DNA from: Hydrolagus affinis
Lineage: Eukaryota
Assembly (NCBI GenBank): GCA_012026655.1
Contig: JAAILG010000750.1
Location: 1 to 64,000 of the forward strand
Direction: 5' to 3'
Length of the DNA: 64,000 bases
Both the position numbers and the translations under genes were made by a program. How positions within the stretch are numbered: position 1 is the first letter of the stretch; the number at the start of each line of letters is the position of its first letter. The notes beneath the pieces were generated by a model. It searched no databases and was not told where the DNA came from. It saw only the letters and a program-made list of their open reading frames with translations. Below, piece after piece: positions 1 through 64,000 of this stretch.

Positions 1-200
1 GGAGGAGAGAGACGGCTGGGGGGGTGGGGGGGGAGAGAGATGGCGGTGGGGGGGGGGTCGGGGGAGAGACGGGGTGGATGTGATAATATACAGATAGATA
101 GAGATGGGGGGGGATGTGAGAGAGACACAGACAGAAAAACACAGAGATGGAGAGAGTGAGAGACACAGAGAGAGAAAGATATTTACCTCCTGAGGAGATA
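1..200. repeat. G-run/GA-rich low-complexity sequence
   Basis: Long G runs and (GA)n/(GACA)n tracts. Confidence 0.8.
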
Positions 201-204
201 GGCC

Positions 205-311
205 CCGAATGCGCGCGCATCCGGAACGCGCGCGCACTCCGATATCGGTATATCTCGATATGAGCCCATCGATATATCTAAAACGGAAAATTTCCATATC
301 GACAGACCCTA
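205..311 (+). mobile_element. hAT-like MITE, right end (left end outside the window or degraded)
   Basis: Ends ...ATATCGACAGACCCTA; shares ccgaatgcgcgcgc and atcgatat motifs with the copies at 9946 and 23906. Confidence 0.75.
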
Positions 312-765
312 CTAGAATGGTACCAGGATTGAGGGGCTTCAGTTATGAGGAAAGGCTAGATAGGCCAGAGAAGGTTGAGAGGAGACCTAATAGAGGTTTA
401 TAAAATCATGAGGGGATTCGACAGGGTGAATAAGGAAAAGCTGTTTCCACTAGTGGGCGAATCTGTGACTCGTGGTCACAGATTTAAAATAGTTTCAAAA
501 TGAAACAGAGGGGAGCTGAGGAGAAATTTTTTCACTCAGCGGATTGTTCGAATCTGGAATGCATTGCCTGAAAAGGTGGTGGAAGCTGATTCTAACAGCT
601 TTTAAAAGAGAATTAGATCTTTATTTAGGGAGAACAGGTCTGTTAGTTACAGGAAGAGAGCTGGGTAGTGGGATTGAGTTGCTCTTTTCAAAGAGCCAGC
701 ACAGACTGGATGGGCCAAATGGCCTCCTTTTGTGCCGTAAAATTGTATGATTCTATGATTCTATG
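312..765 (+). mobile_element. CR1-type LINE 3' fragment
   Basis: Degenerate ORF2 C-terminus (TRMVPGLRGFSYEERLDR), followed by a 3' UTR ending in (attctatg)n; similar to 31250-31731. Confidence 0.85.
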
Positions 766-2250
766 TACTGTTACCTGATGTACTCTTGATGACAGGACAA
801 ATCTTACACAACAGAAGGCTGTGCTGAGTCCAACAGCCCTCCCAAGATCCATGCCTTGTATGTTTGTCCTAGCACACCATTCTGTTTCCACCTTAATTCC
901 CATTCAGCTCTTGAGGCTCATGAGAACATGTCAGTAAACCCAACACACACAAAAAAAGTGTTTCTTGAACTGGTAGAAGCAAGTGTTTGAACTTGTCATT
1001 TGCTTTCCTTTCTCCCTCACTTGCAAATTGCAAGCAGGTAAATTGCTCCCAGACTTTTGCCTAGATTAACTGTCCATCTGATTTTCCTATATCATCTTGT
1101 AGGGACCTACTTGTCCTTGCTTTGTAGGCTACCAACAAACGGACATTTGGAACTACCACTGTGCAGCCTCAAACAATATGCTTCCCGATTAGCAAAGGTA
1201 GTAGAATGGTTTGTTATTCATCTGGGCTGCATTAGTCATGTTGCAGTAAACATCCATTCTATAACAGAACACATAATTTTAAGGTAGAAAAATCGAGTCT
1301 TAAGGAGATCAGTGCAAGGTTCCCTTGTGGCTGAAGGGTCAGGTGGTCAGGAATTATCCCAATAGTAAACTCCAGCACAAGAGATAAATGCATAACATGG
1401 GATATCCACATGGTGGCCTCGGAACAGGACTATTCAAGATATTGTTTTCTTGTCGCTTGTTTCCGCTTTTAAATGAATGCAATATTTTTGATGAGAATAA
1501 CGAGGATGCAGATTGGTAAATTTTCTTGAGTTCTTAGAATAATCCTTCCCATTCCTGTTAATTTCTACCAATAGTTTATATTGCAATGGATAAAACTGTA
1601 CCAGAACATGCTGACAGGAGTCCTCTCAACAGGCTAGTGGTACTCGTGATTTAACTATGCAAATACTGCTGCTCATGAGTTAGCCTATTTATCCTGGATG
1701 AATACAATTCAAACCCGTGGATTTCAGTGCCTCGTAGCTGTAGTGATTAGCTTTGCTCCCACACATTCCAACACAGTGAGTTTTAGAACTCGCTTTCCCA
1801 TCAGGTGAAGGTCAGCTGGGTATGATGCTTGAGTAGGAAAATAAATCTTCGACTTTATATTGTTCCAGCTACTCTGCACAGCAGCATTTGCATACCTGTG
1901 GAAGCAGCTTTACCCATTGACACAGATGCACTGCAATTGAATAATCAATTTTATTAAACACCATATAGAATCCGCTGTAAAGCAAGTCTTTTTGTGCTGT
2001 GTTCTATTGTTGGTGGCTTAGGTGGTATAGTTCCAGCAGCTGTAGCCAGTGTCTATTAGTGTGTGGCTATCTCGATGATGTCAATTGACCCAATTATTCC
2101 ACTGAGACTAACCTGGACCATACCTAGTTTCGACATTTGTGTACTTTTAAGCAATCACTGAATACTGATGAGAAATGGGAACCCATTTCACTACCACTGC
2201 CTAGCTGTCCATTGAGTCCTAAATAAAGTGCTACTAATTTGTCCTTTCAG

Positions 2251-2330
2251 GTAAAATCCTCAACGATGATACCCAGATCAAAGATTACAAAATCGATGAG
2301 AAGAATTTCGTAGTGGTTATGGTAACGAAG
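2251..2330 (+). CDS. RAD23: RAD23 exon (UBL C-terminal part)
   Basis: tttcag|GTAAAATC...ACGAAG|gtaaat; (G)[26 protein letters not shown]. Confidence 0.95.
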
Positions 2331-3243
2331 GTAAATGAAATTGCGAGGGGTTTCTGGTGGGTGCTGTGAGTTAAAGCTGTCCTACTTTTTTCAGCCTAAA
2401 TTTGAATCTATTCCAAACAACACATCAGTACCTGTTTCTGCTAGCTATGTGGGTGCAATCTCAGATAGGACTAACTGGCAGTGTCATTCTGGCAGTATGG
2501 AGGGTTGGAGTCGAAATATTGCTGGTGTAGTTGGAAGTTGCAAGCAGGTTGAATGTGTATTCTGAGACTGCGCTCATGTCAAATGTGTTGCATTATTGGT
2601 GTTGATGTAATTCGGTTGTGACATTAAACCGATGTTCCATCTGTCTGTCCAAGTGGATGTTAAAAGTCTCAGAATATTATTAGAGAAGAGAAAGGTTTCT
2701 CTTGGCCAACAATTCTCCAGATAAGAGATGTTTGTTTATTTAATTGGATTTCCAATTGGAATCAAAGGCTATCTATTCTCTCTGGCATTTTATCCATTGG
2801 TGTCATCACTGAAGGAGGAGTTTTGATTTTGTTTGTGTATGTATTCAATGCATTTGACTTGATCGTAAACCTTTATTGCTTTTAAACAGCCTAAAGCAGC
2901 TTCTGTGCCTATACAGCCCTTGGCGCAGGCTTCTCCATCACCTACTCCAGCAAGTACCACAGCCGGTGCCTCCACCACAACCTCTACCCCTGCACCAGCC
3001 CCAGCTGCTGTTGTCCCTGCACCAACACTGGCACCAGTACCAGCCCCAGTTCCAGCATCAGAGCCTTCCAGTACAGCCACAGAGGAAAAGCCAAAGGAAG
3101 AAGAAACGAAAGAAGAAAGCAGCGCCACTCCTGAAGCAGCCCCAAGGTACAGGCCTGAGGGCTCCAGGGTTTCTGAGACACCCATCTCTAAGGTGGAGAA
3201 AAGCAGTAGGACTCCAGGCAGTTTTGGGGGACATTTTTTGATA

Positions 3244-3283
<40 letters not shown>

Positions 3284-6200
3284 ATACAAAAATCTGTCCT
3301 TTTACCTAAGGTCTGGAGTAGATGATCCAAATATCAGATCAGTGTCCTGAAATCGGTGGGCCTGAAGCTAAACTGCCATTAGATGGTTGGTTTTTTGAAC
3401 TGAAGAGAGTAATGCTTTTAAAATTCCTGCATACACGTTTGATGCCCATTTTGTTAGAGCCATCATGATTATTGACTTGCATTATAAAATGTGGTTGTTT
3501 ATTGCAGTGAATGAGAAAAATCATAACTTTTTTTGAGAGGAGTGTACGTGCCAAGGTCATTATCTTCCCGTAAAAGTCTTGGAATCCTATTTAGACCAAG
3601 GCTAGCTTCATAATTAAATTCTGATTTTCTGCTGTCAAAGGAGATGTATATCTTTGGGTCTTTGGTATGCATGTTAAACTCCCACTGTATCTCATAAATT
3701 CCAGGTGGCACATATTGTGAAGTTCTGTAGCTCAGTGGTTAGAGCACCTGCCTCGCAAGTGGGAGACCCTGATTCCTAGCAGGGTGATATGTTGGACAAG
3801 TTTCTTTACTTCACACTCTTCCCCAGCACCTTGGGGCGTCCTCCCGACATGAAAGGCGCTATACAAATGTAATTTTGTTGTTGTAAGTGGGAACCCAGGT
3901 GTTAGTTGATTGGCTGATTGCTTTTCCTTGGGGATTAATTCCTTCCAAAAAAATATGGTCACTTCATTCCATGACAGTTTGTGGGACTCTACTGTGTGCA
4001 ATTGGCTAACGTCCACAAAATATACAGTCAATTTACTTTACAGTATATTTTGTGAAGCGCTTTGAGATGTCTCAAAAGACATAGAGCACTATATCAGATG
4101 CAATAATTATTATACGCTACTCTGCAGTTCCTTTTCCCACTTCTCTTGCCCCTCCAAAGGATTTCAATCTTGTCGGAGGTTGGATATTTCTCTATAAAAA
4201 GGAAAATTCCCAAATGAGTGGCTCCACAGCTCCTTACAGCCAGATCAATAAAACAATGGGAGCTTCTGAGCAAGTAGGCATGCTGGAAATGCATGTAAAG
4301 AATACAAAGTTTATGAACATAATCCTAAAGAGTTTGATGGCATTGTTAAATATTTATAATACTCCTTGCTTCTTCTTAACCGAAGTTAATGTAATGCACA
4401 ATGTTGATAATAACAAACTTAGTTTCCTGTAGTTTTATTGAGAAACAATTTGGAGGACTGAAGAACTATTTGTAGGGTGAGCGAATTAGCAGCAATGCCT
4501 TCCGTGGCAAATGGTCAAGAATGAATGTTGATAATAATTATCATCCTTGCATTTGATACAGAACTTTATCACGTCTTTGAGATTTCTCAAACCTCTTCAC
4601 AGATTTTACTGTAAAGTGTAGTGACTACATTTTGTAGGCTAAACACGATAGTGTTTATTTATCATTTTTGTTTAGAAGGGATTATTATCCCCAGAAAAGC
4701 CGTCCACCAATTGACTTAACAACTGGGTTCTGATTTGCTGTTAGATGAACAGAAGTATATTGAGTAAGAAAACTTGGTCAAGTGCTTTAACCACAAAGCT
4801 CCACAAATCTTCGGGTACTAAAAGGGAAGGGTGGTGGTGAACCATTGTTGAAATTATTAATCTGTAGGATTTTTCCTTTTTTAAAAAAAAAATCACTGAA
4901 GGGTGCCTCTCCAGTGCCTTTTCTATTGCCCTTTTGAGAAGTCAGTATGGCGAGCTGCTTATTGCTCTCTTCTCGTTTTAGACCCTTGACTGAAGAAATA
5001 GATTTGAATCTGGTGGAAGCAGCCTCCTCCACATTAGGTGAGTTTCATTCTCTGTAGGGATGATGGTTCATATTGCTAATGAAATGTTTGTGATAAGTTA
5101 TCTTTTTGTAAGGCTTGAATGCTATATTTAAAAATTCCCATCAATTTTAAAATTATTTACCCTCTTGTCAGTGTTACCTGACGAATATAGAGTATTTGCA
5201 TGAATAAAAGGCATGTTGAAGGCATATTATCTCTGCAGCATTAGAATGTTCTCATAGTTTCTTTGGTATGTGTGCACACCCTCTTTTTTTTTGCCCCCTC
5301 CCTCCCACACTTACTCAGAAGCAAATCAATGAACAGAGTTATTGGCCACACTACTCTTGAGTTGCTAGCAATATGTGTGCAAGAGTTAGTTCTCACTCAA
5401 CCTCAAAACCCTTTTGTGAAATTCTCTTTTCTCTCTCCTCTCCCCTTTCCCATTGTTAGTATTAAAGGACAGAAGCTAAAGTAATCATCTTAGTGGAATT
5501 CAGCTTTTTGAGTCTCAGTCTGAATAAAGCCTTTTGAGTTAGTCTTGAGAGTAGAGGTCTGATTTTAGTGTAATAGTTTGACATGGGTACCTCACTGACT
5601 GAGCTATAGTGTTTTGTGTCCTAATTGACTTTATTGAAATAACTATTGCACAAGTCTTAGAGATCAATTTTTAAGCATGGTTATCAGACTGCTGCATGCA
5701 GGGGTGGAGGCTATCAATGAAAATAAAGTAAATGTGCAAATGAAGAATGTCTTTCTGCAATGCTAATTCCCAGGGAATTACTGTTACTACCTCCTTTCAA
5801 TGCAAGCACAGTTCTATACTTTGCAATGCCCTCTGTTGAAGGTTGAGGAAATGACTTATTTTCGTCTTGCCTCGTTTTAGTTTTCAGGTTGCTCCGGGGG
5901 CGGGGGGGGTGGGGTCGACTAGCCTGCACAAAGCGTGCTGTGTGAATGCAAGTTGTTGATGTTGTTTTATGCTGAATGTTGAACGTTTACCTCAGTTACA
6001 GGCACGGCATATGAGAATCTGGTGGCGGAAATTATGTCAATGGGCTACGAGCGGGAGCAGGTTCTCGCAGCACTACGAGCAAGCTTCAACAATCCAGACA
6101 GAGCAGTGGAATATCTTCTGACAGTGAGCACAGCATCCAAACCGATTCCATTTGCAATGTTTTTTTTGTGTCTTAATCTAGATGCAGGATTGATTGGGAT

Positions 6201-9200
6201 GTTTAAGAGACAGGCATATAGTTGGGAATAATAATAATCCTTGTATTTGTATTGCAATTGACTGAACATTATTTTGCCCACAAATCTACAGTCAGTTTAC
6301 TTCAGTATATTCTGTAAAGCGCTTTGAGGCATCTAGAAGACCTGAAAGTACTATAGTCAAATGCAAGGATTATTATTATAATAATTATTATTAAATAGAA
6401 GATATACAGACAGAATGTGGAAATAGGATTGGAAAATCTGCCTTGATCTAATAAACTGGGTTCTTGCCCGGCATCTCTATCTCAACACCTACATTCAGTG
6501 AATTAGGATTGAGCTGGCTTTCAGGAGTTCAGCGGTCAAATACAGAGCTTACTTTGAGGTCTGTATGATTAAGAGCACTTTAGTTTCTAGCAGGTACCTG
6601 GTGCCACTGGAACTATCCTTTAATAGAAGGATGAATGAGACAAATTTCGTCAGGTTAGTAATGGATTGAGGGAGCCTGAAAGGATCCTGAACATGGAATA
6701 GCAAGTAAAATACTCTGAAACAACTGGCTTGTAGAAGTTGCTGTGTTGTGCATAAGGGAGCTGAATAAGCAGGTGTCATTATTGATAACATTTTCTCATG
6801 TCCGTTCACTCAGCAGTAAAGCCTGCCAAAATTGATTAAGATTCTGTTGATTGCTGATGCAATCAATAATATACTTAATATTATACTTTGTAAGTTGTTC
6901 GGTGTGGCAGGGGGTGCTTTGCCTTACCTGTGTGTAAAACATGAGTGACTTGGTTGGCATTTCCTTCTCAAAGGTGCTTATACTGGCCAGCAAGTCTTGC
7001 AGTGCATCTTTTGTGCCTTAAACATTTAAGACTAGCTAATTGTAAATTGTAAAAGTTTATATTTTTGTCAAGAATAATGTTTGCTCGCATGATTCAGGTT
7101 GTATTGCATCCATCCTTCTATTGTTCACCATGGTTAAAGGGACTTATTTCATAAGGATGCTGAATGCAAAATGTTACATGGTGTTTGAGCTATCTTGTGT
7201 TGCTGATATTTTAAACGTTGATTGCTATTCCACGCACCACAAAGGTGAGATGGGTCACTGGTGTACTTTGCTCTTTTGTTTAGGGAATTCCAGCAGAGCC
7301 AGAAATCCCAGAGGAACCACAGCCTCGAGTCACAACGCAACCACCATCACAACAGACATCGCAGTCTACACCAAGCAGTGAGTGCACTGTATAGTTGTGT
7401 GTGTATGTGAGGACTAGATCTTTATGTTGACCAATGATTAAAATGAATAGGAACACTGCAGTTTCCCTTTCCTTCCCCTCCACCCCCCCACTCCTATTTT
7501 CTGCTGCCTCTATCAGTGATTTTGGCCACTTGTGACGTAAGCAACTCCAATGTGTTTTGAACAGACTTGTGTTCTTTTCCGACTCCATTAGTGGAATTGA
7601 CAGGTGTTTTGAGTAGCCTATTGTCTGTGATTTTTTGGGTATTAGAATCTGTGGTAGCTTCACCAGCAGTACTGGGACCTTTGCACAGTTTCAGTATCAG
7701 CTAAAAAGCTTTGATAAATGTGACATATGGTCAGGGTATTATTCCCGTAGAGATCACAAGTAATGTGATGGGGATTTTGCTTAGGCAGAATGCAGAGGAA
7801 GTTTTGATAATTTCAGACTTTACAATCACCAAAGCTAAAGCTGGGTGAGTTGGCAGCACCACAAGTTACAAAGGGCAGATTAACAATAGGGTTTGTGGCT
7901 TGCAACTAATATCAGTTTTATTTTCTCACCAATCCTGCTTCCTGAACACCTGTGTTTTTCAGTGCTACAATTCCCTGGATGTGCTCTGGCTGCTTCCCCA
8001 AGTGGCCATTAGTTATGTGTGAGCTTCGACAAGGAATGGGCAGTTCATCCATGTGTTGCAATACAGCCAATTCAGATCGCATCTTCACCCTACATTTACA
8101 CATCATCTTTCAAGAAGGGTCAACAGAAACCCTTTTGGTTCCGTTTCTATCCACCCACCCACCCCCTACCCTTGTGGATTCAGAAATGGTGTGATCACAG
8201 AGATGAATGAGGCAGTACAAGCTGAGTAGACTAATAGGAAACCAACCCATTTATTTTAAGAATTTGTTAGGATAGAGTATATATAACCTGCTCGTTAGGT
8301 TTCTGAAACATGAGTGCAAGTGGAGCTGATTGGATTATAATATGCAAAAAGCCTAAAGTGTTCCTCCGTTAGGCTGACCTGACTGTAGATTTTACTTTAG
8401 ACTTTGATAACTACAATGTGTGAAGCTGCCTCCTTAAGGTGTTCGATGGTCTCATTCCAGGTAACCCACTAGAGTTTCTGCGAACTCAACCCCAGTTTCA
8501 GCAGATGCGCCAGGTTATACAGCAAAACCCATCACTATTGCCAGCCCTACTTCAGCAACTTGGTAGAGACAACCCAACGCTCCTACAGGTAGGATATTCT
8601 TTTATGCGTGATCTTAGACACCGGGTCTTTTGATTAGGCTAATTGATTTAGGGGTAGAGGGAGTGAGGTAGTATTAGTTTTGTCTAATCTTAGCCAGGTT
8701 TACACATTTTTCAGTCAGCACACCTGGATAATTTCAAGAAGTAGGACTCTTGGTTTATTTCTTCATTTAAAATTCATTAAAAAAAAGTTATTTTAAATTA
8801 AATTGAATTTTATTTAAAAAATTTATTTAAAATTTCAATTTTTAAATTTATTTTAAATTGAATTTTTTAAAGTTATTTTTAAATGAAAGGTTTTTAAAGT
8901 TATGCTAAAGATATGTTTGTTCACCTGGGTTTGCAGATTATCTGTTGTTTTGACCTGATTCAAACGAGAGTAGGACTCGTTTTGTTTTTTCCTTTTTCCC
9001 AGATTTTTGCGGGGCACAGACCACAATTAATTGACACCCTTATTCTCATCTCTGAAGAGTATAACCAAAAATGTTTCCACATCATACCTAAAGCACTTCA
9101 CTTTGATATTAATCTGGTGAATGCTTGCTGTGTGCTTGGTGTTTTCCCAGGATTGGTGTCCAAACTGAACCCAGTAGTCCAAATGAGGACCAACCAGTGC

Positions 9201-11819
9201 TCCTCTATCTGGAGGCACTATGTCCTTGTTGAGATCAGTGTGATGTGTGTATTCTATACAAGCTTATCCATGTCCACTATTGCTAAATATATTCCAGCAA
9301 ATAACTCAGCACCAGGAGCAGTTTGTTCAGATGCTGAATGACCCCGTTGGAGAGGTTGCAGGTGAAGGGGCAGAAGGTCATGGGTCACCGCACACTAACT
9401 ACATCCAGGTTACACCCCAGGAAAAGGAAGCAATAGAAAGGGTAAGTGGTTATGAATTGTGTGCGTGCGCATTTGTGCCAGTAAAAGTTGTCCAAGATCA
9501 TTGCAACTTTGCAATAACTGCAACTTTGATTTATATAGCACCCTCCAGGCCAGATGGCGTCTCAGAGCGCTTCACAATAACGGAGCCTGAGGCCGAGCTG
9601 GGGGTGGGTGGGGAGAAAGTGACTAGGCACAGTTGAACAGAAAGGTCTTCAGGCGCGACCTGAAAATGGAAAAGGAGTGGTGAGGCAGAGGGATTGAGGG
9701 AGGGAGTTCTAGAGTTTTGGGGCATAGTGGCTGAAAGCACGGCCACCGATTGTGGAGCGGAGGATTTGTGGGACGATGAGGAGGCCAGACCCAATAGAGT
9801 GGAGGCAGCGGGTACTGCTGTGAGGAGAGAGGAGGTTAGAGAGGTAGTGGGGTGCAGAGGAGTGGAGGGATTTAAACAAGAGTGAGGATCTTGGAGTCAA
9901 TCTGCTCTGTGACAGGGAGCCAGTGAAATTTGACAAGAGCTGGGGTAGGGTCTGTCGATATATCGATATATCAGTTATATCCGGAGACCAGGGTGTGGGG
10001 GGGGGGGGGGGAAGAGATGCGCGTGCACCTCCGAATGCACGAGCAGTACTAAAAACCCGATACATCGGTATATATCGATATATCTAAATTGGAAAATTTC
10101 CGTATCAACGGACCCTAGGCTGGGGTAATCGGGAAGTGAAGTTTGGTTTGGGTGAGAATGCGGGTGGCGGAGTTCTGTGTGAGCTGGATTTTGTGAATGG
10201 TGACAGAGGCTAGACTGGCAAGGAGGGCGTTGGAGTTGTCCAGCCGAGAGGTGACAAAAGGCATGAACCAGAGTTTCGGCAGGTTTTAGAGTGAGATATT
10301 GGCGGAGACTGGCGATGTGGCAGAGATGATTTGGAAATGTACCTGTGTTCCATCATCGGTGGCTGCGCTTTCAGCCATTATACGTACTCCTGGAATACTC
10401 TCCCTGTATCCCTCTGCCATGTCCCCTCGTTCCCCATCTTCAGGGCATGCCTGAAGACCTTCTTATTTGTCCATGCTTATGGTCACCTTTCGCACTGTCA
10501 AGCGCTCTTGGGCAATTCCCTGTTTAAACAACGCTTTATAATGCACGTTCTTGTTGTACCTTTTAAGAATGTTCATTTACTGAAGATGATTTTCTATCAG
10601 TGGTTCAGGAGCTTGTTTCTCCTGCCACACTAACCGAAGGATTTTATATTACCTGTGTGTTTGCTGATGACTGACTAAAACAAAGACTGATTTGAGTTTC
10701 GGGAAACATTCTTGTGCGAGACCTATTTTCACAAATTCTGACTCAAGAGTGTGGACACGTTCTACTTGACAATCTTCCTCAGCTTTGGCCCCTCTGCGGA
10801 CAGCACAGAATTGAGTGCTTTCTCACTGAGATCTAATTCCAAGGCTATTGAAATTAAGGAAATTGCATCAGTTGGTTGTATTCCACTATAATTTAATTAA
10901 GAGTACACAGATACTCAGAGTTGGTAGATTTTAATTGAGAAGATACAGGTAGAGGTGATGATTTGTTGACTCTTTATTGACTATACCTACAAATACATTC
11001 TAAAGATGAGCAACGAATGACAGTGTATTTTACCTGGGTGACTTCATGTAAACTATTTCAGCATTAGGCAGTTTTTCACTCTTCATTTGGTTGGATGCAT
11101 TCTTCCTATCTCTGAGACCAATATACTATGTATAGGGTGCTGCATGAATGCAGGTTGTACCCAGGTCTAAAAACTTCTATCTGGCCAGTGATACCTTACT
11201 ATAGTCCTGTTCAGGAGGCTGCAGAGACGACCATGGTCATATATCACTTTTCAGAGATATGCAAGCCAGCTGGCTGCATGAGGGTGGCTTGCACATTTCC
11301 AGTCAGTCCTCTGGCACATAAGAGTGAAGAGTCATTCATGGTCAAGATTAACAGGACGAAAGAGTTGCTTTGGCTGAAAAGCAGTGTTTACACAAGGAAC
11401 ATACTTTGCTCTTGAAGCTCACAATAGATAAAACAAGTACAGTATCCTGTAAAAAGAAACAAAAATATTACCTACAAATACACAGTCACTGCACTTTACA
11501 GTAAAATCTTTTGATGAGAAAGGCATTATACACAATGTAAGGTTTATCATAATAATAGTTATTAGATTAGTTTTTATTGAAAATAACTTGCACTTTTATA
11601 CTATTATTACATCAGAATTGAATAATTACCCGAGTGCAGTGACTGTTGATGTAGGCAAACGCAACAATGGTTGAATTTAACATTCCGTATTTTATTTTCT
11701 TGTAGTTAAAGGCGTTGGGTTTCCCCGAAGGACTCGTCATTCAAGCCTACTTTGCGTGTGAGAAGAATGAAAATCTTGCTGCAAACTTCCTCCTCCAGCA
11801 GAACTTTGATGATGAATGA
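2251..11819 (+). CDS. RAD23: UV excision repair protein RAD23 homolog (RAD23A/B-like), 5'-partial; 8 coding exons: 2251-2330, 2890-3146, 4982-5037, 5996-6123, 7284-7377, 8461-8588, 9298-9441, 11706-11819
   Basis: Spliced translation gives UBL end [30 protein letters not shown]1 [34 protein letters not shown]-binding [34 protein letters not shown] and UBA2 [37 protein letters not shown]. All introns are GT-AG with compatible phases. The first exons lie upstream of the window; A vs B assignment is uncertain. Confidence 0.96.
2605..2720 (+). mobile_element. old Deu-domain SINE fragment (SacSINE/AmnSINE-like)
   Basis: gacattaaaccgatgttccatctg...gtggatgttaaaag...tggccaaca resembles the Deu core (from memory) and the copy at 34066-34195. 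Confidence 0.5.
2890..3146 (+). CDS. RAD23: RAD23 exon (P/A/T/S-rich linker)
   Basis: aaacag|CCTAAAGCA...CCAAG|gtacag; [24 protein letters not shown]...EAAP; phase 2 end matches the next exon. Confidence 0.9.
3240..3282. repeat. (TA)n microsatellite
   Basis: atatatat... with one ac interruption. Confidence 0.95.
3722..4112 (+). mobile_element. tRNA-derived SINE (main family), near full length, with an L2-type tail inserted at ~3820-3885
   Basis: tRNA-like head gtagctcagtggttagagca (A box), body gtttgtggga..gcaattggct..cagtcaatttactttacagtata..gtgaagcgctttgaga, and (taa/tta)n tail. Confidence 0.8.
4530..4810 (-). mobile_element. SINE (main family), diverged
   Basis: Reverse orientation: ataataat..atccttgcatttgata...aaacttggtcaagtgctttaaccac. 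Confidence 0.7.
4982..5037 (+). CDS. RAD23: RAD23 56-bp exon before UBA1
   Basis: ttttag|ACCCTTG...ACATTAG|gtgagt; (R)[18 protein letters not shown](V). Confidence 0.9.
5996..6123 (+). CDS. RAD23: RAD23 exon (UBA1)
   Basis: cctcag|TTACAGGC...CTGACA|gtgagc; [43 protein letters not shown]. Confidence 0.96.
6230..6392 (+). mobile_element. SINE (main family) 3' fragment(s)
   Basis: cagtcagtttacttcagtatattctgtaaagcgctttgag...aaatgcaaggattattatt. Confidence 0.7.
7284..7377 (+). CDS. RAD23: RAD23 exon (linker)
   Basis: gtttag|GGAATTCCA...CCAAGCA|gtgagt; [31 protein letters not shown]. Confidence 0.9.
8461..8588 (+). CDS. RAD23: RAD23 exon (XPC-binding/STI1 domain)
   Basis: ttccag|GTAACCCA...CTACAG|gtagga; [43 protein letters not shown]. 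Confidence 0.96.
8760..8905. repeat. AT-rich low-complexity tract
   Basis: Almost entirely A/T, with repeated ttttaaatt(g)aatttt units. Confidence 0.8.
9298..9441 (+). CDS. RAD23: RAD23 exon
   Basis: ttccag|CAAATA...GAAAGG|gtaagt; [16 protein letters not shown]...[15 protein letters not shown]. Confidence 0.96.
9515..10330 (-). mobile_element. L2-type LINE 3' fragment interrupted by a hAT-like MITE
   Basis: Minus-strand translation [20 protein letters not shown]...[12 protein letters not shown] matches the L2 ORF2 C-terminus; the 3' tail is near 9520. Confidence 0.8.
9946..10117 (+). mobile_element. hAT-like MITE (short copy)
   Basis: TIRs TAGGGTCTGTCGATA / TATCAACGGACCCTA; 8-bp TSD agctgggg / ggctgggg. 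Confidence 0.85.
10340..10555 (+). mobile_element. L2-type 3' fragment
   Basis: [30 protein letters not shown] motif and an L2-like tail. Confidence 0.7.
11706..11819 (+). CDS. RAD23: RAD23 last coding exon (UBA2) with TGA stop
   Basis: ttgtag|TTAAAGGCG...GATGAATGA; [37 protein letters not shown]. Confidence 0.96.
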
Positions 11820-12311
11820 GTAATTTTCCCCTCCCCACCCCCCCCAACCCCCATGCTTTTTTTTTCTCCAGAGCCCGGCTCACTTTCTGTATCTGCAGTG
11901 GGTGGTTTTTGGTGAGGCCAGCTATAGTGTGCATTACCTGGCCACATGCGCATTGTGAAGTGCAGCACTGGAAAGCACGTATTTAAAACAAACAAACAAA
12001 CAAACCGAAGACGCAAGTATCCCTTTGGTCAGTCTATACTAGGTGACATATTACAGTTCATATTGACTATCCACTTTGGGAGGTGGGAGTGGGGTGGTGG
12101 GGAGTGGGCCTATATTCACAAAAGTTTCTGGAAAATATATATATGTGCACCAAAAAATTCCTAGCGCCTGAATTTTAAGATACAAAAAAAAAGCATCTGT
12201 GCCTTTTGTGAATATGGGCCTGGGTTTAAGATGAAAGTGGCCGAAGTTTGAGGTACTTCTGCAGAAGAATGTTTCAAATTTGCCTACAATCAGAATTATC
12301 AGTAATTTTTC

Positions 12312-12314
<3 letters not shown>

Positions 12315-12346
<32 letters not shown>
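12315..12346. repeat. (TG)16 microsatellite in the probable RAD23 3' UTR
   Basis: Direct read. Confidence 0.95.
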
Positions 12347-12352
<6 letters not shown>

Positions 12353-12482
12353 CACGCTTGTGTGTTTTGGGGGTTAGGAGAGGCTGGGGAAGAGGAGATG
12401 AGTACCGGATAAAGATTACGTGGGGTGGGTGGGAGGTGATCCAATCATTTTAGTGCTGACTGACCTGTGATTGCCATTCTGG

Positions 12483-12488
12483 AATAAA
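12483..12488 (+). terminator. candidate proximal polyadenylation signal AATAAA
   Basis: AATAAA followed ~30 nt later by GU-rich tgtgttgtgtctg. Confidence 0.4.
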
Positions 12489-15400
12489 GCTGGCAACTGC
12501 AATGATCACAACACTTGCCTGTGTTGTGTCTGCCAATGCAGCACTGCCCATAGTCAAGTAGGGAGAATTTCCCCCAAGTTGAAAGGTGCTGTATAAAAGC
12601 CTGTCTTGCATTGCTGTTTAGAAAGTATGTGTCGCAGTATGTCCCTTTTATAAAACCTGAAGCACAGTGTTTAAACAGCTGGCAATCACTGCGACAATTT
12701 CTTAGCTTGTCTGAGTGAGTAGCAACCCTCTGTTTGTTAGCTTACTCTCTAGTTCTGCACGTAGCTATTTGCTAATGATGTTCTACTCTGTGGCCTCTAT
12801 TCTTACTAGCACTAAACAACCCTGGTTTAGATAGACAAGTTGGTCATCTGCAGACTCTGACCAAGGTCAGAGTGTTCAAATGAATCATGAGCCCCATAGT
12901 GATAGTCCTTTCAAAATCAAGCCTACACCACCCTCTTAAAATGCACCCATGAGAGAGCAGTGAGTTCAGCGGAGAATGTTGGGCGGTAACAGGAGCCATA
13001 ACTGCTCCCAGGACACGTAAATGCTGTGAGATACACACAAGACTTTATACAATATTAATTTTCTCAATCTGCTGAATCATTGCCTTTGTAGATCATAATG
13101 AAGTGTATTATCTGAGCAAATGCAAGACATGGGGTTGATTTGGTTTAGAGGTGAAGGTTTTAATATATTTTCTCTGGCGGTGATTTGTGTGACCTGATGT
13201 GTGGTGTGGGTATGTGTGTGTGTTTTGCTACTCTTGACAGGCTAGAGAGGGTATTTTAATCCCCACTACACTTGTTACAGGGCTGCAATTACTGTTCTGT
13301 ATGTTACTGGTCCAGGACCAATAGAACTTAGACATTGTCATTATGAATGTAATACTCGTAAGTGGAGAAATGGTTTTGCATGATTACAAAGAGCAGGGGA
13401 GCTATGAAGCAGCTGTGGATTTTCAATTTGCCATCTTCATATGAAAACCCATGACTTTAACGTGCTTTTTTAAAAAAAACCTTGAGTAGCTTTACATTTC
13501 TGCTTCTCTTTGTGCAGAGCCATCACTGGGGTAATTGCCTGTGGTGAGCAGGTCCCACAATTGTGGTTTTTCTTTCTCCTTCCATCTAGATCGAGGTAAT
13601 GACACTTTCTGCTAGACTGAGTGGCTGCATGTTAATGTTGCCGATTGGAATCATTCAGACACTCGGTCCACGCAGTATGTTTGATTAGTATTAGTCCTGA
13701 TGTGCTTGTGTGGGGTCAGACAGCAGTGATGGCATACCTCTTCCAGCAAATATTGCTGTTAACTTCTAATCCTTGTTTCTTGACTTGTTGCTAGGAAATG
13801 AGCTGCTGTTCATCGTAAATCAAACTATTTTGACATTTGAATCTGATTTTTTTTGTATATGTGTAATCTGCATCAAACTTTCTTTAAAAAAAAAGTGTTA
13901 TGTAACCTTGATCAGTGAACTTTGAATTACACCCTGGATAGGCTGATGAGAAGAGATACTGTACTGTTTTTTTTTGTTTTAAACCCCCCCCACCCCCCCC
14001 CCCCCAAATTTACCGCTTAAGGTCACCTGCTTATAACCGGCATCTTAAAATGGACAAAATGCCGTTTTCTTTGTGTTCACTATGGGATTCTCGGTAAATA
14101 CTGTTAATTTAAGCCTTTTATTTTAAGGTTCACTTTTTGAGGAATGCAAAGTCATTGAATTTTATTTTTTAAAAAGCACCAGTTCAATCACCATCAACAT
14201 TAACTGTTCAGATTGCACCACGGGCACACTTTACAATGTGAGGTGTGAGCTCATCTTATCAATTCAAGATCCACATGCATAATTATTAAATTATTTTTCC
14301 TCCCACAATGCAAATATATATCACCCTTCTCTCAGTGGAATCTCCTTTCCCCTCCTCTTCCCATCTCCCTTTCCACACCCCCATTCCCTCCTCAGGACTG
14401 AATATTTGGGCAGCCTGTAGACCTTTAACATATCACCCACTTCACTTAGTGATTGCCTGTGCGTTTAACTGAATAACTTTGCACGATTGACTGATTGAGT
14501 CATTTTGGAGACAACTTGATTTGTTTATGCGCTGATTTTTATTTTATTTTATAAAAACCCGGGGATGGCTCCATAGTTATGAGAATACCAACAACTGTTT
14601 GGACTTTCATGTACAAAAATGAGCGACTAACTTGATGTGGGTTGGGTGGGGGCAATCACTGTCCGGAATTATTTGGTCAAGCACTTGGTGTATTTTTAAT
14701 AGGACTTTTGGTAAGCTTCCTGCAGCCTCACCATTTATATCACAACTGGAGAAAGCCTAGCTATTGGAAAGGGTCAACACTAAAGCCATCATGATTCTTT
14801 TGTTTTGTTTCCAGATCTTTGGACAGCTGGTAAAATAATGCCAGGGTTTATTTTTGGGCTCAATGATTGGAAGGGGTGGGTGGGGTAAACACCTGAAGGG
14901 GTCAGGTTCATTGTTTGACACCACTGTGGGCTGCCGAATTTGTATTTGCTGATAAACAGGCCTTGGAACTATAGCTGCTGGGGGTTGTGGATTCTTGCTC
15001 TTGCCCGTCTTTCCCTCTCTCTCCCTACACTGATATAGGAACACTAGAATTGTACGAATGCGGACTGGTATAATACACAGATCGCTTTTACTTGCTATAA
15101 GTAGCGTGCATATTTCTTTGGTTTGGTTTCAATCCACAAGTGAATTTCTGAACAGTAGTTGTAGATACTGCTTGAGCTGGGCACATGTTTGGCACTGGTG
15201 TGGTTCCTCTTCCTCCCCACACCCCAACCCCGATACCTGTTGGTACAAGCCTTCTAAGTTGCTGTCCCGTTGTATACTTGTTGCTCTTCAGAGCCACATT
15301 CTTTCCCCGGGAGCAAACAGCTACAGCCTCCTGAAGTATGCTTTACGCTGCCCCAAGATTGTGTGGGGTGTTTTGTTTTCTTACAAGTCCATTGCAAGTA

Positions 15401-15699
15401 CCCTCTGCCAGTGGTAATATTGGTCAGACCTTAACCGAACAATTCCTGCACCAGTTATTTTGATATTAATTCTCTGAAGGAGCAGAACAGAACCACCTTC
15501 ACATTTTCTTACACCGGTGATAAAAGATTATCTTTGCAGTTAACCTCCATCTTCAGCCTGTGAATCGCTTTGCCCTGTTAACACTTTCTTCTTATCAGTC
15601 AGAATGAATTGTAAAGCCCCAGTCATGCATCGGGTACCTTTTACGTTAGAGCTAATTTGCTGAATGTTCCTGGGATTCATAATGTTTCAGTGTTAACTC

Positions 15700-15705
15700 A
15701 ATAAA
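15700..15705 (+). terminator. distal polyadenylation signal AATAAA
   Basis: AATAAA followed by tttatcagtctttttgggatgtttttcc; SINE sequence resumes at ~15870. Confidence 0.55.
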
Positions 15706-16339
15706 GGCTTTTTACAAAGCTTTATCAGTCTTTTTGGGATGTTTTTCCTCTGCATTTGGAGGATATTTTGTTTGAATACCCTTATTGGTGTTGTCAGTAA
15801 CATTTCAGCGCCATGTTAATTCAGCTGCACATTCATTCACTTCTCTTGGAGAATTGTTTGGAATTGATAATAATAATAATCCTTGCATTTGATATATTGC
15901 CTTATTGTCAACAAACTAGTCATGCTACTTTATAGGATATACTTTGAAGCATTTTGAGATGTCTCAACAATGTCATCAACAATGCTACAAAAACACAGCC
16001 AGAATCTGGTGTTGTGTATCTTGAACAGTTCCAGAGGAGTTCAGTTTGCGGGACGGAACAGAATGGGGTGGTTGGGGGGTGGGGGGGCAATGTTTCAACT
16101 GTTTGTCTGTGCATTCCACATTACATTGGGGGTTATTTCTCAGCTGTTACTTTGTCAGATTCCTTAACTGACTGACACTTAACTGACTTTATTCTCCTTT
16201 TTGGAAACAAAAGTGTTTAGAACTACTTTGATGCTATAGAGCATTTATATAAGGCATTGTGCACTTGATATGTCACATTTACAATTATTTTCTACTCCCA
16301 TATGATTTTGCTGCTCAGGACAGTTTAATGTCTGACCTT

Positions 16340-16354
16340 CCAGCAGGTGGCGAT
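16340..16354 (+). promoter_or_regulatory. candidate CTCF site
   Basis: CCAGCAGGTGGCGAT resembles the CTCF core; lies between the RAD23 poly(A) signal and the EPS15L1 promoter. Confidence 0.4.
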
Positions 16355-17064
16355 GTCCAACCATTCTGTGGAGATGTGCATGGACTGATGTTCCTAGCCA
16401 GTTTCTACACCCTCAACTGAATTTAAACAATACTTGAGTGACATTAGAATCCTCGCATGTTTAATGTAAACCAGAAACTACAATAAGAGATCACAGACTC
16501 TAGCTCAGAAACATGAGGCACGACCAGATGCTGATTTAATCTAAACCTCAGGATGCTGTATCGAAGAAAATTATTTTAAGAACACTCAGAAGAAAGTACA
16601 GTACTTGAATTTTTAAAGTGCCTCAACATGTCAAAACATCTCTTGGTCTAATACTTAGTTAAGTGGCAGATTTTTGTAGGCAGCCCATTTGCATCATAAA
16701 TAATTCATGTTGTGAATTGGTGGCCAAGACACTGGGGGTGGGGGGGAGGAATCTTTTTGAATTGTGTCACAAGTTTTTTAACCTTCACCTGAATAGCCAG
16801 ATAACACCTCATTTCAATGTCACCTGTGACGATGTAGCGTTTCCCCAATACTGGGATGTTATCCTATGAAATGCAGACCTCATTGTAGGACTTCCAACAC
16901 ACATCCTTCTAACTTAAAGGCAAGCCAAAATGATACAGGCATCTTGGCCTCACTGCCGTTCTCGATGCTATACACATTTTTGACCAGTTGGATTTTATTT
17001 AAGGTAGTTTTGCCTCCATTGGGAATAGTTTCTTGCTACAACAAAACTACTTGCAATTATATAG

Positions 17065-17380
17065 TGCTCTGAACGTAAAGTGCCTCCGAGCGCTTAACCT
17101 TGCTGGATCTGGACTCCCCAAGATTGCAGGGAAGGGGGGCTGTAGGTGGCCAAAGGCACGGTCGAAGAGGAAGATCTTCAAGTGGGCCTTGAAAACAGGG
17201 AGAGGGCCAAGGCGGAGGGACTGAGGGAGTGTACCTGAGTGGGTGAGATGAGCGCCGCCATTTTCAGGAGGGAGGGAGGGAAGCCGGGGAGTGTTCCAGT
17301 GTTTCGGGGTGTAATGGCTGAAAGCGTGACCCCCAATAGTGGGGTGGAGGGTGCGACTGACGAGTAGGAGATCGGTGCGC
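17065..17380 (-). mobile_element. L2-type 3' fragment hosting the exon-1 copy
   Basis: gaagaggaagatcttcaagtgggccttgaa...ttccagtgtttcggggtgtaatggctgaaagc is the reverse complement of the L2 end motif seen at 10360-10470 and 18250-18365. Confidence 0.7.
17229..17291 (-). other. inverted duplicate of EPS15L1 exon 1 (5' UTR end + ATG + donor)
   Basis: Reverse complement ctccccggcttccctccctccctcctgaaaATGGCGGCGCTCATCTCACCCACTCAGgtacac versus 18761-18821: 3 substitutions and 2 single-base indels. Confidence 0.9.
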
Positions 17381-17894
17381 CAGTTAAGCAGAGAAATTCC
17401 CTAGGTAGAAACTCCCGAGGGGTGAATCTATTAAAATAAGTTAATAGTGATGGCTACCTAATAAGTAGGAAAGAGTGCACAAGCTAAGGCCCAGGGGGAT
17501 GATTTTCATTAAAGTACCTGCTCACCCTTAACCCCCTCCCTCCCATGCTCTCTGAATCCCTCCGCTGTGACTCCTCCCTCCCCACTTTCAAATCCCGCCT
17601 AAAGACCTTCTTGATCATGCTTATGGGTCCCTGCCCCACCCTCCACCCCTGGCTTGGGATCAGACTCCTCCACGGGATCAAGGGATCAGGTCTCTACCCC
17701 AGCACAGAAGGCGCTACGGTAAAAGCAAGTTGTGTTTAATTGGAGTCTCCCAAGATCCTAAAACCCCCAAAAAACTGCTGTCAGTCTGAACCAGGAGCTG
17801 CAGATTCTCAACATTGCAGGCGCTGGCGGCATCAACCTCTATGGTTGCACACTTGACCTCACCAAGCCAGTCAGGAACTGAGGTGTTTTGTTTG

Positions 17895-18520
17895 ATCCTC
17901 AACTTTCTTCCCCCACATCCAAGCCATGACCCGCTCGGCCTTCCCTCACCTCCGCAATATTGCCCGACTCCGCCATTACCTTACCCCTAAGGCTTCTGAA
18001 ACTCTCATTCATGCCTTCATTACACCCCGGCTTGACTATGTAAAAGCCCTGCTTGTCGGCCTTGTCCGACTCCATTGGCTTCCCCATCACTCAGAGGATT
18101 CAATTCAAGATCCTGGTCCTCACATTCAAAGCCCTCCACGGCTTAGCCCCACCCTACATCCGTGACCTCCTAACCCCCTACCAACCTGCCCGCCCCCTCC
18201 TACTCCACAGCCTGCTCCACGTCCCCTGACCCACCTGCCCCACCATCAACGGGCGAGCCTTTGCCCACTCTGCCCTCAACGTCTGGAACTCCATCCCACA
18301 TTCCCTCTGCCTCGCCCCCTCCCTGGCCTCCTTCAAGTAGCGCCTCAAGACCCGTCCTCTTCAACGGTGCCATTGGTCACCCGAAAACCCCCCCTTTCCT
18401 TCCCCCCTCCCCGTCCCTGACCTCAGCTCGGTTCTGAAACAATGACTGTCCAGGGGCTTGGGACGTTCTCCTGAACTGAAAGGCGCTGTCTGTACAAGTG
18501 TCATTTTGTTGTTGTTGTTG
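17895..18520 (+). mobile_element. L2-type LINE 3' fragment abutting the EPS15L1 promoter
   Basis: AFPHLRNIARLRHYLTPKASETLIHAFITPRLDYVKALLVGL (L2 ORF2 C-terminus), frameshifted; ends in (ttg)n. Confidence 0.85.
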
Positions 18521-18544
18521 CTGAATTCCATTGACAACAATCAA

Positions 18545-19320
18545 CACACGTGGGAGGAGGAGGTGGGGAAGAGCAATAGCTTACGCTGGGTGCGTGCGTG
18601 CCCTTGCGTGATGACGTCGGGGAGCTCCGCCACCACGTGACCTACGACGCCCAGTGACGGCGACGACGCTGCCCCCGCCGCCCCGCATGCGCATTGACGC
18701 TGCGTCTCGAGCGCAGGTGGCGGCGGCGGCCAGTACGCGGCTCCTGCTCCCGGCTTCCCGCTCCCGGCTTCCCTCCCTCCTCCTGAAAATGGCGGCGCTT
18801 GTCTCACTCACTCAGGTACACACCGAGGGCGACCCCTGACCGTGAGGCGGGGTGGGGATGAGGGGGGGTGGGGGTGGAGAGTGCGGTGGCGAACGAGAGA
18901 GAGAAGAAAGAGACCGAGCAGTGAGTGGTAAAAGGCAGCCAAGCGTTGATTGTCCTTCCCCCCCCCCGCGAGCTCGAGCAATAATACTGTAGCGGAAGGA
19001 AGAGGCGGAGGTGGGGGGGTTGTGGGGGTGAAAGGGACGAAGCGTCACCGCGGGCTGCGGAGGCGCTAGGCCACGGGAGGGCGGGCGGGCAGCCACACAG
19101 TCAGTCAGTCAGTCACCGGCTCGTTGAGTGCAGGCGGACCCCTCGGCCCCGCGCCGGCACAGGGTGTGAGCCCGCCCCGGCTACACTACTTTGTGACCGT
19201 GAGTGGGTGGGTGGGAGCAATCGGCCGGCCCGCCTTCCCTCCCTCCCTCCCTCCCTCATTGCCGGCGGCTCCGGCTGTCAAGAGATATTAAGGCGGAATC
19301 GACCGAGGCTACACCGACCA
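18545..19320 (+). promoter_or_regulatory. CpG-island promoter of EPS15L1
   Basis: GC- and CpG-rich block around exon 1: E-boxes CACGTG (18547, 18634), CRE-like TGACGTC (18612), NRF1-like CGCATGCGCA (18684), YY1 motif AAAATGGCGGC (18786-18796) overlapping the ATG. Confidence 0.85.
18789..18815 (+). CDS. EPS15L1: EPS15L1 exon 1 (coding part)
   Basis: aaaATGGCGGCGCTTGTCTCACTCACTCAG|gtacac; MAALVSLTQ within the CpG island. Confidence 0.9.
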
Positions 19321-22300
19321 GTTTTTGTTGGTGGGGGGTGGGAGGAAGGGAGTAAATGACCTGTCTGTGCCAGGGGGTTGTGACTGCTGTACCTGGGGAG
19401 CGAATGTATGTATGAATTGTGTGGTGCGGCACGTTTGATGTCTAGGTCAAACCTGAGACTGTCTTGTGTGTGTGTGTGTGTCTCTCTCTCTCTGATCACT
19501 TGTCACAAAGACATGTCGCCTTCTTTGTGTTTTCTGAGAAAGTTGCCCATGGTTGATGATTGTCACCTTCTTGAAACTTCCTATTGGGAAGAAAGGGGCA
19601 CAGAAGCTGATGTGTGAAGCGAGGGAAGCTGCTGTCTCAAATGTTTGTATCATATCTATATATGTAGTTATATAGTTATAGTGCCTGGTCTGTTAAAGCA
19701 GCATTTTAAACTTTTTTTATCCTGACTACGGGTTATCATAGTTCAGTGAGTATAGTGCAGACTGACACTTTGGCATGGCACTGATTTATTTTGGTCCATG
19801 TAGTTTTTTTTTACGTGTCGAGTCTTCAACCGTGCCATCGGACAGTCCCCTTCTCGCCACCCTCACCGATCTTGACCCCCAGCTCGGGTCCTAACAGTCC
19901 AGCTCCTTGGGATATCCTCCCAACGTGAAAGGCGTTATACAAATGTAATTTTGTTGTTCTAGTTGACTGGTGGCTGTTTGATTGTATATCCAAGCCCAAT
20001 CCTGTTCTCAACTGGTGCCTGCAATTCCACCAGGAGTCACAGAGTAGCTGATTCTACATTTCCCAGTGTTTGAGAATACTGAAGACTGTTGTGTCAGCAC
20101 CCTCTCCTTCGTCTGTCCAACTCAGCACAGGTTAAGAATCGAGGTAATTCAGTGCCATATCTTGTGGTGCTGTTAATCAGAGTCTTTAGAGAAGCTTCTA
20201 ATTTGTTTTAATCTGATGTGAAAGAGCAGGCAAGGCCAAGAGAACATGCTGATTGTAAATGGCCAGAGCTATTCGTAGGTTAGTAGGACACTGAAATGCC
20301 GGACTCTTCCTCCAAAAGTGGTACTTGGCAACATTATCAATGAGGATTTACATTGCCATAAATGGAGCTCATTCAGCAGGTTAGCTGAATATTTATGTTA
20401 GAAGTCCCTGGAAGTGCAATACATACGAAGTCGACACAGAAGATCATTGTAATCTTATTTACCAAGTGGGAGTGGTTTCATTTGCAAAGGAGTGCTTCAA
20501 ATATTGGATTTTGACTTGCAACATCCATTGCACCTTTTAGATGCAACAATTACTCATTTTATGGTACTTCATGATCATGCTTTGCACATATGGTTTGCAA
20601 TGGCTTGGCCTGAAGTTAGGAAATTAATGAGAGTGTTGCAGATGATAGATTTAAAAATAACCAAATTTAAAGCTCATTTGGCCAAATCTGTGTAGGAGAC
20701 CTGATTTGAATCCATGATTTTCTGTGTTCTGGAGGTTTCAATGGTATATCTGCTGTCACTTAAATAATCAAAAAGTATTTGACAAAGTTCCATGCAGGAA
20801 TCTACAATTGAAAAGTTAACAAATTGGTTGCATTTGCAAACTAGTTAAGCAGCAATAACAACAAAATTGCATTTGTTTATCGCCTTTCACGTTGAGAGGA
20901 TGTTCCTGGATAATAAGTGTTTTGGAACAAAGCTGGGGGTCGGGATCAGGGAAGGTGCGGGGGTGGGAACGGAGGGTGATCGAAGGCATGGTTGAAGAGG
21001 AGGCTCTTGAAGGAGGGAAGGGGCAGGTGGAGAGACTGCGGTGCGGGGTGGAGGTCCAAAGAGTGGCTGAAGGTGGGGCAGGTGAGGTGAGGGATGTGAA
21101 GCGGGCCAGAGTCTGGTGAGTGGAGGGCAGGTTGGTAGGAGGTTAGGAGTTCGCAGAGGTAGTGTGGAGCAAGGCCATGGAGGACTTTGAAGGTGAGGAC
21201 AAAGATCTTGAAATCTATCCTCTGTGAGAATCCAGTGGAACCGGGCGAGGATAAGATCACGGAGCCTGATGTGGGAGAGCTCTGGGTGATCTGCAGCCTT
21301 TGGAGGGAGGAGTTAGGAAGGCCGACAAGGAGGGAGTTTGCATAATCAAGACTGGGTGTCATGAATGCATGTATGAGGGCTTTGGCGCCCTGTGGTATGA
21401 GACGGTGATGGAGCTGGGTGATATTGCAGCAAGGTTTGTGTTCTACAAGGATCTGTTCTGATACCACAAAGTTCATACTATTCTGAAATATGTAGGATTG
21501 CACTTTATAGCACCAAAATAAAATTTGCTGATTACTAAGTTATCTGGCCAGATGGTGAGAAGAAAAGAGATTGATAATATCCAGAGGGATTTGAGCCAAT
21601 TTAGCAGATGTGCTAAGGAGTGACAGATGGATTTCAGTGTGGATAAGTGCAATGCATATTTAACAAGAAACCTGTGTAAATGAAGAAGTATTTATTCACA
21701 ATGAAGCAAATCAGATACCGAGATGTAATAGGAGAGAGTTTGACAAAGTCAAAATCTGTTATCCTGTGTGTTTAGATGTTTAGAATGTGTTGTGCGTTTT
21801 GGTTATAATAATACTAATAATACTCCTTGGATTTGATTTGCACCTTATCACATCTTCAAGACGTCTCAAAGGATGTCACAGAATATATTGTAAAGTGAAT
21901 TGACTGTCAATCATTGGAAATAGTTCATTGAAGAAAGGCAATTGAAAAAGAGAAAGACTGATGAGCCATGATATAGGATTTTAAAATATGAACTGTATAG
22001 AAAAAATGTATGTGAGCCAGCTGAGGCTATTTGTTCAGTGAAGAAGGGTAGACTTAGAAGGCACAAGAACAACATTTACAATGCTCCAGTGTGATTAGAA
22101 CGAACTTATTTTGCCACATAAGGTTGACGATATAAACCAACACCCCAGATAAATCAGTTTAATACTGAGTTGGTTGTTTATTTTAAATTTGGATACGTAT
22201 CTGTTTGTTGAAGATCTTGAGGGCCAACGGACAGATGGGCACATCTTCAGTAAATGGGATGGCTGTGTTACTATGACTACTGTAGTTGGAAGATAGATGA

Positions 22301-25300
22301 TCAGGGTTGAACATTTGGATGATTGTGGAGTGTATGTAAGGTTACACTATGTGTAATGCGTTCAATGGCCTTTAATTTCTGCCTTTATGTTCTACTAGAG
22401 ATTTTGACCTCTTTAATAGAGCTGCAACTTCTCTGATATTCTTTCTCTCTTTGAAAGCTATGGTCACATTGGATATTTTAAATTTAAAATGATAGTATTG
22501 TGAACTGTACAATTCTGCATCAACTTATACTGATATGGTCAAAAAGACAATCTACTTGTTAAACCTACAGTGCCCTTTAATGATAAGAATAAATCTCACA
22601 TTTGATATGTGGTGCCTATCATGTTGAGATGTCTCAAAGCGATTCACAGAATATACTATAAAGTGGATTGACATACAGTATTTTGTATGCGAAACGCGTG
22701 ATGGATACTTGAAAAAGTATGCTATCGTTTTGCCTCTTTCGTTCATTTTGTGTCAAAGATGCAATGCGTTTAATGTTATTGTTAATGTCATTTTTTAAAG
22801 CTTTCAGTTCTAAAGTCTTTGTTATGAATGTCCTGTGATTTGACCCCTAATTGATATTGTACTTGGTTTGGGGGTACAGTATTTAATGTTGTATACATCT
22901 TAGGAACATGATTGTTTCCCTCTGAAGCTGTTATATTGCTGTGAGAATATGCTTTATTGTTTATTGGGGAGGACAAGTTTGCAGGGCTACCGGGAGTAGG
23001 ATTGATTTGGATAACTTTTCAAAGAGCTGGCATATACACGATGGGCTGAATGGCCTCCTTCTCTGCTGTATAATTCTTTGATTCTAATAGTATGGAACAT
23101 GAGAAATAGAAGTTTACATAAATATTTACATTTTTCGAACAATATTTACATTGACTAAAAGGACGTCATATAATAACTTTATGCAATTTCATTATTTTTT
23201 GACTGACATATTTTGGCAACTAACAGCTTTCACAGTTCAAGAATTTAAAAACTCAAATGTGCTGAAGCAAAAATGTAACTTGTGTACAGAAAATATTGTA
23301 AAAATAGTTTAGTGGTGTGTCAAACTCTGCATCCTCTGCAGCACAAACTGTCATAGAAAACCATCTAAGTTGAGCTGTCTTTTGGAACTGGCTTAGGGAA
23401 TGTGTGTCCTGATTGAGAGTACAGTAAAAGTCTGTTTATCCGGCACCCACGAGACCTGGCCAATGGAGGTTAAATGGCATGCCGAATATTCAGTCGGATC
23501 CGACTCCGAAAACCCAACACAAAAAAATTAACTTATTAACACATACCATATTAATACAGCAGAAGCCTGTTTATCCGTGACTCGAACTGGCAGTTCCGTA
23601 TAACTGGCACGCCAAAAAAAAAGTCCCCATTCGATAAACCAGAACTTATCCGGAACAATAACAGTGCAGCATTTGTAAATGCATAAATAATAACATAATA
23701 ATAGAATATTGTATTGGTACTTATTGTTAAAACTACTCTCTTGCACTTCTCACCTTTGCTGGTAGATGCTGTGCTTGAAGCCATGATGCTGTGATTGAGG
23801 TTTATAGTCCAGCGATTCTTTTTAAAATGGAGCACGTGGGTAAAAAAAACGGCAGCGCGATTTTAAAGCCATACCAGCAGCAAGCCAATAACGCTAGCTG
23901 ATAACTAGGGTCCGGTTAAATCGATATAATTTTCATATTGATATGCCGATATCGGAATTTAAAATTTATCGATATATCGAAAAATTCAATACGAAAAAAA
24001 ATCGATATATCGCAAATATCGGTATATCGTGTCCGGCGATATATCGGTATATATCGGTATGATGCGGACTTTTTCAACTTACCTTGTCGATATCCGAATG
24101 CTTGCGTACACCGGAATGCGCGCGCACCTCCGAATGCGCGCGCTTTTCCGAATGCCTTCGCATGTGCAGGACAAAAAAAAATGCAATATCGATATATCGG
24201 TATATATCGATATGGGCAAAACGATATATTGATATTGGAAAATTTCAATATCGACGGACCCTACCGATAACCCACATTGTCGCGCAGGTGCAGTATTTCG
24301 GTTTGGTGCTGGTAGAGTCCAGTAGATCCCTGCCCCTGCTCGGTCCCGGGAAGCACTCTGAGATGCTGTCCGGCATGGAGGGCGCTATATAAATCGAAGC
24401 TGTTGTTGTTGTTGACTGTAAGCCTCAATCAGTAAAGGTGAGAAGCGCAAGAGAGTAGTTTTAGCAATAAGTACCAATACAATATCTTGTTATTATCTGT
24501 TATTATTTAGTCTGGTGTGTATGGTGTGTGTTAAAAGAACTTCATATTTTTTTGTGGTGGGTTTTCGGCCGTGGGCATTTTTTGTCCCGGCATTGGCCAG
24601 GTCCCGCAGTTGCCGGATAAATGGGCTTTTACTGTAATAAACTAAATAATAACAGATAATAACAGACCTTTGTTATTCACCTAAAAATCACCTTTGCTGG
24701 TAGATGCCTGGTTTGAAGCCATGATGGTGGGGTGGAGGTGTACAATCAAAACGGCAGCGTGACTTTAAGGCTCTACTCGCGGCAAGCCAAAATACCGATG
24801 CAAGGGAAAACAATGGCAGGCTGACTTTAAGCCTCTACTAGCTTGGCAAGCCAAAATACCTGTTCATACTCTTGTGCGACAATCTATTCATTAAAAGCGC
24901 CACCGCGATTGTGCCGGATAACATCCGGTTATATGGAAGTTCCGGTTGATCGAGTCACGGATAAATGGGCTTTTACTCTAATTTGTAACTTAGGTTAGCA
25001 TACAAGAGTTCAATTAATGCAACTTTTTGACTTCTCACACAATAATATGAATGTCATTACTCAAGAAAATATGAAGTCTTGGAAGTTTAGAATCTCAGCC
25101 ATCCTTTTGGTGAGATTCTGAAAGTTGCAGGTTCAGGTTCTATTTCTGTAGGATCAATGTTGTCTGAATGCAGTAGGTCAGGATTGAAGAGTGGTGTGTT
25201 AGTATTGAATAAAATATATCCTACATTTTTCATTTAATTAACTTTGAGGAGTTGATCAGGGCATATTTGTTTAGAGTATCTCTTTGGGCAAGGAAAGAGT

Positions 25301-28300
25301 TCATTCATTTTCCTTCATGTAACATTTTTGTGCATTGATTTCACATGTTCTTTTCCCAGTTAACAACTTCAACAACAACAGATTACATTTGTATAGCTCC
25401 TTCCACACCGGGAGGATATCCCAGGGTGTTGGACAATCAGGGATTTGGACCCCTGATAGATATTTCCTAATGTTTGTGCAACTCCTTGTTAGAAAGTGCA
25501 CTTGATTGACCTTGGAATGATTTTTCGTACTTTTTTTCGTCCCTAATCTCCAAGGAGGACATACTGTGTATCTCTGTTCAGCATCTTTCAGACAAGGCAG
25601 CTGAGATCAGTAATCAATACAGGTTAAGCTTGTGGCATATAAGATGTATGTTCGAACAGTTCGCCTTCATGGTTCTGATCTCATCGGCATGTAGTGAAGG
25701 GACATTTTTGAAATCTAACAGGACTAAACAGTGAGATGGATTTGTTATAAACAGGGGAAGCCACTGCAGGGTGGGACGACACTGGTCTGACCTCATGCTG
25801 AGCAGCTTGGAGGAGGAGTCACCTTCACAGCAATAACATCTATTTGCCTCTCACATAAGGATATGGATTAAGCAATTTATGTTGAGTATGACTGATATGT
25901 AGCATTGGACTTGGACTGCTTGAAAATCAAAGTGGCTGGTGTGCCACAAGCAGTCCTCCCATGCTGAAAGCGGATGTCTATCAAATGCCTGAAGAAGAAG
26001 CTGGAGCTTGGGACAAAAGCTGCTGGAAGTATTACCTAGAGTCTGGGTTTGTGAACACACACTTGTATATATGCAAGGTTCGCATTCCACCTTGATTGGA
26101 ATGCAGAGAGATGAGGAGGTTCTGCCCCAGCTCCACACCTCCAACTGGTTGAACGCTCGCGCAATATAGAAATATGTGTCTGAGGTATGGGTGAAGAGGG
26201 TGTCCTCGTGCTTTTTATGCCAAGCTGGTATCTGCTGTCCACTTGCTGAAGGCTCAAACCCGCGTCAAGTAACAAACCGCCCTGGGGAAAAGTAACTGGG
26301 TTTGGAACTGAGCTGCCTCCAAGATAATATGCTTGGCAATGGAATTTAAGATTTGAGTAATGCTACCCTGCGTGAGGGGTCCTATATAAATTAAAATCGC
26401 TGTTGTTGAGTCAACCTTTTGTGGACATTTCTTGAGCTCTCTGAGGCAAACTCAACAGGTCGGATGCTGTATGTGAACACTGGTGCTTTATCATGGTAAT
26501 CTGCATGGTTGCCATAGTCAATGGGTAATGTTTGAATACATTAAATTCATCGGGAGCTCGAAAAGTGAGATGCTGATTCAGTGATCCTAAATATTACATT
26601 TGATATGATACCTTTCACAATACACATCTCAAAGCTTCACAAGATATATTGCATTGACTGCAGTTTGTAGGTGATACTGGGGGTTGGGTGGCAAAGAAAT
26701 CAGGCAGAGTTTTAGCTACTGATCACTATCTTGTTGTCATGACTGGTTGTCTGCGTATCATATCGACTGATGTCTTAAAAAAGCAAAAAGGTGCTTATCC
26801 TGCTATGTCTAAGATTAGATTAATTCAATCTAGAAAGTAAAGAAGCTCAAAATAGGAGACAGAGACCCAATTATATTGCTAAAAGGCAATATCAAGATTA
26901 CTAATAACTACTAATTTTGCCCACAAGTATACAGTCAATTCAGTATATTCTGCAAAGTGCTTTGAGATTCTAGAAGACGTGAAAAGCGCTATATGAAATG
27001 CAAGGATTATTACTAAAATCTTTTACTGCAAATTGCCAGTGTTGAGAGATGTTTGCAATCCAGTTGTACAATGTTAAGCGAGTCATTTGACACTTACAGT
27101 AAGTTTTGCAGATGGGTAGTTGCATCCTGAGTATTTATAGGCTCCTAACACAATAGTAACAATAATAATCCTTGCATTTGATATACTGTACTGCTTTTTA
27201 CGGCTTCTAGACATCTCAAAGCGCTTCACAGAATATGCTGTGAAGTGAATTGGCTATATTTTTTGGAAAAATGCGGCCGCCAATTGCGCACAGCAGTGTC
27301 CCACAAATAGTCATGGATTGAGTGACCAACTTATTATTTTTCTTTAGAAGGATTATTGTCCCAGGATAAGCGATCTGCCAATCGACTAACAACCTGCTTA
27401 CTGTTGGGTAACCAGAGGCATGTGGAGCAAGGAAACTTGCCCAATAATAATATAAAAATATTATAATATTCATGTTCGACTAAGAATTAGTTTAGGTTTA
27501 TGTTACCCTCTACCCGAGTAAGTTTTTCAATAATGTGTTGGCATAGAAAGTTTCCTTTTTAAGATAGAAGACTAGAGTCCTGCTCCTGTGTCTCTGTCCA
27601 TACTCTGGTTGTTAGCAGAAACATTTATTGCTTTCTTTTTCCCTTCTGGAAAGAAAATAGCTGACTTCTGTTAAATTGCTTCTCTAATGGCTCGTTGGAG
27701 ATTGCAAACTCACTACCGAATATTTTTTCCTAGTTCGGTTGCATTTTATTTTGTTGTTCGGGATGTTCGCTGTACAAATACAATTTATAATAATCCTTGC
27801 ATTTGATATAACGCTTTTCACATTTTATCGACGTCGCAAAGCGTTTCACAGAATATACCGTAAAGTGAATTGACTGTATATATTTGTGGGCGAATCGTGG
27901 CAGCCAATTGTGCACAGCAGCGTCCCACAAACAGTCGTGGATTAAAATGACCAATTTTATTATTGTGTTTTTTTTGAGGGATTATTATTAAGCGTATGGA
28001 GTAAGGAAATTTACCCAAGATTTTGCCCTGACCTGCCTGGATTTGAACACAGGTCTCCCCAGCTTGGTCTCCCCAGCTTGCAAGACAAGTGCTCTAACCA
28101 CAGGAACTTAACAAACAACAAAACAATAATTGTTGTTGTTGCTCTGCAAGGCACGGATATCTGTGCAGTGTAATTTGATTTGCTCTGTTTCTGCTGTTGC
28201 TGTTCAGCATCATGTTCTCTCAATCACAGAGCAATTTTAGTTCTGAACTGATTTATTCTATCTGGATTAATTCAATGCTTTTTTTTAATCACTCATTTCT

Positions 28301-31300
28301 GATAAATCTTTGTGGCCATTTCATTAAAACTAATTGTGAAGACGATCTTGGAAGGATATTCAAAGTACTTCAAAGTATTCGGCCTCTTCTGCTTTCCATT
28401 CATATATTCATTTCCACTTGCTCTTTGGATAAATGAAATTCTCCAACATTGATATCTGATTTTAGAAAGTGTGCATGAAAACCATGATCACATAGATCTG
28501 TGTTTGCCAATAGTTAATGACTTGACCTTGTACTGTATCTTTACTTTCTCGATTAAAAAAAACTTTCAAAAACAACTTATAAAAGATATATAGAAAAAAA
28601 ACTACAGATCTGTGACACAATCCTGTTGTGGGTTCATAGATTCCCCCTATTTTTTAAACCAAAATTATTTTATTTGGACAGTTTAGATAATTCATTAATT
28701 TAATGCTGTGTTGAGTACTTTTTTTGTTCCTTTCCAATTTTCTTCAATCGTTCCTGAAGACTGTGGTTTTTCCCTTCTGCTAGAGTATGGTAGCAAAGGT
28801 GCCAGCCAGCCTCAGACTCACAAAAGTAGCTGTTAATGTATGAGCCTTGCCAGTGAATTTTGGCAAGATATTTGACTGTAGGGAAATAGCAGCCAATTTG
28901 GGGAGAGAGTATGAGAGCGCTAGGAAAGTGGCTGAAAGCTCATTCTACAGTGATGGGATAAGGTCTGAGTTAAGAGAGGCCTGGAGGGAGTATACAGGAG
29001 AGTGGGACTGCAGGGGAGGGATCACATAACATACTGAGCAATGCCTTGTGTCCCTGATAATTAGTTTAGAATGCTACCACTTGTTTTAATGTAATATAAG
29101 GAATCTGTTCCCTTTTCACTCTCAACTGAGTTAGTATTTGCTTCCATGCATTACAAATCTCGCCCAAGTGTGATGATGATGCTTATTATAAGTATATTGA
29201 CAAAATGACAGCACATGGCAGCTTATTCTTAACATGTTTATTATGGAATGAATTATTTCAAGCAGAAGCATAATACTGTATAATGTCCTGGGGGTGCTCT
29301 GTCCTAGGAATTCACTCTGTTTATAATGCAGAAATTTGCATGTTTGTTCTGTTGTATGTTGTAACTTGCTTGCTATCTAAGGGAAATGTGCACAGGCCAT
29401 TCATTGGAAGACTGTATTGTTGACCTTTGGGGTGAGTGCTCACCATGGTTGCCAATAGATTATTGGTGGTTTATGCTAATCACTGAGTCTGGAGATGTTA
29501 GAAAAATCATGTAAAGTGAAACAAAAACAGAAGTCGCTGGTACCACCCAGCAGGACAGGTAGTATATATGGAGAAAGGAAAATTAGTTATCCTTTTGGGT
29601 TCAAGACCCTTCATCAGAACTGTATTTTGAGTTTCATTCATATCTTGGAGTCCTATAGCTAAGTGGTTAGAGCACTCGCCATATGAGTGAGAAACCTGGG
29701 TTTGATTCCCGGCAGGGCGAAACCTTGGGCAAGTTTTCTTACTCCACACGCCTGATAATAATTCCTCAAAAAAATTCGACATTTTCAATCCATGATTCTT
29801 TGTGGGACACTGCTGTATGCAATTGGCTGCCACGATTCGCCCATAAATATATGGGATATTTTTTCTTAAAAATTCTGAACACAATCTATCATAATAATAA
29901 TCTTTATATTTGATATAATGCCTTAAAACGTTTTCTAAACGCCTCAAAGCGCTCCACAGAACATACTATGTTTTGCGGGTGAAACACGGCAGCCAATTGT
30001 GCACAGCAGTGTCCCACAAACAGTCGTGGATATCCATCCATATAGCAAACATCTACAACAAATTTGCCTTACAAATGTCCGGTAGCTGTAATTTTACTAA
30101 TTTGATACAACATCCTGTTCCAGAGCAACAGATCAAACAATTAGGTGGCTCGGGCATGAGGGTGAAAATCCGGTTTGTGTAAACGCATTATAAGCTTGGA
30201 TGTAAATGGAAGTTTTTAAAATATATATATGTGTGTATGTGTGTGTGTATATACACAGCAGTCACATCCATTTCAACCATTAGATATTCAAAAATATTAA
30301 TATAGCATAGATATATAGATACTGCAATATATATATATATTGAATTCTTTCTATGATCCCTATAACAATCTTATTAAACAGTCTTCTGAAAAAATTATTG
30401 TACATATTTGCATAGGCTAAAATTGTAAACTTTATATTAAAATTAAACTTACCAGGTTGTGGCTTCTTGCCAGTCATCTGTACTGTGTTTCTGAGATGAG
30501 TTTGGTACATGACCTTTCTTCACCCACTGACCTTTCATCCAGCACCAAGTTTTCTCATTCTCCTGAGAAAAGTTGGAGGAGGCAAAATTGCTTTCAGTGT
30601 TATGTTTTGAAAAAATAGTTTTATAATTACAAATAGCACTCAGCATTGAAGGTTTAACATTGGTATTGTAACCTGGAATTATAAATCAGGTTAAATAGCA
30701 TCTGAGTTCCTAAGTGAACATAAGAACCCGGTTTATCATTTGCAGATGATGCAAAACTGGGAATTGGAGTAAAGAGTGAGCAGGATAATAGCTGACTGCA
30801 GACTGGTAAAATGAAAAGACACATGGCAGATGAAGTTTAATGCGGGTAATTGCAAAATGATGCAATTTGGAAGGAAGAATGTGCAGTGACAATATAAGCT
30901 AGATGGTAGAATCTTAAAGTGGGTGAAGGAACAGAGAGACTTGGGGGTTCATGTAAATAAATGTTTAAAAGTGGAGGGACAACAACAACAAAATAATACT
31001 TGTATCGTGCATTTCATGACAGAAGGACGTCCCAAGACGCTGATAGATAAAGGACAGATAGATAAAGCTATTTAAAAAGCATATGGGATTCTAGGCATTA
31101 TAAATAGGGGCATACAATGCAAAAGCCAGAAAGTTATGATGAACCTTTATAGAACATTGGTTGATTAAACCTCAGTTGGAATACTGTGTTCAGTTCCGGG
31201 CACCATACTTTAGGAAGGATGTCAAGACATTGGAAAGGGTGCAAAGGAGATTTACCAGGTTGACCAGAAATGAGGGACTTCTGTTATCAGGCTAGAGAAG

Positions 31301-34300
31301 CTAGGATTATTCTCTTTGGAGCAGAGAAGGTTAAGAGGGGACATAATAGAATAGTTCTTAATAAAATAGTTGTCAAGATTATGAAGCGATTCGATAGGTA
31401 GGACAAGGAGAAACTATTTCCACTGGCGAGGCGAGTGGATCAGTAACCCAAGGACTCCGATTTAAAATAGTTGTTAAAAGAAACAGAGGTGAGGAGAAAA
31501 TTTTTTATGCAGTGAGTTGTTCAGATCTGGAATGCATTACTTGAAAGAGTTGTGGAAGCCGATTCGATAACAACTTTTAAGAGAGAAGTAGATAGTTATT
31601 TAGGGGGGACAAATTTGCAAGGCTATGGGGAGAGAGCGTAGGAGTGGGATTGATTTGGACAGGTCTTTTCAAAGACATGATGGGCCGAATAGTCTCCTTG
31701 TGTGCTGTATAATTCTATGATTCTATGATTCATTTTGCACCATTTTTGAGTCCCAAGTTCTGTAGCCGAGGGCTTTTTTAATTTCTTGGCACCTGAATGC
31801 GATTAGATCAGATGAATATTTTCTGCGTATTGCATTACAGGGCGAGAGCAATATGCCAATTTCATTTACACATTGTAGGGCTTGAAGGTTTTCTCTCTTT
31901 CCCCACAAATAGTGTCCTGGATGGTGAGACCCAAATTGAATTGCTTAATACTTGGTGGCTAACTCCCCAAGCTAGCAGTGTTATCTTTAAGCATGTCTAG
32001 CGTTATTAGTTACTAACGGGTAGGAAATAAACAACAACAATCTGCATTTATATACGGCCTATCTGTGAGTAGTGTCTCGGAGTGCTTGAATGTTGTGTGG
32101 TTTAACCCTGAGCTGGGGAGGTGACTGAAGGCATGATCGAAGAGGAAAGTCTTCATCACACTGAAGAAGATGGATGAGCTTGCTCATTTTCTAAAACAAA
32201 ACATCCAGTCTTGTAGACTGGTAATTTGAGGTGTCAGTGTCAACCAAACATGGGTACAAATGGCCACGAATGTGAGGTCTGTTTCAGTGGGAGAAAACAC
32301 TGGTGGCTGAATCATTGTAACAGCTCCAGGTATCATTAAATCCTGGTTCTATCATGAAAGAGATAGTCAACCCATTTGACATCATCATTCATTCCAGTTC
32401 CAGTTGAACACCTCGCATACAACTCTTGGTAACTCTTTACAGTTGTTAATTACCTTTAACTGCAAAGAAATGCTTCCCAGCATCTGTCTTACCTTCTGCT
32501 CCATGGTTTCTATTGGCCTTGTTGTCTGACAATGGGACTGATCAAAGTTGCTCAAGAAATGCTACTTGCAAACATATTTTAGTGCCAGACAAATGCTTGA
32601 TTTCATATATTGTATCTAGGCTCGCATTACTATCGAGCAAAAAAAATACATTTTGGTGTGAATAATTCCATTCTTTTCAGGTTGATTGGCAGGAAAGAAA
32701 CTAGAAGCGTTGAGAAAGAACCCTAGCCTATGATTGACTGAGTGGAACTATTAAAGCATTGGTTGTAGGACTGTGGTGCTGACCTTTTGCAGTTCCTGTT
32801 TGTTCAATAGAGTAGGAGTTAAAGAAAAACTCACCACAAAAGATGTTTTATATTTTCAATGTGCAGTCGGAGCCGTTTCACAGTGATGAATGTAGTGTGG
32901 GAATTAAACACTGGCACAAGTGTGTGCGAATAAGTCTTGAACTGCCAGGTCTAGACTTTTGCAATACTCTTGGAAGTGTGTACGAATACATACTACGGAG
33001 GGAGTTGTGAGCTTAATTCAAGCAATTGAAGGACTCTGGCTACTGCTTTCTGGTGAAAGATTGCTAAACAGCAGTATGGTCTGCAACGGACTGTATATTT
33101 TATGTTCAGATTATTTATACAAGCTTTTCACATTGGGGGGACTTTTCAAAATGCTTGACAGGATTTACTAATAGTGTAGTGACTATTTTTAGATGTTGAA
33201 TTGAATCTCTTGAGTGCAGCATTTGCAGATGTATTCCGCCTGCACTCCTTGCAGAATGAATCTACACAGTAATTCAGCTATTAGTGACCCAATTCCTTTA
33301 TCTTGTAAACCACAGAGTACAATGTAGATACTGTAATTAGGATTGTTATAGAGTTTAGGACCATGTTACACATAGTAGATCTGTGTTCCAGTGTATGTTG
33401 TTATTATATGTAACAGAGTAATTTGATTTTGTTTTCCATTACCTTGTCTATTGAATAATCTTGGCAGCAATGTGTTTAACCCAGTGAAATCTTTGTGGAA
33501 ATATTGTAAAGTATGCATATTTATATTCTGTAACCTGTACAAGTCAATGATTCAGTGGGATTTGAACGCTGGATGTTATAATGTAGAATTAAGGGTCTGT
33601 TCTAGACCAGTATTACTGGCAGCTTCATGAATAGACCTTATTCTGAGCGTGCTGAAGTGAATGCTTGACTCTTCTAAAGCTATCTGTGAATTCCAACAGA
33701 CAAAATTTGAATCTCAAAAAGGGATAAATTGCACCTTTTTGGTTTTGATGAGGAGCTTGTCATTGATGTCAGGAAGAACTATAACAGGCCATAAAAGACA
33801 GCAAGAAGACTGAAACTTGGAAGTCCATCTTGGAATCCATCTGCCTCGCCCCTTCCCATATCCCCTTCAAGGTCCATCTCAAGACCTTCCTCTTTGACTG
33901 TGCCTTTGATCATCCTTCTACGCCACCCCATCCCACTACTTTTGCTTTGAATCCATAGCTCGGGTACAGACCCTTGACACAAAGTACTCAAGCCTTGAGA
34001 TGTCCTCCTGATATGAAAGGTGCTAATTAAATTGCATTTGCAGAACTCCGGACATACTGCAGTTCAGAGGTGCCATCCTTAGCGTGAGACTTTAAATTGA
34101 GGTTCCATCTGCCTGTTCTTCTGGTGGAACTTAAAGATCTTATGACTCTATTGGAATAAGAGAAGATAGTTTGTGCTCTGGCCAACAGTCCTCCAGATTA
34201 ATTAATTAATTCATTTTTCACAAATTGTTGCTGTGTTGAGACGACGTCCGGTGTGGAGGGCGCTATATAAATGAAAATTGTTATTATTTTGTTTGCCTTC

Positions 34301-37300
34301 ATGTATAGTTACTAAACTTGACAATAATTACTTGTTTGAGATGTTTCAACTTAATAAAGACGCTCTAAAAATGCAAGTTCTTTTTTTTTTTTAGCAAACT
34401 TGCCTTTGTGGCGAGAAGGTCCGGTGACCTGTGGCATACCCCAAACTTGCATTTTTGGCCCCCTTCCTTTCCTTATTTACAGGCTCCATCGTCATCATGG
34501 ATTGTCTACCATCTGCAAACACAGGGTCATCTTCCACATGCAGATGACGCCCAAATCTACTTCTCTAGCTCAGCTCCAGGTTCGCAGATGTCCTGTCAGC
34601 TTGCTTGTCAGACATCAAGGCTTGGATGAGTGCCATACTGCTTGGCTCCTGTTGATATTTTCTCTACTTTGGGCTCTGACCTCCTCAAACTCCCTGGCAT
34701 ATCATCTCAGACTTGCTGAACCTATGCACTAACATATAGGTGTCAGGTTCAATTGCTAGCTGTTCTTCCCACCGCACATCTGGTCCCTGACCAAGGCTAC
34801 TTTTCTCCACATCTGTCACATTGCCTGCAACGACTCACACTCAATATAGCCAAAATCCTTGTGCACTTCCCAGTATTTTACATAAAAGCTTGAAAGAACC
34901 TGTTACTAAACTGTCAACGTTCTGTGCATAACTCAACTTGACGGGTTGGGAGGAAGAGCAGTGAATAAAGACTAGAAAGTTGAAAGACTTTTGCAGGCTG
35001 AGTTGTGGACTTTTGATTTTATTTAGCAACAATTTGGCAGTCAGATGAGTTTCCCTCACATGACCTATTCTTGTTGAATCTGTATTTATGAAGAACAGCC
35101 AATATTCATTCCTTCTTTGATATTTGGTTGGGTGAGGAATGAAACATAAGGTAAGCTAATGACTTTTTAACCATTTGTTTTACAATGCTTTGAATGCATT
35201 TTGCAACGAGCATACAGCAGTTAAAATGAAGGAATGACAGTGAGGGAGTCGTCAGATTAGCACTTTTTGAGTAGAAAATGTGGATTCTTTGCGTTTGTGT
35301 ATTGCAATGACTGTATAAATAATAAGTACTGTACTTGTTTTCAATATAAAGTACTGTACTTGTTTTCAGCACATTGAAATATCTAAAAGTACAGTCATTC
35401 ACAAAGCTTTGATGTATGTTGAGCATGTGGAATAGACCAACTAAATAGGCGAGCAGTATCAGCAACTTCAAGACAGAAAACAAGATGACTATATTATCAA
35501 GAAATTATTGAGAGAGTTGAATAGGATTTATTATTTCTTGTTTTTACACTACCAGATAAACTGCACAAATAAAATTGGTCATTCATTTATGTTTTTGGGA
35601 CATTGCTGTGTACAGAAAATTGGTGGCTGTATTTCCATACAAAATACCGATGGCACTATTTGATAGGAGAGTATCTCACAGTGTACCGGCCAACAAACCA
35701 TCCCAAGATAAAATCGTTCATTCAGTCCATGGTTGTTTATGGGATAATGCAGAGTGCAAATTGAATGCTACTTTAATAGTCTACAAAATATGATGTCAAT
35801 AATACATTTTTCAGTATAATACATTTTGCCCACAAAGTATACAATGTGATAAAGTGCTACAGTATATCAAATACAAGGATTATTATTTCCTGGGAAGCCC
35901 TTTGAGGCAATGTATCCTTTGAAGCACTTTGAGGCATATTCTCAAAGTGAAAGGTACTATATCAAATGTAAGGATTACTACTATTATTGAGTTTTCCCTT
36001 TCCTATTCATTTCCATGTTGCTGAGCTTATTGCTTATTAGGTGAGAGAAACTGAGCAACTTTAAAGATGTTTCAATCTGGCCATACAGGGAAAAGTTCAG
36101 CGATTCAGTTTTTGCACCACCAGTCCTGTGTGAGCCTTCTTTCTTATAGCCACCAGAAATTGAATCAATGTACATGTTCAGTTTCTTTGGTGCCTCTGAG
36201 AAAATGGGAATGAATTTCACTGAACCAGTCGGACAGGGTTCCAATCCAAGTTTAGCCAAGTGATGCACGGGAGTGTCTGTGTGAAGCTTTGGTAGAATAA
36301 CACATTTGGAATCAGCAGAGAGCACTAAATAGTGTTAGGAAAGGAATGCCTAGCATGCGTTGTTGATTAACATATGAATTCCGATGCTCAGCTGAGATAC
36401 AGTCACCAAATTCCGAGTGCGAGATGGGTCCTTCAGTGGGGCCAGGAGAAAAAACAATTGGGAGAATCAGCACAGTGGTATTCCTGGTAACTGATTCAGA
36501 CCAATATTTGTATGCGTCTGTTTGTCACCTACCCTATTATACAGTTGGCTAGTATGTGACCGAAAAAGACCCAAGGAAAGAAGAAATATACCCTTGTTGT
36601 ACATGCGCGGACATATTGAGTCAGATTTAACTTTAAAAAGTGCTCTGTTGTATTCAGCCTCTAAATGCATAACGATTGGATGGGCAGTCTTGTGCAGCTG
36701 TGTCATCTAGAGCTGTTAGATTTCAGCAAATCACTGAATGAATACTTTGCATTTTCTTTTTTTAATTGTGGGCAGAACTGCATCATGTGGGTGCCACAGC
36801 TGCATCAACAGAACAGGAACAGCTTTTTAAAAAAAACATTAGCATCCCACAAATATTACCTAATGAGTGGAAAGAATTTGTGGGTGTTTCCAATATACAA
36901 CAGTAACCTGTTGTAGACTGCAGTTGTTTCATTTAATTTTTAACTGTTTGGGCTTTGTGTTCTATATTGAAGTTAATAGTATATTCTGTGAAGCGCTTTA
37001 AGATGTCTAGAAGACGTGAAAAGCGTTATTTCAAATGCAAGTATTATTATTAAGCCATTGGAAGCACTCAAAATAGAAAAAAAAAATTCATGCCATGTTC
37101 ACTAAACCATTTAAAAAAAAACTCTCAGGTGCAGCAAAATCCTCGCTTATTCTGGTACCTTACCCCATTAATTTCTTAATATTAAAGTTCAACAATGAGT
37201 CTTGGCAGACTTTTAACTATAACTGAATATAGTTCCGTTTTCAATGTCCACAAATCCTCACTCTAACAGTAGTCAGGTTAGATCTAGATCAGAAACATTC

Positions 37301-40300
37301 CTCATCAGGAAACATCAGGAAAGTCTTATCTCACATGGCACGTACAATGACCAGATATCCCTCCTGATTGTGCAGTCCACATTCCAGTCACCATTAGGTT
37401 TCCCCTTGTTCCACATTTTAAAATGCATCTGAGTTAGAACACTGCTTGATACTTGCAACCATTGAAACAAAACTATATTTGACATGTATCTGTACAAACT
37501 GATTTAGCTGTGTTAAGTGACTCATGAAACTGATTCAGGATTGTAAATACCCATGCCTTTGGGCACTTGCGAAGGTTTTTGGCATGCCTGTTGAATACAG
37601 GAGTTCCTGAAAAATGATAAATCACTGGGGAAACTATTTCCAATTAATAAGATTAATGTGAGACTGCAAGACTGATTGTCTTTGGAACTGTCAAATTCAC
37701 AATGTGGAAAGAGGTTTGCTATGTTCAAAGGATTAACCTCCAAATCCGATGGCTTTTGCACGATTCGCTATAATCCTTTCTAGAGTGACGTTTATGGTAC
37801 ATCTGTTTCCAAGGAAAATGATATCCCTGCTAGGCGTACGCTTACAAGCAGTGCTAGCCCCAGTGCTAAAACATGTTGTACTCTCGATTGTGAGTCAGTG
37901 ATGCTGAGAGTGAGGTGAATTTTAGTGAGAAAGGCCTTAAGGTATGGAGATTGTGGGTTGAAGGAAATGAGGCTTTCTGTAATTGATCTTTAAAAAAATG
38001 TTGATGTTAAGATTGTCAGGAATCTTCTGATTTGAGTATATTCTTTGCCCTGTGGTGTGGAACTGCAACTTGTCATTCCTCTTTACCTTGGAAAAGGCAC
38101 AATGTGGACTAACACCAAAATAACATATCTATTTTCTATCCCAAGCTCACTCCTAGCACAAGGATTCTAAGCTGCTTTTTGCTCCTTAGATCTTTCTCCT
38201 TCTCTTCCACCCTCCCTCCCCCATAGTAAAATTCCTGAAGAGGAATGTTTTTACTCAGTTTGATATACTGCAGACTTCATGAAGTAGTTGTTTACACCCC
38301 CTTTACTGTTAGCATACTGTTCTCAATGCAACAAGAGACTTAACTCCTGCCAGTCATTTGGGGCTACTCAAGTCCTTCTCTTTGCAATTTGTATATGGTT
38401 CTGCTCATAACATCTTACCAATGTCTACATGGAACTGTTAGATAAAATTTGTCAGGATGTGCTTTTTATAGTTTTTTTAAACCACCTAGCATTGTATGCT
38501 CTTCGCCAGAGAAGATAAATGATCCAGAAGGAAGAAATTGTATCTATTTGTACAAGAAAAAAAGTTGTATAAACAGATATGAGACATGTTTTAACATTGT
38601 GTCAGATGAACCTTAGAGGTTAAATGACCACGTGGGAACTTATTTCAGCACCGATTCCTGAGGTTCACTGAATGTTTTGAGTCATCCAGAAGAAATGAAA
38701 AGCGTTATATCAAATGCAAGGATTATTATTTATTATTATAGTTCTGAAGGGGCGTATATTACTCTTCTGCGTCAAAGTAACTTAAATACATTTTCCATAT
38801 ATCCTTGACCCAGTAAGCAAAAACTTGGAAGCTTGTCAAAAAGATAGCTCTTAGAATAACCTTGAAAGAACATCGTTCGCCATTTTATAATTTCTTAATA
38901 TCTTCAGCTGAGAAATGATTTGCAGCTTTTGAAGTCAGAGAAAAACAAAGAGGACATTTTTACAGGTAGCGTCGCAATATTAATGAATCAGAAGAAAGGT
39001 AGCTAGGAATTATTTGAATATAAATATTAATTACGTCTACTACATTATCACTTTATTTTCTGCAACTGCTTTATATCTCTTATTGTATAGATTGTATCAC
39101 AGTATTCTGTGACACTGCTACAACTACTCCTAGACACCAACCTGAAGTCTGTAGCATTGATCTTGTATCCAGCAAAAGGGATGTTAAATGCCTGGATCCA
39201 TTGTGTAGATTCAGGTGAGCGCCTGACACCTTCATACTTATTTCTTGTTTATAGGGTTACAACTGCTTTTAAAAATATATAAATGTACATATTTTTTGGT
39301 GTGGTGTCTTCTGGAGTAGAAACATTATGTTCTTTCTAGATTTGCCTCAGTTGAAGTGACTCATAGTGTCATTAATGTTTTATCATCTTACTGCCGTTGC
39401 TAAGGAGAATTTTCCGTATCAGTTTACTTGTTTCGATTTTCTGTAGGTGAAAGACTGTTAGTGAGATCTTTCATTTTCAAGGATAACAGAGAATGTTTAT
39501 TACTGCATGAATAGAATTAGGGTTTATAAGGGAAGAAAGAACTGAGTAACATCATCACTCGCGATATTGTGCTTTCAATCTTAAAACCCATGGCATGAAT
39601 ATTGGCTGCTTCGTCATATCTAGTTCGGGTAATCTTTGATAATTTCCTAAAGGTTTCTTTGTTATAGTAAGAACATCTTGGGATTGGAGAATATACAGTG
39701 AAAAATGAACTAAAGTAACATCTGTATTTGATTCCCCATGTTATGAGGAAAGACGTAAGAGTTGGGGTAGTCGTACAAAATAGTAATATGGTATACCTTT
39801 TGGACTTTGGATTTAGATGTGTTCCTGAGGAAAAATGAAGAGAGTTTCATTCTGTATCTGGTCTGTGAATAAGGTAATAATAACAATAATAATCCTTACA
39901 TTTGATATAGCACTTTTCACGTCTTCTAGATGTTTCAAAGCGCTTCACAGAATATATACTGTAAAGTGAATTGACTGTATATTTGTGGTCAAAACGCAGC
40001 AGCCAATTGCGTACAGTAGTATCGCACAGTCGTGGATTGAAATTACCAATTTATTATAGGTTTTGTTTAGACATTATTATTAGGTGTGTGCAGTAAGGAA
40101 ACTTGCCCAAGGTTTCACCCTGATCTGCCTGGACTCGAAACACAAGTCTCACACTTGTAAGGCGAGTGCTGTCAAAATAGAAAAGTTTAATTTTTCTGAG
40201 AACATTCATTCCTATCTCAGAACAAAATTGTACCAGAAGTTAATTGGGCAATGCAAGTGATTCTTTCTATACTTTATCTCCATTAAAGTAAGCATCATTC

Positions 40301-43300
40301 CCATGTTTTTTTTTACTGGTTCCCTTGATTCTGATGTGCAGTTAGATAAATCTGTCTGGAAGCTAGCTGTTTTTGTGTGCTGAAAAAGTTTAGGATTTAT
40401 TTATCGCACACTTCCTGGTTTCAATTGTGTGCATGCCTCGATCTTGTTTTGCCAAAGTGTGATATTTGTTGTTTGGTTGTTAATACACTTGGTCTCAATT
40501 TTGCTCTCGACTGTTTCAGACATTTGACCTATACAAATGTAATTTTGTTGTTCACACAATTGATTCCTTGACTTGCAATAGCTAGTGCCTCTCCATAATG
40601 GCTTGGGATCAACTATTTTTGGGTGGTGGGGTGAGATAAAGGAGAGTTCCTGTTAACATTTAATTTATTTGAAGGTAGCAACATTGTCTGATTCGAGGGC
40701 TGGTAGATTTTAGCCTCCAAAATGCACAGTAACCACACATATCACACAGTAAATCCTGTGACGTTCTCTGAGACATCCTACTGTCATGAAAGGCACTCTT
40801 ATCAAGGATTATTATGAAATGTTTTACTGCCACTGACCATTCAAACAGTGACTAGACTATTTCAGTTGTTTTAAAGGTTTTTGCTTTTTCTACTGGGGTC
40901 TTAAGAGCCCACTTATTAATGGAAACTAGAGACTACTTACTGTATTTGCATTTGACCATGTTAAACTCAACTTGTTAAAAAAAACACTTTGGCCACTCTG
41001 TCAGTCTTACAATGGGTAATTGAAGTTGACATGCTACTGCTTGTTCTCTTTCCTATCGTGGGTTGAGGCTCTTACTTTCAACTGAAAACAGATTGCAGAT
41101 CTTCTTCCTGTGGGTTTTTCTAATTTAAATCAAATTGAAATGTGTGGCAAAACTTTCCCCGTGTAAAATGATGACAGGCTCACTTCATCTGCCTCGTTGT
41201 CATACACTTCCACAGAAATTTCCTTGATGCCCCCTGACTAATTACAACAGGGACTTTGGTGATAAGTCACAGTTGGATGCAATAGAAAAACTGAGGTTTA
41301 TTTTCATAAAAACATCTGCAGATAATATGCATTGGGGATTTGGACCCATTTCTTCACACACAATTGTCTGTATTCTATTCAAATTATGGATTTTATTCTC
41401 CTGTGTTCTGTTGCTAGTTTTTCCTCAAATGTCGTATTTCAAAATCTAACCCTGAATAAATGATATTAATTTGCTCCACCAATAATTAATTTATTCATAG
41501 GGCTGCTAAATTGAAACTGTGCCACAATTTTGGATAATCCTAGATTCAATCTGTGCTGAATTAGCAAATATCAACAGGGTGCAATTGGTTTTAAGGGCTG
41601 TGATGAGCAAAATCCTGATTCTGATCTCTATTCGGTGAGTGTATCTGAACATTGTTGAGGTATCAGAAAATTCTTGGCACCAAGGAAACTTTACCCCCAT
41701 TGCATATCAGTCCTCGGAGGAAAGGGGAAATTGGAGGGGAACAAATATCTATCTTTATTTAGTGATCTATAGTAATTATTAAAATAGATTATTAAAGCTC
41801 CACCTCAGAAGCTCTCTCATCTGTAACAAGTTGTATTCAACTGGGGCAGGTCAGGTGCTGACAAAACAAAGGTATTGTATTACTTAACTAATGATAGCAA
41901 TTGCTAGGGGACTGTTGGCTTTAATGCCATTTCCTTTTGGACATGAATATTTTAACGTTGTGTTGACAGAAGGAGCCGAGGCGTTCTAAGGAAGCTGTTG
42001 CACTTCTCTTATTGAATACCATTACTCTGATACACAAAAGTTCCTGATCTGATTGATTGAGAAATTACTTGTTGGATCAAGAGAATATGAGCCTGAGACG
42101 CTTATCGAATTCCGGGAGGAGTGCAACAACAGCCCTGTCGTGCCTCGTGTTTATGGACAGAGTAAGTTTGAATTGAAGCCTCCAACTGGACCGCACATGA
42201 GGTGTACAAGTCTATGAGAATTAGGCACATTTATTATATTGATAATATTGCACAGTAAAAAATGTACAGGTAAAGAATGATGTATTTGTTGATTGAATTG
42301 TCTCTTGTATCTTGGGATAGAGAACATTGTGCACCAGAGATTGAAGATTTCACTCAAGGGCACTGAATTTTGTGTTGACTGAAACCCAACACTAAACTAA
42401 ATTTAGCACCGTGTTTGTTAGTGTGTTTGTTATTTATGTGTCCGACTCAGTCATTGGGCAGCATTGGTTTCTTTTGCAACTTTTCTTTACGAAAGAATTA
42501 ACCAAGAAATTAACAGAAGGGCACAGTAACCTTAGCCTTTGCATTCTGCAGTTGCAGCAAAAGGAAACATCTCCTGTTCGAGATCCTGCATAGGTTTGGC
42601 TGGTAAGTGCACTGCTGAATCTGGAGCTGAGTCATACAGATAGCATGTTTCATCTCTGCAATGAGCATTGAGTTATCTGATCTCAGCCAGTAGTATGCAA
42701 AACCGTTTCCCTGGCCATGGTTTTGGAAGAGGAAGAATCAGCCAATGTTCACAATTTTAACTTGTCTCAGGATTTGGGGTTGTCAAGTGAGGACTGATCA
42801 AGATTGACTGTGATTTTCACTCACGGTTTAATCCGCTGACGTTTTCTGCCAAATCTCAGCTGAGACATGAAGAATGTGTACGGGGTGGGGGTGGGTGATG
42901 GGGAGTGGGGGGGGTCGGAGGGGTTGTGAGGAGGAAGAGAAGTACCTAAGGGGGTGTGGGTCTATGATGCTTTTCCAAGGCATGTCACTGGCTGGCTAGG
43001 GGAGATGATGGAATTATGTAATACAAACAGATTATTATTTTCCCAGTCATGAGCAGTTTTAGTGCTAGGCATTTAACCTAGATTCAGGTTACAAGTTTAG
43101 CAATGGAATTTTGGAATAGAGTCAACCCTCTGTGGCAGTGTTGGTCGTATAGTTCCCGAGCCATGTGGATCCCCAGTAACCCAGACACTGCTGTTGACAG
43201 ACCAGCCAGCCTGACTCATTTATAGGACTTGGAAGTTACACACTGGTCACGGGGAGTCATAACCCTAGGAGGTAGGGTGATACTAGCTGTAGAAACAGGA

Positions 43301-46300
43301 AGCTTGCCAAACTGCTCTCAAAAACATGGTATGAGTAAGTATCCTAGACTGCAGGTAAGAGAAATACATTCCTCCCGGGAGAGAATGGACATGACATGCA
43401 CAATGGTTACGGATTTAAAAAACAAACATGTTTACCATTGTATTAAAAGGACTATTATCCTTTCAAGATGGGGGAAGTCCGAAACAAAGAGTCTAAATTT
43501 GTTTCAGTGTCAAGGATGTTGAAGTGTATGTTTGTATAATAATAATAATTCTTGAATTTGATATAGCGCTTTTCACGTCTTCTAAACGTCTCAAAGCGCT
43601 GCACAGAATATACTGTAAAGTGAATTGACTGTATATTGTGGGCGAAACGCGGCAGCCAGTTGTATATAAAGTATATACAGTGATGGGGGATTTCTTGGTG
43701 TGTGTGCGCATGTGTGCGAGCGGGGGAGGAAAGAAGATGACTTTGTGACGTATTCTTGTAAATGAGATTTTAATGAGTTTGAATTTAATGAGCTTCAATA
43801 CTTGTACAAGGCAAGGAAAATTAAAAAAAATTCCATTTAGTGCATTCTGTGGTTCTAGTTTAGAGGATAAAACTTTGACTGGAACATTCGCTCGGAGATG
43901 TTACCTGCGTGAGGTGCATTAAATAAATACAGGTTGTTGTTGATTCTTGTAAAGTTGTGAAAATTCAGTGTAGTAATGAAGAAAGGAGCAACCTTTTTTC
44001 TCTTTGAATTAATTCTGTTCCCTCTTGCTCTCAGGCTCAAAAACGTGATATTTCCGTGATGTTCTTAAGCTTACCATTTGAACAAAATTATATTTGAACG
44101 GAATGTTACATTAATAATTTTTCAAATATTTTTCTAGGTGTCTTTCTTTACCTTTCTCTAGGCCTAAGGACAATGTTTTATTGAGAGGGAACCACTCAGT
44201 GAGTTTTATAATAATAATCCTTGCGTTTGATATAGAATCTTATCAAGTCTTTGAGATGTCTGAAAGCGCTTCACAGAATGTACTGTAAAGTGAATTGACT
44301 ATATTTTGTGGGCAAAATGCGTACTGGCTACCGTCTTGTACGTGCTGTGTGTGTAGACAGTGAGTATCAATAGAATATTCAGCCATCAGAGGCACAATTG
44401 TTGTTTCCGGTATCTACAATTTTCCCTCATTCTTTCCAGCAGAATTTATTGGATAGTGAAGTTTCTGCTTCTCTCCACATTTGCACAGATTGCTGAGGTT
44501 AATTGTAGCATGTCAATGACCACCCTAGCTGGCATGGTTTGTCTGAGCCCAGACTGTAAATCAAACCTGCATTTCTCCTCTATTGTCTGTATGGCTGAGG
44601 TCCAGTTTGGCTCATTTGGTCATACACTCACTCCAAGCCCCACATTATGACTTTAGTCTGTGGTAAAAGGAAGTAGATCTCATCAAATCGGATGTATTAT
44701 GCAATTCTGACTCGCGTTACAAATATTGCATTTGAACACTATTTCAGAGCTGTGAAATCTTGTCCCCTTTCTTTTGCTTTACTATAAGTGACTCATTGAC
44801 TGGTGAAGGGAATGTGGACGGCAGTTGATGTTCTTTGTATAGTGTGAATAGTTTCCAATGAAGCCCTGTTGATGGTATCATGACATAGTATTAATTATCT
44901 TCTTTCTCTTGCAGCTTTCCAGTGGGAACCCTGTGTACGAGACCTACTACCGGCAGGTGAGAGAGATTTTTCGATTCAGAAACTGGGCAATTATCTAACT
45001 GGCAGGAAGCATGATATGAATAAGTGTTATAGGATCGATAGTGCACTGGTCTATGCTGAAGTCTTGCACGTACTGTTCCTGATGTTTGGTTTGTTCATTT
45101 GGTGTAAAAACATTTACTGCTTCTCCAAAGTAAATTTTTGTTAAATTTGAGTCATTTTACTGTGAGAAGCTATACTTTTTTTTCTTTGGTCATCTCGATA
45201 TTGGACACATATGAAAATTTATCACCAAGCTCAATAGTGTCTGCACCAAGCTACTGAAAGTTATTCTCTCCCTGGAATGATGCACAGTTTTCTGCTACTT
45301 GTCCAGCTAGGACCACCCTAGAGCTTCGGCTTGCAAACACCAGCACCATAATAATGATATAATATGAATAATAATCCTTGCATTTGATATAGTGCTTTCC
45401 ATGTCTTCTAGACGTTTCATAGCGCTTCACAGAATATATTGTAAAGTGAATTGACTGTATATTTGTGGGCAAAACGCGGCAGACAATTGATCACAGTAGT
45501 GTCCTGCAAACAGTCGTGGATTGAAGTGACCAATTTATTATTGCTTTTTTCCCTTGAGGGATAGTGTCAGATGTGTGGACTAAATTTGCCCAAGGTTTCA
45601 GCGTCCTGGAAACAGAACACAGGTCTCTCGCTTATGAGGCCAGCGTTCTAACCACTGAGCTACAGGGCTATATAGGGTCATAGTGATCACTTGTAGTTCA
45701 AAGGGCAACCTTGTTATAACCAGCTTAATTTTGTCTGTAATGCAAGATCTTTGAACCATAAGTGATTTAATGATTTAAATCCCAAACTGTATTCTGAGAA
45801 TAAACTATATGAATGTCAATGTCTCTGAATGCAAAACCACAGTGACTAATATCCAGATTGACAAAACTGTCATTGAAGGAAAATAGCTCCCCAGTGCAAG
45901 CTAAAAATGTTTCCTTTTTAAAGGTTTTTCATTTCAGGTAGTAATAGTTGAGTAGTTTGGTGACTTTGATAATGCTGTCTGGGTTACTGATTAGTATCTA
46001 AACGACTGCTTTTTTCCCACAGGTGGATCCAGCGCATACAGGAAAAGTTGGGCCCCACGAGGCAGCATTGTTCCTGAAAAAATCTGGTCTCTCGGATGTC
46101 ACCCTGGGAAAGGTAAGAACCAGCAGGCCCTACAAACAAAACCTTCAAGGTCGTTGACTATTTTCTATGTCGCAGAGGTCGCATTTAAATTTGCAGCCAC
46201 TTTAACTTTCCTTCAAACTGCTCAGTGTTTTGGACCGTCAGCAATCTGTGGTGGAAAACCCTATTTAAATATCTTTTTTCCTAGATTTGTAAAAGATTTT

Positions 46301-49300
46301 CCTAGATTTGTGAAATTTACTCGCATGAAGGGCACTATAAACCTGCAAGATGTTGCAGTTGTTGTGAAAAGGTGCTAAAAAATATTATTTCCTAAAGAAC
46401 CTATGTAGGAAATAGCAAGGAGCTGACTAATGTGCAAGTTGCTGCAGGAAAGGTGGTTTCATGTTCTATGTGCCTTTCTTACACTGTATTTGGGATTATA
46501 AACTTGTCAAGAAGACGGATGATTCATAAGGAAAGGGAATATTTTCAACCTATTACCGAGCATGACATGATTGTGACAGTGTGTAAGATATTCTCTCCCC
46601 TCCCAATCCTGTTTTACTGGCAACTTAACTACTGGCTTTGAAGGACAGGTTCAGTTGAGTCACTATGGCAGTTCTATTCTGTGTTCTGACTGTTTCTTGT
46701 GACTGCGTTTTGTGACTCCCGAGGGAGATTGATGAATTGCTGTCAATTAGTGCCAAAACGTGAGAATTGTGTTGTGGACTCATCCACAGTGAGTTGGACT
46801 GAGATGCTGACCACATAGGTTTCACTTGAGAGCTGCACTTAATGTGCTGCAAATACTTGACATTTCCTGCTCTGTCGATCACTAATGCCCAATAACAACA
46901 TCTTTGAAGCTTCACCAATGAATGTTTCCTGTCTTTAAAATGTGCCAATTTAAAAAAAAGAAGTCTTGGCAAACCCTTTTTTCCCCCTATGTCTGCCAAC
47001 AGAGAGTGTGGTTGAGAGAATTCAAGCCAAGGCATCATCTTCTTGGCAATAGTGCAAGTGCTTTCTTCCTTCCCAGAAGCAAAGCAATCAGCCTTTTAAG
47101 AGTGAATGACCTGGGAGTTGCTGAGCCAGAGCTCACAAAACCAATTCTAAACTCTGGCTAAAAGCGCACACAAAGCTGTCTTTTTCATATGAATGCTCCA
47201 CCACAATGCCATTTTAGGTCTTTTTTTGTCCCGATCCATTACTTCACAATTTAGCTTCTGTCTAGTAATTGTGATACTCCATTTCTGAGCAGGCTTGTTC
47301 CAAGCGCCATCTACTGGAGATGTTAAGTTAAGCATTGCAAACGTACCTACCTTCAAACCATCAGTCTATGCAATTTAACAACAGCCACAAAATTACATTT
47401 ATAGAGCATCTTTCACGTCGGGAGGACGTCCCAAGGTGCTACTTAAGTAGGGAGGTTCAATAAATCTCACTACTGAAACTCTTTACAGCTAGGCAGGCTA
47501 TGATCAAATCATCCAGTGTGTTTGTGAAATGATTGAAATGTTGGTGACAATTTGAATTCTCTCAGTTTTGCTTTAATGTTCTCCAGTGGTTTACATACTG
47601 TTAGAATGCCCTTTTTTTACATGGCATTGCACAGGTAGTATTCACTGCTGCAGTAAATGCGCTGTTGTTGCAAATTCTGTCCGTATTGTTGAATGGTTCA
47701 GGATCAAGGTGTTTTTTGATGGTAATGAGGGAAAGAGTGAGGAGAGAAAGAAGGGGGAAGTTGCTTATGGGCTAACTTGGTAACAACATATTGAGGGAGA
47801 GTGTTCCAGAGTTTTGTGGCGTGTTTGAAAGTGTGGCCTTTGATGGCCAAATGAAGGGCAGGGCATGAGGGGCAAGCAGGAGGCTACAACCAGTCAAGCT
47901 GAGGCATAAGGTTGTGGGGAGTAAGCAGGTCGGAGAGATAGGGAGGTTCCAGGGCATGAGGGGATTTTAACAGGAGTTAGGATTATGATGTTTTAGTGTA
48001 AAGCTGCTTGCTGGTGTGGATATGTATCGCATTGACTGATGACATCTAAGTTGTTAACTGTGGTGAACTAACAATCTTAACAGCAATCTAAACTGAACCT
48101 TAGGTACTATAGGTAACAGGGCCCTTTGATAAGAGAGCTTGTGAATATGTTATCTGTATCTTTTTATTAGGTTACTGCCTCCAATTTACTCCCTGATAAT
48201 CAGCAATATATGCATGAGTCTGGTAATGATTTGCAAAAGAAGTACTTTATCTGTGGTGTCAGATGAGACTAAAAACTGAGATATGATGCCGTATAAATGC
48301 ATTAAAATAATTTCTTTGTCTGAAGTCAAGTAAGAGAGCAGCAGTTTGCAAAGGCAATATTCATATCTGTCCTTCGTGACATAAACTGGATGAACTGAAC
48401 TACAACGATAAGATGTTTGACTCTTTGACACTGGGAATAATGTGCATTATATACGTCATATTAACTTGCTAACTAGGAACAAAAGACCAAAACGTATGCC
48501 TTAGTAATGGACTAATGGCATCGTATAGTTGCAACTTGTCAAATTATTGTGAAAACAAAAAATTTATGGACGCATTTCCACAATTAGTGGAAATGTAATA
48601 AGTACTTTATAAATCCCTTGCCAGTAAGCCATTTCTGTTAGATGACTGAATGGTGACATTACTGTTGGCTGAGGGACTTGGTATTAGTGTGGTAGAAGGC
48701 AGCATTCCCAGATTGATCTCAGTAGCTAAGTCCCTCATTATAAATCTATCTAATCACTTATGGAATATAAATTTTCTGTCACGTTTTTTATTAGACTAAA
48801 GGCTGTGAGCTGCTTGAAGCACTTGGATTGTCTCAGTTGGAGTTTGGCCCCTTTGAGACCAGAAACACTCATTACAACTGGATATTCGTTTGTTCTATGG
48901 AAGCAGCCAAGCAACGGCTGAAACGCATCAAAACCGAAGGAGGTTAATTAAATCCTGAGTCAATATCCAGTGTCCCCAATTCCATCACCTTTAATCTAAT
49001 ATCATGGACCACAATATAGTGTGTGCAGTTGTGCTCTGTATTGATATCTTTAAAACTAATAAACAGAATTCCTTTAACTCAGTAGCTCTGAGCTAAGTGA
49101 GCTGATTTCGCCTGAAGGAACAGACTTTTTCTCCCCGGGTTCGGGAGGGAATATTAGCCAGGGATTTCTCTCCCTATTGAAAGATCATTGCTCAAAAGTC
49201 ATGTGTGGCTGTTGGATGAAAGGATCAGACTCAATCCCAGTGGGCTGATAGCCTGCTGATATGCACATATTAAAAATGTCCAGTTGGATAGGGATCTATA

Positions 49301-52300
49301 CTATGACAGCCTGATTTATTTTCCTCCTAATTGATGTCAATGACTCAGTGCTACAGCAGATCATGCTGCTGATCAGAATTGAGTTATATGGTGATTGTAT
49401 TGTAAGATATTTTAGTGCTGATCAATGGACACACCTGACCGATCTTGACATTCTCACCATTGTTTCAGATATGATCTGCCAAGGCCATTCAAACCACTGT
49501 AGTGTTGATTGTCTTATCCCTTGAGCACTTTAGGCTATTACCAGGTTGAAATTGGAAGCTTGCCGTATCTGACCATATTTGTCAACATGTGTCTGCAACT
49601 CGGCGCATGCCTCGGGCACATGCCCGCGCAAGTGCACTCACACTCACACTCTCTTTCTGACCTTCTGAATGCAGAATCTGTTATCATAATTTTTATGCTC
49701 TGCAGATTTGGGATTTGGCAGATCCTGAAGGCAAAGGCTACTTGGATAAACCGGTACGTGAAAGTGGAGATTTTCTGTTTTTTGATGTAATGATTGCACA
49801 CTAATTTTGCACACATAATGTACAATCAGTTCACTTTACAGTATATTCTGTGAAATGGTTTGAGACATCTCAACAACATGATGAAGTGCTGTATAAAATG
49901 CAAATATTATTATTATATCATCGTATGCTGATCCTCTGTTTACTTCGTAGGGCTTTTACGTTGCCTTACGCCTGGTAGCATGTGCACAGAGTGGCCACGA
50001 CGTTAGCCTGAGCAGTCTCAATGTGACGCTACCACCACCCAAATTTGTAAGTATCTATAAAACAAAATCCTAACTTTTTTTAAAACTACTTTTTTTTAAG
50101 AAAGAAGTTTTCTAGAACTTACAGATGCATTCTGTGCTTAAGTGTTTAACCTCGTCCAACAATATTACTATTAACTATCGATAATACCGCAAGCTCCCAT
50201 TCCTGTTGAATTTAATCAAATATGCAGCAGATTGTTGGTTTAAAACAATTCTCTCATTTTTGTACCCAATGGTTTGTCTTTTCACTCATATTAAAACAGC
50301 ATGTAGCTGAATGAGAGTGTTGGTTTATACAATCCGAAGTTACTGCTGGAGTGGAGTTTTTGCTACTCTGTGCATCTTAGGATCAAGCAGCTTTTCAATG
50401 ATTCTTGCTTGTTGAATTAATCCGGTCAGCGGATTAATGTTGTAAAGTGAAGTTGTAATTCTGTGGACTACACAAAGCAAATGCTGAAGGTGGGGTAGAG
50501 CTGAGCACCTCGGTTTCCTGCAGTGCAGGAGATGGAGCAGGAAACTGATAGACATTACCTTGCCTTTTTTTTGACAAGTGACACAGGATTGTTATCACCC
50601 AAGGAGAGAGGGTGGGTGAAGGCTTCTGATATTGCATTGTTCCCCCAGTGCTGCATTGGAATGTCAAATTCCCCATACGAGGCTTCAACCCACAACCTGA
50701 TTATTCGAATAAATAAAGTTTTGTAGTGTAACTCGCTCATTCCATTGTCTCACCCGTGGATCATGTTAATAATCAAACCCTTTTTTGTTTTACCTACAGC
50801 ATGACACTAGCAGTCCCTTACTAATTGTACCCCCTTCTACAGAGATGCACTGGGCAGTAAGGGTAAGTGGGGTCATCTGATGTCATTGTGATCTTGACTG
50901 AATTGTAGAACAGCTGGTAAAATGAGTAGATGTGGGGCTTATAGAAGCCAGGACGTAAAGTTTAATCATTGTCCCTTACCTCCACATTACCTACCTTTAT
51001 TTGAAAGATGTGGCAGATTTGTTATTTTAAGCGCTCTGAGACTCTTGTCCGGCATGGAGGGCACCATATAAATCAAAGTTGTTGTAATTTTACATATTTA
51101 TAAGACGTATGGTGAAGAAAATGTGATGTGTTCAGTTCAGGTTTTTGTAAAGCATAGATTTGAATCGCTCCCCGTGAATAGAGTGAACAGGTTATTCTAC
51201 TGTTTACTGTTGTGTGTTTAATGTTCATTATTAGGGAAAAATTGTTTACACTGGATCTATGGGGAGGTGGTTGGAATGAATTGAAACATCGGAATGGCAA
51301 TTACTCTTTTTTTTCTTTCCTATCGCACAGCCCGAGGAGAAAGCCAAATTTGATGGTATTTTTGAAAGTTTGACTCCATTGAATGGCCTCCTTTCGGGAG
51401 ATAAGGTCAAGCCTGTGCTGATGAACTCGAACCTACCTCTGGATGTCTTGGGAAGGGTAAGAAAGAATGTTGTTCTACCTGGCACCTATGTTATCACTGT
51501 TACTGTAAGCGCCAACTTTTGCTAATCTTGGGTGCCTTTGCCATTAAACAAAAAAGGATTGCTACAAAAGTAATACTACAGATAAGATGAGGCTAAAATA
51601 GTGAAGCAGCAGTGGACATTCTCAATGGCCTGATGAGTAATAGTACTGTCCCATATGGTACTGTCAGCCATACAGACGGGTAGGCTACAGGTTTGAATGT
51701 GTTGTCTGTTGATCTGAGCTGTGATAGCTTTTGGGGATGCTGGTATTGGCCTTTAACAAGCAGCCAGGAAAATCAGCCAGGGTTCCAGCTACTGATTACC
51801 ATCCAGAGAATCCTGCTGAAAGGTTTGTGTGTGTGTGTGTATGGAGGTCAAGTGAGGACTGAGCTCTGCTGTGGTGTTCATGAGTTGGATACTCTGCCAA
51901 CAGCACTCGTTGTCATGGTGTATGAATGAAGAATGGCCACATAGATTCGCTACGGGGGAGCAATCAGCCCATGGAGTTGTACAGTGGAGAAAATAGACAA
52001 AAAAACAGCAATTTTTCAAAACAATTTAGTGACTCACCTGTGCTTACAACAGTTGATTACAGCTTAATTCAATTAACATTTAATGATGTGATATTCTGAA
52101 TTACGTCCTACTCTGTTCACGGCAATATGTTTTATTACCAGAATAAAAGCTAGTTTAGTTATTATTTTGTAGTGAATGCTCCTGGCAAGGCACGTCTATT
52201 GATCTCAATGCAGAGGGGAGAGGCTAGAGAGAGAGCACTCAGCCTTCTGGTGGAGTTATATTTGTTTATTATTCATTCAAAATTTGGACCACGTCTTCTC

Positions 52301-55300
52301 CATTTAATGAACTAGAAATATTTTGGGCTCAAGTTTTCTTCAGTGGTTCTGTCTTATTCCCCGACTGCAATTGCCAAGTTATTCACATACTGCTGAGTTA
52401 CCGGCACTTATAGGTTTCCTGCTGGGGAAAGAAAATTCCATAAATGTGTCTCTTTAATACTTTATGCCTTCAAGATCACATACGCTGGCATCTCAGTCAG
52501 TTAGATTTTCCTTGATGGAGAGAAATAGATACGTGATACAGGGAACCTTTTTTTTCCCTGCAAGGAGTCAATGCGAGAGACCTGGGTTCAATTACCGGCA
52601 GAGAATCACTTGATCTCCAAGTTTCCTTATTCTGCACGCCTGATAATAATAATCCCTCAAGAAAAAACCCAATAATGAATTGATCACTTCAATCTATGAA
52701 TGTTTGTGGGACACTACTGTGCGCAATTGGCTGCTGCCTTTCGCCCACAAATCTGAAGCGCTTTGAGTGGTGTAGAAGATGTGAAAAGCACCATATCAAA
52801 TGCCAGGATTGATGTAATGCAAGATCAGGAGAATGATATTGAACGTCTTTCGACTCCTTGCTGAGACCAGCAAATAATAGACTACAAGAGGAAATTACTC
52901 CTGAATGGTGGCCATTGAAATCAGCGCTCNNNNNNNNNNNNNNNNNNNNNNNNNNNNNNNNNNNNNNNNNNNNNNNNNNNNNNNNNNNNNNNNNNNNNNN
53001 NNNNNNNNNNNNNNNNNNNNNNNNNNNNNCCCATCGACATATGGTTTGATTTTGCCACAACACCCAGATTTTGTTGCTGAAAAAAAAGCCTCTACCACCT
53101 TTCCTCGTAACCTGTGGCAGCTATTAGTTACACCAAGTGTTTATGTATGGTCATTTGATTTAAATTTTATTGATTTGTTGAGGTAGGTTCATTGCAAAAT
53201 CTGTCATTTATATCTGCTATAGTGCTAATTGTCTCCCTGAATCCATAAGAGTTAGTTGATCTTTTTATTTTCATTCCTCTTTCATGCAGGTTTGGGACCT
53301 TAGTGATATTGATAAGGATGGTCACCTGGACAAAGATGAGTTTGCTGTGGTAAGAACATAGAACATAAGAATAAGGAGCAGGAGTAGGCCCCTCGAGCCC
53401 GCCCCGCCATTCAATAAAATCATGGCTGATTTTCTAATCTAACTCCACCTGCCCACTTTATCACCATATCACCATAATCCCTTTATCCATAAGAAATCTG
53501 TCAATTGAGCTATTGCTTTGTATTCCTGGGAACATTGTTATGGAGTGGGACTACATTACTTTTTTTGAATACAGTCTCTCAGCTAATTCCACAGATTAAC
53601 TTTCTCATCTATGATGTGCACTGCTGTTCTGTGTAAGAAGCTTTGCTATCTAGATAAACAATGAACTTCTGTGCCACTGCTTGTGTGTGTTCTGTCTTTG
53701 TTACCAAGTCTCATAAATTTATTGAGGCAAGGAGCAGCAGATTATAGGCTAAATTAACACACAGCAAGCCAGATTGCTTTATTGTAGTTACAGCTGTTGT
53801 GAAATTGCTAGGAAGACCATCCCAATAGATTTAGCAACAGTTTCCATAAATTGAATAATTATTCCCTGTGTTCTGTATTTTTGCTTAACTGACTCTGCTA
53901 AAGTGGGTGGTTGAGGAGTTACCTGTTATTCCTCATTGACTCTGGATTTCATGTGATCCACTACAAAGCTCTCTAAATAGTGAATGTTAGTGTATAGAGT
54001 AATCAACCTCTTCAACCCCCACCATCCCTGCCTTCCACCAATTTCCTGTACCCAATTTCCAGCTTGGGTCCAAAAAAAACCCTAACTGTCCAGCATCCTG
54101 GAACGTCTTTCTGACACGAAAAGAGCTATACAAGTGTAATTTGTTGTTGTTGTTGTAGACTGGACAGTTACCGAAATACGAAATGCAGTTCTAATGGCAA
54201 GTTATATTACAGAAGGAAAGGCTAATGTCCTTAACATTAAGGCTAGTCCTTTTCAAAGCATTGCACACTTTATTTTGAAACTCTTTTCTATATTTTCTGT
54301 TTCCTCCTCGCAGCTTTTGTCTTATTCCGAATGCCCATTTTATTGCACAATATGAATATGCCAACAAGAAGCTTGTGTCAGATAGCCAGATAGCAAGTAA
54401 ACTCTATTTCCTGTGGTTGGCAGCGGACTTTGTGAAAGCATGACTACCGAGTGGTATTTCGAAAGACAATGTTTGATGCAACAGTGTCTTGCCTTAATGA
54501 CTGGATTGTTTATTAGCACATAGTATTCAAAATGCCATTTACAGTGAAAGGGTATAGTTTCTACTTAGCGCAGGTGTATGAAAGCATTTCTGACCGATGC
54601 CATGATTTCAAAATAAGAGGCATCTCGCATAGTATTTAATGTTGATTAAATACTGTCCTCCGAACACATGCAACTTGCATCTAAACAAAGAAATTGCTCA
54701 GTTGATCGTTTCACAAGAATTTCTGACTCCTTTTGCTTAAGAATGTATAAATCTTGAATAGCTTTCAGTTGTTACACCATACGAGTGCGAACTAGCTGAC
54801 ATTTTAATGCTGCTTTTCCTTTTACTTGTAGGCGATGCATCTTGTTTACAGAGCTCTGGAGAAGGAACCTGTCCCCCAGCTTCTACCGTCTGCGCTTGTG
54901 CCGCCCTCCAAGAGGAAGAAACAGGCTTCAACCCTCGCTGGTTCTGTATCAGTACTTCCAGCTAGCCCTCCCCCTAAAGATAGCCTAAGATCCACTCCTT
55001 CACATGGCAGCATTAACAGCATAAATAGCACAGGCAGCATCTCTCCAAAGCATGCGAAACAGGTAATAACACAGGAACACTTAATTACTTTTATATATTT
55101 TGCTGTACCGTACCTCAGGTGGTGTGTGTTAATCACGTTTAATATGGGACATGGTTAGATTAAGCATTCCCAAATTTATACCCCAAACTGCAAGAAATGT
55201 ACATGAACGAATCAGAGTGAATTGGCTATTTGCCTCCTTTGCATATCGTGATCTCAATGATATCTTTGAACTTGGAAAAGTTGCCGTTTGTTTTCAGTGA

Positions 55301-58300
55301 ATGAAGTCTTTCAGCTGCAATGTTGTAGCTTAAACGTGTGGCTGTTGACCGATTACAATTGATCTCGATCTTGTGGCCGTTGCAGAGATTTTCTTAAATT
55401 TAAGGTTCATTGATGAAGAGCTTGCCGAGGAAGGTGAAAGAAGGGGAAGGGGGGAGGTGACCATAGGTGCGGGTGAAGAGGTAGCTTTTAAGGTGGGACC
55501 TTAAGACAGATTGAGTAGGCACATAGGTGGTGAAGAGGGAGCGAGTTCCAAAGGTTTAGGAGCATGTGTATATGGTATCTGAGGAGGGCAAGTACTTTCA
55601 AACTTGGTGCTTTCAAACAGTCTTGAAGTTAGATTTGTTTTAATTGCTCCACTTATTAAAGTTGTATAAAAGTTTATAAGTTTATTGAGTTTGAACCGTT
55701 GAGTGCTGGAATGGGGTCAGCTGACTGACTAGTGGTGGGTGGGGAGAGTGGCATTTCCCAGTGGTTGAAGTGATGGCATTGCCTCTCTGACTACCATCTG
55801 CTTCTAGACCTGAGGATTGAATGTGGGGTATTCCTGGGCCTGCATGAATCAGTAGTACCACAGCGTTTGTCTGCTGAGCCATTCATCTTGTTATCAACGA
55901 AACCAGACCTGCAGCAGCTGTGATGACTTCAGCTTGTGAGAATTGTGCAATATGTGACCCAGATAAATCCTTATTTCCATCCCCACTTCCCCCCTCCCTC
56001 TCGCATTTTTTTCAGACATTAAACTGGGTCGTGTCGGCTTCTGACAAGATGCGATATGATGATATTTTCCTCAAAATAGACTTAGACATGGATGGATATG
56101 TCAGTGGCTTGGAAGTCAAAGACATCTTCATGCAGTCTGCACTCCCTCAGAATCTCTTGGCACATATCTGGTAAGTGGTCTGCTACGTGCTCGGAATATC
56201 TTAGCTGAGAGATGTCAATTCATTAAGTCTGTTCCCTCACCTATGGTATGGTGTTGCATTTTGGTGTTGTGCTTAGAATGGTCAAAATGACTTCCATGCA
56301 CTTTGCAGTTATTTGTTAAAATGTAATGACTTAGTGACTTCTTATTGAATCCATGTAGGGCGAAACTTTGGGCAAGTTTACTTACTTCACATGATAAAGT
56401 AATAACCCCTCAACAAAATATTATAATAAATTGATCATTTCAATCCACGACTGTTTGTGGGACACTGCTGTGCGCGATTGGCTGCCGCATTTTGCCCACA
56501 AATATATAGTCAATTCACTTTACGGTATATTCTGTGAAGCTCTTTGAAACGTCTAGATGCAATGATTATTATTATTATTAGCCGTGTCGTCTTAACAATT
56601 CTGAAATCTAAGTGATATGTTAGTTACAGGTAACATGGTTTTGTATTTCAATGGTGAAGTGACCCTGTAATGTATAAGTAATATTAATCCATGCATTTGA
56701 TATAGCGCCTTATTACGTTGTTGAGACATCTCAAAGTACATCACAGGATATAATGTAAAGTGAATTGACATCATATTTTGTCGGCGAAGCGTGGTGGCTA
56801 ATTATCCACCAACAGTTGTGGATTCAGATGATCAGAGACGAGTGCTTCGATATGAACAATTTGTAACAGTCTATCGTAGTCGACTTAGAACCTGAAACTT
56901 TCTAGGAGTATGATGGATTTCAGGCTTTTCCATGTTTGCCTGTCTAGGAATCAGGAGTGCACACTCTCTCTTGTCTCTTATTTCTTCCCCTTCCTCACTT
57001 GGGTCAAATTTAGCACTCCTATTTTTGATGTGAGCTAATTTGATACAGACCAGGGTTTGAACGTAGGATATTCCTGGTTCATATGTCTCAGGACCACACC
57101 AGCCAACCAAGCTATTAGGGGGAATTCCTGTTTGGAATATTTGTGCACATACAAATATCAACGTTTTGTTTCAAGGTTAAGAGGGTTCAAGATTCACTGT
57201 TCTGTTCTCACAGGGCCAAACTTGAATCATTGCCCTGTAATTCCTAATATTCTCTCTATTCCTGAAATAAGAGTTGCTAAGATTCATGTGCTGGAGATAT
57301 GCTTCAACCACCTTCCTGCCCTCCACCCTCCCGATCCCGAATCTCAGCTGGGTCCAAATCCCTGACTGTCCAGCTCCTTGGGATGTCCTCCTGATGTGAA
57401 AGACGCTATACAAATGTAATTTCATATTGTATGTTCCCAATGACTGAGTCAGAAGAGTGGAGGAGGTTGCAAAGATAGGAAGGGATCCCGGGATCCGCTA
57501 TTGTGAAGCCCTCCGAGATGCCATCTGGCGTGAAGGGCACTATATAAATTGAAGTTGTTGTTGTTGTTGTTGAAGGGCAAAGACAGGAAGAATTGAAGGT
57601 CAGGACAAGTATTTCAAAGTCAATTGATTGGTCTGAGGGATCCAGTGGTAAGGATAGGGGAGATAGCTATGACTTCTGTGGGATAATATGGGCTGCAGAG
57701 TATATTGCATGAGTTGGGAGCTAAGGAGAGGAGATAGGGAGGCTGGTCTTTGTGAGTGAGGTGATGAAAGCACGGGTGGGTTGAAATTGAGATGTAAGAA
57801 GGCAACGTTATGGAGGTGTAGAAAGAAGAGCAGAGGTGACCATGTGGGGACTGGGAGAAGCTATTTAGGGAAATATACTGTTGCTGGTATGGAGATTCTT
57901 GGAAACATTGTGTGACGTTGCCTGGCTGGACTTGAGTTTCCACTCTCTCGTGGACAGCAAATCTGTGCTCATGGCGGGAGCTGTCACAACTGAAGTTTAG
58001 GACTGTTTGACGGGAGCTCTGTTGGGCAGCTTCAGAGACACAGTCCGAGTGAGGGAAGGCAGAGTGATATTTATGGTGTGTTACCGTGCATAAAATGTGA
58101 TTTCAGTGCTGGTTACTTTTGGGCTGACACGGACAGGGGTTGGGAAGCATTATCGTAAACTGAAACATGTATTTTCAGCCCCCGCTTTCTTTGGCTGTTG
58201 AACCACCTGAAAATCGTCTCTCATTTGGCTTATTTTTGGGCTCAGTGTGAAATGTTTGGAGAGTCTTATTGTACGCAGTGGATTGTATATGACGCTATAA

Positions 58301-61300
58301 TTCAACACAAGCTGGCGCTAAATATTCAGGTCCATTTCAGAAAAGCAGTAAAGATTACTTGTGCAAATGATGGAAATGAAATTATCGGGATTCTATTAGT
58401 AGTTTGAAGCGATGGAAGGAGTTTTACACTGCAGCTATTTGGTACAGCTAACTCTGAGAGCGTTCAAGGTTAATGCTGAGTATCTAAAATGGGAATGTCG
58501 TCAATTCCACAAGGATGACATTCAGCCGCTCATTATGAGATTGTTCACATGGATCATTGCAGCAGACAAGACAATTATCCGCACTAATGAAGACCATCAT
58601 CTCTGATTCTTTCTCTGGCTTTCTTTCTGAGGCTGTCTGTCTGTGTCTTTCGCTCTTTCTGAGTCTCTTAACTTGCTATCTATTTTTATCTCATTCTGAC
58701 TAACCCTATTCCGCATAAACGTGCTCTTGAAAGCTACCCTGTGTGAGGGGTTGTCATTATAAAAGTATAAGAATGTCATGCTACAAGGTGAAATTTCAGT
58801 TGTGTACTATCTAAGGTTTGTTGGCAAATACGCCAGGTTATGCAACTGAATTGCATGTCTAAATGGTCATTGGGGTAATTAGCGTGTTAAAAATAAATAA
58901 ATAAATGAACGCTGCAAGCTTTTAATGCTGTTGCTTGTTTGTGGCAGGGCTCTAGCTGATACTCGGCAGATGGGGAAGCTGAACCGGGAACAGTTTGCTT
59001 TAGCCATGTGTCTGATACAGCTGAAGGTCGGTAAAGGCATTGACCCTCCCCAAGTTCTGACATCGGATATGATCCCACCATCTGAGAGGAACACTCCAGC
59101 ATCAGTGAGTACCCAGTGCAACTCTATTTTGGACCCTGATTTTACACTGACTTGCACTTAAAACTATAATATTATAATATAATATTCCTTGCATTTAATA
59201 GAGTGCCTTAACACGTTGTCGAGATGTCTCAAAGCGCCTCACAGAATACACTGTGAAGTGAATTGACTGCCTATTTTGTGGATGAAACGCCACAGCCAAT
59301 TGCGCACAGCAGTGTCCCAAAAACAGTCGAGGAGTGAGAAACAATTATTGACCTTTTTTGGTTGGATGGATTATTACCCCCAGAAAGCAATCTGCCAGTC
59401 GATTAAGCTTCCTACGTACTGCTAGGTAAACAGAGGCATGTGGAATAAGGAAACTTGCCTAGGGTTTCACCCTGCCCAGGAATTATACCTGAATCCTCTC
59501 ACTTGCGAGGCGAGTGATCTAACCAATACTCAACAGGACTCCTTTATGCCTGTTTGTGAGACATTGCTAAACATAAATTGGCTGCTGGTTTGCCAGCAAA
59601 ATATTGTCACAACACTTTACAGTAAAACTCTGTGAAGTGCTTTGAGACATTGAAATGACGCTTTGGAACCGTATCAAATGCAAGGGTTATATTATATATT
59701 AATGTATGTCTTTCCAACATGAAAGGCACTATACAAGTGTGATTTAGTGTTGTTATATTACTGTAATGGCTTATATAAAAAATGCTCTTTGCATTAATGC
59801 TGGCCTTTTCCTCTGCAACACAATACTCTAGACTTTTCAGTGTTGTGCTTTATGAGTAGACCTTTCCATTTCTCTGCTTTTCTAATAGGACAGTTCAAGC
59901 TCAGTTGGCTCAGGGGATTTCACTGGCATCAAAGAGCTGGATGCAATTAGCAACGAAATCACAGAACTGCAAAGGTAAATATTGATCGCAGCTTCCCTAA
60001 CCTGGCTTCCTTCCTCCATTAGACAGCGGTGTAAGTGTATACTCTGTAATACTGAGCTGTACAGAGCAGGAAAGCCTTAGGCTTGATTTCTGGACTCGCT
60101 GAGTCTCAGCAAAGGTGGCAGTGGGGTTGTTCCAAATGACGTGAGCATTTTTAGACACAGATGGAAGACCTATGTTCTCTGAAAGATGATTTTAACTTTT
60201 TATTGGATTCGAGTAGAATCATAGAATTATACAGGGCAGGAGAGCCATTTGACCCATCGGGCCTGTGCCTTCCCTCTAAGAGCGTCATTTATTCCTAACT
60301 ATTTCTCTCATACCTATTTGTATTTTACATTTTCAAACATTTACCTGATTACTTTTCAAATGCTTTTATGGATCAATTGTGCCTTGATGTTAAAAAAAAA
60401 AGCCACGCTTCTATTGTAGGGTTCGACATAGTGTTAATCCATTTTCACTTTTAGAATTCCAGTCTTGGGTTTAATATTCCTGTTGATCTGTGACGACAGG
60501 TGTAATGTAGTTTGGGTTCAGCACACTGCTACCCAGTGGCTTTAATTGGATCTGCAGCGAAATGATTCATGTTTCAGTGTGCAGCAGCTTGTCGCAGTGT
60601 CAGGAACTGGCAACTACAATAATTGAGAACCGAATGCACAGACGATTTCCATGCTTCCACAATTCCCACAGCTTCATCTGTTGTGAATTGTGGATTCTCC
60701 CCAACCCAGCACATTTCAAATGACTGTTAAGAAGAAATTGAGCCTGACCGTGCCATCAATAAGGTTGAGAACCACTCAGTGTTCTAAAATAGTTGTTTCC
60801 CTTGTGATGAGATTGCCATTATCCTAGCATTTGATGGGTCATATCTACCTAGTGTTGTGTAACCTAAGGGAGTTGTCTTGGCTAACATTAATATCCTGAC
60901 TGAGGCATCTGCCTGTTTTGCAATAAAGAATGTTGATTTATGTTTTTCGTATTTCCATCCTTTCCTATTGAGATCCTAGACGTAGAATCCCACATTTTTC
61001 TTTCATCTCCTCTACCTTTAGCTGTACATAGAACAAAACAAAAGTCTGCACACTTCATAATTACTGTGAAGCGCTTTGAGATGAATTGAGCATTCTAAAA
61101 ACACGAGCTCTTTATGTATGAGATCATGGTGAATTTATCCACCTGACCCCTCGGTGTTGCTCAGTCAGAATTGTTTTGAATTTCAAAATAGATGTCAGTG
61201 GTGTAAATGCAATAGCAAGTGGTTGAGTGCAGAGTTGAACTTTCTCATGAAGGGAGAAAGTGGCTCTGTGTTCACTCGTGGTGTCAACCACATGGATTGC

Positions 61301-62814
61301 AGCTGCCTGCCCCTTTTCACACCTTAGAATTAAACCTTTTTGTCATTGGCCTCTGATCTGAACCAATGTGGTGAATGGATCCGATGGCTGCTATTCTAGG
61401 GCAGCGGTGGCCAACTCGTGTGGCCCGTGGAGCTGTCAAGAAGTGGCCTCCCTGAATATTCGGACGGATCTAGGTAAGTGCGTGTTCGATCAGGAGTGTG
61501 TTTTCAGTCATTTCTCGATTGGATATTTCTCGATTTATGGCATATTCCCTCAAGAATAATTATTTTGTTAGCCTCCCATAGAGGTTCTAGAGAGTGGTGA
61601 TCAACGAGCAAGACAATGTCAGGCTTTTCTCCTCTGTGTGGCAGAATGTTCATTTGGGTTTGTTTCAATTCATCTCTTCATTAGTTACCCACGTTTTTTT
61701 GTTTACCTTTAAGTGTTGAAGACATTGAGATCTGTGTGTTTCAGGGAGAAGTATGCTCTAGAACAGGACATCCGGGAAAAAGAAGAATCCATCAGGCAGA
61801 AAACAAATGAGGTACAGGTAAGTAGATAGCATATAAGAATTGTAATGATTAGTTAATCAATGGGTTAAAATCACTAATATACTGTGCCACTATATAATAG
61901 TGTATGGAGGTTAGTGAAGTGTTTTCTACTCTGTAATACATGAAGACCAGTGGACTGAAAACCTGACTACATATAGATAGCAAATTCCATTCAATCCATC
62001 ACCACAAGCTGGAAAAATAGCAGCTTTTAAGTTACATGATTTTGAAGGACAAGGTTTAAAACCATTCTGTATGTGGGGCATGATTTATGATTAAGTTTAT
62101 AAACATATTGTTTTATGTTGCGAATTAATTATTTAATAAAGTGGGTTGATCATTTGGGGTTTTGTATATTCTACTAAGAATACACTGTGTACAATAAATA
62201 GTTGCTTGGGGTAGAATGCTGCATATCAGCAGGCTGACTATCTTATCTGTTTTCATCTGATGTGAAGTTTAGCTGTGATGTGGTGAAACATATCGGTTGC
62301 ATGTAGACATACAAGGTTTCCAAGAATAAGGAGGGGGCCTGTGAACCAGTTATGTAAGGTGTTATTTAGTTGTTTATTATACATGAAAAATAGATCAGAG
62401 AAAGAAGAGCTGTAACAGTATAGTGACGCATAGGATTTTATGTAAAGTGTTTGACAGGTGATTTGTATGTTGTGTGATGATCTGTTGTCCGCAGTGTTTC
62501 CATATCAACAATGGGATTGATCTAATGAATGGACTTCTATGTTTACGTGACTAAACCATATTTCAGAGGTGACTCTAGTAGTGCAAACCCAAGCATTGTC
62601 TTTTTATGAATTGAGCGTTTGACTAAAAAGTTGGACCTGTGTTTGACGGCAGGAGTTACAGAACGACCTGGACAGAGAGACCACAAACCTGCAGGAGCTG
62701 GAGTCTCAGAAGCAGTCTGCGCAGGACAGGCTGGACGAGATGGACCAGCAGAAGGCCAAACTGGAGGACATGCTAAACGACATTCGACAAAAGTGTCACG
62801 AGGAGAATCAGATG
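18789..62814 (+). CDS. EPS15L1: Epidermal growth factor receptor substrate 15-like 1, 3'-partial; coding exons 1-14 (3 EH domains + start of coiled coil)
   Basis: Spliced translation MAALVSLTQ|[14 protein letters not shown]|[30 protein letters not shown]|[16 protein letters not shown]|[16 protein letters not shown]...; contains the EPS15L1-type segment [18 protein letters not shown]; all introns GT-AG and in frame. Confidence 0.96.
20852..21430 (-). mobile_element. L2-type LINE 3' fragment
   Basis: ORF 20946..21503: [23 protein letters not shown]...[27 protein letters not shown]; (caa)n tail at ~20855. Confidence 0.85.
22955..23085 (+). mobile_element. CR1 3' tail fragment
   Basis: gatgggctgaatggcctccttctctgctgtataattctttgattct matches the tails at 700-765 and 31670-31731. 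Confidence 0.75.
23557..24634 (+). mobile_element. Tigger/pogo-derived element (inner, opposite orientation)
   Basis: TA|CAGCAGAAGCCTGTTTATCCG ... CGGATAAATGGGCTTTTACTG|TA; transposase N-terminal remnants [15 protein letters not shown] (+, ~24431-24475) and [23 protein letters not shown] (-, ~23716-23784). Confidence 0.7.
23906..24263 (+). mobile_element. hAT-like MITE (358-bp copy)
   Basis: TIR TAGGGTCCG / CGGACCCTA; 8-bp TSD ctgataac / ccgataac; many internal ATATCG(G/A) repeats. Confidence 0.88.
27155..27445 (-). mobile_element. SINE (main family)
   Basis: Shared body: tctcaaagcgcttcacagaatat...caattgcgcacagcagtgtcccacaaa...ggaaacttgccca. Confidence 0.85.
27787..28105 (-). mobile_element. 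SINE (main family), near full length
   Basis: Tail ataataatccttgcatttgatata through head caagtgctctaaccac; internal 14-bp tandem duplication ggtctccccagctt. Confidence 0.85.
29646..30030. mobile_element. two SINE (main family) pieces in opposite orientation
   Basis: Plus-strand head with A box tagctaagtggt and B box ggtttgattccc (29646-29850), then a minus-strand tail/body (29890-30030). Confidence 0.8.
30738..31731 (+). mobile_element. CR1-type LINE 3' ~1 kb fragment (degenerate RT); short L2-type tail inserted at ~30980-31040
   Basis: FADDAKLG-like RT motif at ~30738, [22 protein letters not shown], ends in (attctatg)n. Confidence 0.9.
34066..34195 (+). mobile_element. old Deu-domain SINE fragment
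   Basis: gaggtgccatccttagcgtgagactttaaattgaggttccatctgcc...ggtggaacttaaagatcttatg...tggccaaca. Confidence 0.55.
34420..34860 (+). mobile_element. degenerate L2 reverse-transcriptase fragment
   Basis: [16 protein letters not shown] and [10 protein letters not shown] (YADD-like motif) in shifted frames. Confidence 0.65.
39875..40170 (-). mobile_element. SINE (main family), near full length
   Basis: Same body as the 27787 and 45365 copies. Confidence 0.85.
42590..42880 (+). mobile_element. old SINE-like repeat (second family)
   Basis: Shared motifs gagtcatacaga, gatctcagcc, aatcagcca, gtcaagtgaggactga and atgaagaatg with 51625-51975. Confidence 0.6.
43535..43665 (-). mobile_element. SINE (main family) 3' part
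   Basis: ataataat..tttgatatagcgcttttcacgtcttctaaacgtctcaaagcgc. Confidence 0.85.
44207..44320 (-). mobile_element. SINE (main family) 3' part
   Basis: Same tail and body motifs as other copies. Confidence 0.8.
44915..44956 (+). CDS. EPS15L1: EPS15L1 exon 2
   Basis: ttgcag|CTTTCC...CGGCAG|gtgaga; [14 protein letters not shown]. Confidence 0.93.
45365..45670 (-). mobile_element. SINE (main family), full length
   Basis: Tail through head gttctaaccactgagctacaggg (reverse complement of the tRNA A-box region). Confidence 0.85.
46023..46112 (+). CDS. EPS15L1: EPS15L1 exon 3 (EH1)
   Basis: ccacag|GTGGAT...GGAAAG|gtaaga; [30 protein letters not shown]. Confidence 0.95.
47303..47317 (-). promoter_or_regulatory. 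candidate CTCF site
   Basis: Reverse complement CCAGTAGATGGCGCT is a close match to the CTCF core. Confidence 0.45.
49706..49753 (+). CDS. EPS15L1: EPS15L1 exon 4 (EH1)
   Basis: ctgcag|ATTTGG...AAACCG|gtacgt; [16 protein letters not shown]. Confidence 0.95.
49803..49915 (+). mobile_element. SINE (main family) 3' part occupying most of EPS15L1 intron 4
   Basis: ttcactttacagtatattctgtgaaa..tttgagacatctc..aaatgcaaatattattatt. Confidence 0.75.
49951..50046 (+). CDS. EPS15L1: EPS15L1 exon 5
   Basis: tcgtag|GGCTTT...AAATTT|gtaagt; [32 protein letters not shown]. Confidence 0.95.
50800..50862 (+). CDS. EPS15L1: EPS15L1 exon 6
   Basis: ctacag|CATGAC...GTAAGG|gtaagt; [21 protein letters not shown]. 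Confidence 0.95.
51331..51456 (+). CDS. EPS15L1: EPS15L1 exon 7 (EH2)
   Basis: gcacag|CCCGAG...GGAAGG|gtaaga; [42 protein letters not shown]. Confidence 0.95.
51625..51975 (+). mobile_element. old SINE-like repeat (second family)
   Basis: agccatacagac..ggaaaatcagccagggttcc..gtcaagtgaggactga..atgaagaatggccac; related pieces at ~19965-20170 (-), 42590, 49080-49300, 55700-55880 (-), 60020-60150. Confidence 0.6.
52560..52812 (+). mobile_element. SINE (main family)
   Basis: gacctgggttcaattaccggcag B-box region through ccatatcaaatgccaggatt. Confidence 0.75.
52930..53029. other. assembly gap (100 N) in EPS15L1 intron 7
   Basis: Run of N. Confidence 1.
53290..53349 (+). CDS. EPS15L1: EPS15L1 exon 8 (EH2)
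   Basis: atgcag|GTTTGG...GCTGTG|gtaaga; [20 protein letters not shown]. Confidence 0.95.
53351..53505 (-). mobile_element. CR1-type 3' tail, antisense, abutting the exon 8 donor
   Basis: taagaacatagaacataagaataaggagcaggagtaggcc...gccattcaataaaatcatggctga is the reverse complement of a CR1-type 3' end with a (ttct(t)atg)n tail. Confidence 0.7.
54832..55062 (+). CDS. EPS15L1: EPS15L1 exon 9
   Basis: ttgtag|GCGATG...AAACAG|gtaata; [15 protein letters not shown]...[16 protein letters not shown]...PKHAKQ. Confidence 0.93.
56016..56170 (+). CDS. EPS15L1: EPS15L1 exon 10 (EH3)
   Basis: tttcag|ACATTA...ATCTG|gtaagt; [52 protein letters not shown]. Confidence 0.95.
56350..56830. mobile_element. tail-to-tail inverted pair of main-family SINEs
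   Basis: Plus copy 56350-56580 and minus copy 56680-56830. Confidence 0.8.
58948..59104 (+). CDS. EPS15L1: EPS15L1 exon 11 (EH3)
   Basis: tggcag|GGCTCTA...GCATCA|gtgagt; [52 protein letters not shown]. Confidence 0.95.
59170..59700. mobile_element. full-length minus-strand SINE followed by a plus-strand 3' fragment
   Basis: Minus copy 59170-59545 (head cacttgcgaggcgagtgatctaacca) and plus fragment 59575-59700. Confidence 0.8.
59889..59974 (+). CDS. EPS15L1: EPS15L1 exon 12
   Basis: taatag|GACAGT...CAAAG|gtaaat; [28 protein letters not shown](R). Confidence 0.95.
60213..60370 (-). mobile_element. CR1 3' tail fragment
   Basis: tagaatcatagaattatacagggcaggagagccatttgacccatc is the reverse complement of the CR1 tail. 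Confidence 0.7.
61745..61817 (+). CDS. EPS15L1: EPS15L1 exon 13 (coiled coil)
   Basis: tttcag|GGAGAAG...GTACAG|gtaagt; [24 protein letters not shown]. Confidence 0.95.
62653..62814 (+). CDS. EPS15L1: EPS15L1 exon 14 (coiled coil)
   Basis: cggcag|GAGTTA...CAGATG|gtaaga; [54 protein letters not shown]. Confidence 0.95.
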
Positions 62815-62864
62815 GTAAGAACGAAGAGGACTCAGTACCCGAATAAATCCAGTAAATAATGAGA

Positions 62865-63535
62865 ATAATAGGGTCACTCGATCCACCACTGTTTGTGAGA
62901 CACTCTTGTGTACAATTGGTTGCTGCCTTTCGCCCACAAAATATACAAATCAAATGACTTTACAGTCTATTCTGCGAAGTGCCTTGAGATGGCTTGAAGA
63001 CGTGATAAGTCTCCATATCAAATGCAAGGATTATTATTATTATTATTGTAAATGAACTGAAGTGGGTTTTGTGCCATAATCTGGATTGCAGCATATAATG
63101 AAAGTCCCCACCATTGGATGCCTTTTGCAAATTCAATTAGTTTTTTTTCCTGATTATTAAAATTAGGTCACGTACTAAGCAATCTTTAAAGCTTGTCATT
63201 GTGAAAACAAGCAGGCGGGTGGAGATTAGACTTTTAATGATTTTGTGTGACTCGAATATATTTGTGTGTGCGCGTGTGTCTGCATATGTAAGACCATTAT
63301 TATGAACATAATTTCTGAAAACATATCTCTTTATACCAGCTGACTTCCTGTAATGCTGGCTCTGTATTCTACTTCATCAACCTCAATTCTTATATTCTTA
63401 ATAATACTAATCTCTGTGTTTGATATAGAGCCTTAGCACGTCTTTGAGACGTCTCAAGACTTTTACAGCATTACTCTGTAAAGTGAATTGACTGTATATT
63501 TTGTGGGGGGAAAGCCGCAACCAATTGCACATAAT
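62865..63535. mobile_element. inverted pair of main-family SINE 3' parts
   Basis: Plus copy 62865-63047 and minus copy 63398-63535. Confidence 0.8.
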
Positions 63536-64000
63536 TAGGTGATAAGGAGAGACATGGAGAACTTTAAACCTTGGAGACAAGAAAGGTGTTTAAAAACGCT
63601 GTATCTCTGTTTAAAAAAAACTGTCTGGAATGGATCACTTCTGGGCTCAGTGTGTTAGTTGTTGAGTCTTCATTTGCGTGTTGCTTTAATATCCCTAAAC
63701 CCTTGAGTGTTGCAGCATTGTAATGATCACAGCCAGATGTTCCTTACATAAGATGATTACACCCTCTATAGGAAACCTGCATCCTTTGTTCCAGCACAGA
63801 TCTAATCGCATTGTTATTTAGTATGCCAGGGTAGCATTCCAATACACCACCAGATTGATCATTATTTATTTCATTGTATTGTTCCCACATGGTGTCTGGC
63901 TAGCACGACTGAATGGGGTGGTCCAGGTCTCGGACCTCCATATGGCCACCAACAGTGCTTTTCAGCGACTTCCAATTAGCCAGTTTGCTTTCCCCCATGA

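What the first reader, a model, noticed from the sequence alone, without database searches (positions are those of the whole stretch)
17225..17294. Inverted copy of EPS15L1 exon 1 (ATG, YY1 site, splice donor) inserted 1.5 kb upstream with microhomology at both ends
Seen: 17229-17291 is the reverse complement of 18761-18821 with 3 substitutions and 2 single-C indels. On the minus strand it reads ...cctgaaaATGGCGGCGCTCATCTCACCCACTCAG|gtacac (MAALISPTQ plus an intact donor). It interrupts an L2 fragment and is flanked by an 8-bp direct repeat gggagtgt (17225-17232 and 17287-17294); gtgt matches one end of the template and gggag the other. It includes intron bases, so it was not copied from spliced mRNA. 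Inference: a locally templated insertion by template switching or polymerase-theta-type end joining; the inverted L2 pair at ~17140-17360 and ~18240-18370 may have helped the fold-back. CTT-GTC versus CTC-ATC suggests an ancestral CpG that decayed differently in each copy. Possible function (speculative): a sense ATG/U1 site on divergent promoter transcripts, an extra YY1 site, or an antisense element in RAD23 read-through RNA that could pair with the EPS15L1 start region.
Basis: partly seen in the sequence, partly recalled or inferred. Interest (0 to 1): 0.75.

Follow-up and report, generated by a model that had tools for sequence, protein, structure and literature searches.

The report
Repair scar copying EPS15L1 start exon
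A 60-base backwards copy of the EPS15L1 start exon sits inside an old retrotransposon 1.5 kb upstream of the gene in a chimaera-like fish; it is real and shared by related organisms, and is likely an ordinary, decaying scar of DNA break repair.

Summary
The copy is real. 17229-17288 is the reverse complement of 18763-18821 (5'UTR end, the 9-codon EPS15L1 exon 1, 6 intron bases): 3 substitutions, 1 indel, far above chance. It splits a LINE 3' fragment exactly in register. Contigs of 4 of 4 laid runs bridge it, two of them about 3% diverged, and only the orthologous contig covers its core. So it is neither an artefact nor part of the repeat consensus. It meets the testable criteria of repair-mediated duplications (Pace 2009, PMC2671141). 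It fails the published definition of polymerase-theta insertions (template within 50 bp). The 8-bp flanking repeat is probably not a target duplication, because a sister LINE copy matches the empty site without one. The neighbouring inverted LINE lies 470 nt out of register. Function is unsupported: one relative lost the ATG and YY1 core, and differences accumulate at the flank rate. No RNA data were available. The scan noted similar inverted start-exon copies in other genomes (unchecked). Verdict: new member of a known kind, low interest.

The parts
17229..17288 (-). Inserted copy (acceptor), 60 nt: end of the 5'UTR, the 27-nt coding exon 1 and 6 intron bases of EPS15L1
   Evidence: bridged by contigs in 4 of 4 laid runs
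17259..17261 (-). Copied ATG inside a YY1/TISU-like motif; changed in organism A (17259, plus 17257 in the motif)
   Evidence: motif requirements from PMC2518114 passages
17229..17237 (-). Copied 5' splice site (exon|intron between 17235 and 17234); 6 of 9 match to the consensus, equalled or beaten by 14 other of 180 minus-strand GT sites
17289..17349 (-). Host LINE 3'-end fragment, 5' half (profile positions 4-62); L2/CR1 label recalled
17145..17228 (-). Host LINE 3'-end fragment, 3' half (profile hit 17229-17145, positions 64-151); high-copy repeat
   Evidence: repeat depth
17225..17232 (+). 8-bp direct repeat, copy 1; probably 4 LINE bases plus the last 4 copied bases
17287..17294 (+). 8-bp direct repeat, copy 2; probably 6 LINE bases plus the first 2 copied bases
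18763..18821 (+). Donor segment in the EPS15L1 CpG island (CpG o/e 0.99 at 18560-18860, 0.41 in the whole window)
18789..18815 (+). EPS15L1 coding exon 1, MAALVSLTQ; intron 1 starts at 18816; exon 2 at 44915
18232..18385 (+). Neighbouring LINE 3' end, inverted relative to the host; out of register with the donor by about 470 nt
15700..15705 (+). Candidate distal poly(A) signal of the upstream RAD23 gene (ubiquitin, UBA, XPC-binding, UBA exons at 2238-11816)
   Evidence: use of the signal not tested

Best explanation
A 60-base stretch of the EPS15L1 start region sits reversed inside an old LINE fragment 1.5 kb upstream; it is likely a repair-mediated duplication, made when a germ-line break was patched by copying nearby chromosomal DNA, and is probably functionless and decaying. 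Shown: the copy, its single nearby source, the split LINE, the direction source to copy, its presence in related organisms, and the loss of its signals in one of them. Inferred: a break or stalled fork in the LINE left a 3' end. That end primed on the donor through a few, probably slipped, matching bases, most simply by the resected downstream arm folding back on itself, which gives the inverted orientation. It copied about 60 nt, let go and rejoined the other end (SDSA-like or microhomology template switch; enzyme unknown). The allele was then fixed before the sampled lineages split, and has since drifted, partly by CpG decay.
For: Match far above chance. LINE halves contiguous at profile 62|64; 4 LINE copies spanning the site lack it. 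Donor 1474 nt away, no poly(A), intron bases included. Pace 2009 found 824 of 1,136 TE-interrupting duplicons within 5 kb, peaking near 1.2 kb, with donors including 5'UTRs, exon/intron pieces and TF sites, and an inverted exon example. Bridged in 4 of 4 runs; at 17242-17259 only the orthologous contig is laid. The source keeps the shark sequence; the copy has V5I and L7P, and organism A still has the source base at 17242. Organism A: 17259 and 17257 remove the ATG and YY1 core. Organism C: 17253, a CpG transition. Placed differences: 3 of 60 in the copy vs 18 of 744 in flank for X3 (p 0.20); pooled X3+X11 4 of 120 vs 41 of 1561 (p 0.56).
Against: No empty orthologous site was seen; all 4 runs carry the insert, so the junctions rest on sister LINE copies. 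In the simplest (no-duplication) reading the in-register microhomology is only 0-1 nt, and the 3-4-nt matches need slippage. The neutrality test has little power (60 nt, two informative lineages). One search hid 137 difference rows, so 5 X3 and 2 X11 differences are unplaced; I counted them as flank. The window, X1, X10 and X11 show no listed change in the ATG, YY1 core or donor. Five of six changes are G.U-compatible in an antisense duplex. Sequence alone cannot tell a DNA template from a local nascent RNA.
Confidence: 0.8

Rival explanations
1. RNA-templated patch: the break was filled by reverse transcription of the first ~60 nt of nascent, unspliced EPS15L1 RNA still held at its locus.
For: The donor starts 22 nt before a TISU-like motif, an element placed up to +30 from the start site (abstract start), and ends 6 nt into intron 1, as a promoter-proximal transcript might (inference). 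One of the two possible priming geometries uses the sense strand or its RNA. RNA-templated break repair exists in human cells (PMC12065846 abstract).
Against: The start site is unknown here. Any 59-nt donor holding both the ATG and the splice site must start within about 32 nt of the ATG, so the fit is not independent. The published signature is homologous repair with whole-intron loss, not ectopic patches. DNA-templated proximal duplications are common.
Confidence: 0.06
2. Same origin, but now used: an antisense element in RAD23 read-through RNA that pairs with the EPS15L1 start codon and 5' splice site, or an extra YY1, ATG or U1 site on divergent transcripts.
For: It lies 1.5 kb past a RAD23 poly(A)-like signal, with ATTAAA at 17430 and 17508 after it. 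All 3 window substitutions keep pairing as G.U; 5 of 6 changes across lineages do (7/64 = 0.11 by hand). Retained in 4 of 4 runs.
Against: Organism A lost the ATG and YY1 core and has one pair-breaking change. No excess conservation. On the divergent strand, 23 ATGs, one ATTAAA (17735) and 9 equal or better donor-like sites lie before the copy. Strong pairing (-126 kcal/mol) is expected of any near-perfect inverted 60-mer.
Confidence: 0.06
3. Canonical polymerase-theta templated insertion, or a fold-back guided by the inverted LINE pair.
For: Inverted orientation, short matches near both junctions, and an inverted LINE between acceptor and donor.
Against: TINS templates lie within 30-50 bp, primary tracts are rarely over 10 nt and AT-rich. 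The LINE pair is 62% and 77% identical and about 470 nt out of register.
Confidence: 0.05
4. Captured by the LINE's own reverse transcriptase through an RNA template switch when the LINE inserted.
For: The copy is sense to the host LINE, and an 8-bp direct repeat flanks it.
Against: It would need the LINE to land 1.5 kb from the captured gene. The copy differs from its donor at 3 of 60 sites (95% interval 1-14%), while host halves are 62-83% identical to sister copies. The upper bound does overlap the per-lineage LINE divergence.
Confidence: 0.02
5. Assembly artefact or part of the repeat consensus.
For: None found; it sits among repeats.
Against: Bridged by independently assembled contigs of 4 runs from 4 studies, two with their own substitutions inside it; no repeat depth over its core.
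Confidence: 0.01

Closest known systems
Repair-mediated duplications (RDs), Pace, Sen, Batzer and Feschotte 2009, PMC2671141
   Same: TE split by an insert of 50 bp or more; single donor within 5 kb (here 1474 nt, published peak near 1.2 kb); no poly(A); donors include 5'UTR, exon/intron and TF-site sequence; an inverted exon copy is described (ACSBG2); found in fish (80 in zebrafish).
   Different: Cartilaginous fish were not among the 11 genomes surveyed. At 60 nt it is at the short end (published mean 162 bp). Its donor joins a start codon, a YY1-like motif and a splice donor. No orthologous empty site was available here.
Polymerase-theta templated insertions (TINS), Carvajal-Garcia 2020, PMC7165422
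   Same: Locally templated, inverted products occur, primed at short or absent microhomology.
   Different: Template within 30-50 bp, short and AT-rich tracts; here 1474 nt away, 60 nt long, 63% GC.
MMBIR-type templated insertions (MMB-TI), Osia 2021, PMC8421209
   Same: Inverted copy of a nearby template, with microhomology or microhomeology; seen as germline variants.
   Different: Templates were searched only within 100 bp; this donor is about 15 times further away.
Doublets (short paired duplications; Thomas et al., known to me only as cited in PMC2671141)
   Same: Short local duplication proposed to arise from imperfect break repair.
   Different: The original paper was not seen; its size and identity criteria were not checked.

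Membership tests
Repair-mediated duplication (Pace 2009) | TE interrupted by 50 bp or more, same repeat and orientation on both sides, consensus positions within 30 bp | tested here: met
   60-nt insert; both halves on the minus strand, profile positions 62 and 64. The profile came from three window copies, not a curated consensus.
Repair-mediated duplication (Pace 2009) | Donor more than 50 bp and less than 5 kb away on the same chromosome | tested here: met
   1474 nt
Repair-mediated duplication (Pace 2009) | Insert found at only one other place in the genome | tested here: inconclusive
   Single partner in the window, and only the orthologous contig on 17242-17259 in 4 of 4 runs. No whole genome was held, and an unexplained contig lies on 18794 in X3 and X11.
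Repair-mediated duplication (Pace 2009) | No poly(A/T) tail; not a retrocopy or nested TE | tested here: met
   No tail, includes 6 intron bases; no Rfam match at 15500-19500
Repair-mediated duplication (Pace 2009) | Junction marks of repair (microhomology, filler, deletion or short duplication) read against an empty site | tested here: inconclusive
   No empty orthologue. Against sister copies, either a clean insertion with 0-1 nt in-register and 3-4 nt slipped matches, or an 8-bp duplication needing two extra indels.
Polymerase-theta TINS (Carvajal-Garcia 2020) | Template within 50 bp of the break | tested here: not met
   1474 nt vs definition
Polymerase-theta TINS (Carvajal-Garcia 2020) | Short (rarely over 10 nt), AT-rich primary tract | tested here: not met
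   One 60-nt tract, 38 of 60 G+C (counted)
Polymerase-theta TINS (Carvajal-Garcia 2020) | Dependence on POLQ | not testable with these tools
   Fixed ancient allele
Retrotransposed or RNA-templated insertion | True target-site duplication | tested here: inconclusive
   The 8-bp repeat exists, but 6 of 6 uninterrupted copies spanning the site have a 10-nt segment there, and the 47790 copy equals host-left plus host-right.
Retrotransposed or RNA-templated insertion | Spliced sequence, or a 5' end at the transcription start | tested here: inconclusive
   Not spliced; start site unknown, no CAGE data
TISU/YY1 element (Elfakess and Dikstein 2008) | Motif positions 5-12 intact, in sense just downstream of a start site | tested here: inconclusive
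   Motif intact in the donor and in the window's copy; two of these positions changed in organism A's copy; position relative to a start site and binding not testable.

The most novel reading that the evidence does not exclude
The insert is a germ-line fossil of RNA-templated break repair in cis. The first ~60 nt of a paused, unspliced EPS15L1 transcript (start site to just past the first splice donor) was reverse-transcribed into a break 1.5 kb upstream. Recurrent inverted start-exon copies near promoters would then be a class of their own, marking where nascent RNA patches nearby breaks.
Probability: 0.06. Interest if true: 0.7.

Novelty: new member of a known kind. Interest (0 to 1): 0.15.

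Why it matters
As most likely read, it matters little. It is one more repair-mediated duplication, in a lineage (chimaeras) not covered by the 2009 survey, and a tidy example of a start codon, YY1-like motif and splice donor being duplicated and then lost by drift. It would matter if a genome-wide census showed that such donors begin at transcription start sites more often than chance: that would point to nascent RNA or open promoter DNA as a preferred patch template in the germ line. It would also matter if read-through RNA from RAD23 used the copy to damp EPS15L1.

Tried and rejected
No whole genome is held for this window, so a genome-wide census and copy count were not possible. No RNA holder was listed; this says nothing on expression. 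An exact scan of metagenome contigs for a 21-nt stretch shared by copy and donor gave 0 hits. Callorhinchus milii protein models lack this exon 1 (0 of the 7 whose N-terminus I saw), so they could not polarise codon 4. Pfam on 4 decayed LINE reading frames gave 0 hits. The atlas search gave unnamed clusters and only a low-score PF09004 lead (0.82, 18% of members), so the L2/CR1 label rests on recalled motifs; the repeat nature itself is shown. Rfam: 0 matches at 15500-19500. Rejected: 8-bp target duplication as the preferred reading; fold-back through the LINE pair; artefact; consensus membership. I first took the similarities at 23420-24982 for a second templated patchwork, then dropped that after seeing terminal-inverted-repeat-like ends; they are not used as evidence. 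The only other non-repeat pair among the 10 rows (24750/24812) is a tandem inside that cluster. Paper searches for this locus (EPS15L1 with Callorhinchus; EPS15L1, RAD23A, antisense, readthrough) listed nothing relevant by title and abstract start. Searches gave nothing usable. Earlier scan notes: none near this place or with this sequence.

Full report
Observation. The reverse complement of 17226-17288 aligns to 18763-18824 at 92% over 63 nt, E 1.5e-17. Its local score is 98; 200 dinucleotide shuffles of the 5 kb downstream reach at most 30, and the next-best real place in the window scores 39. The substitutions are at 17250, 17249 and 17242, with one extra C near 17272. The arms are 1474 nt apart.

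Setting. Exons at 2238-11816 carry ubiquitin, UBA, XPC-binding and UBA domains, the RAD23 layout (5 of the 7 pieces scanned had hits, four of them these RAD23 pieces). The exon at 58949-59110 is 98% identical to Callorhinchus milii EPS15L1 and at most 86% to the other listed vertebrates. The window therefore comes from a chimaera-like fish, with a few residue differences from C. milii. The source exon codes MAALVSLTQ, ends at 18815 and joins in phase 0 to exon 2 at 44915. [11 protein letters not shown] begins 5 of the 120 listed homologues, all sharks. The copy reads MAALISPTQ, so both amino-acid changes are derived in the copy, and the direction is source to copy. The donor lies in a CpG island (o/e 0.99 against 0.41 for the window).

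Host repeat and junctions. A profile built from three LINE 3' ends of the window gives 12 hits. Two are the halves of the host, at profile positions 4-62 (17349-17291) and 64-151 (17229-17145), so the insert splits the repeat in register. The L2/CR1 name is recalled from motifs, not shown by a call. Of the other 10 hits, 6 span the site and 4 do not. All 6 have a 10-nt segment between the conserved CTGGA-like block and the next block (read by eye; loose for the copy at 55456), and the copy at 47790 has ACACTCTCCC, exactly host-left (6 nt) plus host-right (4 nt). The simplest reading is thus a clean 60-nt insertion, 17229-17288, with no target duplication. The 8-bp direct repeat then arises from LINE bases plus the first two and last four copied bases. 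The price is that in-register microhomology falls to 0-1 nt, and the 3-nt and 4-nt matches near the junctions must be slipped or accidental.

Other organisms. I laid 4 of the 11 listed runs (four studies, all contigs). Each has one contig bridging the insert: X1 17149-17600, X3 16800-17603, X10 17127-17430, X11 17173-17374, with 2-8 gap letters, far fewer than 60. X1 and X10 are nearly identical to the window. X3 (organism A) and X11 (organism C) differ by about 2.9% and 2.7% (51 of 1768 and 24 of 884 letters, summed by hand from table 8). At 17242, 17253, 17257 and 17259 the total depth equals that of the orthologous contig alone, while the LINE flank at 17124-17204 has thousands-fold depth. 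The insert is therefore real, older than these splits, and not part of the repeat consensus. No run shows an empty site among the rows displayed. In X3 the copy has the source base at 17242, and changes at 17259 and 17257 remove the ATG and two positions of the YY1/TISU core (positions 5-12 are the ones reported as needed; PMC2518114 passages). X11 has a CpG transition at 17253 and keeps the ATG. Placed differences are 3 of 60 in the copy against 18 of 744 in the flank for X3 (Fisher p 0.20), and 4 of 120 against 41 of 1561 pooled (p 0.56). This fits neutral drift but has little power. The tool hid 137 difference rows; 5 X3 and 2 X11 differences in these contigs are unplaced and were counted as flank, so the copy's counts are lower bounds. 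For the X3 donor, 12 of 22 differences are listed; one (18765) falls in the copied 5'UTR part and none in the coding exon.

Mechanism. Inferred: a break or stalled fork in the LINE left a 3' end that primed on the donor, copied about 60 nt and rejoined. If the minus-strand end of the downstream arm primed, the template is the same strand folded back after about 1.5 kb of resection, which explains the inversion without strand invasion. If the plus-strand end of the upstream arm primed, the template is the sense strand, or in principle its RNA. Sequence cannot separate these. Capture during the LINE's own insertion is unlikely given the proximity and the lower divergence of the copy (3 of 60, 95% interval 1-14%, against 62-83% identity of host halves to sister copies), though the upper bound overlaps.

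Function. On the divergent strand the copy is preceded by 23 ATGs, an ATTAAA at 17735 and 9 donor-like sites as good or better; unspliced it gives a 27-codon frame. For an antisense role, the copy lies 1.5 kb past a RAD23 poly(A)-like signal with two ATTAAA after it. All three window substitutions keep pairing as G.U, and 5 of 6 changes across lineages do (chance 7/64 by hand); the sixth, in organism A, breaks a pair. That is a weak hint only. Expression was not testable.

Comparison with what is known. Pace et al. 2009 (PMC2671141; abstract, parts 1-5 of 7 of the main text, and passages; supplements not opened, and Table S1 may hold orientation counts) define repair-mediated duplications as TE-interrupting inserts of 50 bp or more with one donor. 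Of 1,136 such human inserts, 824 had the donor within 5 kb, peaking near 1.2 kb, and none of 39 inspected had a poly(A) tail. Donors included 5 5'UTRs, 4 partial exon/intron pieces and 22 TF sites; one exon was copied in the opposite orientation; zebrafish had 80. This insert meets the size, register, distance and no-tail criteria; single-copy status and junction marks remain partly open. It does not meet the polymerase-theta definition of a template within 50 bp with short AT-rich tracts (PMC7165422 passages), and it lies beyond the 100-bp search range used for MMB-TIs (PMC8421209 passages). RNA-templated repair is documented in human cells with whole-intron loss as its signature (PMC12065846 abstract and outline). 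I found no paper on this locus in two searches. The scan's own notes list similar inverted start-exon or splice-site copies in other genomes, including a shark APCDD1 and a V-ATPase gene; these are unchecked and not counted as support.

Verdict. A real, shared, probably neutral repair-mediated duplication: a new member of a known kind, interest 0.15. The boldest reading not excluded, a patch reverse-transcribed from nascent start-proximal RNA, has about 6% probability and would deserve 0.7.

Noticed in passing
window 23420-23890 and 24421-24982: Cluster of inverted and direct 24-89-nt similarities (77-100%) in EPS15L1 intron 1, with TA-flanked terminal-inverted-repeat-like ends at 23420 and, reversed, near 24636 and 24975; probably decayed copies of a non-autonomous DNA transposon, with a palindrome-rich element at about 23900-24270 between them.
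   Followed up: partly
window 18794 (table 4): In X3 (depth 41.9) and X11 (depth 142.1) one further contig lies on the donor's start motif with one letter left out. It may be another gene's start motif or a further partial copy; its extent was not shown.
   Followed up: no
window 17149-17430 (table 8): X1 and X10 are both 4 letters shorter than the window over the insert region, and X3 has about 8 extra letters in 16800-17603; the places were not listed and could lie in the insert's TCCC repeats.
   Followed up: no
window 18789-18815: The conserved GC-rich EPS15L1 exon 1 (MAALVSLTQ, as in sharks) is missing from all 7 Callorhinchus milii protein models whose N-terminus I saw; they start with other sequences, which suggests a gap or mis-annotation there.
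   Followed up: partly
window 11817-15725: RAD23 has AATAAA at 12483 and 15700 after its stop, suggesting alternative 3'UTRs of about 0.7 and 3.9 kb, ending only about 3 kb before the EPS15L1 start.
   Followed up: no
window 18742-18784: The EPS15L1 5' region holds short tandem pyrimidine-rich repeats (two 14-nt copies, then TCCC units), an unstable stretch that may account for the indel between copy and donor.
   Followed up: no
window 52930-53029: A 100-N assembly gap inside EPS15L1.
   Followed up: no
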